Assembly (NCBI GenBank): GCA_052327205.1
Contig: CM126223.1
Location: forward strand, 59,396,001 to 59,460,000
Direction of reading: 5' to 3'
From: Somniosus microcephalus
Taxonomy: Eukaryota
Length of the DNA: 64,000 nt
This document shows, piece by piece, positions 1 to 64,000 of the stretch (position 1 is its first letter; every line of letters begins with the position of its first letter). The position numbers and the translations under genes were made by a program. The notes beneath the pieces are model-generated. The model did no database searches, was not told the origin of the DNA, and saw only the letters and a list, made by a program, of their open reading frames with translations.

Positions 1-704
1 TACTCATTTATTTATTTTGCTTTAATCTGCCATCCAGAGTCACAATTTGACCTCGCTGGAGAAATCCTTGAAACCCGAGAGTAAAATCAAATTTTCCTTG
101 AGCGTGTGGGGGGAAAAAAAACCAAATCACGTCTTGGGTCTTCCACTTGGCTGTAATCCCGGTGGAAGTGTGGCGGGGTGGGGTGGCTCTCTCCCAGCTG
201 TAAGCAAGTGTCCTTAACCCATGTCAAGTAAATTGATTTGGGGGTGCTCTGGGCGGGGGGTGGCAGGAGACTGGCATCAGGGGGCCCACTGCATTGTAGA
301 ACGGCTGGCAGCCCCAAGGGCAACTGAAGAGCGGGGAGAATTTTAAATCACGGTGCTGGGGAGCTGAATCGATCACCCTGCGGTTTTTAAATTGCCTGCA
401 ACAATAGTGGACATCAGGAATCCAAAGAAATCCCTTTCCCCCACCACTGTTGTGCAAATAACAGGATATACTTCATGTGATGTATTCTGCCTCCCCCCAT
501 TGTTCAAATAACAGGAAATGCTTACTGTTTTGTATTCTGTCATTTGGGGTCTAATTATAACTCATCTGTCCATATTTGGGTGCATGCCTTACACGCCCAG
601 CAACACTTCTGGTGAAAAATGCCAGGAAAGCCCTGTGCAAGCAGGAAACCGGCAGAGAGACGCCCAAATAATTTCCCAACGCACTCAACAACACAGCTTG
701 CACT

Positions 705-905
705 GATCTAGAGCCTTTAGCGTAGGAAAACTCTCCCAAGGCACTTCACGGAAGCGTAATCAGATTAAAACAGACACCGCAGCCAAAGGAGATATTCGGA
801 GGGGTGGCCTCAAAGCTTGGTCAAAGAGGTAGGTGTTAAGGAACATCTTAAAGGAGGAGAGAGAGAGGTGGCATGGTTCAGGGAGCCAATTCCAGGGCTT
901 AGGGC
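705..905 (-). mobile_element. L2-type LINE 3' end fragment (old)
   Basis: Reverse complement of the L2 tail also seen at 27874-28104 and 53960-54550 (aaggagatatt...aaagcttggtcaaagaggtagg...ttaaaggagg). Confidence 0.6.
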
Positions 906-994
906 TTATAAGTATAGGGCCTTAAAGAACGAGAGAGAGTTGGACCATGGACAGTATCCAGAAGATCTTGAGCTGTGTTGATCCTCCTTTTTTT

Positions 995-1146
995 AAATTC
1001 GTTTATGGGATGTGGGCGTCGCTGGCAAGGCCAGCATTTATTGCCCATCCCTAATTGCCCTCGAGAAGGTGGTGGTGGTAAGCCATCTTCTTGAACCGCT
1101 GCAGTCCGTGTGGTGAAGGTGCTCCCACGGTGCTGTTAGGGAGGGA
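995..1146 (-). mobile_element. CR1/L2-group non-LTR retrotransposon 3' end fragment
   Basis: Near-identical to 41733-41880 (ggatgtgggcgtcgctggcaaggccagcatttattgcccatccctaattgccc); encodes ...NSTVGAPSPHGLQRFKK...HHHLLEGN*. Confidence 0.75.
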
Positions 1147-1607
1147 TTTGCTGGACCGGTTTTTAGAAACAGTCTTACCTTTTTGGCAGAAGAAGGTAGC
1201 TGCTGGCAGATGCTTCTCAGATCCTCTAAGCTGAGGGGGACCACCACGATGGCTTGCTTGCAATGGAGACCAATGCGTTTTGGCTTCTGCCAAAGAGGAG
1301 ACCCAGGAAAATGAGGCGGGCAGTATGCTAACGTCACTCCCACCTCATTGCCATGGTACTTAAATGTTGCCTCTAACCCCAGGTGAAAGCACTCCACAAC
1401 CACCCTCCTGCACCCCCCCCCCCCCACCCCCCCTACAAGCGCACCTGAAGCACTTGCCTGGTGTAACAGATCAGCACCCCTCCCCCTTTTTTCTTTTGCT
1501 TTGTGCCTGAGAAATCGATGTATTCATGCGCAAAGCAGAGGAAAAGTGGCTGCATAAAGTTTCAGTCAATGTTGCCATGAACTTGTCTCCAGCTGCAAAT
1601 ACCAACA

Positions 1608-1905
1608 AATCATAGAATCGTAGAAATTTACAGCACGGAAGGAGGCTATTTCAGCCCACCTTGTCCGTGCCGGCCCACAAAGAGCTCTCCAGCCTAATCC
1701 CACTTTCCAGCACTTGGTCCATAGCCCTGCAGGTTACGGCACTTCAAGTGTGCATCCAAGCACTTTTTAAATGTGGTAAGGGTTTCTGCCTCTACCACCT
1801 TTTCAGGCAGTGAGTTCCAGACCACCCACCACCCTCTGGGTGAAGAAATTTCCCCTCAAATCTCCTCTAAATCGCCGACCAATTACTTTAAATCCATGTC
1901 TTGGT
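1608..1905 (-). mobile_element. CR1 (HER1-type) LINE 3' fragment
   Basis: Repeat tail catagaatcgtagaa; antisense of the CR1 C-terminal FFTQRVV motif (accctctgggtgaagaaa). Confidence 0.8.
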
Positions 1906-2119
1906 GTTCTGATTCAGAATGTATCCACCAATGCAACTGCTCAGAATAGCCCTTTGCAAACTTCCAGAACCATGAAATTCAAACGGAACAATTCAGAGAG
2001 CAAGAGATAGAAGCAAGTTGGCCAGGCCGTGCGAGGTTGACGTGTCCCGTAGTTGGGACACTTTTCCAATACATGCATTCAAGTCTTGCTCAGACATTGG
2101 ATTCAACGAGAGCTAAGAG

Positions 2120-2123
<4 letters not shown>

Positions 2124-2170
<47 letters not shown>
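2124..2170. repeat. (CT)n microsatellite
   Basis: Perfect CT run of ~47 bp. Confidence 0.95.
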
Positions 2171-2171
<1 letters not shown>

Positions 2172-2215
2172 AGTCTCCCACTAATACACAAATGATTCCA
2201 ACCCCCCTTATATTT

Positions 2216-2716
2216 ATAGAGTCATAGAGTTATACAGCACAGAAAGAGGCCCTTTGGCCCATCGTGTCCGTGCCGGCCGTCAAGCCCTGTCTATTCTAAT
2301 CCCATTTTCCAGCATTTGGTCCGTAGCCTTGTATGTTATGGCATTTCAAGTGCTCATCTAAATGCTTCTTGAATGTTGTGAGGGTTCCTGACTCTACCAC
2401 CCTATCAGGCAGTGAGTTCCAGATTCCAACCACCCTCTGGGTGAAAAAGTTTTTCCTCAAATCCCCTCTAAACCTCCTGGCCCTTACCTTGAAACTATGC
2501 CCCCTGGTTATTGACCCCTCTACTAAGGGGAAACGTTCCTTTCTATCTACCCTATCTATGCCCCTCATAATTTTGTACACCTCAATCAGGTCCCCCCCTC
2601 AGCCGTCTCTGCTCTAAGGAAAACAACCCCAGCCTGTCCAGTCTCGCTTCATAGCTGAAGCGCTCCAGGCCAGGTAACATCCTGGTGAATCTCCTCTGCA
2701 CCCTTTCTGCATCCAT
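2216..2716 (-). mobile_element. CR1 (HER1-type) LINE 3' fragment
   Basis: ORFs 2296-2580 and 2582-2767 encode the CR1 ORF2 C-terminus (ERVQRRFTRMLPGL, LFSLEQRRLRG, FFTQRVVGIWNSLP). Confidence 0.92.
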
Positions 2717-2967
2717 CTTGTACCACATTTCCAGGCAAAAGTAACACGACAGTGAAGCAGAATCCATAAGTTAGGACGTCCCAAAGCACTTTACAGCCAA
2801 TGAATGCTTTGGAAGTGTAATCACTGTTGTAATATAGGGATAGAAGAATATTCAGGGGCATGGGGAGTGAGCTGGAGTGTGAGCTTGGACTATGTGGCTT
2901 GTGTGGAGTGAAATACTGGCGCAGACTTAATGGGCTATTTCATGTAACATTCTGCGTCTCTGTGACA

Positions 2968-3112
2968 GCACAGGTGAGGTAATTTAATCCGGTTTTACTG
3001 TTTTTGAACGGTTTGATCGGAATGCGGCTGTGGGCTTCCTCAAGTTTCACAACACCTGCTTAACACACAATAGGGCAACACACCTCTTAGATGCTCTTTA
3101 TTTCTCCTTTAG
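2968..3112. repeat. Dispersed duplicated block, copy A (paralog at 60487-60634)
   Basis: Direct comparison: core ~95% identical to 60487-60634, same orientation. Confidence 0.9.
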
Positions 3113-3771
3113 CGTCTCTTCCTAAGTCTTTCTTTTTTCTGTTCGTATTTCAGATTTCTGTTTTCCATTTCATCCCACACCCCCTTTCCACCATTGAGGC
3201 ATTTTGTGGCATTCACCCATTCCCAGGTGGGAAGGTTGAGAACCAGTGACTGCCTCTAGACCTGCAGGGCCCATGGGAAAAACAAACATTTACCTTTTAC
3301 TACCATGGTTTAAACAAATCTACTTCACAAGTACTTTTTTTTTATCTCTATGAAACCTGAAATGGCCATTTTTCTCATCGTTCCCCTTCTCTTCTCAAAC
3401 AGCTCTGTAAGTCCCAAAGGTTTAAATCTTTTTCCTGTTGACACCAACACGAGAGATGGCAGGTGACATCTGCTGTCATTAGTGCCCACAACAGCATTTA
3501 GCAGCTTTTAACATGTGTGCGTTTGACGTTTGCTTCGATATACAAAGAATCTCAATAAAGAGACTTGTCACGACTGAGTGCAGAGACCTGACAAGCCCAG
3601 CTCAGTAAGCGCATCCCATTATTGCAACTCCTCTGTCTGGCTCCCTTTGTGACTGTTGGTCTCGGTTTCTTTCCCTTCTCCAATTTGCTGCCCTCCTAAA
3701 GCCACTGGCTCACGCTGGCATTTGTTCCATGGGCCCTGGCATGCTTCAGGTACCTTGACCAAGTGTCAACC

Positions 3772-4222
3772 ATGGCTCAGTGGGTAGCACTCTCTCACCT
3801 TTAAGTCAGACGGTTGTGGGTTCAAGTCCCACTCCAGAGACTCGAGCACAAAAATCTAGGCTGACACTCCAGTGCAGCGCTGAGGGAGTGCGGCACTGTC
3901 GGAAGTGCCGTCTCTCGGATGAGACGTTAAACCGAGGCCCTGTCTTCTCTCTCAGGTGGATGTAAAGATCCCGCGGCACTGTATCTTAAGAGAAGGGGAT
4001 CTGTTCCTGGTGTCCTGGCCAATATTTATTCCTCAATCAACATCACTAAAACAGATGATCTGGTCACTATCACATTGCTATTTGTGGGAGCTTGCTGTGC
4101 GCAATTGGCTGCCGCGTTTCCTACCTTACAATGGTGCCTCCAGCAAGTACTTCATTGGCTGTAAAGCGCTTTGGGATATCCTGAGGTCGTGAAAGGCGCT
4201 ATATAAATGCAAGTCTTTCTTT
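3772..4222 (+). mobile_element. tRNA-head Deu-domain SINE (SacSINE1/DeuSINE-type)
   Basis: A box tggctcagtgg, B box ggttcaagtcc, Deu core gtgccgtctctcggatgagacgttaaaccgagg, L2-like tail ggcgctatataaatgcaagtctttct. Confidence 0.88.
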
Positions 4223-5496
4223 TCTTTCCAAGTTGCCAATCTTCATGTGTGAGCCTAGAAAGCCAGTGTTGGCAATACAACCGAGGGGAGACTGGGGCCA
4301 GCCCGATCCTGCCTTCACCCAACATCCACACGTGGGTACTTCCCACTGGATATGGATCGGGTGCAGGAAACCTAGCTGATTTTTCTCTTCCCTAGCCTGA
4401 GCTGAAGCCAATTCTAGCCTCCCTATCCCAGCTGTGAGCCACTAACTCAGTGCAGATCAGGGGCTTAAATAGGACCCTTCCTGGGAAGGTGGTTCAGTTC
4501 CACATTGCCAGCTGAGCCTTTGGGGAAGCCAATTATTTGCTTTTAATCCATATTTCCATCAAAATGTTGTGCCTTAAAGACAGACTAGACTCTGGGGTTT
4601 GGAAAAAAAACCTCATAGTATTGCATATGCAAAAAATAAATGTTATCATTAAACTTTTTTTCTTCTTTTATTATATTCTTACTTTATCTGTTCAATTTTC
4701 TCCCTTCCCTTAGAATCATAGAAATTTCTGACACAGAAGGAGGCCATTCGGCCCATCGTGTTCCCTTCTCTTCTAAAGGCATTAATGTTTTGGGGTTATG
4801 GTTCCATGGGCACCGCGTTCCCACCTGTGTCTTGCCAAAATAGCCGTTATTGACACGCGGGCCTTGACGGTGAGTGCTAGCAGGCTATTTCACCACAGGG
4901 GGCATCACAGTCAAGTCCAACCGTGGCCTTGCCTGAGTTCCACGCGTGCACTTTCAGCAAGTGCTACTGGATAGTGATCAGGAGCAGAAACCCTGGCCAA
5001 CCTTTCCCACCTCTAAACTGATGCCAGCTCCAGTGCCGCGACCACCGCCCTGGCTAAGAACAGCTATCTCGCCATAGACCAGGGATTGAAGCTGCAACCT
5101 CCCTGATCTGTAAAGCTTAGCTACTCACTGAGTCATCGGGGGAAGCTCTCTCTCTCTTTCACATCTTTGTTTTTATTTGAAGTCCAGTTGCAGGCAATAA
5201 ATAGTATTCTAGCTCGCTGGCCAGGAGTGTTTTAGTTTTTCAAGACAGCCAAACAAGACACCTTGCAACTTGTCAAGAGCTGACGAAAATTGTTACCTCG
5301 TTCTCTCTCCACCGCCTCTCAGGATCACTCTGAAGTTTTCATGGAAACACAGTTGGAATCATTAGAGTGATCCCCAGATAATAAAAAAAAGCTGACTTGT
5401 ATAAGCAATATAAGCCAATGTCCCTGACAATGGTTAATCCAAAAGGTGAGCCAACAATTGATGTCAACAATTACAGACTATAACCTCGGACCCTAT

Positions 5497-6317
5497 GGGC
5501 TGGATTTTGTGAATGGGAAGCTTTTGGAGGCAGGACTGCTGCTTGCCCGGTTTCAGTCCCGCCTCCGTCAGCTTCTGGCCAACCAGCGGGATTTTCCCCT
5601 GATTGACCTTCTTAAGCCCGCCCAGCGGGCTCAGCAGGCCAATTAAGGGGGAAGTCAGTGACAGAGCACGTCAGCGTATGACGTGTCATCTGTCAAGAAT
5701 TTTTGAAAGAAGAAATGTCAGCATTGACAGCTCTGTGAAGCTGTCAAACACTGACATTCTGTGTGGTTTGATGAATCCTTGTGTTCAGGGCTCATCAAAC
5801 CTATTAACTTTGCAGAAATCACCTGGCTGTTGGTTCGGAGGATCCAACAGCCAGTCTGTGAAATCTACAATGGAGATGTCGGGACTCCGGCTCCACAGCG
5901 GCTGAAGGCTGTAGGCAGAAACAAAGGTAAGTAAACATTTTCTAACACTTTACACTCACCTTACATACTTACCACTCCACACTTGCACCCATCACTCACC
6001 TCTACATTGCACTTTCAGACCCCTCTGACCCCCAAAGACCTCCTACTCGCCTCCTACACCCCGGCGGGGTTCTCCGAGGTCAGGAAGCCTGCACTTCAGA
6101 TGGAAAAATGGGGCTAATCCTATTTTCGGCCTGTTAACAGGCAGTTAATAGGATTTAATCCCTTTCCCGCCTCGAGGAGATGGGACCCGGGGCAGGATGG
6201 CTTCCCGCCTCCTGGCAAAAGGGCACGGAGGCAGGGTGGACCCACCCCCAAATTCTGCAACTTTACCGGCAGTCCTGCCTCCATATCCGCCTCCTCGGGG
6301 CTGAGAAAATCCAGCCC
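5497..6317. mobile_element. PIF/Harbinger-type MITE, family A
   Basis: TIR GGGCTGGATTTT...AAAATCCAGCCC, 3-bp TSD TAT, internal similarity to the other family A copies. Confidence 0.85.
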
Positions 6318-6374
6318 TATATTTTTTTATGGTTTTAATTTTTTTCTCTTTTCTCTCTCACATGGCAGCTGTTG

Positions 6375-6690
6375 ATGATTCTACCATTGCCATTTACACC
6401 TCATCTAGACTCATCTTTTGTTTCTGAACTTGTCCCATTACCATCTTCTTTTGCCTTGCACCATCATCCCTTTCATTGTTTAATCTCTCCTGCCTTCCAC
6501 CCTATCACAGACCTTCCCTTTTATTCTTTCCTCCCTTCCCCCCTTTTCCTTGCCCCTACACTTGCTTAAAAATGTTACATCTCTAACTTTTTCCAGTTCT
6601 GACGAAGGGTCATCGACCTGCAGCTCTGCTTCTCTCTCTGCAGATGCTGGCTGACCTGCTGCGTATTTCCAGCATTTTTCGTTTTTATAA
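6375..6690 (+). mobile_element. Penelope-like element terminal fragment with degenerate hammerhead motif
   Basis: Homologous to 35623-36742; AGTT-CTGACGA-agggtcatcgacct with the GAAAC core missing. Confidence 0.65.
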
Positions 6691-8718
6691 CTGATGTCAT
6701 TCACTTGACTGGTTAACTTAGCTTGAGTGCCAAGCAGCCCTGGGACTCCCAGCCTTCCAGTGGGGTCTGAAGCATTCCCTACTTGAGCTGCCAGCAGGCT
6801 ACTAGAATACCCACCACCACTCCATCCCGCCCCCTTCGAGAGTCATCTTGGTTCGAATTTACTGAACGTAACTTTGGTTAGTAGGAGGCCAATGGAATGT
6901 ACCAAGCAGACATCTTGGGGTGAATTTCCACCGGGGTTCTCCTGTAACTTTGATGGAAGAGCCATGGAGATCCTGAAAGTAGGGCTAAGTGATGAACCCC
7001 ATTATTTTAGCGCAACGTTACGTGGTCTCTAACTACTCAGGCTTAGGGAGTCTCACCACCAGCATCACTTTTAAAAGGTAAAATGACAAATTATAATTAA
7101 CCACCTTATTTTGGCTTGTCTTTGAATTTTGAAATAATGCTTTTGTTTAAACAGGTGATGTTCGTGACATCATCACGAAGTTGGGCTGGAGCAGTTAATG
7201 AAGCTAATGGCTTAAGGACACAGAATTAACACCAGTAGGCACAGCCATTACTCTGTAGCTACAGTACTTCAATGTTCTTGTCACTTGTGAAAACACATGT
7301 AAACATTGGATAACGGGCTCCAAACACAGTTCTGTATATAGAACAGAGAGAATTTAATAATAACTATTAATAATGATGATTCAAGCCAGCAATTGCAACA
7401 ATATTTTGCCTTTTCTCTCTCTCTTTTTTTCTCCCTTTCTTTCTCCCTCTCTCTTTCTCTGTCTCATCAGCACCTTCTAGGCCCAACTTCCCCATCCTTG
7501 GGGGTGGGAGGAGCCACACATTCCCCTCCCAAAGCCCAGTTCCTCAAGATCACTACACACATCAAGTGTTCATACTGATGTAGCTTCCTCATGATTTCAG
7601 ACAGCGCATATCCTCTTAAGCCAGACTAATGTCATGAGTACTCCCTATTCAAACAAAACACCAGCAGAAATCTACAATGTTTTAAAAATCTTTGAATTAA
7701 TAGTGTAATCGCGGCCTCCAGCACCTTGAAATCAATGGGTAGCATTGTAATCGTAAGGCCTCTTATTAATTGTTTCAGAGGTGGTGCTGTAACCTCGCTG
7801 TCAGGCTATTAACCAAAGAACTCTGACTAGCCATGAGCAAGGCTATAGGGGATTCACTAGTTTATATAAATAATAAAGTATTGCATCCAGCATGCACTCT
7901 CACACTCCAGATATTACCATTCCAAGTCTCACGCTTTGTTACAGATGCAAAAACAATCTTAAAAAAGAGAAAGGAAATCAGCTGCTTCTTGCTGGGTTCT
8001 TCTGACCTGAAGTTTACAAGCATTTTCCAACCTGCAAAATTCCCTCACCAACTCTGAGAATTCAACTCTGATTGACCAGAGGCTGCGTTTACTTAACACT
8101 TTGACGTTGCAGCTTTAAAGGGACATGGCTCCGCCTTAGCAGCAGAGTAGTACATTGTTGAAACAGATGGTTTCAGACTTCTATCCTGCTAAAACCTGCA
8201 TAACCTACAACGAGCAACGCCACAAGATTTCCCTTAGTAGACTGAAAAAAAAAGAAAGTAATCTTCCTTTACCATTTCTTTTTAAACGGCACTGATGGTG
8301 AGTCTTCCTCTTTATATAACAGTTAACACTTTCAGAGATTAAATATAAAATCTTCCCGTGCTTCCGTCATTCTGAATTCACATGCAAGCTGGAGCATTTA
8401 ATGTGAAGAAAATTTAAGGCTACTGTTTAGTTTCTTTCCCATTTTCCTACTCTTTTCTCCCCTCCTCCCTCGCCTGCTAGGTTCAGTTCCATTGCAGATT
8501 CTTACTCGAGTGGCGATTTTATTTGTTTTCCTATTTCAGCCTGGACCGTGAGTGCTGGCAGGCTAGTTAATGGAGGAGCACATCACATTTGAGCTCCATC
8601 CTTTTCTCACTTGATGCCCTCATGCTTACGTTCCAGGGGCGATTAGGAGTTGGAACTCTCCCTGATTATTCCTGCCTCTGGTCAAGGGAAGGGGAGGGGC
8701 AGCAACTGATTTACCAAC

Positions 8719-9033
8719 CTAGCTTTGGGGAGTCAGGAGGTGAGACACTCGTTGCAGAATACCCAGCCCCTGACCTGCTCTTGTAGCCATAGTATTTATG
8801 TGGCTGGTCCAGTTAAGTTTCTGGTCAATGGTGACCCCCAGGATGTTGATGTTGGGGGATTCTGTGATGGTAATGCAGTTGAATGTCAAGGGGCGGTGGT
8901 TAGACTCTCTTTTGTTGGAGATAGTCATTGCCTGGCACTTGTGTGGTACGAATGTTACTTGCCGCTTATCAGCCCAAGCCTGAACGTCGTCCAGGTCTTG
9001 CTGCATGCGGGCACGGACTGCTTCATTATCTGA
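8719..9033 (-). mobile_element. CR1/L2-group LINE RT fragment
   Basis: Encodes MQQDLDDVQAWADK..TFVPHKCQAMTIS..ILGVTIDQKLNWTSHI (RT thumb region). Confidence 0.85.
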
Positions 9034-9035
9034 TT

Positions 9036-9305
9036 GTAGTAAGACTTCCTTACTCTTGTACTTCAACCCCCTTGCAATAAAGACCAACATTTGCCTTCCT
9101 AATTGCTTGCTGTACCTGGAAGAATGAGGAGAGGCAATATAAACTAAATGGTACAATTTTAAAGGGGGTGCAGGAACAGAGAGGCTTGGAGTGTATGTAC
9201 ACAAATCTTTGAAGGTGGTGGGGAAAGTTGAGAAGGCTGTTAAAGCATATGGGATCCTTGGCTTTATTTATAGGGGCACAGAGTGCAAAAGCAAGGAAGG
9301 CAAAG
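9036..9305. mobile_element. Two short CR1 fragments in opposite orientation
   Basis: 9036-9118 is antisense QVQQAIRKAN...EYKSKEV; 9115-9305 is sense YKLNGTILKGVQEQR...GFI.RGTECKSKE. Confidence 0.7.
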
Positions 9306-10681
9306 TGCCGATGAGGGCAGTGGACTGAAAAGACAACGTGGGTTTGGTGAAGTAGGATGATTTGTGATGACGAGCATGGTGAGGGGGAATAAAATGATCT
9401 GATGAGGTGAATAGTGGCCAAAAAAAGTGTCCCACAATCAATGACTTCATTTCACAGTTGGCCACCAAGGCAGATCAAGGCTATTAGGTAATCTGGTTGG
9501 TGGCCAACTGTGAAAACATTCATTTGGGTAAGCTGGGTGAAGCGGTGGATTTAGCACATCATCCTTTCTACTTCTGTCTAATGGGTTTAATTCCGCCTAG
9601 GCTGCTGGACTGAAAGTCTCTTCCCTCTGTGCATTGTGAGAGCCGTAAGTGAATTGAATATGGGCAACGTCAACCCACTTCATAGTGGGCATGAGGCCAG
9701 AGCACAAAAACTGCCTATAATTCAGAATTAATTGCCATCAAATGTGCCATTTTATACAGAGGGGATAAAAAGACAGCTGGTTTGGGATATTAAAGGGAAA
9801 ATAAATCACTCTGATGCTCCTGAGTTTGGGGTTAAGGTACATTATTGGAGAGTGAAAGGTGCTTTAATCTGCACTTGGCCTTTGCTGAACCTGATGTAGG
9901 AGTGACTGATGCTGACACTGGACGCCAACATTTGGAAAAGTGTCCCATTCCCCAGCATAAAATTCACACTTGCCCCTTCAAAAAAATTTAAATGATATAT
10001 TTAACATCAAGTTAAACCACACAGAACAGAGAAAGGGATCTGTGGAATATTGCATCCGAATAACTGGCTTGAATATGCACTGTGCAAAAGGAATCATTAA
10101 TGTGTGTAGAGTAATCATTAAACAGCCGATTCCTTCAGTGCTGAGGAGCGTGAAATGCACCTGTATTGACCGCGGTTCACGTACGGGCAGAGATTAGCCG
10201 ACGTGTGTGGAGAGCTTTAATGTCCCCTGTCAGGATCAATGCGCTTCAAAAGATTGGAAAACCTGTGACAGAGGGTCTCTGAGGGCTCGTGAATGGAAAG
10301 TCGGTGCAGCAGAGACAGCTGTAAAATCAATACTTTCCACCTGAGAGACGGTGACAGGAGGATCTCTGCTGCAACCAGCAAAGCTTTGGGGACCTGGAAA
10401 TGCCAGGAGTTGAGCTGTCGTGGCATTGTATAGAATGAGAAACATGTTCAACTCCTGTTGGACTTGTTTCAGTCAGTGAGGTTTTTTGTTTTGTTTTGTA
10501 TTACTTCCAGCTGGTTTGTTTTTATTCAGACATCACACATGTGAAAACTGCTTTTCTGTGCTTTTTTGACCAGTGGATATCCTTGAAGCTAGAAAGAGAT
10601 CTCCATACCGATCTACTACCTTTTTTTTACTTCATTTTCCCTTCTAAACAATCATCACTTTGGTCTTCTTCCAGTTGCTGC

Positions 10682-10855
10682 TAACATAGGAGCAGGAGGA
10701 GGCCATTCAGCCCCTCGAGCCGGTTCCGCCATTCAATGAGATCATGGCTGATCTGCGACCTAACTCCGTATACCTGCCTCTGGCCCATATCCCTTAATAC
10801 CTTTGGTTAACAAAAATCTATCAGTCTCGGATTTAAAATTAACAACTGATCTAGC
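10682..10855 (-). mobile_element. CR1 3' UTR fragment
   Basis: ataggagcaggaggaggccattcagcccctcgagcc...gatcatggctgatct matches other CR1 3' ends in the window. Confidence 0.8.
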
Positions 10856-12082
10856 ACCTTTGTTTTCCCACTTCTTGGTAAGGACTACAGTTTGTGGATT
10901 AGGTTGGATTGTGTGTTTTTCATTTTTATAATGGCCCAAATGACTTTACAGAAACAACCTAATCACAAAATCTTAACGAGGTCTTTAACCAATTTGTAAG
11001 TTAGATATTTTTATAAGTCTTGTTTTTTTTTAAAAACTGCTTTATTTTTCTTTCTCTATTTTGAAGGCACGTATGCTTGGCTGAGAGTGAAGAACCTGCA
11101 CCTTAAACCCTGTAGCTATTGAGCGAGCTACTAGGAGATGTACAAGGACTCCTTGAGGTGACTCAAGTGCCCTGTGGGAGACGAGGCGAGGCAAGGTGTG
11201 AGTTGCTGACAGGGTGGGCAAACTGGTAGGAGAATCAACTCTCGCTGTTTGTGTGAATCTCCTTGTGGTTGGCTACAGAATGACACCTGGCAGAAGCCTG
11301 AGCGTGTGTCACGGGCTGGTCTGCCCCGCCAGCTGAGAATGTATGTATGGGTCAACACTAGTTATGGGAGAGCAAGTAACTAGAATAAGGGGGGGGGAGA
11401 GGACCTTCAGTGTCTTGCCTCATTGGCACATCCTTCTTGTGAAATCTCAAAGGATATCTGTGCAAAGTCATAAGACAACCTCTGTTGCTTTTCCTTCACA
11501 AATTCCTCCAATACTCACCATTAAAATGAGTTCAAGATTAAAAGAAAATTAATTCTGAGTGTGTTAGCGTGCCAACCATGTCATTAGATTACATCAAAAA
11601 AAATGGGAACATGAGAGAGCGATCAAAATCTATCTTGACCCAGCCAGAATGAGTTTTCCCAACAGACCCACAGTCCCAATGTTTTGTCAGTGGCAAGCTG
11701 AGATACCAGCTAGTGTCAAATCATCTCGCAGAAAGAAGAGCTTCTTTTGTTTTATTCAAAGTACATTAATTAAATACAGGGATGAAACGTCCCTATTACT
11801 GCACTGTAATGTGTTTTGGGACTAGAGGCGAATCCACGAAGGGCTTTGCTGCATTCAGGCCCGAACCTCTGATTAGAACCTCAGTCTCAGGACACTGTGA
11901 GGTGCACTAATCTATCATAAATGGACAAATTCTTGATGCAGGCAGCGTCATTTCAGTGTCAAATAAATATCACTTTTTTGGAGTGCGTTTGGCGGTTGGA
12001 GCGTACTGAATGTGTTTTGGAAATTTCAGGGATTTGGCAAATTTCCCTTTTCATATACCATTGGCTCCATAATCATATCTGT

Positions 12083-12809
12083 TAAAGAGTGTGCAGGGAC
12101 ACAGGGACCTGGGGGTTCATGTGCGTAGATCTTTGAAGGTGGCAGGACATTATGAGAGAGCAGTTAGCAAAGCATATGGGATCTTGGGCTTCATAAATAG
12201 AGGTGTTGAGTACAAAAGCAGGGAAGTTATGCTGAACCTTTATAAAGTTCTGGTTAGGCCACAACTGGAGTATTGTGTCCAGTTCTGGTCACCACACTTT
12301 AGGAAGGATGTGAAGGTCCTTGAGAGGGTGCAGAGGAGATTTACCAGAGTGGTTCCAGGGTTGAGGGATTTTAGCTACAAGGTTAGGTTGGAGAAGCTGG
12401 GGTTGTTCTCCTTGGAGTAAAGGAGGTTGAGGGGAGATCTGATAGAGGTGTACAAGATTATGATGGGTTTGGATAAAGTAGACAGAGAAAGGCTGTTCCC
12501 ATTAGCTGATGGTACAAGGACCAGGGGACACAGATTTAAGGTTTTGGGCAAGAGATACAGGGGGATGTGAGGAAAAACTTTTTTATGCAGTGAGTGGTAA
12601 TGACCTGGAACTCCCTGCTGACGAGTGTGGTGGAAGCGGAGACGATCAATGATTGATTTCAAAAGGAAATTAGATAGGCACTTGAGGGAAATAAACTTGC
12701 AGGGCTACGGAGATAGAGCGGGGGAATGGGACTGACTGGATTGCTCTACAGAGAGCCAGCGCGGACACGATGTGCCAAATGGCCTCCTTCTGTGCTGTAA
12801 TGACTCTAT
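12083..12809 (+). mobile_element. CR1 LINE 3' fragment
   Basis: ORF 12091-12420 (RDLGVHV..LVRPQLEYCVQFWSPH..ERVQRRFTR); tail tgactctatgactc interrupted by a MITE. Confidence 0.93.
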
Positions 12810-13201
12810 AGGCTCGAATTTGCAAGCCCCGTGGAGGCGGGAGTGGGGGGAAAATTGCAGAATCGGGGGGCACGAAGCCTTCCCACCCCCAACCTGCTTC
12901 CATGCCTGTTTTCCAGGAGGCGGGTACCCAACCTGTGCTGGGAGCCGCCTCCCCGAGGTGGGAAGGGGATTAGTGCCAATTAACTGCCTGTTAACAGGTA
13001 GTTAACAGGCAGTTTTTGACCTAATCCCTATTTTTAGCCCTGAAGTGTGGGCTGCCCGACGGCTCCAAACCACGCCAAGTTAGCGAGGCGGGCTCAACAA
13101 GGTCAATCAAGGGACAATCACGTGGGTTGGCCACAAATCGCTGGAGGCGGGACTACAACCCAAAAAGTGGGAGTCCCGCCTCCATTGACAAAATCCAGCC
13201 C
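12810..13201. mobile_element. Harbinger-type MITE family A, internally deleted
   Basis: Ends AAAATCCAGCCC; TSD TAT; retains the aactgcctgttaacaggtagttaacaggcagtt palindrome. Confidence 0.8.
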
Positions 13202-14233
13202 TATGACTCTCTGAGCTTCGGCCTCTGTTCAATTACCATCATTATCTTCAGTGGTTCTACCCTTCTTGTAATGAATGGAAATTTGCAGTTGTTTGCTTAC
13301 TTTTATGAATGAAATTTGCGTAGACCCAATGAAGCATCAATTCACGAGGTAATGGAATGATGGGACCTGTTCTTCTGAGTTCCTGACCTCAGTTGTTGCT
13401 GGGCAGGAGTCACTGGGCAGAACTGAGGTGCTTACCCATTGAAGGGATGAGAGAGAGCATGCAGTGGGACTTAGCCTTTCTCCTGTGTCTACCAGCAGCT
13501 GACCTGCTAAGAGCAGTGTGGGGCCTCTGACCAGAAAGGAACGAAAATTAGGAGGAAAATTAAGCGATACATACTTTTTTTCATTGCTAAAAATCAACAT
13601 GTTTGGGTTTTCTTTCTTCCTATCAAGCACTATTCCCTAGTTGGGAGGGAAACAGTCAACTAGCTGTCTGGTCACTGTTGGTGGCACTTTTCCGCCAGTC
13701 ACTCGGTTGGACTCGAGGGCTGGCATTTTCTTCATCAAGGTGGGGAGATGCCTGTTCTCCACTCTGCCCCTCTCCTTGGCATATCCGACTGGTCCACCGA
13801 TGACTTGTGCCCATCCAGCGTAAATTTTGTAAAATATACAGAATTTGATTAACATAAAGCAGAGAGCTGTGAAGAGCCTCCCCTCAAATCCAAGCCTTTA
13901 TACACCCCCTTGGATCAACGCCAAGCTCTCACTGAATTTTTAAAAAAGGAGATTCTCAAGCTCGTGGAACACCGTTTCAGTTCAGTGGTGCTCAACAGTC
14001 CGAGTCCAGAATAAACCTGGAGATCAGGCCTGGATTTGTGATCATTCCCCCAGTGAAATCTGTTTTGATAAAAAGAGCGTTTTGTAGCGAACACAGTGAA
14101 AAGGTTAAATATTGAAATCCCTAGGAAGTGATTTGTACTTTGAGTGGCTGCGTAACTGATGCACCTTGTACTTCTTGCTGGGTTATCTACTACACTTCAG
14201 AGGATAATGATGACATGAATTGCAGATTATAAA

Positions 14234-14234
<1 letters not shown>

Positions 14235-14302
<68 letters not shown>
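14235..14302. repeat. (CA)n microsatellite
   Basis: Perfect CA run of ~68 bp. Confidence 0.95.
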
Positions 14303-14306
<4 letters not shown>

Positions 14307-14905
14307 TGTATAGCCTGCTCTCATATTTTGCCTTGTAGATTTGGTTCGTTGCTGATCTGTTGTGGATATTGTCCTGTGTCTGTGCTTTTCGTTCAGCACA
14401 CTCTGTTAAAACTTCCAGCTGCGAAAACACTCTGCACTCACACTGAAGAAGTTAATCTATTTTAATCTTACTAAAGATTACTGCCAGCCTCCGGAGAACC
14501 AGCAGCATTATGGTATTTGTTAAAATGTAATTAATCTTCAAGGATTAGATCCGAATGAACAATGCGGAGCTCTGAATTAAGGGTGTAAAATCGTGTTTAA
14601 CATGGCATGCAATGACTGCACAACTTTAAAATTCCTGAAGAAACTCCAAAGCCTTCTGAGTAACCACATACCTTGGGCAGAGCAAATGAAAACACACTGA
14701 AAGGGCTTATCCTCAAAAAAGACTCCTGCGATTTGAATAGTTAGAATAAATCTCCAAAGGCAAATTAACCCTTAATTTAACTCTTGGCGGTGCTCCCCAT
14801 CTTGAAAGTGGATCATAACCCTTGTTAATTAAATCACTGTTTTATTGTTCCCAATCTGCCTTACTGGCAACTTATTTGAACCACCATCTTATAAGAATAT
14901 ACAAT

Positions 14906-16334
14906 GGCCCGTATTTTCCGATGCCTACGGGTGTGTATGCGCGCTGTGTAGGGACATTAGCGTGCGAAGCGCTTGCGCTGAAAACCGGCATTTCCGATCT
15001 GTCAAGAATCCTTTTGACAGATCGGACGCCTGCCCTGGAGAAGGGCCTCTGCGGGCGGATAGATCCGCTTTCTGCAGAACCTCCGCTCACTGAAAACACT
15101 TCGAAATCTTATGCCTGGTAAAAGCAGGTGGCGTAAGGCCTGCTTTTACCAGCTTAAGAGTTTTAAAAAGTTTTTTTTTAAATTTTCACTCATTTATAAT
15201 TTTAAAATACTTTTTAAAAAGGTAAGTTTATTTTTAGTCCTGTAAAAAAAACTTTAATTATTTTTTCAAAGAATTAAATTTTTGTTTAAAATATTTAATT
15301 TGTCATTTTAACTCATTTTTAAAATGTGATGGTTTTTTAAAAATGTATTTGATGTTTTAGGCCTAGAAATTCAGTGCCCTTAGCACCGATTTTGCGGCGC
15401 TAGAGGGCCTAGCGCTGCAATTGGCGCCGATTCCTAAATTGCCTGGGGCCCTTCCGCGGCGGTAGACCGGTAGCGCTGCGCCGGCACCGATGACGTCATC
15501 GGTGTGCGCAGCGTCCCGGTTGCCGTGGTAACCCGGCCCCAAGCCGAAATTCAGTTGCGCCCGCCTCGCCCGTGGCAGGCGCAACTAAGACTCTGGCAAC
15601 AGAGTCTTCCCCCAGTGTGCGCCGGCGCATAAAGGTGGAGCGGCGGCCGGCCGCGTTCCCGGCGGCCGCCTGCCCGCACCTCCCTTCCCGGACTCCTGCA
15701 TTCCCCCCCCGCGGCCCTGATCAGTGTCTCATGCGAGCCCGGCACTTCCCCGAGGTGCCGGGCTCAGATGTCGGGTCAATCCGCCGGACAGTTGTCGGCT
15801 GCAGGCAGCTCCTCCTTAACAGGAGGAGGAGGCCTGCAGTTCCCCCGCCTGCCGCACCGCATCGGGTGCCGCAGCGGGGGATTAGCGCCGGGAAACCCAA
15901 GTTCACGCCCGTTTTGAGGCGCTAAAGGAGGGTTTTAGCGCCTGCCGCCGTTTGGGCCCGGTGCACCCGAATTTTCGTCGGGCGCTGCCGCATTACCGCT
16001 GGCGCAAACTTTCTGGCGCTACAGCCCTGGCAAGACCAGAACCTAATTTCTAGGCCTTAGTGTCTTTTTTCAGTGATCCCCATTCATTTATTTGACTGGT
16101 CTATCTGTCAAAAGTATGAAGGGAGATTCCCTTCTCCTATTGGCTGGCCTGGCCCACGTGATCCCAGGGACGCTTGCGAACTGCCTGCACCCTGGGATAC
16201 GTGGGCCCTGCGCATTTCGACTGGAGAGGCCCAGGAGCGGAAGTGTCCGGTCCTCGGAAGCCCTCAGGTAAGGGCGTAGATTTTTTTCCGATAGGAAACT
16301 TCCTGCAGATGCCTCCTATCAGAAATGACGGGCC
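14906..16334. mobile_element. Harbinger-type MITE (family C) hosting a nested MITE
   Basis: TIR GGCCCGT...ACGGGCC, TSD AAT; AT-rich core at 15160-15359. Confidence 0.75.
15360..16056. mobile_element. GC-rich Harbinger-type MITE (family B), nested
   Basis: TIR GGCCTAGAAATT...AATTTCTAGGCC, TSD TTA; homologous to 26016-26713. Confidence 0.88.
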
Positions 16335-16858
16335 AATGTCACAGGTTATCCACAGTTAAGCTGCATAATCATCTGGGACAGTTCCTTTTGATATCAGCCA
16401 CTGATCTTCTTTGGTATGGTAGCAGCAAAGCAAATCAAATGTCAATATCTAATTCAGATATCCAAGCCAAAGCTTCTTCTGTAACAGTGTGGATATCTTG
16501 TAGGATGCCATTGATGAAATGTAAGTTGAGATTGTAAATGCTCTGTGTGCAAAAATTGCACCTGTTTACTGCAGCATTAAATATTCTGGCTCTGATTGAT
16601 CTTATAAAATCAAGTCCCACTTATATGTAGGACCTCGATGGCTTCAGTACTGGTCTGGTTGTGGTCATCAGGCTGCACGAAGTTCAATGGACCAGTTGGG
16701 TCATATAAACATAAGAACATAAGAAATGCTAGCAGGAGTCGGCCATTTGGCCCTTCGAGCCTGCTCCGCCATTCACTAAGATCATGGCTGATCTTCTACC
16801 TCATTTCCACTTGCCTGCACCATCCCAATATCCCTTGATTTCCTTAATATTCAAAAAT

Positions 16859-18418
16859 CTATCGATCTCTGTCTTGAATATACTCAACGACTGAGCCTCC
16901 ACAGCCCTCTGATTCACTACCCTCCTGAGTGAAGAAATATCTCCTCATCTCAGTCCTAAATGGCCGACCCCTTATTCTGAGACTGTGAGCCCTGGTTCTA
17001 GACTCCCCAGCCAGGGGAAACATCCTCCCTGCATCTACCCTGTCACGTCCTGTAAGAATTTTGTATGTTTCAGTGAGATCACCTCTCATTCTTCTATACT
17101 CTAGAGAATATAGGCCTAGTCTACTCAATCTCTCCTCATAGGACAATCCCCCCATCCCAGGAACCAGTCTGGTGAACCTTCGTTGCACTCCCTCTATGGT
17201 AAGTATATCCTTCCTTAGGTAAGGAGACCAAAACTGTACACAATACTCCAGGTGTGGTCTCACCAGGGCCCTATATAATTGCAGTAAGACATCTTTACTC
17301 TTATACTCAAATCCTCTTGTAATAAAGGCCAACATACCATTTGCTTTCCTAATTGCTTGCTGTACCTGCATGTTAACTTCCAGTGATTTGTGTACAAGGA
17401 CACCCAGGTCTCACTGAACACCAACATTTCCCAATCTCTCACCATTTGAAAAACACTCTGCTTTTCTATTTTTCCTACCAAAGTGGATAACTTCACATTT
17501 CTCCACATTATATTCCATTTGCCATGTTCTTGCTCACTCACTTAGCCTGTCTATATCCCCTTGAAGCCTCCTTGCATCCTCCTCACAACTTACATTCCTA
17601 CCCAGCTTTGTATCATCAGCAAATTTGGATATATTACATTTGGTCCCCTCATCCAAATCATTGATGTAGATTGTGAATAGCTGAGGCCCAAGCACTGATC
17701 CTTGTGGTACCCCACTAGTTACAGCCTGCCAACCTGAATATGACCCGTTTATTCCTACTCTCTGTTTTCTGTCCATTAACCAATCCTCAATCCATGCTAG
17801 TATATTACCCCCAATCCCATGAGCCTTAATTTTGTTTAATAACCTCTTGTGTGGCACCTTATCCAATGCCTTCTGAAAATCCAAATACACCACATCCACT
17901 GGTTCCCCCTTATCTATTCTGCTAGTTACAACCTCAAAAAACTCTTAACAGATTCGTCAAACACAATTTCCCTTTCATAAATCTGTGTTGACTCTGCCCA
18001 ATCCTATTATTATTTTCTAAGTGCCCTGTTACCGTGTCCTTAATAATAGATTCTAGCATTTTCCCTACTACTGATATCAGGCTAAACTGGTCTGTAGTTC
18101 CCCGTTTTTTCTCTTCTCCTTTTTAAATAATGGGGTTACATTTGCTACCTTCCAATCCGCGGGAACCATTCTAAAATCTATGGAATTTTGGAAAATGACA
18201 ACCAATGCATCCACTATGTCTATAGCCACCTCTTTCAAAACGCTAGGATGCAGACCATCAGGTCCAGGAGATTTATCGGCTTTCAGTCCCATTCATTTCT
18301 CCAGTACTATTTTTTTACTAATACTAACTTCTTTCAGTTCCTCATTCTCGCTAAAGCCTTGGTTCTCCACTATTTCTGGTAAGTTTTTTGCATCTTCTTC
18401 CGTGAAGACAGACACAAA
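16859..18418 (-). pseudogene. CR1 ORF2 reverse transcriptase region (frameshifted)
   Basis: [55 protein letters not shown] motifs. Confidence 0.93.
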
Positions 18419-19280
18419 GGGCTGGATTTTACCAGCCCTGAGGAGGTGGGTTTGGAGGCGGGACTGCTGGGAAAGTCAAAAAGAATTGGAACGGGTCCCG
18501 AACCCGCTCCCAACCCACCTCCAACCAATCTTCCCGGGAGTCGGGTCCCCGATTTGCACAGGGACCCGACTCCTAGCGGCGGGAAGAGGTTTATAGCCAC
18601 TTAACTGCCTGTTAACAGGTAGTTAACAGGCAGTTAAGAGGCTTTTCCCAAGTTTTCGACTGCTGCTGCGGGCTTCCCGACATCAGGGAACCCCGCCAGG
18701 GTAAGTGAGGCAAGCTGTGGGTCTGTTGTTATGTTGGTGTTTGGCAAACAGCTGCAGAAGTGGTGTGAAGGATGCAATGGGACAACGGTTAGTATCAGAG
18801 GTAAGGAAATGTTGTGAAAGTAATTTTTAATGTAGTTAGATGTTTCTGCAGGTGACAAGCTGTGAAGTGTTTGTGTAGCCTCATCTCATCGGGAGAAGTG
18901 ACAGATGGCTTCTGCAATCTCACCTGCAGCTGCCATCTGTTTTATCATAAGGAGAGAGTAATTGGAGAGCTGGATGCAAGGGCTCACCTGTGTACAGTGA
19001 TTGTCAGTGTTTGACAGCACCTCAATGCTGTCAAACACTGACAATTCATCTGTCAAACAAGTGTGGTGCATATGTCTTTAAGAAAACCGGCAGATGAAGC
19101 GTTATCAACTGACGTCATCTGACACTGGCTTTCTGTTAATTGGCCGGCAAGCCCACAGGGCGGGACAAGGCCAATCAGGGCAAAATAGCGTCTGTTCGTC
19201 AGACGTCGCTGGGTGCAGGACTAGAACCTGGAAAGCAGCAGTCCTGCCACCAACTCGTCTCGGTAAGTAAAATCCAGCCC
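18419..19280. mobile_element. Harbinger-type MITE family A inserted in CR1
   Basis: TIR GGGCTGGATTTTAC...GTAAAATCCAGCCC; TSD AAA; CR1 sequence resumes across it (gacacaaa|...|aaagtatttg). Confidence 0.9.
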
Positions 19281-19668
19281 AAAGTATTTGTTTAATTTCT
19301 CTGCCATTTCCTTATTCCCCATTATAATTTCTCCTGTCTCCACCTGTAAGGGACCCACATTTACTTTCACTAATCTTTTCCTCTTTACATACCTATAGAA
19401 GCTTTTACAGTCTGGTTTTATGTCACTCGCTAGTTTATTCTTGTATTCTATTTTCCCTTTCTTTATCAATTTCTTGGTCCTCCTATGCTGAATTCTAAAA
19501 TCCTCCCAATCCTCAGGCTTACTACTCTTTTTGGCAACATTATAAGTCTCTTCCTTTGATCTAACACTATGTTTAACTTCTCTTGTTAACCACAGTTGGA
19601 CCACTTTTCCTGTGGGGTTTTTGTGCCTTAAAGGAATGTGTATTTGTTGTAAATTATGTATTAATTCT

Positions 19669-20559
19669 TTATGCTAGCCATTGCTTGTCTACTGTCATAC
19701 CTTTTAATGTAGTTTCCCAATCTACCTTAGCCAACTCGCCCCTCAGACCTATGTAGTTTGCTTTGTTTAGATTTAAGACCCTAGTTTCGGATTTAACTAA
19801 ATCACTTTCAAGCTCAATATAAAATTCTATCATATTATGGTCACTCTTCCCTAAAGGCCCCTTTATTACAAGGTTATTAATTAACCCTTTCTCATTGCAC
19901 AATACTAGATCTAAAATAGGCTGTTCCCAGGTTGGTTCCTCAACATACTGATCTAGAAAACTATCTTGCATACATTCCATGAATTCGTCCTCCACACTAT
20001 TACTGCAAATTTGGTTTGCCCAGTCTATATGTAGATTAAAGTCCCCCATGATTACTGTATTATCCTTGTTACATGCGCCTCTAATTTCCTGATTTATCCT
20101 CTGCCCTACATTACAACTACTGTTTGGGGGCCTATAAACAACTCCCACCAATGTTTTCTGCCCCTTGCTGTTTCTTAGCTTCACCCAAACTGATTCTACT
20201 TCTTGATTTTCGGAGCTAAGATCCTTTCTCTCTACTGTCTTTATCCCATCCTTTTTTATCAGGGCTACCCCGCCTCCTTTTCCATTTTGCCTAACTCTTC
20301 TAAAAGTTAAGTATCCTGGAATATTTAGTTCCCAACCTTGGCCACTTTGAAACCACGTCTCTGTTATGGCTATTAGATCAAACCTGTAAATGTCTATCTG
20401 CGCTATTAATTTATCTATTTTGTTGCGAATGCTTCGTGCATTCAGATATAGCTTTGACTTATTTCTATTTTTCCCTGATGTCAACTTAGTCATTGATGCC
20501 TTATTACCTTTGTTACTCTCTCTGTCCCTTCCTGACCCACTCCGCTTATTTTTACCCAA
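19669..20559 (-). pseudogene. CR1 ORF2 apurinic-like endonuclease domain
   Basis: YLNARSI, IAITETW, GGGVAL, VVYRPP, MGDFN, LDLVL, SDHNM motifs. Confidence 0.93.
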
Positions 20560-20704
20560 AACTCTGCTCTGCTCTAGAGCCTTGACATTTCTCTCGCTGC
20601 TTTTAAATTTACTCTTTCCTGAATCCTTCCACCCACCTCTGCTCCCCCCCCCCCACCACCGCCCCCCATCATCCCATCATTAGTTTAAAGCCCTGTCTAC
20701 TGCC

Positions 20705-21181
20705 CTAGTTATTCGGTTCACCAGGACACTGGTCCCAATGGAACAGCTCCCTCTTTCCCCAGTACTGATGCCAGTGCCCCATGAGCTGAAACCCCTTCCT
20801 CCCACACCACTCTTTGAGCCACGCATTTAAACCTCTAATCTGTTTGTCCCTATGCCAATTTGCACGTGGCTCAGGTAACAATCCAGAGATAATTTCTTCT
20901 GAGGTTCTGCTTTTTAATTTGGATCCTAGCTCTTCAAACTCCCTCAGCGGATCCTCATTCCTAGTTCTACCTATGTCGTTGGTTCCTATGTGGGCCACAA
21001 CAACTGGATGCTCCCCCTCCCACTCCAAGTTCTTCTCCAGCCGCGAGGAGATGTCTTTAACCCTGGCACTGGGCAGGCAACACAACCTTCGGAACTCTTG
21101 GCCGCAGCTGCAGAGAATAGTATCTATCCCCCTGACTATACTGTCCCCTACCACAACTACATGCCCTTTCACTCCCCCCAC
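20705..21181 (-). pseudogene. CR1 ORF1 SGNH/GDSL esterase domain
   Basis: VVVGDSIVRG and HIGTND blocks typical of the CR1 ORF1 esterase. Confidence 0.9.
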
Positions 21182-21289
21182 TTGAAAGGCCTCCTTGTAT
21201 TACATCTTGTGAGGGATGTTTTGAATTGATGACCTGAGTTTTGTTATAAAGTTGATGAATGCACCGGGATGTAACTGAAATCATTGTGA

Positions 21290-21420
21290 GATGCTGAGCA
21301 TTAAGATTCAGTACGAGAGGTTCAGTATTTGGATTCAGCACGAGAGGTTCAGTGTTAGGATTCAGTACGAGAGGTTCAGTGTTTGAATTAAGTACGGGAG
21401 GATTAGCGTTAGGATTCTGT
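21290..21420 (-). repeat. 27-bp tandem repeat (~4.5 copies) reading as NPNTEPLVL repeats
   Basis: Unit gattcagtacgagaggttcagt(a/g)tt(t/a)g; frame open through the array. Confidence 0.9.
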
Positions 21421-23306
21421 ATGAGCTGCAGCATATCATTAGGTGATCGCAAACTGTCCTGACTTGGAATGGCTCTTTTATTCTAGTTATGGTAAAACCT
21501 ATGGAAATGTGCTGATATGAAAACCGGTTTGCTATCCACTTTCCTCTGCTGAAAAAGGAGTCATCTTAAGAAAGCACCACCTTTAGGATTTGGATTACTG
21601 CTTTTGTTTTCTCTTACAAAGTGAGGGAAAAAATACAGGAGAACCATTCTTTACTATACTGGCACTTGGCCAAGGTCAGAGACGTAGTGTGTGGGCAAGT
21701 GCAGCAAGTGGGCAATGTACTGCCATTCCCAGGAATCTTCTGTATTCTCCCCAACCATCCCCACAGGATTTCTAGGTATGTTCATACAAATTATATCCTC
21801 ATCTAGCAAAAATGAGCTGAAGCCTGGGTGGATTATTCTGATTATTACAAGAGCAGACAAAACAGGAACTAGGTAGGCATTAACATGATTTAATTGAAGA
21901 ATTGTTATTGTCAATGTAAAGTTACTTTAGTTGGGTCTGAGTAACAATTCCCCGCAACAAAATCCCATAAACATAAAATATTTGACCCCTTAAATATTGA
22001 TCTAAAAATAGATTCACCATTTACGCCTTTAAAAAATGATTCCTATTCCCATTTGTTCTTTTCAATTAGGTCTAAAATGAAGCATTGTTAATTTGCTATT
22101 TACACATATTTCCTTTCGATTTACAGTGCATCATGTTTTCTTTAACATGCACTTTGGATGTTAATTGGTTCACTGAACAATGTCATGCAAAATCTTATGG
22201 GATTACTGAAACTAATAGGATTCTATGGAATGTATTGGGCATCCTATAGTGTTGCTTGGCAACGGGAAGGCTGCACTATAATTAATCTTCTGCTGGGCCG
22301 CACCTTCAGACCTGAGCAGCGATGATGGTCAGGACATGCTTTGTACGGGATGTAACATTACTGAACTCATGTAATTGATTTATGGGATGCCCGCTAATGT
22401 ATTAACCTTTCAAGGAATAAATTTCCTCAGCACTTCAATAAAAACGCATGTTTATTCATTGGCTGCTGTCTACCAAAATGACATTCTGTAAAAACAATGC
22501 GAGCCACTAAGCTGATTCACAGTGAGGTTGGAGTCTCTGCAGTTTTCAAAAAGCTCTCTTTTTAAAAAAAACTGAAATTGTTAGCCTTGTGTTAACGCAC
22601 AGAAATAGTACAAAGACATCCATTTTGTGGGGGGTTTGAACAACTTTTTTCTGCACCCGCCCCCCCCCCTTTATTCATCAAGGCGCTGACTGACTCGTGT
22701 AGGGGTACAATTCCATGGGAGCCATCCACCCATTGATGCCTCATGTGTGAGCCTCCCTGTGAGTGTTGGATCATGTGGGAGGCATCACAATCAAACCTAA
22801 TCCTAACGCCACCTGGCATCCACATTGGACCCAGCGGTCAGAAGGAACCCTGGCTGATTTTTTTTTTAATGATTCTCTCTATCCTCATCCTGGGGGCACG
22901 GAGACAAATTGTAGCATCTCCGCATGCTGCCCAGCTGAGACTTGCTAACTCAGCGGGTCAAACGTGGTGCCTTCTCCATGTGTATGACCCCCACACCTTA
23001 TCGTGATGCATTTATTCATTGAGTCTTGGGCGGGTGGGTAGGGGAGAAGGGAGGCTATTCACTTCTTGCCAGACCCGTTTTCTCATCATGAGCTTGCTGT
23101 AAAAGATTAATTAATCAACTCAATTTTGTTTGTGGGCTCAAGTGGGAGCTTTTTCCATTGTGGAAGGTGTTTCATGCTGTTGACTGTACATTGCAGCCAT
23201 CCCGTTATCAAATAATCCTATAGGACGCCCACTGCATTCCAGTCATACAATTATACAACTCGTGTCATTTGGGCTGTCAACCTGATGAAACATGTAATCC
23301 AGGCAA

Positions 23307-23500
23307 AGAAAGAAAGACTTGCATTTCTATAGCGCCTTTCACAACCACCGGACGTCCCAAAGCGCTTTACAGCCAATGAAGTACTTTTTGAAGTGGAGTC
23401 ACTGTTGTAATGTGGGAAACGCGGCAGCCAATTTGCGCACAGCAAGCTCCCACAAACAGCAATGTGATGATGACCAGAGAATCTGTTTTAGTAATGTTGA
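23307..23500 (-). mobile_element. SacSINE1-type SINE 3' fragment
   Basis: Antisense of the tail of 3772-4222. Confidence 0.85.
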
Positions 23501-23993
23501 CTCAACAACTAATTAAATTAATGGGGAAGGAAAGTTCAGGTGAAGGAGCCTCCCCCTTACTTACCAGATGCTTCTTCAAACTCTGCTTTAAAATATCAAG
23601 TTCAGCACCAACTGGGGGACCTCTGTGTGCAGGCTCCCTCCCTCCCCGTCGTGTGGCTCTGACTAGATCCGATATGGGCAGCTTCATTTAAGCCGCTCTG
23701 GCAAATATGCAGTCCCGGCGGTGCGGGTGGTTTCTCGAGGTAGGGTGGCTTCATATTGGCCTTGGGTCTGGTTTGAAGCTGCACCCCTCTTTCCTCCTCC
23801 ACCACCACCCCAGCTGTTTGCAAAGTATCCACTCAGGACCGCTCCTTATAACTGGTGTCACTGGAGAGGGCGAACACGGAGGAAACCCCAACTTCTATTT
23901 CTTCTGGCTGGCGCTAAAACCGACGTTTGTTCAGAAAAAAAATGTGGAAGGAATAGATAAGAGTATAAAAATGGAGAGTGACATGAACATAAA

Positions 23994-24657
23994 GGGGGAA
24001 GAATTCAGTATCGCCCCGTTTGGGGGCGCCGTTATCGGCCGTGCGCAAAGCTTAGCGCCTGGCGCTAATTATCGCCTCCGACGGCAAACTTGGTTTTTAC
24101 GCCCCTGGAGGTGATTGGAGCGCTAAATCAGGCGCTTCACACCTCTCTTAAGGCGCAAAGGCCGAGGAGCGAGGCGCTACCTCAGAGTGCTGGTGAAGCA
24201 AGGAAGGGCAAATCAAAATAAACCTGCAAAGTGCTGCTCAGTACTCAAAACTCCTTCACACAGCGTTGAATCTCTCCAGAAGTCTCTCTCTCTCTCTCTC
24301 AGAATGTGTGGTGCAAAAATGTCACCAACAAAAAAAGGCAGGAAGCGGTCACCTTTAAATAGTGCTCCCCCAACCCCTTTCTGACAGCATAACGCTCCCC
24401 TCAACCTGTCGTTGCTAGCGGCAGGCGGTAAGGCAGGGGGCGCCACTCAATATCCGGTTCGGGGCGCTACTGGGGCGTTGCGCACTCGACTGACGTCACG
24501 ATCTGCCGGCGCAGGAGTGTTTAGCGCCGCCGCAAAATGTCTAGTTAATTTCGCGAGCGGCGCAAACATCGCCGCGCCCGGGCGCTAGTTGCTTTGCGCC
24601 CCATTAGCACCCTCTTAAGGCGCTAACGGGAGGCGCAAACAACTGAATTTTTCCCCC
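23994..24657. mobile_element. GC-rich Harbinger-type MITE
   Basis: TIR GGGGGAAGAATTCAGT...ACTGAATTTTTCCCCC, TSD AAA. Confidence 0.8.
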
Positions 24658-24841
24658 AAATACTCCCCGACATTTTCTCTCGTTTCTGAGGTGTTAATGG
24701 TGACTGATATTTGGTTGAAGGGATAAATATAATGGCTGTAGCTCCATGAATACAAATACAAAGTCCTATAAGAATACTTCTGTAAAGAATTTACCTTAAG
24801 ATCTGCCGTTGCCATGGCAAACAGTTTCGATTTTGAGTACC

Positions 24842-25570
24842 GGGGGGGAAAATTCGGTGGCGCCCCCTTTGGGGCGCTAACTTCACCAGGACGCTACTTC
24901 ATCGCCCTGAAAAAGTTAGCACCCCCGCGCCGTAAATTGAGTGGTAGCGCTCCAAGCAGCAGGCGGGACGCTACTGGAAGCACTCCCCCTCCTTCCTGGG
25001 ATGCTACAACTGAATATCGCGGCGCTACGTCCAACAGCGCCATGCGCCGGCACGTAGCGCCACGGTATTGCAGGCCTTCCTCCCCTGATTAGAGGGGTGG
25101 GGCCTAGAACTGCGCGCACCGGGGCCCTGCTGGACTACCGGGGAGCGGTGTGCTGGGAAAGCAGCCCGGCACTCAAGAGGAGCACTGGGGCTGAGCGATC
25201 GCAGCCGGCACCCCGAATAAAAGAGGGGAAGGGGGCAGGTGCTGGCAGGTGGCCAGAAAGAAAAATGCCCGCCCGACACCTGCCCCTTTAAATACCGCCG
25301 CCGCGGCTGCAAAAACGCCCCCCTGACCCTGTCGGACATATCGTCCGGCGATAGATCAGGGGGCGCAGCCGAAGTTTGCGGCCGGGGCGCGAGTGGGGCG
25401 CTGCGCACAGCGATGATGTCATCGCCGGAGGCGCAGCTCCGTGGTGCGCTACTGGCTACCGCTGAATTTCGCGGGGGGCGTTAGCGGGGTCGCACCCGGG
25501 CGCTAGGGGCTTTGTGCCCTCGGGGGCGTTAACGGGAGGCGCAAAGCAACCCAATTTCCCACCCCCCCCC
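24842..25570. mobile_element. GC-rich Harbinger-type MITE (related to 23994-24657)
   Basis: GGGGGGGAAAATTCGGT...ACCCAATTTCCC termini; shared subterminal taacgggaggcgcaaa; TSD unclear. Confidence 0.7.
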
Positions 25571-26015
25571 CAAGTGTTTATACCATGAAAGAGGCAAAGG
25601 TAAATCAACTAAGGGAGGCATCTCACGCTACACCGCTGTAACTTTAGCACAAGTAAACTTCTGTTACGCAACACAGCAGGAGAAACTACATGTTTTCCTA
25701 AAAAAAACGTATTCTAAATTTCGAATTTCCAATTGTAAGGGGAAATGAGCTATGAGAAAAGGTTAAAGTTCAATGTCGACAACCTAAAGAGAGATGGTTT
25801 CGGCAGGACCATGTTGAAGACGATAAATTAAATGGTTGAGATGAGGTTAATCCTGAATATCACTTTAAAACAAGGAACGATAGTGAGGCCAGAAATCATC
25901 ATAAATATAAACTGGTGGAAGAAAGATTTAGATCAGATACTGGAAATAGCTCCTCCACCGAAAAGAAAGTGAGAAATGTCTGCAATAATTTGACAGGCCG
26001 GGTAGTAGAGACAGA

Positions 26016-26713
26016 GGCCTAGAAATTCAGTTGCGTTTGCGTCCACTTATTGGCTATAAAGTGGTTTGCGCCTGAAGTTTTTTATCGCCCGAAATTCAGA
26101 TGGACCCTAACATTGGCGTTAGCCGGTAACGCCGCGCCGGCACCGATGACGTCATCGGTGTGCGCAGCGCCCCGGTTGCAATGCTATTCCGGCCCGATGG
26201 CCAAATTCAGTTGCGGCCGCCTCGCCCGTGGCAGCCGCAAACAGCGTTTGTGAAACGGGGTCTTGCAGCTCCGAAAGGCCGGCGCATAAAGGTGGAGCGG
26301 CGGCCGGCCGCTTTCCCGGCGGCCGCCTGCCCGCACCTCCCTCCCCGGACTCCTGCACCACCCCCCCGCGGCATTGATGTCTGAGTCCCGCGAGCCTGGC
26401 ACTTCTCCGTGGTGCCGGGCTCATTTGCCGGGGGAATCCACCGGCGATCTGATGGCTGCAGGCAGCTCCTCCTTAAGAGAAGGAGGAGGCCTGCAGTACC
26501 CCAGCCTGCCGCACCGCATCAGGTGCCGCAGCGGCAGCTGGACGCCTGAAAGTGACATTCATCGCCCCTAGCGAGGCGGCCAAACCCTGCAATAGCGCCC
26601 GCCGCCGTCTTGGCCCGTCGCAACTGAATTTTAGGCGGGCGCTACGGGAATCCTGGCGAGCGCAAAATTTCAGGCGCAAAAGACCTGGCGGGGCCATACC
26701 GAATTTCTAGGCC
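26016..26713. mobile_element. GC-rich Harbinger-type MITE (family B)
   Basis: TIR GGCCTAGAAATTC...GAATTTCTAGGCC, TSD AGA. Confidence 0.88.
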
Positions 26714-28100
26714 AGAGACTTTAAAGGGACGATGGCAGCGGGAGCGGGTTCAGAATGCAATGGGAGGGCAGGCTGAGAGAGTTGGCGTACTTAAGGGATG
26801 GCCTTTTCTCATGCTTGACATTTTAAATGCTTCTATGATTTTAATAATTAAGGTATAAATCTGAAATCTCTCACACTAAACTAACATGGCTAAATCTTCG
26901 AGGTTGGCAGTTCCTGGCTGTAAACTCAATGCCCCTTTTGAGTGGAAATAAAAATAGAACGCGCTGAATCTGAAACAGAGAGACAAGTTCACGTTTTAGG
27001 TGCAAGGGTCAGCTGGAATGACGGATCGCATGTTTCCTCCTCTTCCCGCATTTCAACTTCCAGCATTTTCTGTTTTGAATTTCAGATTTCCAGCATTCAT
27101 GAGTTTCTTTTGATCTTTGCACAGCAGTTTAATAACCGAGTTTTTTTAAGTCAACCAGCCTTGTGCAACACATTCAATGCATCTTAGTGACTGGTTTCAG
27201 GTGCTCTCCTAAATATGGGAGGCTGCACCTGTCACTGTAATTTCAATCTAAATGGACGACCCGACGACAACAGACTAATGTAACAGGGCCTCTTTAATTA
27301 CATGTCAGTGCTGGGCAGCTCAGCGATGAATGTTTTTATCCACTGTGGTGCAAATATTGGTTTCCACATTCTTTCCTGCCTGACAACTGTTAGACAAATG
27401 GCCCCAAGATGGTTGGGCCCATTTGAGTCTGTTTGACATTGGAAAACCAATTTCAGCTTGTGTGGCAACGCTTTGGGAAATGTGAAGGAAATGTCAGTGA
27501 GGTTACGCGCCTCGCAGGGTGGCTGTGCAATATTGGTAACAGCTTAAGCGGCTGCCATAGCAACCGTAGCTGGACGATGTTATTCAACAGGGCAGGATTC
27601 AAACTGTTCAGTGGCTGCAAAAGTAGGTGTGGTGCTGGAGAGCGCCAGGCGCCAGTGTATTGTAACCCAGCAAGGACTTAATACCTTCAGGAGAGGAGAA
27701 GAGAAGATTTGTGAATGGAGGATGATAAATATATACGAGGTGTATCTTTGTGTGTGTGTGTGTCTGTCACACTTCAGATGTCAAGGGGACAGTTTCTGTC
27801 TGGCACACTATTCGGGCAGGTGTTGTGGTCATGGCACCTGCCTGATAGTACCAGCGAAAGACCTGAGCCACCCATCCCTAAAACCCTCCAAGATCTCCGA
27901 GCTCCTCCAATTCTGGCCTCTTGCGCACCCCCGATTTTAATCGCCCCGCCATTGGCGGCCGTGCCTTCAGCTGCCTGGGCCCTAAGCTCTGGAATTCCCT
28001 CCCTAAACCTCTCCGCCTCTCTACCTCTCCTCCTTTTAAGACACTCCTTTTGGTCACCTGCCCTAATATCTCCTTATGTGGCTCGGCATCAAATTTCATT

Positions 28101-29127
28101 TGATAAATGTGAAGTTATCCACTTCGGTAGAAAAAACAGAAAGGCTGAGTATCATGAATCTTATCATTCATGTGGAAATGACTCATGAAATAACACTGGG
28201 CGGCCAGCTGGTGGCGCAGTGCAAGGAGTATAAATACTCGGGTGTGGACCCAGCTTGCCCAGGACGTTTTTGTAACCAGAAACTAGAATCTCATGGTTGT
28301 GAAACAGTTGATTAAAGCCTTGTTTTATACTCAACCAAGTGCTTAGTGAGTTTTCTTACATCACAGAGTATTATTTAAATGGTGATAGATTGGGAAATGT
28401 TGATGTACAAAAGGACCTGGGTGACCTTGTACACCAGTCACTGAAAGCAAACATGCAGGTGCAGCAAGCAGTTAGGAAGGCAAATGGTATATTGGCCTTC
28501 ATTGCAAGAGGATTTGAGTACAGGAGCAAGGATGTCTTACTACAGTTATACAGGGCCTTGGTAAGACCACACCTGGAGTACTGTGTGCAGTTTTGGTCTC
28601 CTTACCTAAGAAAGGATATACTTGCCATAGAGGGAGTGCAGCGAAGGTTCACCAGACTGATTCCTGGGATGGCAGGACTGTCGTATGAGGAGAGATTGGG
28701 TCGACTAGGCCTGTATTCACTAGAGTTTAGAAGAATGAGAGAGGATCTCATTGAAACATATAAAATTCTGACAGGCTGGATGCAGGGAGGATGTTTCCCC
28801 TGGCTGGGGGATCGAGAACGAGGGGTCACAGTCTCAGGATACAGGTTATGACATTTAGGACTGAGATGAAGAGAAATTCTTCACTCAGAGGGTGGTGAAC
28901 CTGTGGAATTCTCTACCACAGAAGGCTGTGGAGGCCAAGTCACTGAATATATTTAAGAAGGAGATAGATAGATTTCTAGACAAAAAAGGCGTCAAGGGGT
29001 ATGGGGAGAGAGCGGGAATATGGTATTGAGATAGAGGATCAGCCATGATCATATTGAATGGCGGAGCAGGCTCGAATGGGCCGAATGGCCTACTCCTGCT
29101 CCTATTTTTCTATGTTTCTCTGTTTCT
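28101..29127 (+). mobile_element. CR1 3' fragment interrupted by a solo LTR
   Basis: DKCEVIHFGRKNRKAE|YYLNG..QVQQAVRKANG..LEYCVQFWSP; tail ttctatgtttc. Confidence 0.93.
28150..28363 (+). mobile_element. Solo LTR, copy 1
   Basis: Homologous to 45069-45295; flanks ctgag/cagag (5-bp TSD, one mismatch); TATAAA and ATTAAA inside. Confidence 0.78.
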
Positions 29128-30368
29128 ATAACGCTCCTGTGAAGCGCCTTGGGACGTTTTGCTACGTTAAAGACGCTATATAAATACAAGTTGCTGGTGG
29201 CCATGCCTCAATAACAAGCAGTTGGCGAGCTCCGACAGCTGAACGGGTGCCTCAAGGCAGCTCCTCCAGTCCGGGAGGGCAGGAAATCGCCCGACTCCAA
29301 TGTCAAGCCAACTGACTGTCAGTGCAATCCTGGGGACGGACCATGTATCCTGCAATTCCCTACCTACCACCATTGTGGGGAAAACCATCACCACAAGGAC
29401 TGCAGAGATTCAAGGAGAAAGACCACCACCATCTTGTCCATGTGGCCCACATCCCAAGAACAAATTTTTAAAAGAGGATTTAAGCGATTTGATTTTAAAT
29501 GGGAATTGCCATCCTGGGAAAGAAAAAGTACTGGCCAAACTATATCTTACTGCGGTCAGAGCAGGAAGCGAGTCAGAGACGAATGTCATTCATGATGGAT
29601 ATGAGTGATGCAGCAAAGAGCTTTACAGGTTGGGGTTTAAATGTGTGATATTCATTCAGTTGTTTCAATCCATTTTATCAAATTCTTCTGCCTGCTACAT
29701 AATTGAGGGTGTTAACCTTTTAAAATAAACAGTGGAACGAGGAATTTTGCACAAAGCTGCACAACGCACCTGCACCCCATGTGTGCTTGTACATAGACAA
29801 TAAAAGGTTGGCCAATCGCTTTTCTACGAAGACTCAGTATTGGGCTAGAAATTCATTATAGCCCAGGAATGGGCGGTATCTTTAGAAAAGTTTGAGAATT
29901 CGCGCCAGGTGCTAATGCTTTAGACTGCACGCAAAATTTATTCTCACTGCTGGAAGAAATGATTGGGGCGCTAAATCAAGTCTTAAAGGCCTAGCTCAGT
30001 GGCGTTACACTCAAAGGGTGGACCAATATCGGGTGCAGTCTAATCTCAACTCATCATTGCCACAGGCTTTTCCCAGTACTTAAAGGGGAGGTTAATTGAT
30101 ACTGGAGTATCTCATTCTCAGCATTGCTGGCTGTGCAGCTGCCTCAGCAAGGAGAAGGAGCCGGAGGACTGAAGCAGGCGTGCTCATGGCAGATCCACCT
30201 CAGTCGGGTGGTCAGGGTGATTGAATGCTTCAACAAATGCTACATACCACCAACTGTACCACAAGCTTCACACACTGCCCAAAGCACCAGACCCTGAGCA
30301 CTCTCCCACCAACAATCTCGACCTACCAACACACTCACCCACATCTCACACCTTGTACACAATGACAG

Positions 30369-32203
30369 CTAGATATGTGAAGAGAAAAAGATTGGTGAAG
30401 TCAAGCGTAGGTCCCTTGCAGTCAGAATCAGGGGAATTTATCATGGGGAACAAAGAAATGGCTGACCAATTAAATACATACTTTGGTTCTGTCTTCACAA
30501 AGGAGGACACAAATAACCTCCCAGAGATGTCGGGGAACATAGGGTCTAATGAAACGGAGGAACTGATAGAAATCAGTATTTGTAGGGAAATGGTGTTAGA
30601 GAAATTGACGGGATTGAAGGCCAATAAATCCCCAGGGCCTGATAATCTACATCCTAGGGTAATTAAGGAAGTGGCCCTAGAAATAGTAGATGCATTGCTG
30701 GTCATCTTCCAAAATTCGATAGACTCTGGAACAGTACCCATGGATTGGCGGGTAGCTAATGTTACCCCACTGTTCAAAAAAGGTGGTAGAGAGAAAACGG
30801 GGAATTACAGACCGGTAAGCCTGACATCGGTAGTGGGGAAAATGCTAGAGTCCATTATAAAAGATGTAATAGCAGAGCACTTGGAAAACAGTGACCGGAT
30901 CGGACAAAGTCAACTTGGATTTACAAAAGGTAAATCGTGCTTGACAAACTACTGGAATTTTTTGAGGATGTAACTGGTAAAATAGATAAGGGAGAACCAG
31001 TGGATGTGGTGTATTTGGACTTTCAAAAGGCTTTCGATAAGGTCCTGCATAAGAAATTAGTGTGTAAAGTTAAGGCACATGGGATTGGGGGCAAGGTATT
31101 GACTTGGAGAGAGAACTGGTTGGCAGACAGAAAGCAAAGAGTTGGAATAAATGGCTCTTTTTTCCGAGTGGCAGGCAGTGACTAATGGGGTACTGCAGGG
31201 ATCGGTCCTTGGACCCCAGCTATTCACAATATATATTAATGATCTGGACGAGGGAACTAGATGTAATATCTCCAAGTTTGCAGATGACACAAAGCTGGGT
31301 GGGCGTGTGTGCTGTGAGGAGGATGCCGAGAAACTCCAGTACGATTTGGACAGGTTGGGTGATTGGGCAGAAGCATGGCAGATGCAATATAACGTGGATA
31401 AATGCGAGGTTATCCACTTTGGTGTCAAAAACAAGAAGGCAGATTATTATCTGAATGGCAATAGATTGGGAGAAGGGGAAGTGCAACGAGACCTGGGTGT
31501 CCTTGTGCACCAGTCGCTGAAGGTAAGCATGCAGGTGCAGCAGGCAGTTAAGAAGGCAAATGGTATGTTGGCCTTCGTAGCGAGAGGGTTTGAGTACAGG
31601 AACAAGGATGTTTTGCTGCAGTTGTACAGGGCCTTGGTGAGACCACATCTTGAGTATTGTGTGCAGTTTTGGTCGCCTTATCTGAGGAAGGATGTTCTTG
31701 CCATGGAAGGAGTGCAGCGAAGATTCACCAGGCTGATACCTGGGATGACGTATGAGAAGAGATTGGGGCGATTGGGCTTGTACTCGCCGGAATTTAGAAG
31801 AATGAGAGGGGATCTCATTGAAACGTGTAAAATTCTAACAGGACTAGACAGACTAGATGCAGGAAGGACGTTCCCGATGGTCGGGGAGTCCAGAACCAGG
31901 GGTCACAGTCTAAGGATAAGGGGTAAGCCATTGAGGACAGAGATGAGGAGGAATTTCTTCACCCAGAGAGTGGTGAACCTGTGGAATTCTCTACCACAGA
32001 AGGCAGTAGAGGCCAATTCATTAAATATATTCAAGAAGGAGTTGGATATATTTCTTAATGCTAAAGGGATCAAGGGATATGGGGAGAAAGCAGGGACAGG
32101 GTACTGAATTTGGATGATCAGCCATGATCGCATTGAATGGTGGAGCAGGCTCGAGTGGCCAAATGGCCTACTCCTGCTCCTATCTTCTATGTTTCTATGT
32201 TTC
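30369..32203 (+). mobile_element. 5'-truncated young CR1 LINE
   Basis: ORFs 30221-30973, 30937-31185 and 31151-32107 form a continuous RT with two frameshifts; tail tctatgtttctatgtttc. Confidence 0.95.
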
Positions 32204-32400
32204 AACTATGGCATGCACAAGGGTTATTAGTTATTAGAATGAATGTGATGTGTGATATGTTTATGCATAAATCTATTAATGGAGTTTACAATATTTTGTG
32301 GTCTCTCTCATTTCACCTTTGCATCCAGGAGGACGCTGTGATATGGCATGACACAGGGATGGTATGATGAGCAAAAGGGATCTGGGGTATAAGTCATCCA

Positions 32401-32670
32401 GCTGTGAGGCTGGAGGTCTGTTTGGAAGAGGTGTCAGAGTTCTGTGACCACCACCTTGGTGAGGCAGAGCCATTGGATACACTGCTCCTCGCTTCATTGA
32501 AGGTAGAAGTGCTGTCGGAATACCCTCAGAGGGTAAGGCCTCCTGGTGAGAGCCCTGGTGTCCCTCCTCATCCCTCTGCACAGATGTTCCCATATTTCTC
32601 GCTGCCTACGCTCCCTCCACCGTAGATCCTGCAGGGTGAGGTGGCGCCAGTACAGCCCCCGTTAACGTTG
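32401..32670 (-). pseudogene. Harbinger (HARBI1-like) transposase N-terminal remnant
   Basis: Manual translation: RRPYPLRVFRQHFYLQ*SEEQCIQWLCLTKVVVTEL*HLFQTDLQP resembles the Harbinger transposase N-terminal helix-turn-helix region; two stops. Confidence 0.72.
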
Positions 32671-34053
32671 CCAAGTGTAGCAGTTTGAATCTTTGAACAA
32701 TAAATGTAGTCACTTTGCACTTGCCAGAAGACTGCTGATAAAAAAAAAAGCTTGAAATTACTCATACAAACTGCTCCATTGGCTGAAACTGACAAGAAGC
32801 CACTGACACTAACCTGCCCTGACAGCTGCGAGTGATTAATGCAGATGCCTTTAAATAACGTCGCTGGAGCCGGCTTCTGTCAGCTGTGCGCCTGCTCTCC
32901 CTGTCGCTGTCAGGTCAAGGCGCAAAGGTAAGTGGCGACAATTAATTTTGCAGATCGGGCGCCCTGTGCACACTCACTGACATTGAAGTCCCCGGTGGTA
33001 CCTCGTACCGGTGGTGTAACGGGGTGGGGGGGGGGCGGATTTGCCATGCGGCGCTGGATTTGCCTCGCCCCGGCGCTACTGCATCAGCTCCCCGTTACTA
33101 CCCTCTGCAGGTGCTAACGGGAGGCGCTAACCTATTGAATTTTCCCCATCTCTCCCTTTAGGTAATCAGTGCATTGACTGTGCTATTGCTGCTGTAGTAT
33201 TTGCATAAGGAAAAGGAAACGCCTTGTGTTTTTTTTCACTTTGTGAATATTGTATTAGCAGCGATATGAAAACAAAGTGGTCACCAACTTAGCTTGTGTC
33301 CCCAGTGGTTTCCCTCGACAGCTGTTGGGTCGATGTTACAGGTTCGCACCGTCTGTTGATGGAAGTTGAGCTTCTGGTATTTCAAACACTCCCACTGTGA
33401 CCAAATGCATGCAGATTAAGACTTCTCTTGTCCCGAGTTCACAGCACAGAATGGAACTTGATTTGGCAGCTCTGAGACATTAAGTAGTTAGCGTAGGGTT
33501 TCTGGCTGGAACTGGCCAAAGAGGCACAGTTCTGAGGAAAATGACAAGCAAAGTGAGCTCGTTGAATATCCAAAACACATCCACCAACTTTATTTCTTCC
33601 CATTAGCCTTTTCCTCTCCCTGCTTCTTTCCTGAATGGCTGCATACAGTGACACCAGTATTCCAGGCCAGAATGGGGATGATTGGGTAATTCACCCGTCA
33701 AACACACCTGGAGTGCTGTAAGTGACTGGGATTGATTTTATGTACATAATTTGTATTATGTAACTATCGTCCACCCATTGCATTTTGCTGGAGAAATCAC
33801 TCTTTTTATTGGGAGACTTTGTTGCAGTTTTAGTCATGAGTTCTGTTTGCTGCAGTTTGTAGAGACTCTTTAAATAGACTCTGTAGACTTTGTTGTAGTG
33901 CACTGTTTAAATAGACTCTGTTTGCTGAGTAAATAGCCTTTGCTGTAAAATAGACTGTTTGCTGTGAGTCCTACCACAAGTCCTGTCCTGCCTCCTAGTC
34001 ATTGGCTGACAAAATGCAATTCATTGGCTGACAGCGGTGTAAATAGACACTCT

Positions 34054-34888
34054 GGGCTGGATTTTCATTGAGGAGTCGGGTAGGAGGCGTGACTACAACT
34101 TTCGGGGTTGTAGTCCTGCCTCCATCGAGTTTTAGCCAACCCACGCAATTTTAACTTGATTGACCTTGTTGAGCCTGCCCAGCGGGCTCAGCAGGCCAAT
34201 TAAGGGCCACCCGGCAACAGGTGACATCACAGATTGATATTTCATCTGTCAAGACCTTTTGACAGATGAAATATTAGCGTTTCACAGCTGTTTGAAGCTG
34301 TCAAACACTGACAATCTGTATTCTAAGTTAATTCCTTCCTCTCAGGATGATTTAGAGATCTGCCCGGAACAGAAAGCTAAATGCTGCAATTTTTGACAGC
34401 TCGCAGCCATTCTGCTTTCTGTGCCGGTGAGATGAGGGACTCCCGAGACCTGAAGGAAGGAAGGCTGTAAAGGTAATTAAAGGTATGTAAAACTTCTTTA
34501 AACACTTTACACCCACCAAACACACTTACCTTTGTACTCATGCACCCATTACTCACCTGAACACCGGACATCTCGAACCCTCCAAGCCCTTCATCCCGAC
34601 GGTCCGCCTCCTCTAACTTGGCGTGGTTTGGAGCCGTCGGGAATCCCACACTTCAGGAATAAAAATAGGGATTAGGCTAAAAACTGCCTCTTAACTACCT
34701 ACTAACAGGCAGTTAATTGGCACTAATCCCCTTCCCGCCTTGGGGAGGCGGGTCCCAGTGCGGGGCGGGTACCCGCCTCCTTTGAAACTGGCATGGAGGC
34801 GGGATGGGGTCGGGACCCCTGATTTCAAGATTTTAACCCCCCCACATGCCTCCAATCCCACCTCCACAGCCCAATGAAAATCCTGCCC
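34054..34888. mobile_element. Harbinger-type MITE family A
   Basis: GGGCTGGATTTTCATTG...CAATGAAAATCCTGCCC; flanks tct/ttt. Confidence 0.88.
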
Positions 34889-35622
34889 TTTATTCCTGAA
34901 CACACAAAATCTTTGATGTCGTGCAATTCCACAGCAGCTACTGGTTTGGCCATGTGGCAGTTCTACATATACCAATCTAGCCTACGAGTGGCAGCAAGCT
35001 ATTCTACTGTGGGGTGGCATGACAGCAGAGCCCACCCTCCCCCGACATCCACACACGTGTATTTCCAGACAATCATTGCAGCGAGGAGCCGCTGTGTGGA
35101 CAACGGGAGGAGGTGGGATCAGGCTATGCTGTTATTAATGTTCAGCCGACCAGGCTCACAAATGGAGAACGGGCAGTAGCGGGGGATACTGAAGGGCTGC
35201 CAACTCTGCTAGAACTGAGCTCAGCATAAGTCACTCTCTTCAAAAGAGGGTAGGTAAGAGGAGAAAATTTCAAGAAAAAAATAAGGCTAAGACTGACTAC
35301 ATATAATAAAGGTCTTCAACTTACTAATTAGGTCATCTTCCATACCAAGCTAAACGGAGACAGCATTAAATGTGGTACTACTACCACCAATTGTTGTAAC
35401 ACTGGAAATCCGATCCAAGGGAAATGGGTAATTGCTATGTGGAACAGAAAGATGGCATAGAGTGAGGGGCAGTGCCATCTTATTTAGTGCCTGGGGCGGA
35501 CATATAAGGGGCGAGTTTAACTCTACCCTTCTGTGGGAAACTGGGTGGGTGGGCAGTTAAAATCACCCGTGTGACTTACCTGCCGAGATCTCGCTGTTTC
35601 CCTGCAGGTTCCTATTTTAACC

Positions 35623-36742
35623 CATTACCATCTCCTTTTGCCTTGCACCATCATCCCTTTTGTCTTTCAATCTCTCCTGCCTTCCACCCTATCACAGACC
35701 TTCCCTTTGTTCTTTCCTCCCCTCCCCCCTTTCCCTGCCCCTACACTTGCTTAAATATCTGTTACTTCTCCAACTTTTTCCAGTTCTGACGAAGGATCGT
35801 CGACCTGGGCTGGATTTTCATTGAGGAGTCGAGTAGGAGGCGGGACTATAACTTTGGGGTTGTAGTCCCGCCTCCATCGTGTTCTAGCCAACCCACGCGA
35901 TTTTGACTTGATTGACGTTGTTGAGCCCACCCAGCGGGCTCAGCAGGCCAATTAAGGGCCACCCGGCAACAGGTGATGTCACAGATTGAAATTTTATCTG
36001 TCAAGACCTTTTGACAGATGAATTATCAGCGTTTCACAGCTGTTTGAAGCTGTCAAACACTGACAATCTGTACTCTAAGTTAATTCCTTCCTCTCAGGAT
36101 GAATTAGAGATCTCCCCAGAACAGAAAGCTGAATGCGGCAATTTTTGACAGCTTGCAGCCATTCTGCTTTCTGTGCCGGTGAGATGAGGGACTCCCGAGA
36201 CCTGAAGGAAGGAAGGCTGTAAAGGTATGTAAAACTTCTTTAAACACTTTACACACACCAAACACACTTACCTTTGCACTCATGCACCCATCACTCACCT
36301 GAACACCAGACATCTCGACCCCTCCAAGCCCTTCATCCCGGTCTGCCTCCTCTATCTTGACGTGGTTTGGAGCCATCAGGAATCCCACATTTCAACATTA
36401 AAAATAGGGATTAGGCTAAAAACTGCCTGTTAACTACCTATTAACAGGCAGTTAATTGGCACTAATCCCCTTCCCGCCTCAGGGAAGCGGGTCCCAGTGC
36501 GGGGCGGGTACCCGCCTCCTTTGAAACTGGAATGTAGGCGGGTTGGGTATGGGATGGGTTCGCGACCCCCGATTTCGGGATTTTAACCCCCCACACGCCT
36601 CCAATCCTCCCTCCACGGCCCAATGAAAATCCTGCCCGTTAACTCTGTTTCTCTCTCCACGGGTGCTGCCCTGACCTGCTGAGTGTTTCCAGCATTCTCT
36701 GTTGTTGTTTCAGATTTCCAGCATCCGCAGCTATTGTCCTTT
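35623..36742 (+). mobile_element. Penelope-like terminal fragment split by a MITE
   Basis: Homologous to 6375-6690; resumes at 36638 (gttaactctgtttctctctccac...cagatttccagcatc). Confidence 0.7.
35807..36637. mobile_element. Harbinger-type MITE family A
   Basis: Same TIRs and body as 34054-34888; no TSD, small target deletion inferred. Confidence 0.88.
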
Positions 36743-36977
36743 TCTAACCTGTTCTTTTGAGCAGACGAGAGGGACACCCACCAAAAACCAGCGGGGTCCT
36801 TCTTTAATTGTGCAGATCGGGCTGCAATGACAATGATTCACCAGAGGCCTTTCATGGGGAAGCTGTTACATGGACTCTGGGTGGAGTGGGCTTGATGGGC
36901 CGAATGAGTTCTTTCTTGCTCCTGCGATTATGTTCTAAAAATTGGAGGGCAAGCCAATCTAAGTTGCTCTCTCATTT

Positions 36978-37410
36978 ATTGAGTAGATTGGGCCTCTACT
37001 CTCTGGAGTTTGGAAGAATGAGAGGTGATCTCATTGAAACATGTAAGATTCTGAGGGGGATTACCAGGGTAGATGCTGAGTGGCTGTTTCCCCTGGCTGG
37101 AGAGTCTAGAACTAGGGGGGCAGAGTCTCAGGATAAGGGGTCGGCCATTTAGGACTGAGGAGGAATTTCTTCACTCAGAGGGTTGTGAATCTTTGGAATT
37201 CACTACCTCAAAGGGCTGTGGATACTGAGTCGTTGAGTATATACAAGATTGAGATCGATAGATTTTTGGACTCTAGGGGAAGCGAGGGATAGGGGGATCA
37301 GGCGGGAAAGTGGAGTTGAGGTTGAAGATCAGCCAGGATCTTATTGAATGGCGGAGCAGGCTCGAGGGGCCGTTTGGCCTACTCCTGCTTCTAATGTTCT
37401 TATGTTCTTA
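36978..37410 (+). mobile_element. CR1 3' fragment
   Basis: LSRLGLYSLEFGRMRGDLIETCKIL...; tail atgttcttatgttctta. Confidence 0.9.
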
Positions 37411-39729
37411 AGCCTCCTAGCGACCAGCTTTGAAACAACATTGATGAAATCCTAAAAGCAGGTTCCCCTTGTACGGTATCTTGCCTGATAGAGTGGTACA
37501 TAGTGCACAAAAATAAATGTGGAGGAGGGAAAAAAAGACATGTTGCTACTGGAGATAGCTGTCGCTGTGCCAACAGTAAGGTAAATAGCCTGAAATGGAT
37601 ATATGCTGAGTTTACATACCTACCAACTGAGAACAACCTTGACTAAGTTCACTATAACGATGAGAAAGACATTCCAGAACTATTTTTCACACTAAAAGTC
37701 CATTTTCACACAGTTGATGCATTTGCTAATCCCACCAAACTGGCCCATCACTCTGACAATGACTTTAAACAGTCAAAGGATTTATTAATCATTGTAATTA
37801 CGTTTTTTTTTTGCTGACTTCATTTTCAAAACTAAAATAAGTGCGTGTAAAATCTATCATTTTGATTGATTTCCACGATGCGGTGTAATGGAATTTTTAC
37901 TTCAGTAAAAGTGGAAGCTGAATGAAAAGCCGAAGTGGTGGAGGTGACATTTATTGCTTTATTTGCAACATTTGTGGATTAATGAGGATCTAGCATTTGT
38001 CATTTTTCTCAATTAGATGTTTACAGGTCAAACAAGACTTTTTCCCACCATTATTAGTCCCTCACAGGTTAGTGCGTGGTGGTAATTCACTTAAATGCGC
38101 AAAAAATTCAATTGCACTGGCAGTATTTAATTGCCAGGCATTTAATGGGCTGAAGCAAGTCATTTGTGAAAGTCAGACTGTGGAACATAATAAATTACAG
38201 ACCTTCAGAGAACCTATAAAAAATCTTCTATTCATAGACAAAAATGAAAATTACTTAGTGATTTTTCAATTTCAGAGCCTTGGTGAAGCTAAAAAAACTG
38301 TGACAGTGATTCTGAAATACTAATCTTTAACATTGGTGTTAAATTAGGCTTTCGCTCGGGGCGTGATGCTAGTAAGTGCTTGCTTCACAAAAAAAAATCA
38401 AAAAGCAACTGGGTCTGCCCGGTTCAACTGACGAGAAGTGGGAGTGTGTCATCTCGTCGTTCAATGTTTTATGTTTATCAAGGGGAACTGAGGAATGTAG
38501 GCGCTAGTGAATGGAGCATTTATCCACTTTTGTTGGATAACATCAAGCATTAACTAGGCGCCAGGCATAGCGCTCTAGTAGAATACAAGATGGAGCCCCA
38601 TGCCAAATTTCCCTAGAACTTGTGCCCTCATAGCTCTTGAACTGTACCGAGATGGTTTCGCTTTCCCACGCTCTTTATCACAATAGTTTTCCTCAGCACG
38701 TTGACCAAATTAGTAACCTTGTTTTCGTGTTTAGGATTTGCCAAATTATTGCCTATTTGCACAACTTTTTAATGCTATGGTCTGCTCTCTGTAGATAACA
38801 GCCACACTCATTGTACTTTAGGATCTGCCAGAGAGACAATCGATAACTCCAAGAGCTTAGATTCAATTCCTGCTGATGCACAGACTTCATACCAATGCTT
38901 GGGACAGTGTAAATGTTGGAACTGAATGGAGACTGTGGATAAAGTTCAGCGTCTGAAGGAGGGAAGTGACCATTAAAAAGTTTTGACCATTGGCATGTGC
39001 GTTTTAACCCATGACTCACCACACGAAAATCTCCCAAGGAGGAGCAGCAGTGAGTCTATCACTGCTCCTCAGAGAAGGAAAATTCAGAACAGGCAAAGTT
39101 TAGAGCAGTTCACGTGTATTCCTCAAGAATTCTAACAGCGCGTCCTGTCCTGTGCTGTACCACCTGGTTCTTTAGACAGGAGTTCCCTTTCCTGATGTCT
39201 TCAGCCTCTCATTGGAATCCTTGGATCGTACTGTGCCAATGTTGGATGCAAAACCTGGAATGGATCACTACACTGCACTCCTGCACACTGTGTCACAGCT
39301 GGTACCACAACCATTGTCAAAGGTTTCCGAATAGGTCATTTGTTTATCATCTCCAAGTTCAAGTCCAGGCCAGACTGTCGAAACGACGGTCTCCGCAGTT
39401 CGAAGAGAATGTTCAATGTTTATAAATAAATTAAAATCTACCTGTTGTCAGTGATCCCAGTGAAATTGGGCTTCCAAAGTCCAGTTCTTAATCCGCGCAG
39501 GCTTGCTATGGCACTGGAGCAGCAAGCCAGAGGTCGTGCACCCAAATCCCACCATAGCAAGCTGTGTAAATGAATTCACTAAGTCTGGTCATTTGTGGGC
39601 CATCACCGGGGGGGAAAGAGGACCATGAAAGCTGCCAGATTCACTCCTGATGTTCAAGAAAGAAAACTGCCACCCCTACCCAGTCTGGTCTACGTATGAC
39701 TCTAGTCTACACTCTGTGATTGACTCTTA

Positions 39730-40572
39730 GGGGGTGATTTTCATTCAGGAGTCGGGAAGGAGGCGGGACTACAACTTTCGGGGTTGTAGTCCCGCTTCCA
39801 TCGAGATGCGGCCAATCCACGCGATTTTAACTTGATTGACCTTGTTGAGCCCGCCCAGCAGGCTCAGCAGGCCAATTAAGGGCCACCCGGCAACAGGTGA
39901 CATCACAGACTGAAATTTCATCTGTCAAGACGTTTTGACAGATGAAATATCAGTGTTTCACAGCTGTTTGAAGCTGTCAAACACTGACAGTCTTACTTCT
40001 AACCTGAGTCATTCTACACAGACTCAGTTAGAAATCTCACCGGCACAGAAAGCTGCAGGCTGTCACTTTTGACAGTTCGCAGCCATTCTGCTTTCTGTGC
40101 CGGTTAGATGATGGACTCCCGAAACCTAGAGGAAGGAAGGCTGAAAAGGTAAGTACAGGTAATTTAAACTTCTTTACACACTTTAGACACACCAAACACA
40201 CTTACCGTTGCACTCATGCACCCATCACTCACCTGAACACCGACATCTCGATCCCTCCAAGCCCTTCAGCCCGACGGCCCGATTCCTCCAACTTGGCGTG
40301 GTTTGGAGCAGTCGGGAATCCCACACTTCAAGCTTTAAAATAGGGATTAGGCTAAAAACTGCCTGTTAACTACCTGTTAACAGGCAGTTAATTGGCACTA
40401 ATCCCTTCCCGTCTCGGGTAGGCGGGTCCCAGTGCGGGGCGGGTACCCGCCTCCTGGGAAACTTACATGGAGGCGGGTTGGGGGCGGGATGGTGTCGGGA
40501 CCCCTGAATTCGGGACTTTAACCCCCCGCACGCCTCCAATCCCAACTCCACGTGTGAATGAAAATCGACCCC
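39730..40572. mobile_element. Harbinger-type MITE family A
   Basis: GGGGGTGATTTTCATTCA...TGAATGAAAATCGACCCC, TSD TTA. Confidence 0.88.
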
Positions 40573-40739
40573 TTATTGTCCTCGGAAGTGGCCTAGTAAG
40601 CCACTCAGTTGTCACCAAACTGGTAATCTGCTACCAGGCCGCAATGGTGCGGAGACGGTGGGGCTAAAGGTCATTGTTTGACTAAGCTTTGCCCTAGCTC
40701 TAACATTAAGCAACCCAGGGAGCACTTGATGGTAATGCT

Positions 40740-41093
40740 GGGCAGCACGGTGGCATAGTGGTTAGCACTGTTGCCTCACAGCGCCAGGGACCCGGGTTCG
40801 AATCCGGCCTCGGGCGACTGTCTGTGTGGAGTTTGCACATTCTCCCCGTGTTTGCGTGGGTTTCCTCCGGGTGCTCCGGTTTCCTCCCACAGTCCAAAGA
40901 TGTGCGAGTTAGGTTGATTGGCTATGATAAATTGACCCTTAGTGTTAGGGGGATTAAATACGTGGGGTTACAGGGATAGGGTGGGATATGTGTTGGTGTA
41001 GGGATTACGGGGATCGGGTGGGATATGTGTCGGTGCAGGCTCGATGGGCCGAAATGGCCTCTATCTGCACTGTGGGGTTTCTGTGATTTCTGT
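40740..41093 (+). mobile_element. HE1-type V-SINE (tRNA-derived)
   Basis: A/B boxes (tggcatagtgg; ggttcgaatcc), V domain gtggagtttgcacattctccccgtg...gggtttcctccgggtgctccggtttcctcccac, CR1/HER1-like tail gatgggccgaaatggcct. Confidence 0.9.
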
Positions 41094-41724
41094 GAAAATA
41101 GAATTCCATTCCCAACATTTTTGCTTCACCAGTGGCTACTTGGGATAATACACAAGACAGCAGGGTATTTAATTCACTTATTTACATTAGATGGTGACTG
41201 GTGTATCATGGTGTGACGGCACAGGCAGGGAGGGAGACGGTTGGAAATGAAAGTGACGCAGTGGGCACAAAAGAACAATGGGCTGTAAATGTTGGAGGTG
41301 CAGACCTTTAAAAAGAACCAGACGTTCTAAATTACAAGTGCAGCTTATACTGTCTATCCCGATGTCTTTCTGAGCAGGTCTTAATGAGATGTCATTTCCA
41401 GTAGCTACAGGGGATGCTATGAATGGCTCGGATTTCTTTCTTCCACACCTGCCTTTTGACCGCATCGCACACAAGTGCTGCCAGCTGCTGGAATTGTCCA
41501 AGGAATCGGGAACAGCTGAGGGGGTTGATTCCACTTACTGTATGTGCTGTAGTTATTCCCTGCTGTTGCTAAATAGGCAGTCAAGGTTTGACAGTTGCGT
41601 CACTTTGCTTTTAACATTCTGATTGCCTGCTGGCTCCTGGCACCGTCACGAATGAAGATTAGAGGGATCAGATGGAGAGACTTGCTGCTACCTTTTTAAA
41701 TACACACAGATGGGAATTAAGGTT

Positions 41725-42315
41725 TTAAAAAAATTCGTTTATGGGATGTGGGCATCACTGGCAAGGCCAGCATTTATTGTCCATCCCTAATTGCCCTCGA
41801 GAAGGTGGTGGTGAGCCGCCCTCTTGAACCGCTGCAGTCCGTGTGGTGAAGGTACTCCCACAGTGCTGTTAGGGAGGGAGTTCCAGGATTTTGATCCAGC
41901 GACGATTAAGGAACGGCCGATATACTTCCAAGTCAGGATGGTGTGTGACTTGGGAGGGGAACTTGGAGGTGGTGGTGTTCCCATGCACCTGCTGCCCTTG
42001 TCCTTCTAGGTGGAAGAGGTTGCAGGTTTGGGAGGTGCTGCCGAAGAAGCCTTGGCGAGTTGCTGCAGTGCATCTTGTAGGTGGTACACACTGCAGCCAC
42101 GGTGCGCCGGTGGTGGAGGGAGTGAACGTTGAAGGTGGTGGATGGGGTGCCAATCAAGCGGGCTGCTTTTTCCTGGATGGTGTCGAGCTTCTTGAGTGTT
42201 GTTGGAGCTGCACTCATCCAGGCAAGTGGAGCGTATTCCATCACACTTCTGACTTGTGCCTTGTAGATGGTGGAAAGGCTGTGGGGAGTCAGGAGGTGAG
42301 ACACTCGCCGCAGGA
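41725..42315 (-). mobile_element. CR1/L2-group LINE 3' fragment
   Basis: ORF 41933-42334: LSTIYKAQVRSVMEYAPLAW..LDTIQEKAARLIG; same family as 995-1146 and 8719-9033. Confidence 0.88.
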
Positions 42316-43174
42316 CGAAAATGGCGGCCGCCACAGGGACCGCCTGCAGCTGGAGAAAGAATGGCGGCCGCCGTTTTAGCGCCTTTTAATGGCATTACGG
42401 AGTGGCGCTAAGGCCACGAATTTCTAGCCCACAGATTTTGGCTGAGTGTCTTGCATTACCTCAGCAACAAAGGGTGAGTGAGATTCAGCTGAGCTCTGTC
42501 CAAGATTAAGATGGGTTGTCTTAATTGTTGACTTGAACACTATCATTGCATTTGGATCCATTTAGTAGGGGAATCAAATTAACCTGCTTCCTTTGAACTG
42601 CGTACCATTAAAAGCCATTTCATTATAATACATTTCTGAATCATATGCAGCAGATAGATCTGGGATGGTCACCGCAATAAATACATTTGCTGAAAATGCA
42701 TTTCCTGAGGTTTGCTGGAATGCTTGTCAGTTTACCGTAAGCGTTTGGAAAACAGCAACTTGCAATTATATAGAGCTGCATTAACGTAGTAATGGGTGCT
42801 TTACAGGAGCGTTACCAAACAAAATTTGACACCGCATAAGGAGATATTGGGACAGGTTGGTCAAAGGGGTAGGTTTTAAGGCAGAGCAACTATTGCTGGG
42901 AGTTGAAGGGTGGAAACTGAAGGTGACGGCCCATCGGATACAACAACAGACTGACAAATCCCATTCAACCTGGCTACGTTCACTGGTCTTGGGTGAGTCA
43001 TCTGTGGGAGCGATGGAAACCTAGTCTTTCCCATCAGGCATTAATTCCCTGAGGAGATGGCTTCATGGTATTTGTGGAAATATCCATGTGCTGGAATGTG
43101 ATAGTGGAAAGATAACTGAGGAGGGGGAATAAGGAGTGGGGCAAGTATAAGAACAAGCTCCACTAAGGCACAAT

Positions 43175-43756
43175 TAGAATCTCACAGCACAGAAGGAGGC
43201 CATTCGGCCCATCGTGCCTGTACCAGCTCTTTGAAAGAGCTATCCAATTAGTCCCACTCTCCCGCTCTTTCCCCTTAGCCCTGCAAATGTTTCCTTTTCA
43301 AGTATTTATCCAATTCCCTTTTGAAAGTTACTATTGAATCTGCTTCCACCACCTTTTCAGGCAGTGCATTCCAGATCGCAACAACACGCTGCATTAAAGA
43401 AAATCTCCTCCTCCCTCCCCTCTGGTTCTTTTGCCAATTATCTTAAATCTGTGTCCTCTGATTACCGACCCTCCTGCCAATGGAAACAGTTTCTCTCTAT
43501 CTACTCTATCAAAACTCTTCACAATTTTGAACACCTCTATAAAATCTCCCCTTAACCTTCTCTGCTCTAAGGAGAACAATCCCAGCTTCTCCAGTCTTTC
43601 TATACAACTGAAGTCCCTCATCCCTGGTATCATTCTTGTAAATCTCCTCTGCGCCCTCTCCAAAACCTTGACATCCTTCCTAAAGTGTACAGAATTGGAC
43701 ACAATACCCCAGCTGAGGCCCAACCAGTGATTTATAAAGGTTTACCATAACTTCTG
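43175..43756 (-). mobile_element. CR1 3' fragment
   Basis: ORF 43394-43723 (LERAQRRFTRMIPGMR..LFSLEQRRLRGD). Confidence 0.9.
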
Positions 43757-44247
43757 TAGGGAAATTTTCACTGTTTATTCCTGAGCCGTAACATTCTCGA
43801 TAAGTGAAATCCATTCCTCTTACCGCCAACATTTGTTCCTCAGTTCAAAGGCTGAGATCAACAAGAAGCAGCAGATGGAGGGAGGGAGGGAGCCATTCTG
43901 CTGCCAATTGACTGATACATAGATATTAGAAACATCCCTGTGATTTACAGGTCCCTCCACTTAAATATGTAAGGGTTAGAAATTAACTCCATGGGATCAC
44001 TCAGCGCAGAAAGCGAACTTCTGATAAGATCAATGCAGTGATATAAGCAAACCGTTTGTATTTGTGACAAACTGAGCCAGTCCATATTAGGCAAGGAATG
44101 TATCTTGCACAAGTTAGAGATCTTGTTATCCAATTTTAGATCAACCCTAGAAGGGCATGATCAGATTCATGGAACGTTATGCTGCTCGTTTGTGCATATG
44201 TCATGATCGGTACACTGCCATGTTTCCTACATTAAGACAGAGACTAC

Positions 44248-45061
44248 GAGCAGGAATTTCACTGGGCCGTGGAGGCGGGATTGGAGGCGTGTGGGGGGTT
44301 AAAATCCCGAAATCGGGGGGGGCACGAACCCATCCCGCCCCCAACCCGCCTCCATGCCAGTTTCAAAGGAGGCGGATACCCGACCTGTGCTGGGAGCCGC
44401 CTCCCCGAGGCGGGAAGGGGATTCGTGCCAATTAACTGCCTGTTAACAGGTAGTTAACAGGCAGTTTTTAGCCTAATCCCTATTTTTATTCCTGAAGTGT
44501 GGGATTCCCGACGGCTCCAAACCACGCCAAGTTAGTGAGGCAGGCCGTCGGGCTGAATGGCTTGGAGCGTTCCAGATGTCCGTTGTTCAGGTGAGTGATG
44601 GGTGCATGAGTGCAAAGGTAAGTGTGTTTGGTGTGTGTAAAGTGTTTAAAGAAGTTTTACTTAGCTTTTCTTACCTTTACAGCCTTCCTTCCTTCAGGTC
44701 TCGGGAGTCCCTCATCTCACCGGCACAGAAAGCAGAATGGCCGCGAGCTGTCAAAAGTTGCAGCATTCAGCTTTCTGTTCTGGAGAGATCTCTAAATCAG
44801 CCTGAGAGGAAGGAATTAACTTGGAGTACAGATTGTCAGTGTTTGACAGCTTCAAAGAGCTGTCAAATGCTGATATTTCATCTGTCAAAAGCTCTTGACA
44901 GATGAAATGTCAATCTGTGACGTCGTCTGTTGCTGGGTGGGCTCAACAAGGTCAATCAAGTGAAAATCACGTGGGTTGGCCAGAACTCGATGGAGGCAGG
45001 ACTACAACCACGAAAGTTGTAGTCCTGCCTCCTACACGCCTCCAGTATTAAAATCCAGCCC
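44248..45061. mobile_element. Harbinger-type MITE family A (opposite orientation to 34054)
   Basis: Reverse complement of the 34054-34888 body; ends AAAATCCAGCCC; TSD TAC. Confidence 0.88.
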
Positions 45062-45068
45062 TACACCT

Positions 45069-45295
45069 TGACATGAATCAGTCATTCATGAAAGAAAGAC
45101 TTATGAAATAATACTGAGCGGCCTGCGGGTGGCGCTGTCCAGGGAGAGTATAAACACTCGGGCACGGGCCCAGCTTGCGCAGGACATTCTTAACAGAAAC
45201 TAGTGAAGGACACAACTAGACCTCCATGTTGTAAAACAGTTGATTAAAGCTTTGTTTAACGCTTAGACCAAGTGCCTAGTAGTTTTCTTATGTCA
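45069..45295 (+). mobile_element. Solo LTR, copy 2
   Basis: TGACAT...ATGTCA termini, perfect 5-bp TSD CACCT, TATAAA and ATTAAA. Confidence 0.85.
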
Positions 45296-45415
45296 CACCT
45301 CAAAAGTACTTCTTTGGCTGTAAAGCGCTTTGGGACGTCCAGTAATCATGAAAGGTGCTATATAAATGCAAGTCCTTCCTTGTATTGGTTGAATCTTCCC
45401 AAGTTCATGTTGTTT

Positions 45416-45885
45416 TCCCCTGCCTCAGCTCATCTGCTGCTGAAACCCTCATCCATGCCTTTGTTATCTCCAGACTCGACTATACCGATGTTTTCCTGGC
45501 CGGCCTTCCACTTTCCACCATTCATAAACCTGAGCTCATCCAAAACTCGGCTGCCCGTTTCCCAACTCGCACCAAGTCACGTTCACCCATCACCCCCGTG
45601 CTCGCTGACTTACATTGGCTCCCAGTCTGGCAACGCCTCACTTTTTAATTCTCATCCTTGTCTTCAAATCCCTCCATGGCCTCACCCCCTCCCTATCTCT
45701 GTAACCTCCTCCAGTCCTACGACCCTCCGAGATCGCTGCGCTCCTCCAATTCTGGCCTCTTGCGCATCCCCGATTTTCATCGCTCCGCCATTGGCGGCCG
45801 TGCCTTCAGCTGCCAAGGCCCTAAGCTCTGGAATTACCTCCCTAGATCTCTCCGCCTCTCAACCTCTCTTTCCTCCTTTAAGACA
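45416..45885 (+). mobile_element. L2 LINE 3' fragment
   Basis: AETLIHAFVISRLDY..LIQNSAAR..ITPVLADLHWLPV; GGRAFSCQGPKLWN. Confidence 0.9.
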
Positions 45886-46040
45886 GAGATCGATAGATTT
45901 TTGGATATTAAGGGAATCAAGGGATATGGGGATAGTGCAGGAAAGTGGAGATGAGGTAGAAGATCAGCCATGATCTTATTGAATGACGGAGCAGGCTCGA
46001 AGGGCCAAATGGCCTACTCCTGCTCCTATTTCTTATGTTC
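45880..46040 (+). mobile_element. Short CR1 3' end inserted in L2
   Basis: KTEIDRFLDIKGIKGYGDSAGKWR* plus CR1 3' UTR; aagaca microhomology at the 5' junction. Confidence 0.85.
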
Positions 46041-47238
46041 TCTCCATTAAAACAATGGGTAGCTCAGTTGGTTGAGTGCCTCAGTTATACCAGACGGTGG
46101 AAGCGGAGAGAAAGCAGTAGGCTGCAGGGACTGAGCTTTGTTTGGCACACTGTTACAGTACTTCCTGTCAATTCCTCAATGGAAATGTGGATCCTCGGAA
46201 GCATTTCATGCCTCATGGACACAGACCTTTGTGGTAAATCTCTCTCAGCCTCCATCTGACAGATCTCTGGCCAGCTGGGCGCTCTTGCCCGCCTCGGCCC
46301 ATATCTCCTCCGCAACCATTAATACTGATCAACAGGAGGCACAACAGCGACATGCATTGAGCTGATAATTGTCAGTTTTCTCTATTTGAAAGATCACACC
46401 CAGGGTTCCACCAGGAAAGAAAGTTGGTGGAGCTCCTTCCGGCTGCAGGGTTGGTGTGCACAAGGCTTAGGGGTCATTCCTAGGGCACAACTTCGAACCC
46501 ACCAGCACCTGGTCGGGAGGTGGCTGTTCGAGCCCCTGAGCTGCCAAAGTGCCCTTTGATATTAGGGATAAAAGAGGGGGGAAAAAGCAACGGCCAGCAA
46601 TCCAATATGCTGGAAATACTCAGCAGGGTGATCGGCACCTAGAGGAGAACTGTCGAAGGACAGCAGCCCAAACATTTCTCTTTCAATTGCTGGTTGGCTT
46701 GCTGCGGACTTTCTGTGCTTGCCACACGTACTGCTGATTATATTTGCTGACGTACGAATTAATTCAGCAGCAGAGTTTTTCTTCGTTATTAAAAATTAAT
46801 TTCCTTTTAAATGTTTGGCTGATTTAAGTATTCTGATTGTGGTCATGCTGGGGGGAGGGAGGGGTGAAACAGCTCTGGAGAGACAGAGGAAACAGCTGTC
46901 GCCTTGAGATTAAAAACGCAACCAAATATTCTGGACAAGAATGGTCAGGTCTGGTCTTTAAGAAATAGGGAGACTCAGAGAATCATGGAAACTTACAGCA
47001 CAGGAGGAGGCCATTCGGCCCGTCCGGCCTCTGCTGGCTCTTTGAAACAGCAAATATCTGTGAACTCTCCCAAAAGCTCGGTTGGTAAATGCGTTGCTCA
47101 GTGTGAAGGTGAGCCACACAGGCCAGTAAGGGCCCAAGTGCTGAGATAGCTGACCTCTGCTGATATGGCAACAGGGGCACTACAATTGGCCTCAGTACCT
47201 TTGGATAGGGTGGGGGAAATTGGGCACATTTCTCCCTC

Positions 47239-47609
47239 NNNNNNNNNNNNNNNNNNNNNNNNNNNNNNNNNNNNNNNNNNNNNNNNNNNNNNNNNNNNNN
47301 NNNNNNNNNNNNNNNNNNNNNNNNNNNNNNNNNNNNNNNNNNNNNNNNNNNNNNNNNNNNNNNNNNNNNNNNNNNNNNNNNNNNNNNNNNNNNNNNNNNN
47401 NNNNNNNNNNNNNNNNNNNNNNNNNNNNNNNNNNNNNNNNNNNNNNNNNNNNNNNNNNNNNNNNNNNNNNNNNNNNNNNNNNNNNNNNNNNNNNNNNNNN
47501 NNNNNNNNNNNNNNNNNNNNNNNNNNNNNNNNNNNNNNNNNNNNNNNNNNNNNNNNNNNNNNNNNNNNNNNNNNNNNNNNNNNNNNNNNNNNNNNNNNNN
47601 NNNNNNNNN
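47239..47609. other. Assembly gap (371 N)
   Basis: Run of n. Confidence 1.
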
Positions 47610-47708
47610 AAAAGTTATAGAGCGTGCCTACACGTATGTTTGTGTGCGCATATATATGTGTGTGTATATGTATATATATGTGTGTTTATATGTATGTGTG
47701 TGTGTATA

Positions 47709-48804
47709 TCTATCTAAAAGAGTTGGTTTGTCTGTCTGTTTGTCTGTCTGTCCGCTATACACTCAAAAGTTATAGAGCGTACCTGCACGCATGTTATATC
47801 AAAAGAAAGCTTATCATTAGGGGAGTCTAATAGGTGTATTTACTTTTTGGTCAGACAAAAATTGTTCCGACAGTGTACAAAAAATGTTCAAAAATCCTCA
47901 AAAATCCGCTCATTAGCGGTTGACCAATCCTACCTCTCATTAGCGTTGAGTGACGTGCTGGTTGACCAATCCTACAGTTCAGTGACCTGATGGTTGACCA
48001 ATCGGTGCGTCACGGGTGGGACCTAATCCTCCAGCCTCCCAAAACTTCGCCGCCATTTTTCCCCCTCAAACTGCCGTTAGTCAGGTGAGTGGCAGCCATT
48101 ACAGACTGGTCGGGCCTCAAGCTCAAAAAATTTATCTCTCTCTCTCTCTCCTCTTCCCTCTCTTCTTCCCTCTCTCTCTCTCCTTCCCCCTCTCTCTTTT
48201 GCCATGAGTGCGGGACCGGCAAAACCGGGGTTTCCAACCAGCCGTCCCCGACCGCAATCGGACACTGGAGTCCGCAGCGAAAAGCGTTCCTCTGCCGCCC
48301 GGCCAACCGGGTCCAAACGTCCGCCGCGTTAACCATCAGCAACCCCGGGCTCGCTTTGGACCGCTGGGCACCCGGCCTCCCGTTGTCAGACTGACTCCGT
48401 TCTGCTACCGAGGTGAGTCCGGCCGGGCCTGAGGCGCTAGCGAGCGACAGGTGAGGCACGGAGAGAAATCAAAGGAGGGAGAGACACTGAGAGGAAGAGA
48501 GAGGGGGGAGTGAGGGAGAGGAGAGGGCGAGGGAGGGAGAGGAGAGGGGGAGGGAGAAGGGAGGGAGGGAGGGAGAGGAGATGGGGAGGGAGGGAGAGAG
48601 AGGGAGGGACTGAGAGAGCGGACAGACAGGAGCAGGGAGAGAGGGGGGAGAGAGAGGGGACAGAGAGAGGGGCAGGGAGAGAGAGGGGGAGGGAGAGAGA
48701 GGGTCAGGGAGGGAAAGAGTGACACAGAGCGGGGGAGCGGCAGCGCCCGGCCGTAAACCGCGCGGCCCAAAATTGCCCTGGCAACGCCGGGCCCCCCCAG
48801 CTAG
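47709..48804 (+). mobile_element. Non-autonomous Helitron, unit 1
   Basis: 5' a|TCTATCTAAAAG followed by (CTGT)n; 3' hairpin gccctggcaacgccgggc then CTAG|t. Confidence 0.85.
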
Positions 48805-48824
48805 TGTATATATATATGTGTGTA

Positions 48825-49700
48825 TCTATATATATAAAACGGTCGATCTGTCTGTCCTTCTGTCTGTCTGTCCTCGGGTGTGCGTCTGCCCGGCTATGCG
48901 CTCGAAAGTTATACCGCGTACCTACGCGCGCGTTACCTCCGAAGAAAGCTTACGCTTCCGGGACGCTGGTAAGCGTATTTACTTTTCGGTCGGATGAAAA
49001 TTGTTCGCGCCTTATGCAAAAAACCTTCAAAATTAAACTCATTATCTGCTAGCATTGATTGACTGACGTCAAGGTTCGACCAATCCTGTGCCGTCATGAT
49101 TGACCAATCCTACAGTACGGTCCCCTGATGGTTGGCCAATTGGTGTGTGTGTGTGTGGGCGGGACTAATCGTTTTCATCTCGGGGATCTGGCAGCCATTG
49201 TTTCAGTGCCATGACTTCAGCTTCCAGCTCAAACTACTTTGAAAGTTAGTATCTCTTTTAAAAATAACATACGATTTACCAAAAACGTTTTATAAGTACT
49301 TTCACTTTCATCTTTCAAGGTATTAAGTGTGTGTGTGGGCGGGACTAATCGTTTTCATCTCAGGGATCTGCCAGCCATTGTTTCACTGCTTGCAGCTCAA
49401 ACTACTCTCCTTATCCAGCTTTGAAAAAGTTAGTTTCTCTTTTAAAAATAACATAAGATTTACCAAAAACATTTTATAAGTACTTTCACTTTCATCTTTC
49501 AAGGTATTAAAAGGTAGAAATCTTGCCCGGCAGCAGATTCACAAAGGAACACAGACAGGACCCTAAAGCCTGGGACTCGATTTAAAATGTTGCCCGGCAC
49601 CAGATTCACAAAGGGACACAGACAGGGCCCCAAAGCCTGGCACTCGATTTAAACCGCCCGCCCCAAAACAGCCCTGGCAAAGCCGGGCTCCCCCAGCTAG
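48825..49700 (+). mobile_element. Non-autonomous Helitron, unit 2
   Basis: 5' a|TCTATATATATAAAA; 3' gccctggcaaagccgggc...CTAG; internal ~180-bp duplication. Confidence 0.88.
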
Positions 49701-51532
49701 TCTATATATATAAAGGAATTGATCTGTCTGTCTGTCTGTCTGTCTGTCTGTCCTCGGGTGTGCGTCTGTCCGGCTATGCGCTTGAAAGTTATAGAGCATA
49801 CCTACGCGCGCGTTACCTCCAAAGAAAGCTTACGCTTCCGGGACGGTCGTAAGCGTATTTACTTTTCGGTCGGACGAAAATTGTTCGCGCCTTATGCAAA
49901 AAACCTTCAAAATTAAACTCATTATCTGCTACTTAGCATTGATTGACTGACGTCAAGGTTCCACCAATCCTGTGCCGTCACGATTGACCAATCCTACAGT
50001 ACAGTCCCCTGATGGTTGGCCAATCGGTGTGTGTGTGTGGGCCAGACTAATCGTTTTCATCTCAGGGATGTGCCAGCCATTGTTTCACTGCTTCCAGCTC
50101 AAACTACTCTCCTTATCCAGCTTTGAAAAAGTTAGTATCTCTTTTAAAAATAACATAACATTTACCCAAAACGTTTTATAAGTACTTTCACTTTCACCTT
50201 TCAAGGTATTAAAAGGTAGAAATGTTGCCCGGCAGCAGATTGAGAGAGGGACACAGACAGGCTATACACTCTAAAGTTATAGAGCATACCTACACGTGCG
50301 TTACATCAAAAGAAAGCTTACGATTCCGGAACGGTCGTAAGTGTATTTACATTTCGGCGAGACAAAAATTGCGCCCGCGGTATCCAAAAAACTTTCAAAA
50401 TTCCGCTCATTAGCATCTCATTATCCGCTCATTAGCATCGAGTGACGTCGACGGTCGACCAATCGCTGCGTGGCGGGGGCGGGTTCCTGGCGCGTGCCGG
50501 CGGGCCCTCCTAGAGTCGAGTGACGGGACCATTGACCAATCCTACGCTTCGGTGACCTGACGGTCGACCAATCGGTGCGTGTGTGGGCGGGCCTTATCGT
50601 TCTGAACCGAGGTGAGTCGCCGCCATCTTGATTCCAAACTTTTCATTTCTTTTTCCCGCTTTCTGCGTCTTTAAATAAAAAGTTGCTTTTAAAACACGTT
50701 GTTTTTTTAAAAAGTTAATTACTTTCTAAATCTTTTATCTAATCTCATTAATTTTCCTACATTTCCCCGTTTTTGCAGGTAGGCCTCGAAGCCTGGGCGT
50801 CTGTTGCCAGCCATGCTGGACCCTAGGCAATTGTTTTGTGGCAAGCTCCTCCCACCCCTCACCCCCCACCCCCCCCCGCTGGGCCCGATTCCGAACCAGC
50901 GGCCAGCCATCTTGGTAAAGGCTGGCTGGGGCTTCATTCGCACTCACGCTGCACGGCGCACGCGCACCTCCACACAGAGCGCGGCCAGAGGGAAGCGAGC
51001 AGGTTAGGGGGGGGCGAGGCTCGGGAGGGGAGCGGGAGCGGAGAGGGTTACCCCGGCAACCGGGCTCGCCAGCCGTAATCGGCCGTCTCAAGCCGCTCAG
51101 GCCCAGGCCCGATCCCGGAGACCGGGAGGCGGAGAGGGGAGGAGGGTTACCAAGGCAACCGGGCCCGGCCAGCCGCAATCGGCCATCTCAAGCCGCCTCA
51201 GGAGGGCGGGGCTCAGGCTGACCGGGGCGCTGCGCTCGGCATGTCACTGCGTGGGGCGGCACGGAGCTCAGCGGAGCCATCGCCGGCAGAGGGGAGAGGG
51301 TCTGCTGGCTCCCCCCTCCCTTTCTCCCCCCCTCCTCTCCTCCCCTTTCTCCCCCTTCCCTGCCCCTCCCCTCCCCTTCCCTTCCCCCCTCCCCTTTACC
51401 CCCCTCCCCCCCCTTCGCTCTCTCTTCCCCCCCAGTCGCTCTCTCTCTTCCCCCCCAGTCGCTCTCTCTCTCTCTCTTCCAACAACAACATGCCCTCGAA
51501 AAAGCCTCGGCACCGCCGGGCACTCCAGCTAG
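49701..51532 (+). mobile_element. Non-autonomous Helitron, unit 3 (chimeric)
   Basis: Starts TC immediately after the CTAG of unit 2; switches near 50260 to a second subtype; 3' gcctcggcaccgccgggc...CTAG|t. Confidence 0.85.
50420..50640 (+). promoter_or_regulatory. Promoter-like cassette inside Helitron (CCAAT x3, GC boxes, splice donor, YY1-like motif)
   Basis: gaccaatc x3, ggggcggg, gtgggcgggc, ccgag|gtgagt at 50612, cgccgccatctt. Confidence 0.55.
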
Positions 51533-51534
51533 TA

Positions 51535-52252
51535 TCTATATATATAAAAAGGAATCGATCTGTCTGTCTGTCTGTCTGTCCTCGGGTGTGCATCTGTCCA
51601 GCTATGCGCTTGAAAGTTATAGAGCGTACCTACGCGCGCGATACCTCCGAAGAAAGCTTACGTTTCCGGGACAGTCGTAAGCATATTTACTTTTCGGTCG
51701 GACAAAAATTGTTCGCGCCTTATGCAAAAAACCTTCAAAATTAAACTCATTATCTGCTACTTAGCATTGATTGACTGACGTCAAGGTTCGACCAATCCTG
51801 TGCCGTCACGATTGACCAATCCTACAGTACAGTCCCCTGATGGTTGGCCAATCGGTGTGTGTGTGTGGGCGGAACTAATCGTTTTCATCTCAGGGATGTG
51901 GCATCCATTGCCTGAAGCTAAAAACACCATTGCTGCTTCAACTCCTTCCAGCTCAAAATCTGCTGATGCAGCTTCGAAAACGTTAGTATCTCTTATGTTA
52001 TTTTTAAAAGATTTACCAAAAACGTTTTATAAGTACTTTCACTTTTATCTTTCAAGGTATTAAAAGGTAGAAATGTTGCCCGGCAGCAGATTGAGAGAGG
52101 GACACAGACAGGGCCCAAAAGCCTGGGACTCGATTTAAAATGTTGCCCGGCAGCAGATTCACAGAGAGACACAGAGAGGCCCCAAAGCCTGGGAATCGAT
52201 TTAAACCGCCCGGCCCAAAACAGCCCTGGCAAAGCCGGGCTCCCCCAGCTAG
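51535..52252 (+). mobile_element. Non-autonomous Helitron, unit 4
   Basis: a|TCTATATATATAAAAAG...hairpin...CTAG|t. Confidence 0.88.
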
Positions 52253-52285
52253 TATATAGAGTGTATTTATATATATATATATGCA

Positions 52286-52317
<32 letters not shown>

Positions 52318-52318
<1 letters not shown>

Positions 52319-53036
52319 CTATATAAACGGATACTTATTTCTGTCTGTCTATCTGTCTGTCCTTCTGTCTGTCCTCACGTGTGCGTCTGTCCGGCTATGC
52401 GCTCAAAAGTTATAGAGCGTACCTACGCGCGCGTTACCTCCGAAGAAAGCTTACGCTTCCGGGACGCTCGTAAGCATATTTACTTTTCGGTCGGATGAAA
52501 ATTGTTCGCACCTTATGCAAAAAACCTTCAAAATTAAACTCATTATCTGCTACTTAGCATTGATTGACTGACGTCAAGGTTCGACCAATCCTGTGACGTC
52601 ACGATTGACCAATCCTACAGTGCAGTCCCCTGATGGTTGACCAATCGGTGTGTGTGTGTGTGGGCGGGACTAATCGTTTTCATCTCAGGGATCTGGCAGC
52701 CATTGTTTCACTGCCATTACTTCAGCTTCCAGCTCAAACTACTTTGATCATCCAGCTTTGAAAAAGTTAGTTTCTCTTTTAAAAATAACATAAGATTTAC
52801 CAAAAACATTTTATAAGTACTTTCACTTTCATCTTTCAAGGTATTAAAAGGTAGAAATGTTGCCCGGCAGCAGATTCACAAAGGTACACAGACAGGGCCC
52901 AAAAGCCTGGGACTCGATTTAAAATGTTGCCCGGCACCAGATTCACAGAGGGACACAGAGAGGCCCCAAAGCCTGGCACTCGATTTAAACCGCCCGGCCC
53001 AAAACAGCCCTGGCAAAGCCAGGCTCCCCCAGCTAG
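52318..53036 (+). mobile_element. Non-autonomous Helitron, unit 5
   Basis: a|TCTATATAAACGG...gccctggcaaagccaggc...CTAG|t, followed by (TA)n(TG)n. Confidence 0.88.
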
Positions 53037-53051
53037 TATATATATATGTGT

Positions 53052-53093
<42 letters not shown>

Positions 53094-53959
53094 TACACAC
53101 ACACATCAGCAGGGAATCACATCAAGATTGGAAACCATGAGGGCTTAGCAGGCCCATGATATAGAAGGACACGTCCTTGGACTCACTTTGCGCAATGCTA
53201 CAAGAGATCGGCGAGTGGTCTAAATAAAGTATTAACTGAGCGAATTCTAAAGGCACAGTCTGCACTGTAAATGCTGCCAGTTTATTTTTGTTTTCAAAGG
53301 AAGCTGCAGTATTTTGGAGGCCGATAAGGAAACGAGTTGGGATTAGAACGCAAGAAGCAGCTTGTTGCTTTATGTCATTACGCTCGGCCAAGTTTCTATG
53401 CCCGGAAGACGACAAAAGGCCATTCATTACATCTCACAGTCTCTGCAATCGGAGGACAGCTGAGATTAAAGACATTTTAATTATTTTTTTTAAAATGCTG
53501 CTCCCGAAGTCTTGGATGTATAACTTTATTTATGCCTCTCAATAACTCTGAACAAACAGCTATCACATCCTACACACGGACTAAACTGACAACTGTTAGC
53601 GCAGTGCTGTTTTCATGCCTTGGTTAGCAGTGTACTGCGTTTGCATGTTACATACATGCAGGTCTGTAAACCTTGCTGAGAGGCAATGGACAAAATGAAG
53701 AGTCATTTTTAACAATTAAACCTGGTAGATATAACAGCAAAACAAGAAACTCTTTGAAATCAGTTTTTACTGCCTCTGAGAATTGAGATTGTAAGGAAAG
53801 TTTTTTTTTATTTGTTATATTTTTTTATGTGCCTGTAATATAGCAAATATATGTGTTATAAAAAAGATTGTTGCCAGCAGGTTGGCTGCAAATTATATCC
53901 ATATATTTGCCACCAGTGGCATTGCTTTAATGGAGATGCCAACTGGATTTTACTCATGG

Positions 53960-54550
53960 CCATGTACCCTCATCCATGCCTTTGTTACCTCTAGACTTGA
54001 CTATTCCAATGGCTAGCCTCCCACGTTCTACCCTACGTAAACCTGAGGTCATCCAAAACTCGGCTGCCTGTGTCCTAACCCGCACCAAGTCCCGTTTGCC
54101 CATCTCCCCTTTGCTCGCTGACGTACATTGGCTCCCAGTTAAGCAACGCATCGATTTCAACATTCTCATCCTTGTTTTCAAATCCCTCCATGGTGTCACC
54201 GCTTCCTATCTCTGTAATCTCCTTTAGCCCCACAACCCCCCCGAGATATCTGCGCTCCTCTAATTCTGCCCTCTGGAGCATCCCTGATTATAATTGCTCC
54301 ACCTTTGGTGGCCGTGCCTTCTGTTGCCTGGGCCCTAAGCTCTGCAATTCCCGGCCTAAACCTCTCCGCCTCGCTACCTTTCTCTCCTCCTTTAAGACAC
54401 TTCTTAAAACCTACCTCTTTGACCGAGCTTTTGGTCACCTGCCCTAATTTATCCTTATGTGGATCGGTGTCAAATTTGTTGTCTTAAAATGCTCCTATGC
54501 AGCACCTTGGGACGTTTTACTACGTTAAAGGCGCTATATAAATACAAGTT
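53960..54550 (+). mobile_element. L2 LINE 3' fragment
   Basis: LIHAFVTSRLD..VIQNSAACVLTRTK..HWLPVKQRIDF..; tail aaaggcgctatataaatacaagttgttgtt. Confidence 0.9.
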
Positions 54551-54561
54551 GTTGTTGTTGG

Positions 54562-55025
54562 CGTGGCTCAGTGGTCGCAGTCTCGCCTCTGAGCCAGAAG
54601 GTCGTGGGTTCAAGCACCCACTGCAGGACGTGAGCATGTTATCTGAGCTTGGCATTTCAGTGCCACACGAGGGGGGAGGGGGGGAGGGGGGGGGCTGTAT
54701 TTTCAGAGGTGCTGTCTTTCAGATGAGATGTTAAACCGAGGCCCCGTCTGCCTGTCCAGGCGGATGTAGACGATCCCATCACGCTGTTTAAAGAGCAGGG
54801 GCAACGGTTGTGGCCAAAATGTGTCCCTCAGTCAAGACCGCCAAAAACAGATTAACTGGCCATTCATCTCACTTGATTTTGGCGGCACCGTGCAGTGTGC
54901 AGATTGGCTGTCACATTCGCCTAGAAAACAGCAGTAGTTGCACTTCAACAGAAATTCCTTGGCTGTGATGTACATTGGTAGGTGCTGAGGTTGTGAAAGG
55001 TGCCACCTAAATGCAAGCTTGCTTC
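54562..55025 (+). mobile_element. SacSINE1/DeuSINE-type SINE (diverged)
   Basis: tggctcagtgg, ggttcaagc, gaggtgctgtctttcagatgagatgttaaaccgagg. Confidence 0.8.
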
Positions 55026-55267
55026 CCCTTGTGGTGTCAAGGTGGACGCACCAATTAAATACTGAATGCAGATGAGAGTTCAAGAAAGTGGAAGCTACAT
55101 TTTTGTTGGTGTCCTGGTGGACTGGACTGCAGTTTTGGTGACTCAAGCTAAACTAGGGGGTAAGATTTGCAAGTTTGGCCTCCCTACAGAGTGCCTGGAC
55201 TATTTTAAAACACAAGGAAGAATAGTTGCTTGAAAAAGAGGAATATTAAAGGGTATGGGGATCGAAC

Positions 55268-55491
55268 TAAGAACATAAAAAATAGGAGCAGGAGTAGGCC
55301 ATTTGGCCCTTCGAGTCTGCTCCGCCATTCAATAAGATCAAGGCTGATCTTCTACCTCATCTCCATTTTCCTGCACTATCCCCATATCCCTTGATTTCCT
55401 TAACATTCAAAAATCTATCGATCCCTGTCTTGAATATACTCAATGCCTGAGCCTCCACAGCCCTCTGGGGTAGAGAATTCCAAAGATTCAC
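55268..55491 (-). mobile_element. CR1 3' end fragment
   Basis: VNLWNSLPQRAVEA..FKTGIDRFL..GYGDSAGKWR*; tail aagaacataa. Confidence 0.88.
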
Positions 55492-55501
55492 TGGAGTGTG
55501 G

Positions 55502-55677
55502 TGTAGTGTATGTGCCTTTAAGAGCCCCATGTGTGCTGTAATGCCGGTAATGGCCACTCGGGCTATATAAGCCTGTATATTGTGTTATATCCGTTAGTAC
55601 CCCTCCAGACTTTGCTTAGTAAACACCTATGAACCAACTCCAGTCTTCAGTGTCTCTATCAACACACGGACACTACA
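55502..55677 (+). repeat. 5' LTR
   Basis: TGTAGTGT...ACACTACA (8-bp inverted ends), TATATAA, AGTAAA; 3 differences from the 3' LTR. Confidence 0.97.
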
Positions 55678-55678
55678 G

Positions 55679-55692
55679 TGGCGACGAAGTGG
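55679..55692 (+). promoter_or_regulatory. Primer-binding site, probably tRNA-Ser(GCT)
   Basis: TGGCGACGAAG 1 nt after the LTR; complementary to the ...TCGTCGCCA 3' end of vertebrate tRNA-Ser(GCT) (from recall). Confidence 0.75.
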
Positions 55693-56136
55693 AAACGGAC
55701 TTACCTGCAATTCGGCAGCACCTCAAGGACATCGATTCCTCGGGCGTCCAGAAGACTCAAGAAAGTGAAAGAAGCTGTGGTTTCACCAGCTGGCCGAGCT
55801 GGTGGCAGGTACTGCGCTAATCCTTCCTGGACGTCAGGCTGGGGCTCCAGCGGCTGGCTCTACAGCTGGGATAAGCAGCGAAATCGGAGGCAAGCAATAA
55901 CAGACGGGGAGGGAGCACTCGGGAGACGGCCGGCGCTGCAGGCAGGTTGGCGTTCAGACCTAGAGAGAAAGTCCGGCGGGAACGAGTCTCCAACTGTAAA
56001 TAAATAAATAAAAAAAGAACGGAAACCGCGGGAAACAGCGTTGTCATCGGCAGCAGCGGCGGGAAAGCGCGGAAAGCGCCATATCTTTTCTGCAGAAAAG
56101 AAAGAAAAGCGCGGGAAGCGCCATATCTTTTCTAAG

Positions 56137-57333
56137 ATGCCTAAGTCTGGCAATATTGATGCTTTTGATAGCGAAATAGAGGATTGGACCACATATGTGG
56201 AAAGAGTAGAGGTATATTGTACTGCAAATGGAATAGAAGATGAAAAAAAAGCTTCAGTACTGCTGAATTTAATGGGCGCAAAGGCATACGGGCTGTTACG
56301 AAATTTAATCACTCCAGCCAAACCAAAGGACAAGGATTTTAAAGAAATTGTTGATACCCTGCAGGAGCACTTAAACCCAACACCGCTGCTGATAGCGGAA
56401 CGATTCAAATTCTTCAAGAGAAATCAACACAAGAATGAAAGTAACGCTGATTACCTAACCGAATTAAGAAAGCTATCAAAACACTGCCAATTCGGGGCAG
56501 GACTAGCAGATTATCTTCGAGACAAATTCGTCTGCGGTCTCTTAAGTGAAGGAACACAAAAAAAGCTGCTTTCTGAAAAAGATTTAAAACTGGACAAGGC
56601 TTTCAGTATGGCTGTATCATACGAAGCAGCAGCAAGAGGAGCTGCAGAGATACAACAAAAGACACAGGACTTCGGCACCCATGAAATGACACAGGGTTTC
56701 GAAAGATGTTATCGCTGCGGCAGATCCACCCATAACCAGAGGGACTGCTGGTTCAAGGACAAAGCATGCAGGCAATGCGGAAAGATTGGACACATTGCAC
56801 GGGTATGCCGATCTGGACAAAGTAAATCCACAGACAGGAAAAAAAAAATCAATAAAGAAAAGTACAGAAAGGTACAAATGATGACGGACAGTAGCTCCGA
56901 AGACCAGAAGAGCGATAGTGACTCCGAAAACAAGAGACTAAGCTGTCTCAAATTACATAATGTACTTGCCAAAGATGATTACCAGACCATTTGGGTTACC
57001 CTCACGATAGCAGGGTCCCCAGTTAAAATGGAGCTAGATACAGGATCAGCTCTGACCGTAATAAATCGACGGGATTACGAGAGGCTATTTCCGCATATAC
57101 CTTTAAAAGACACATCCATTATCTTAAAAACATATACGGGGCAGAAAGTATACCCCAAAGGAAAAATAAGGGTGCCTGTTGTATACAACGGCAAGGAAAT
57201 ACAAAAGTTGTATTTATACATTCTACAAGATGGTGGCCCACCGCTGTTAGGACGTGAATGGATCAGGCAAATACGTTTAGACTGGCACTCCATTCAGGCA
57301 CTGACGGTGACCAGTAAGAAAAAAAAACGATGA
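56137..57333 (+). CDS. gag: Gypsy Gag (two CCHC zinc knuckles) and aspartic protease
   Basis: First in-frame ATG at 56137; LRDKFVCGL, CYRCGRSTHNQRDC, CRQCGKIGHIARVC, MELDTGS, LLGREW. Confidence 0.9.
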   Translation: MPKSGNIDAFDSEIEDWTTYVERVEVYCTANGIEDEKKASVLLNLMGAKAYGLLRNLITPAKPKDKDFKEIVDTLQEHLNPTPLLIAERFKFFKRNQHKNESNADYLTELRKLSKHCQFGAGLADYLRDKFVCGLLSEGTQKKLLSEKDLKLDKAFSMAVSYEAAARGAAEIQQKTQDFGTHEMTQGFERCYRCGRSTHNQRDCWFKDKACRQCGKIGHIARVCRSGQSKSTDRKKKINKEKYRKVQMMTDSSSEDQKSDSDSENKRLSCLKLHNVLAKDDYQTIWVTLTIAGSPVKMELDTGSALTVINRRDYERLFPHIPLKDTSIILKTYTGQKVYPKGKIRVPVVYNGKEIQKLYLYILQDGGPPLLGREWIRQIRLDWHSIQALTVTSKKKKR

Positions 57334-59100
57334 TGACATCATACCTGAACGATTAAAAGACATCTTGGCCAACGCCAAAGAAGTGTTTCAAGAGAAACTA
57401 GGAACCTTGAAAGGCATCACCGCCTCAATAAAAGTGGAAGATGCAGCAATTCCCAAGTTTTTTAAAGCAAGACCAGTGCCATACGCAATTCGTCCAGCAG
57501 TCGAGGCAGAGCTGGAGAATTTGGAAAATGCAGACGTATTATCCAAAATAGATTGGAGCGAGTGGGCAACACCCATCGTTCCAGTCATGAAGAAAGCATT
57601 GAATAATAATAAATCTGAAGAACAGAGAAAAATTCGCATCTGTGGAGACTTCAAGGTGACGGTAAACCCAGTCCTTCACATGGTACAGTATCCTCTTCCG
57701 AGGATAGAAGATATTTTCGCCTCACTATCCGGAGGGAAACGTTTCACCAAAATTGACTTGGCACAGGCATATCTACAGATGGAGGTTGAAGAGGCCTCTA
57801 AAAAAATATCTCACGATAAATACACACAAAGGTCTGTACCAATACAATCGACTAGTTTTCGGAGTAGCATCCGCTCCAGCTATCTGGCAAAGAGCTATGG
57901 AGCAAGTCCTCCAAGGGATTCCGGGTACTCAATGCTACCTGGACGACATCCTTGTAACAGGAGAAAACGACAACGAGCACCTTGCCAATTTGGAGCAGGT
58001 GCTCACTAGGCTGAGAGAACGGGGCCTACGAGCAAATCGCCCCAAGTGCGAATTTTTCCAAAATCAAATATCATATTGTGGCCACATAATAAATAAGGAA
58101 GGGTTGCATAAGTCACCTGAAAAAATTGAAGCGGTCATAAAAGCCCCAGCACCTGAAAATGTTTCACAATTAAGGTCGTTTCTGGGATTAATAAATTACT
58201 ATCATAAATTTTTACCGAACTTATCAACTTTTCTACACCCTCTTAATGAACTGCTACAAACAGGAGTAATTTGGAAATGGAACGAAGACTGTAAACGTGC
58301 CTTCCATAAATGCAAAGACTTAATCACATCCGAAGAAGTTTTGGCTCATTACAACCCATCACTGCCAATCAGACTGGCGTGCGATGCATCCCCTTACGGC
58401 ATAGGAGCAGTATTATCGCATAAATTCCCTGATGGCTCGGAACGGCCGATAGCTTTTGCGTCATGCTCATTGAACTCAGCTGAGCGTAACTATGCCCAGA
58501 TCGACAGGGAAGCACTCAGCCTGGTATGGGGAGTGAAGAAATTCAACCATTACCTACACGGACAAAAATTTACCTTGTTGACTGACCATCAACCCCTCAT
58601 CTCCATATTCAACCCTAAAAAGGGTGTTCCCATTATAACAGCGCAAAGGCTACAGAGGTGGTCCCTTTTTCTAGGGGCACACCAATACAACATAGAATAC
58701 AAAGGATCAAAACAGCATGGGAATGCTGACGGTTTATCGCGCCTACCGTTGCTAACGGTAGAAGAGGCACCTACAGTAGACCCAGTGGAGATGTTCCACT
58801 CTACCATAGTGGAATGTCTACCAGTAACAAATTCTGCCATTGAAAGGGAGACGAGAAATTACCCGACTATCTCACGGGTCTACGATTTAACAGTGAAGGG
58901 ATGGCCAGCACATGGCGAACCACTGTTGCCAGCATTCTCACAAAGAAGAGAACAGCTGTCAGTGTGCCGAGGAACCTTGATGTGTGGATCCAGAGTGGTG
59001 ATTCCACCCAAACTCCAGGATAAAGTGCTAAAAGAGCTTCACGAGGGGCATCTGGGTGGAGTGAAAATGAAGAACCTAGCCAGGGCGTTTGTATGGTGGC
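57329..59100 (+). CDS. pol: Gypsy Pol RT, RNase H and integrase zinc finger (frameshift at ~57800)
   Basis: WATPIVPV, RICGDFK, YPLPRIEDI, KIDLAQAY, FGVASAPAIWQ, YLDDI, LACDAS, REAL, TDHQPL, ADGLSR, LHEGH. Confidence 0.9.
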
Positions 59101-60127
59101 AGGTATCGATGGAGACATCGAAGAAATGACCAAGAGCTGCCTAGGATGCCAGAAGGTCCAAAACGCTCCACCACAAGCCCCTCTACATCCATGGGAGTGG
59201 CCCTCATCTCCCTGGCAAAGGGTACACATCGACTTTGCTGGTCCATTTATGGACTCAATGTTCTTAATCGCAGTTGATGCACACTCCAAGTGGCCGGAGG
59301 TAATAAAGATGTCCTCCACCACCACGGAAAAAACCATCACAGTATTAAGAACCATATTTGCCAGGAATGGGCTGCCGGAACAGATCTGTTCTGATAATGG
59401 ACCGCAATTTGTGTCCGAAGAATTCAGGAAGTTCTTAAAAAACAATGGGGTTAAGCACTACACGTCCGCCCCATACCATCCCGCCACCAATGGATTGGCT
59501 GAAAGGTTTGTCCAGACCTTCAAGAAGGCCATAAAGGCCATGGGTAATGAAGACATAAAACTTCAGCACAAGGTGGATAACTTCTTGTTCGCATACAGGA
59601 ATGCAACACATATGGTTACCAACCAAACTCCCGCCATGATGTTCTTCAATAGAAACCTAAGATGCCGGCTGGATTTGGTCAAGCCCAACATCAGAAGGGA
59701 CGTGGAGAACTGGCAGTTCCAAGGCATGAATGAAAGGCCAACTAGAACCTTCCAGATAGGTCAACAAGTTTTGGCCCGGGACTACCGTACCGAGAAATGG
59801 CAGCCTGGAACTATCTGCACACGACTAGGACCACTGATGTATACCGTGGACATCGGAGAAAGCATAATAAGGCGCCATGCTGACCAAATCATAGAGTCGT
59901 CTGAAAAGGGACAACCTACACCACAACTCTATACGCCTAACGATGAAGTAGAGATACCCATATCTACCTCCGATCCGGTGATACTGGAACCCGATGAACC
60001 CGACACTGGCATTCAAGCCAAATCAACCTTGCCAAAAGAACCTACTACACCACCAGAAACTACTACACCACCGAGGCGTTATCCGGACCGAGTCAGGAAG
60101 CCTCCAGAGAGACTGACTTATAATTAA
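59093..60127 (+). CDS. pol: Gypsy integrase core and C-terminal domain
   Basis: CLGC, PWQRVHIDFAGP, SDNGPQF, YHPATNGLAERFV; ends RYPDRVRKPPERL. Confidence 0.92.
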   Translation: MVAGIDGDIEEMTKSCLGCQKVQNAPPQAPLHPWEWPSSPWQRVHIDFAGPFMDSMFLIAVDAHSKWPEVIKMSSTTTEKTITVLRTIFARNGLPEQICSDNGPQFVSEEFRKFLKNNGVKHYTSAPYHPATNGLAERFVQTFKKAIKAMGNEDIKLQHKVDNFLFAYRNATHMVTNQTPAMMFFNRNLRCRLDLVKPNIRRDVENWQFQGMNERPTRTFQIGQQVLARDYRTEKWQPGTICTRLGPLMYTVDIGESIIRRHADQIIESSEKGQPTPQLYTPNDEVEIPISTSDPVILEPDEPDTGIQAKSTLPKEPTTPPETTTPPRRYPDRVRKPPERLTYN

Positions 60128-60206
60128 TTAACTACAGCAATGTGTATATTATTTTTCTTATAATATGTAATTAATAATTACTTAAAATATGATGTACTGG
60201 TTAGCT

Positions 60207-60219
60207 AAAAGGGGAGGAA
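60207..60219 (+). promoter_or_regulatory. Polypurine tract
   Basis: AAAAGGGGAGGAA just before the 3' LTR. Confidence 0.9.
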
Positions 60220-60220
60220 T

Positions 60221-60396
60221 TGTAGTGTATGTGCCTTTAAGAGCCCCATGTGTGCTGTAATGCCGGTAATGGCCGCTCGGGCTATATAAGCCTGTATATT
60301 GTGTTATATCCGTTAGTACCCCTCCAGACTTTGCTTAGTAAACACCTATGAATCAACTCCTGTCTTCAGTGTCTCTATCAACACACGGACACTACA
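60221..60396 (+). repeat. 3' LTR
   Basis: 176 bp, matches 55502-55677. Confidence 0.97.
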
Positions 60397-60486
60397 TGTG
60401 GGATTGTACGAGAGTGGAACAGTGGCACAGACTTGATGGGCCGAATGATCGGTTTCTGCACTGTAACATTCTGCGACTCTATAACC

Positions 60487-60634
60487 GCACAGGTGAGGTA
60501 ATTTATATCCCGTTTTACTGTTTTTGAATAGTTTGATCGGAATGTGGCTGTGGGCTTCCTCAAGTTTCACAACACCTGCTTAACACACAATAGGGCAACA
60601 CACCTCTTTGATACTCTATTTATTTCTCCTTTAG
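60487..60634. repeat. Dispersed duplicated block, copy B (paralog at 2968-3112)
   Basis: Direct comparison with copy A. Confidence 0.9.
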
Positions 60635-61269
60635 GCTCTCTGACTTGCCTTTAATCATAGATTTCAACATACTGAACTCCAGGTCAGTTTAACTTTGGAG
60701 AAGCTTTTTTTTTTATCTCTCAAGTACTTTAAACGACGGTGATGGATTTTGAACTGAACTTGGGAGCCAGCTCCATCCTCCTGATACTAAATGATCTCAG
60801 AGAAACGTACATCATAAAATCGAATAGGATCTTACAAGGCTCATTTACAGCACCCCTATAGCGTCCATTAAAACCTTTTTGAAATATTGGAGGATTGTAA
60901 AGTTAAAATGCAACATGTCCATATGTGGAAACACGATTCTGTAACTGCATATTTGGCAAACCAGCCAGGAGAATAATCACATTTAAGCCAGTTATTGCAC
61001 TTGGTGCTTTTAATTTTTTTTTAAGTTGCATAGCAGAATGATTTTATTGCTAAAGCATTAATATTTCATCAAAACTGAAGGTAATTTGGGAACCTGCAAA
61101 GTGCAAATGCCAATACTACACTAATGGGAACATGAGAGCAGGATTATTATAATTGAAATGCATTCATCTCCACATTCAGGCAGTAACTCATCATGTTGTC
61201 TTTTTAAGGTTCGGGAGGCCTTTTGAGACGTTGAGGGTGGCCTTCTCCTCTTCGATGTGGAGCAGTAGC

Positions 61270-62083
61270 GGCGTCGCCAACTCTGATTGGACATATTCCT
61301 GGAGCTATCATCACATGACCTCCTGCCTCCGATCGCCCCGCCCCCACACTCCTGTCATTGGTCGCCCAACACGTCCATCCTCACGGTGCCTTCCCACGGC
61401 CAATCGGAAAGCGAACAGACTCTTCATTACCCGATTGGATGATTCTTGACTGTCAGTCAAAACAGCCTTTTTCCCCCAAGTCTGACATTTTTTAGAACTA
61501 ATAAACAGAAAAAAAGAAAGGCTTGCATTTATGTAGCGCCTTTCACGGCCACCGGAGGTTCGAAAGAGCTTTGCAGCCAATGAAGTACTTTTGGAGTGTA
61601 GTCACTGTTGTAATGTAGAAAATGCGGCAGCCAATTTGCGCACAGCAAGCTCCCACAAATAGCAATGTGATAATAGTGATGTTGATTGAGGGATAAATAT
61701 TGGCCTAAGGGTTAACTCCCCTGCTCTTCTTCGAAATAGTGCCATTGGATCTTGTACGTCCGCTTGAGAGAGCAGACAGGGCCTCGATTTAACATCTCAT
61801 CTGAAAGACGGCACCTCTAGACAGTGCAGCACTCCCTCAGCACTGCACTGGGAGTGTCAAGCCTAGATTTTTGTGCTCAAGTCCCTGGAGCAGGTCTATG
61901 AACTCATAACCTTCTGACTCAGAGCGAGCGAGGGTGCTACCCACTGAGTTACAGCTGACACTCGGGTGTTCAAATAAAATTCTTTTAAAAACGCCATTTT
62001 TATTTATTGCGCCTATTTTTCTCCTGGGTTTGTTTGCAGCAGTGTCCTGGAGAGTAGTATTTAATTCCTGGAGGCTTGGCAAC
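61270..62083. mobile_element. Old TIR-type element (GGGTTGCCAAC-like ends) hosting a SINE
   Basis: Left gcgtcgccaactc..., right ...gaggcttggcaacct; ends degenerate. Confidence 0.4.
61508..61958 (-). mobile_element. SacSINE1/DeuSINE-type SINE
   Basis: Full antisense match to 3772-4222. Confidence 0.88.
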
Positions 62084-63220
62084 CTAAATAGCAGTGGGAT
62101 GAGACTTCTAACTTGCCCCCCAAACCTGATCCATTTTCCTGGGTTGAGGGTCAATGCAGATGTTGGGATTCATGCTGCCAAGGCAGGGGCCTGCCAATGC
62201 CCGCTGCAAATCCCCAGACCATCACTGCAGCACCAGAAGAGGCGGCCAGGTATTTAAAGGTGCAGAAGGGCCCTGAAGATCAAGGAAGCTGTAGCCTTCT
62301 AGGCCTCCATTCCCCGACCTTTGGCTACCACCTTGGGCCTAACACCACCTTCCACTTCGCAGTCCTAGGTAGTGGCAGCTACTGGGGCGGACGGGAGGTG
62401 TGCGGCCCAAGGACCCGGGCTCAGACACCTCTGCTGGTACTTGCATGTGGCAGGCAGGAAGGGGGCATCCAACACGGGCAAGGGATAGAAATTGAGGTTG
62501 GGGATGACGAGACGGTGGTGGCCTCACTGCCTGATTTCGCCTCATTCTCTGCTGCGATTTGGGTAAGATCGCGGATAGGAATCCAGTCCTGAGACTGAAA
62601 TTTCTCCTGGTGATAAGATTAGTGAAAAATGGGATATCTGGGTTTTTTTTTATACTCATTCTGGCATTTTCACAGAACTTAATGGCGGGATTCATTTCCC
62701 TCCCCAATGTGATTGCCGATATTATAGAGGAGCGAGTGGCACAGTGGGTTAGAACAGGGTGTGCAACCTGTGACCACCAAGCACTGGCAGTCTGGTACTA
62801 GAAGCCCAGGCAACCCGGTCCTCTTTGGGTTTGTATTTCTCACATTGAAATTTGTGGGCCTGGTGGTTTGGAAAGAGCTGCTTCCAGTGCAGCTGCCTCA
62901 TTGGTACATGAATTCTAAATCCAAACACCATGATTTGTTAGTATTAGTGACGTGAAATCTATGGCAATTAATGGGAACAGAGATTTAAACTTTATTTCTG
63001 GCCTCTGGGGCTCAATAATAAACACTTTTGTGACTCACAAAGACAGAAGCTTGGACTCCAGTGGGTTAGTTGGAGCACCTGGCAGAAAGGTGATTGCCTC
63101 TCTTTCTTTCTCTGTCTTCCTCTCTCTCTCTTTCTCTTTCTTTCTCTCTTTCTCTTTCTCTTTTTGTCTTTCCTTTTTTTTTGTCTCTTTCTGTCTGTCT
63201 TTACTTCTCTCAGTGTCAGT

Positions 63221-63652
63221 TGTGGCTCAGTGGGCAGCACACTTGCCTCTGAGTCAGAAGGTTGTGGTTGTGGTTCAAGTCCCACGCCAGGAATGTGAGC
63301 ACATAAATCTAGGCTGACACTCCAGTGGTGTGCTGCACTGTTGGAGGTGCCGTCTTTCGGATAAGATGTTAAACCGAGGCCCTGTCTGCTCTCTCAGATG
63401 TAAAAGATCCCATGACACTATTTCGAAGAAGAGCAGTGGAGTTATCCCTGGTATCCTGGCCAATATTTATCCCTCAACCAACATAACATAAACAGATTAT
63501 CTGGTCATTATCACATTGCTGTTTGTGGGAACTTGCTGTGCGCAAATTGGCTGCTGCATTTCCCACATTACAACAGTGACTACACTTCAAAAGTACTTCA
63601 TTGGCTGTAAAGCACTTTGAGATGACAAAGGTGCTATATAAATGCAAGTTGT
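63221..63652 (+). mobile_element. SacSINE1/DeuSINE-type SINE
   Basis: tggctcagtggg, ggttcaagtccc, ggaggtgccgtctttcggataagatgttaaaccgagg, L2-like tail. Confidence 0.9.
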
Positions 63653-64000
63653 TTTTTTTTTCTGTATCTCTCTCTCTCTTAGATTGAACTGATTAAGATG
63701 GCTATGACATCAGGCAGCCCAGTGCACAGTGGGCAAAAGTCCGTCCTACAAATCACCCACGGCAATCATTCACTGCTCTCACTCTGAGATTGCCCAAGGA
63801 CGGCTGCCGTGACCGATGGAAGTCCTTCATTAGTCCTATTTATATGAAGATGACAGAAAATGATAAACTCACCAATGACTTAATCTGTTCTCTAATTTTC
63901 TTTGCCTAAATCATAAAATGTTTCCATATCATGTCAACACCGGGATCACACTGTTGACATGGTGAAGGTTGCCAGATAAACGAGGCAGCATGATGTTAAC

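Follow-up and report, generated by a model that had tools for sequence, protein, structure and literature searches.

A head-to-tail cluster of six or seven related non-coding Helitron-type pieces within one short TA/TG repeat of Somniosus microcephalus

Introduction

Tandem arrangements of Helitrons are already known, the arrays of Xenopus for example holding 2-7 monomers, and repeated insertion at one spot is a known kind of event. Such tandems are usually attributed to rolling-circle concatemers, and double insertion is described as another route to tandems in the part of the source cited here (PMC5932611). For Helraiser, the part of the account drawn upon describes a preference for AT steps in an AT-rich context, promoters, CpG islands and open chromatin, and reports that local hopping is absent (PMC4778049).

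In the present work, one locus was analysed in a stretch of 64,000 nucleotides from contig CM126223.1 (the whole of which is referred to as the window). At this locus, six or seven related non-coding Helitron-type pieces are arranged head-to-tail within one short TA/TG repeat, and a literature search found no description of this Helitron family or of TA-tract targeting. The locus looks like a clean counter-example to the usual attribution, as the mixture of subfamilies and the host spacers left between units appear to record sequential insertion, from which a perfect CTAG|TC junction can also arise. An earlier note on this DNA, made from its letters alone, had taken the host to be a shark, and a cartilaginous-fish host is borne out by a neighbouring LINE, the best named matches of which are from rays and skates (73-80%).

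Organization of the cluster

The cluster consists of five units in one orientation (U1-U5; 1096, 876, 1832, 718 and 719 bp) and of a further piece, U0, beside an assembly gap. The spacers between successive units are 20, 0, 2 and 65 bp long, all four junctions being different, and for these co-oriented units, each running from TC to a hairpin and CTAG, the coordinates and spacers given in the earlier note are exact. The features are as follows (positions are those of the window, and a strand is given where one applies).

47239..47609, assembly gap of 371 N, which conceals the left edge of the cluster
47610..47640, + strand, U0, internal part of a 5' head without a 3' end (profile match)
47641..47708, host (TA)n/(TG)n repeat on the left, 68 bp
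47709..48804, + strand, U1, own subfamily, 1096 bp, non-autonomous; hairpin 48775-48792
47924..48060, + strand, promoter-like module as in U1, which recurs in all six heads
48805..48824, spacer 1, TA/TG, 20 bp
48825..49700, + strand, U2, subfamily A, 876 bp; hairpin 49670-49689
49701..50261, + strand, U3a, first 561 bp (5') of a subfamily A copy
50262..51532, + strand, U3b, third subfamily, 1271 bp; hairpin 51504-51521; CTAG end
51533..51534, spacer 3, TA (2 bp)
51535..52252, + strand, U4, subfamily A, 718 bp; hairpin 52222-52241
52253..52317, spacer 4, TA/TG, 65 bp
52318..53036, + strand, U5, subfamily A, 719 bp; hairpin 53006-53025
53037..53093, host (TA)n/(TG)n repeat on the right, 57 bp

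At the U2|U3 junction (49700/49701) there is an exact CTAG|TC with zero spacer. The piece U0, which matches positions 12-42 of the head profile (E 5e-4) in the same orientation as the other units, continues directly into the TG/TA tract and its 3' end is absent; it is either a truncated copy or an assembly edge. The report of a further fragment at the gap holds, this being an internal piece of a head; the 371 N of the gap, if this size is right, are fewer than the length of any complete unit.

With the elements excluded, the host tract is a TA/TG microsatellite of ~210 bp (212 bp), and no other tract in the window is TA-rich. The host tract contains 51 of 3788 AT steps, and its + strand has 49 TG as against 2 CA. 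All of the pieces detected in the window by the profile search (7/7) sit in this tract in a single orientation, and a (CA)n tract at 14233-14312, which has few TA steps, has no units inside it.

Because the array starts at a gap and the joins of U0 and U3 are abnormal, it could be suspected that dispersed copies were joined during assembly via their TA/TG flanks, simple repeats being common points of mis-joining. However, the junctions with spacers of 0 and 2 bp offer no simple-repeat overlap, and the private variants carried by each copy indicate that these are not duplicates of one contig; we therefore regard such an artefact as highly improbable.

Termini of the units and their class assignment

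All five units start with TCTAT, followed by (CTGT)n-type repeats in the head, and end in CAGCTAG; the GC hairpin ahead of CTAG is as the earlier note had described. A 5'-TC is present in each of them (the head of U3b has been lost and that of U0 lies in or beyond the gap), and so is a 3'-terminal CTAG of the CTRR type, which is absent from U3a and U0. When the last 40 nt were folded, a GC stem with a 3-nt loop was obtained in 5/5 cases (-6.0 to -7.2 kcal/mol), the distance to CTAG being 7-8 nt in the folded structure and 8-9 nt from the core stem. Taken singly these hairpins are weak (z -1.0 to -1.95, with 9-30 of 200 shuffles folding equally well); the stem is conserved between subfamilies and the loop is variable, two-sided covariation being absent. 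A loose scan for a hairpin plus CTRRT gave 18 matches beyond the array, nine on each strand, due to which this signature is not diagnostic by itself. The tail profile matches the five units with E values of 2e-16 to 7e-9, the next best match in the window having E >=0.65. Unlike the hairpin+CTRRT signature, the homology of the ends is, as judged from the sequences compared, the diagnostic feature.

Terminal inverted repeats (TIRs) are absent from the units, only 1-4 of 20 terminal bases being complementary, and, of 413 inverted pairs, the 25 longest include no terminal pair. The 3' flank is T in all five units and the 5' flank is A in four, the exception being U3, whose 5' flank is G since it adjoins U2. 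If the elements are removed in silico, all five cuts fall at A|T steps of the tract, which is a soft criterion as AT steps are frequent there (51 in 212 bp). Target site duplications (TSDs) are not seen around U2 and U3, and the zero-spacer junction leaves no room for one. Apparent direct repeats of 6, 2 and 10 bp flank U1, U4 and U5, respectively, where the flanks are microsatellite and a possible TSD would be masked.

The array and the rest of the window were also searched for partners and further copies. The array was covered by 35 stop-to-stop ORFs out of 71 listed (>=45 aa), in which neither RepHel nor any other Pfam domain is found, and 123 ORFs of >=85 aa elsewhere in the window contain no RepHel but only retroelement domains. 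The rest of the window holds no solitary copies, and the interiors of U1 and U3b have no match elsewhere in it. A search with 75 residues translated conceptually from the U2 head gave no candidate gene-annotated copy, a result uninformative on copy number. Rfam returned 13 sub-threshold matches, mostly to the TA/TG tracts and otherwise to low-complexity parts, all of which were rejected, and no tRNA; a sigma-70/terminator scan was at chance level and concerns bacterial signals that are irrelevant to a eukaryote. An 840-bp dispersed family with internal hairpins, considered as a second rolling-circle family, was rejected as it has TIRs.

The ends of the units, read from their sequence, fit non-autonomous canonical Helitrons (HLE1), and the earlier proposal of Helitron-type ends inserted between A and T in a TA/TG tract agrees with the lack of TIRs and the five A|T cuts. 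With no RepHel and no solitary copy in the window, membership of HLE1 is an assignment by structure. The HLE2 group (Helentron/Helitron2/DINE-1 type) was rejected, the flanks being A|T and not T|T, the ends TC/CTAG, and terminal complementarity absent. It could also be proposed that the units belong to another microsatellite-targeting class (a site-specific non-LTR element or SINE, a TIR MITE or a Helentron) and that their TC/CTAG ends are incidental. Co-oriented insertion in simple repeats is described as typical of target-specific non-LTR elements, and Mutator-like elements targeting TA exist, according to the cited parts of these sources (PMC3706591 and PMC4486113, respectively); moreover, the tract masks TSDs. 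However, a precise TC in 5/5 units, a hairpin-CTAG end conserved across subfamilies, the lack of TIRs, of a poly-A tail and of any tRNA or Rfam match above threshold, and a zero-spacer junction with no room for a TSD make this interpretation very unlikely.

Subfamilies and the promoter-like module

Three subfamilies are present, viz. subfamily A (U2, U3a, U4 and U5), U1 as the second and U3b as the third. The heads of U1, U3b and U5 are 71.8-76.9% identical over 294 columns; that of U1 is ~72% identical to A and U3b, its last ~50 bp are A-like and its interior is unique and GC/GA-rich. The unit U3 is a fusion of two subfamilies joined at 50261/50262 with 1-2 nt of G microhomology, in which U3a is without its own 3' end (about 140 bp missing), and U3b, with a unique GC-rich interior, is without a TC/(CTGT)n head.

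The copies of subfamily A are 93.8-96.3% identical over 273 columns and 97.2-99.1% over 215 non-CpG columns, and each has private variants. At nine informative sites U2 pairs with U5 and U3a with U4, as compared to 1 or 3 sites for U2+U3a (depending on the module copy of U2 that is chosen) and none for U2+U4. The order of the sublineages along the array is thus alpha-beta-beta-alpha, and the zero-spacer neighbours belong to different sublineages, with no extra similarity across that junction. A private tandem duplication of 184 bp in U2 (49147-49510) has copies of mixed ancestry, and a 67-bp doublet of the family lies at 49518-49653. Private to U4 is a short inversion at about 51991-52009; this unit also has a mid segment that is divergent, and a 3' indel in common with U5 though the two differ elsewhere. 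The shared U4/U5 indel and the mixed ancestry of the U2 duplication suggest some exchange.

In the promoter-like module, the second and third of three CCAAT boxes are separated by exactly 32 bp, and two further motifs follow, which we take to be GC-box-like and YY1-like. The first CCAAT lies at 47924, 49080, 49964, 50459, 51792 and 52585 in the six heads. The plain CCAAT count is marginally above shuffles (67-117/2000), and RRCCAATS is far above them (0-2/5000), this pattern having been picked post hoc and in homologous heads that are not independent. A literature search on the 32-bp spacing found nothing related.

If the cluster were an incipient satellite, as the earlier note implied in describing the array as turning into one, one or two insertions would have been expanded in place by unequal crossing-over and would now be undergoing homogenisation. 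Unequal exchange can act on co-oriented copies, and the mixed duplication in U2, the 3' indel of U4 and U5 and the grouping of U3a with U4 are in accord with it. However, no junction occurs twice, the units range from 718 to 1832 bp in three subfamilies, no unit-length period was found by TRF (limit 500 bp), and the gap, if its size is correct, is too small for another whole unit. With four unlike junctions and no homogenised neighbours, the satellite description is not upheld, and in-place expansion is quite improbable.

Likewise, one or two multi-unit molecules could have been formed from a donor array by rolling-circle concatemerization or terminator read-through and then inserted en bloc. 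The CTAG|TC at 49700/49701 corresponds to the Helraiser circle junction, as described in the parts of the sources cited (PMC4778049, PMC5876387), bypass of the 3' end by Helraiser is stated there to be demonstrated, and block insertion accounts directly for the co-orientation. However, a concatemer would repeat one unit, whereas U2 and U3a differ at 13/273 columns and belong to different sublineages; three of the four junctions hold host-type TA/TG spacers of unequal lengths, and a block brought from elsewhere merely shifts the origin of a mixed array to another locus. We consider this explanation unlikely.

Probable sequential insertion into the tract

It is probable that the locus is an HLE1 insertion hotspot, in which elements inserted repeatedly and independently into the ~210-bp tract, with deletion and recombination coming afterwards. 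Members of at least three related subfamilies would have been copied by a RepHel transposase, its gene lying elsewhere in the genome, and would have inserted singly at A|T steps of the TA/TG microsatellite. The unit U2 would have arrived after U3, into the A|T step formed by the first base of U3, and hence the zero spacer and the G as left flank of U3. In U3, a deletion may have joined an A copy to a third-subfamily copy, either later or before its arrival, and exchange among the A copies could have given rise to the 184-bp duplication of U2 and to the mosaic sites. The single-strand nuclease may be drawn to the tract, which is AT-rich and easily melted, and the heads, being promoter-like and CpG-rich, may hold the site open for more insertions.

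The chance of four further insertions falling in the tract is p about 3e-8, an illustrative value as the site was picked after the fact. When plain tract targeting was simulated, two spacers of <=2 bp occurred in 5.8% of runs (p 0.058), although the tract length at insertion may differ. As plain tract targeting gives such spacers at p≈0.06, targeting of the elements' own ends, offered as an option in the earlier note, is not required. The probability of co-orientation by chance is 1/16 to 1/64, and it may reflect strand-biased targeting, the + strand being TG-rich, or the loss of close inverted neighbours.

Some observations tell against the hotspot reading. The near neighbours U3a and U4 group together, a pattern also expected from a local duplication; as there is an assembly gap at this place, the U0 and U3 junctions could be mis-joins; neither RepHel nor a solitary copy is present in the window, and the left flank of U3 is G and not A. 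Further, the hairpins are individually weak and a TSD is possible at the microsatellite flanks.

A broader proposal, which we regard as possible but rather doubtful, is that a cartilaginous-fish HLE1 lineage of at least three subfamilies, with TA-rich left ends resembling the target, is specific for compound (TA)n/(TG)n tracts and always inserts in one orientation relative to the TG strand, that arriving CpG-rich triple-CCAAT promoters open the site for the next element, and that the genome holds many polar mixed-subfamily trains. If so, such trains would be stacked promoters and factories of chimeric elements like U3. If the preference is genome-wide, this would be a polar, target-specific HLE1 lineage in a vertebrate group on whose Helitrons little was found written, and target choice by RepHel would become directly testable; if it is not, the locus is a hotspot of the ordinary kind, its family being uncatalogued, and is of use in repeat annotation.

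Comparison with known systems

The units resemble HLE1 elements (bat Helibat and Helraiser; PMC4778049, PMC11417382), as described in the parts of these sources cited, in their 5' TC, 3' hairpin near CTAG and lack of TIRs, and also in A|T insertion, AT-rich target context and the occurrence of non-autonomous derivatives; the promoter and splice-donor-like content is like that of HelibatN3. However, the Helraiser insertions described in HeLa cells are dispersed, whereas here three subfamilies are piled in one microsatellite and no transposase was found in the window. Likened by description, lepidopteran Hel-2 (PMC4344730) shares TC/CTRR ends, a stem-loop at the 3' side and, near the 5' end, a variable tract of (CTGT)n, but it has 5' and subterminal inverted repeats, none of which are evident at the termini here.

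The tandem Helitrons of bats, plants, Drosophila and Xenopus (PMC5876387; 10.1101/2021.06.02.446622; PMC12001565) are similarly head-to-tail. In the cited parts of these sources they are explained by the rolling-circle amplification of a single element, whereas the present array has mixed subfamilies with host microsatellite mostly between them. Self-insertions and composites in Fusarium, in the part of the paper cited (PMC5148889), include a copy 2 bp upstream of the 5' end of another, short extra 5' termini and chimeric elements; however, those elements are non-canonical (Helitron2-like) and that part describes no microsatellite tract. In the Drosophila double-insertion tandems (PMC5932611), as far as the part cited describes them, repeated insertion at a preferred site similarly leads to head-to-tail neighbours, which could later expand, but the elements there make TSDs and the word "helitron" is absent from the main text of the paper.

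The Helitrons of Paramecium telomere repeats (10.1101/2025.11.06.686955) likewise occupy a strand-asymmetric simple repeat in one orientation, with variable flanking repeats that are hence not part of the element. They form a separate clade found in telomeric repeats at many loci, in contrast to one interstitial TA/TG locus with HLE1 ends here. If a TA/TG-specific lineage exists, it would be a vertebrate counterpart to these repeat-targeting Helitrons.

Units of the array and homology of their ends

The array is made up of the following pieces, with profile matches to all of them on the + strand.

Pieces of the probable Helitron array
47610-47640, + strand: U0, fragment at the assembly gap; internal head piece (profile search)
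47709-48804, + strand: U1, own subfamily
48825-49700, + strand: U2, subfamily A
49701-51532, + strand: U3, fusion of U3a (subfamily A) and U3b (third subfamily)
51535-52252, + strand: U4, subfamily A
52318-53036, + strand: U5, subfamily A

The earlier note had described five Helitron units at these positions, with spacers of 20, 0, 2 and 65 bp, and our results confirm both the units and their ends, as all five begin with TCTAT, carry (CTGT)n-type head repeats and end with CAGCTAG. The 3' hairpin claimed for them is likewise present: the last 40 nt of each unit fold into a GC stem closed by a 3-nt loop, 7-8 nt ahead of CTAG. The stem is constant among the copies and the loop variable, two-sided changes are seen in 0 of 8 predicted pairs, and folding as good as that of the unit hairpins is reached by 9-30 of 200 shuffles. 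Because a loose hairpin+CTRRT scan of the window also gives 18 matches outside the array, the hairpin should be viewed as supporting evidence only. What is decisive for the identity of the units, as judged from sequence, is the homology of their ends: profiles built from the copies recover the five tails (E 2e-16 to 7e-9) and also the six heads (viz. those of U1, U2, U3a, U3b, U4 and U5), an internal duplication in U2 and the gap fragment, while no further head or tail copy in the window is found by profile search below E 0.65, with BLASTN being concordant. The fragment noted earlier beside the gap is an internal head piece that passes straight into the TG/TA tract without a 3' end. The assembly gap to the left of the array is 371 N long and, if this non-round number is a size estimate, as we infer, then it is too small for a whole unit.

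Three subfamilies and a fused unit

On comparison of its units, the array is composed of several repeats rather than one, viz. three subfamilies. The likeness of U1, U3b and subfamily A (about 720 bp long; members U2, U4, U5 and U3a) to each other is confined to the ~300-bp head (71.8-76.9%) and the terminal 40-50 bp, and the interiors of U1 and U3b have no match elsewhere in the window. The A copies show 93.8-96.3% identity in a 273-column head block (97.2-99.1% over 215 non-CpG columns), 83.9-98.1% in a 161-column middle module (the two module copies of U2 being treated separately), and 91.9-95.1% in the 3' 185 columns (three complete copies). The CpG o/e is 0.84-0.93 in five element pieces, 0.65 in U1 and 0.50 in the remaining window, and CpG transitions account for 12 of the 23 private changes of the A head block, which points to copies that are young and decaying through methylation, U1 being probably the older one.

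U3 is best described as a fusion of an A copy with a third-subfamily copy. U3a, its first 561 bp, corresponds to an A copy without its last ~140 bp, U3b, its last 1271 bp, to a third-subfamily copy lacking the TC/(CTGT)n head, and the two are joined at 50261/50262 with 1-2 nt of G microhomology. A 184-bp duplication is found only in U2 and a short inversion (51991-52009, with TCTT/AAGA inverted ends) only in U4; a 67-bp doublet is common to the complete A copies. The 67-bp repeat contains GGACACAGACAGG, which approximates the head motif (CTGT)nCC in reverse complement, and in U3 (50244-50261) the point of fusion lies right at its end; this may be due to chance, or to a fold-back that guided the deletion.

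Probable insertion into the tract and origin of the array

When the elements are removed, 212 bp of compound microsatellite remain, which include 51 A|T steps, and all five cuts lie at such steps, in agreement with the targets claimed earlier. No other tract in the window is TA-rich; a long (CA)n tract at 14233-14312, poor in TA steps, has no elements. The tract holds 1.3% of the AT steps of the window, and for four further chance insertions there p is about 3e-8, a value that is illustrative only, because the site was chosen for being striking. The units contain no TIRs. The claimed lack of TSDs holds around U2 and U3, whereas at U1, U4 and U5 the microsatellite nature of the flanks produces apparent repeats of 6, 2 and 10 bp and could mask a TSD. 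The left flank of U3 is a G, which would fit the A|T rule if U2 arrived later, at the A|T step from the first base of U3; such an insertion would also leave a zero spacer without a concatemer. When five insertions of one orientation were placed at random on the A|T steps of the tract in 200,000 simulation runs, 18% of the runs gave at least one zero spacer and 5.8% gave two spacers of <=2 bp; the element may target its own ends, but this need not be assumed.

If the array had originated as a satellite or a concatemer, then the junctions should be repeated and neighbouring copies should be most alike. However, all four junctions are different, and the copies at the zero-spacer junction belong to different sublineages, as 9 informative sites among the A copies favour U2+U5 versus U3a+U4, in comparison to 1 or 3 (depending on the U2 module copy used) for U2+U3a and 0 for U2+U4, some of these being CpG sites and possibly homoplasies. 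On the other side, U3a and U4 are near neighbours that the informative sites also group, and mosaic sites in the second module copy of U2 and a 3' indel common to U4 and U5 indicate some exchange between copies. Such exchange is raw material for a satellite, yet no expansion is visible, and the earlier description of the array as turning into one is not borne out.

The chance of a shared orientation is 1/16, 1/32 or 1/64 for five, six or seven pieces, which is suggestive of more than chance, but not strong. The tract is asymmetric between strands (49 TG versus 2 CA); the 10 bp directly flanking U5, however, consist of TA alone and are symmetric. The shared orientation could stem from a strand bias in target use, from transcription or replication exposing single strands, or from the loss of closely spaced inverted near-identical copies, which are unstable.

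Coding and promoter-like content

The 35 ORFs scanned, out of 71 of at least 45 aa in the array, contained neither RepHel (the Helitron transposase) nor any other Pfam domain, RepHel was not found among 123 ORFs of at least 85 aa in the remaining window either, and Rfam gave sub-threshold matches only. All six heads contain three CCAAT boxes.

Triple-CCAAT modules of the six heads
47924-48060: U1
49080-49200: U2
49964-50080: U3a
50459-50630: U3b
51792-51912: U4
52585-52707: U5

The last two boxes are exactly 32 bp apart in every head, although the subfamilies are only 72-77% alike, and the longest run common to the three subfamilies (14 nt) spans a CCAAT box. Plain CCAAT counts were equalled in 67-117 of 2000 shuffles and the RRCCAATS pattern in 0-2 of 5000, this pattern having been picked post hoc and the heads not being independent. 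The boxes are followed by GC-box-like and YY1-like motifs, and U1 and U3b have donor-like GGTGAGT sites. The head may thus be regarded as a putative promoter-bearing left end of an autonomous partner, or as a captured promoter.

In U3b, an acceptor-like site near 50778 is followed by an ATG at 50813, opening a 64-codon frame without a Pfam match.

Other elements in the window

An apparently full-length Gypsy-type LTR retrotransposon (55502-60401) has two ~180-bp LTRs (97.8% identical), a 5-bp TSD, and gag-protease, RT-RNase H and integrase domains over several frames. A ~840-bp non-coding dispersed family, found in both orientations, is probably a non-autonomous TIR transposon; its copies (82-90% identity) have ~17-bp TIRs beginning GGG and several strong internal hairpins, with a 3-bp TSD at 2 of 4 copies.

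Copies of the ~840-bp family
34054-34888
35807-36637
39728-40572
44248-45061
12832-13183: partial
18419-19280: partial

CR1/L2-type LINE remains (16700-21200, 28150-32200 and elsewhere) include RT, endonuclease and a GDSL-esterase-like ORF1 piece. Among the best 120 of 2734 matches to the LINE ORF at 31151-32104, the closest named are from Mobula, Hypanus and Leucoraja (73-80% identity), followed by Pristis, Callorhinchus and Chiloscyllium, with most birds and turtles lower (about 40-53%); this places the host among the cartilaginous fishes, as either a shark or a ray. Host gene domains were not found in the window.

Proposed scenario and comparison with known systems

For Helraiser, PMC4778049 and PMC5876387 describe RepHel nicking at the 5' TC, termination by the hairpin and formation of circles. 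Its insertions lie at A|T in AT-rich surroundings, show enrichment for promoters, CpG islands and open chromatin, and occur without local hopping. Here, a transposase acting in trans would have put copies of the three subfamilies singly and serially into the tract, where the CpG-rich heads already in place may have helped it to stay accessible, and later deletion and exchange would have given rise to U3, U0 and the U2 duplication; taken as a whole, we consider this scenario fairly probable. That a Helitron lineage specific for microsatellites inserts with one polarity and builds mixed trains of promoter-bearing copies is a rather doubtful extension.

In the literature covered, mostly open-access main texts, there is no description of the present family or of a TA-tract-targeting HLE1 (canonical Helitron, defined in PMC11417382); the family may already be in supplement repeat libraries, Repbase or Dfam. 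PMC4350176 (Helitrons said to have been lost in birds only), PMC13286980 (AT preference in wheat), PMC4224331 (without 'tandem'), PMC3706591 and PMC10468316 (Helitron in references only) have little bearing here. Other sources record tandem Helitrons in bats and plants (cited in PMC5876387), Drosophila (10.1101/2021.06.02.446622) and Xenopus (PMC12001565), tandems via double insertion (PMC5932611), self-insertion 2 bp from a 5' end, plus composites, in Fusarium (PMC5148889), and a proposed polar insertion into simple repeat at Paramecium telomeres (10.1101/2025.11.06.686955). Lepidopteran Hel-2 has (CTGT)n after its 5' end, similar to the units here (PMC4344730). Each ingredient of the array has precedent; what is unusual is finding them combined at one locus, which is, however, a single selected case.
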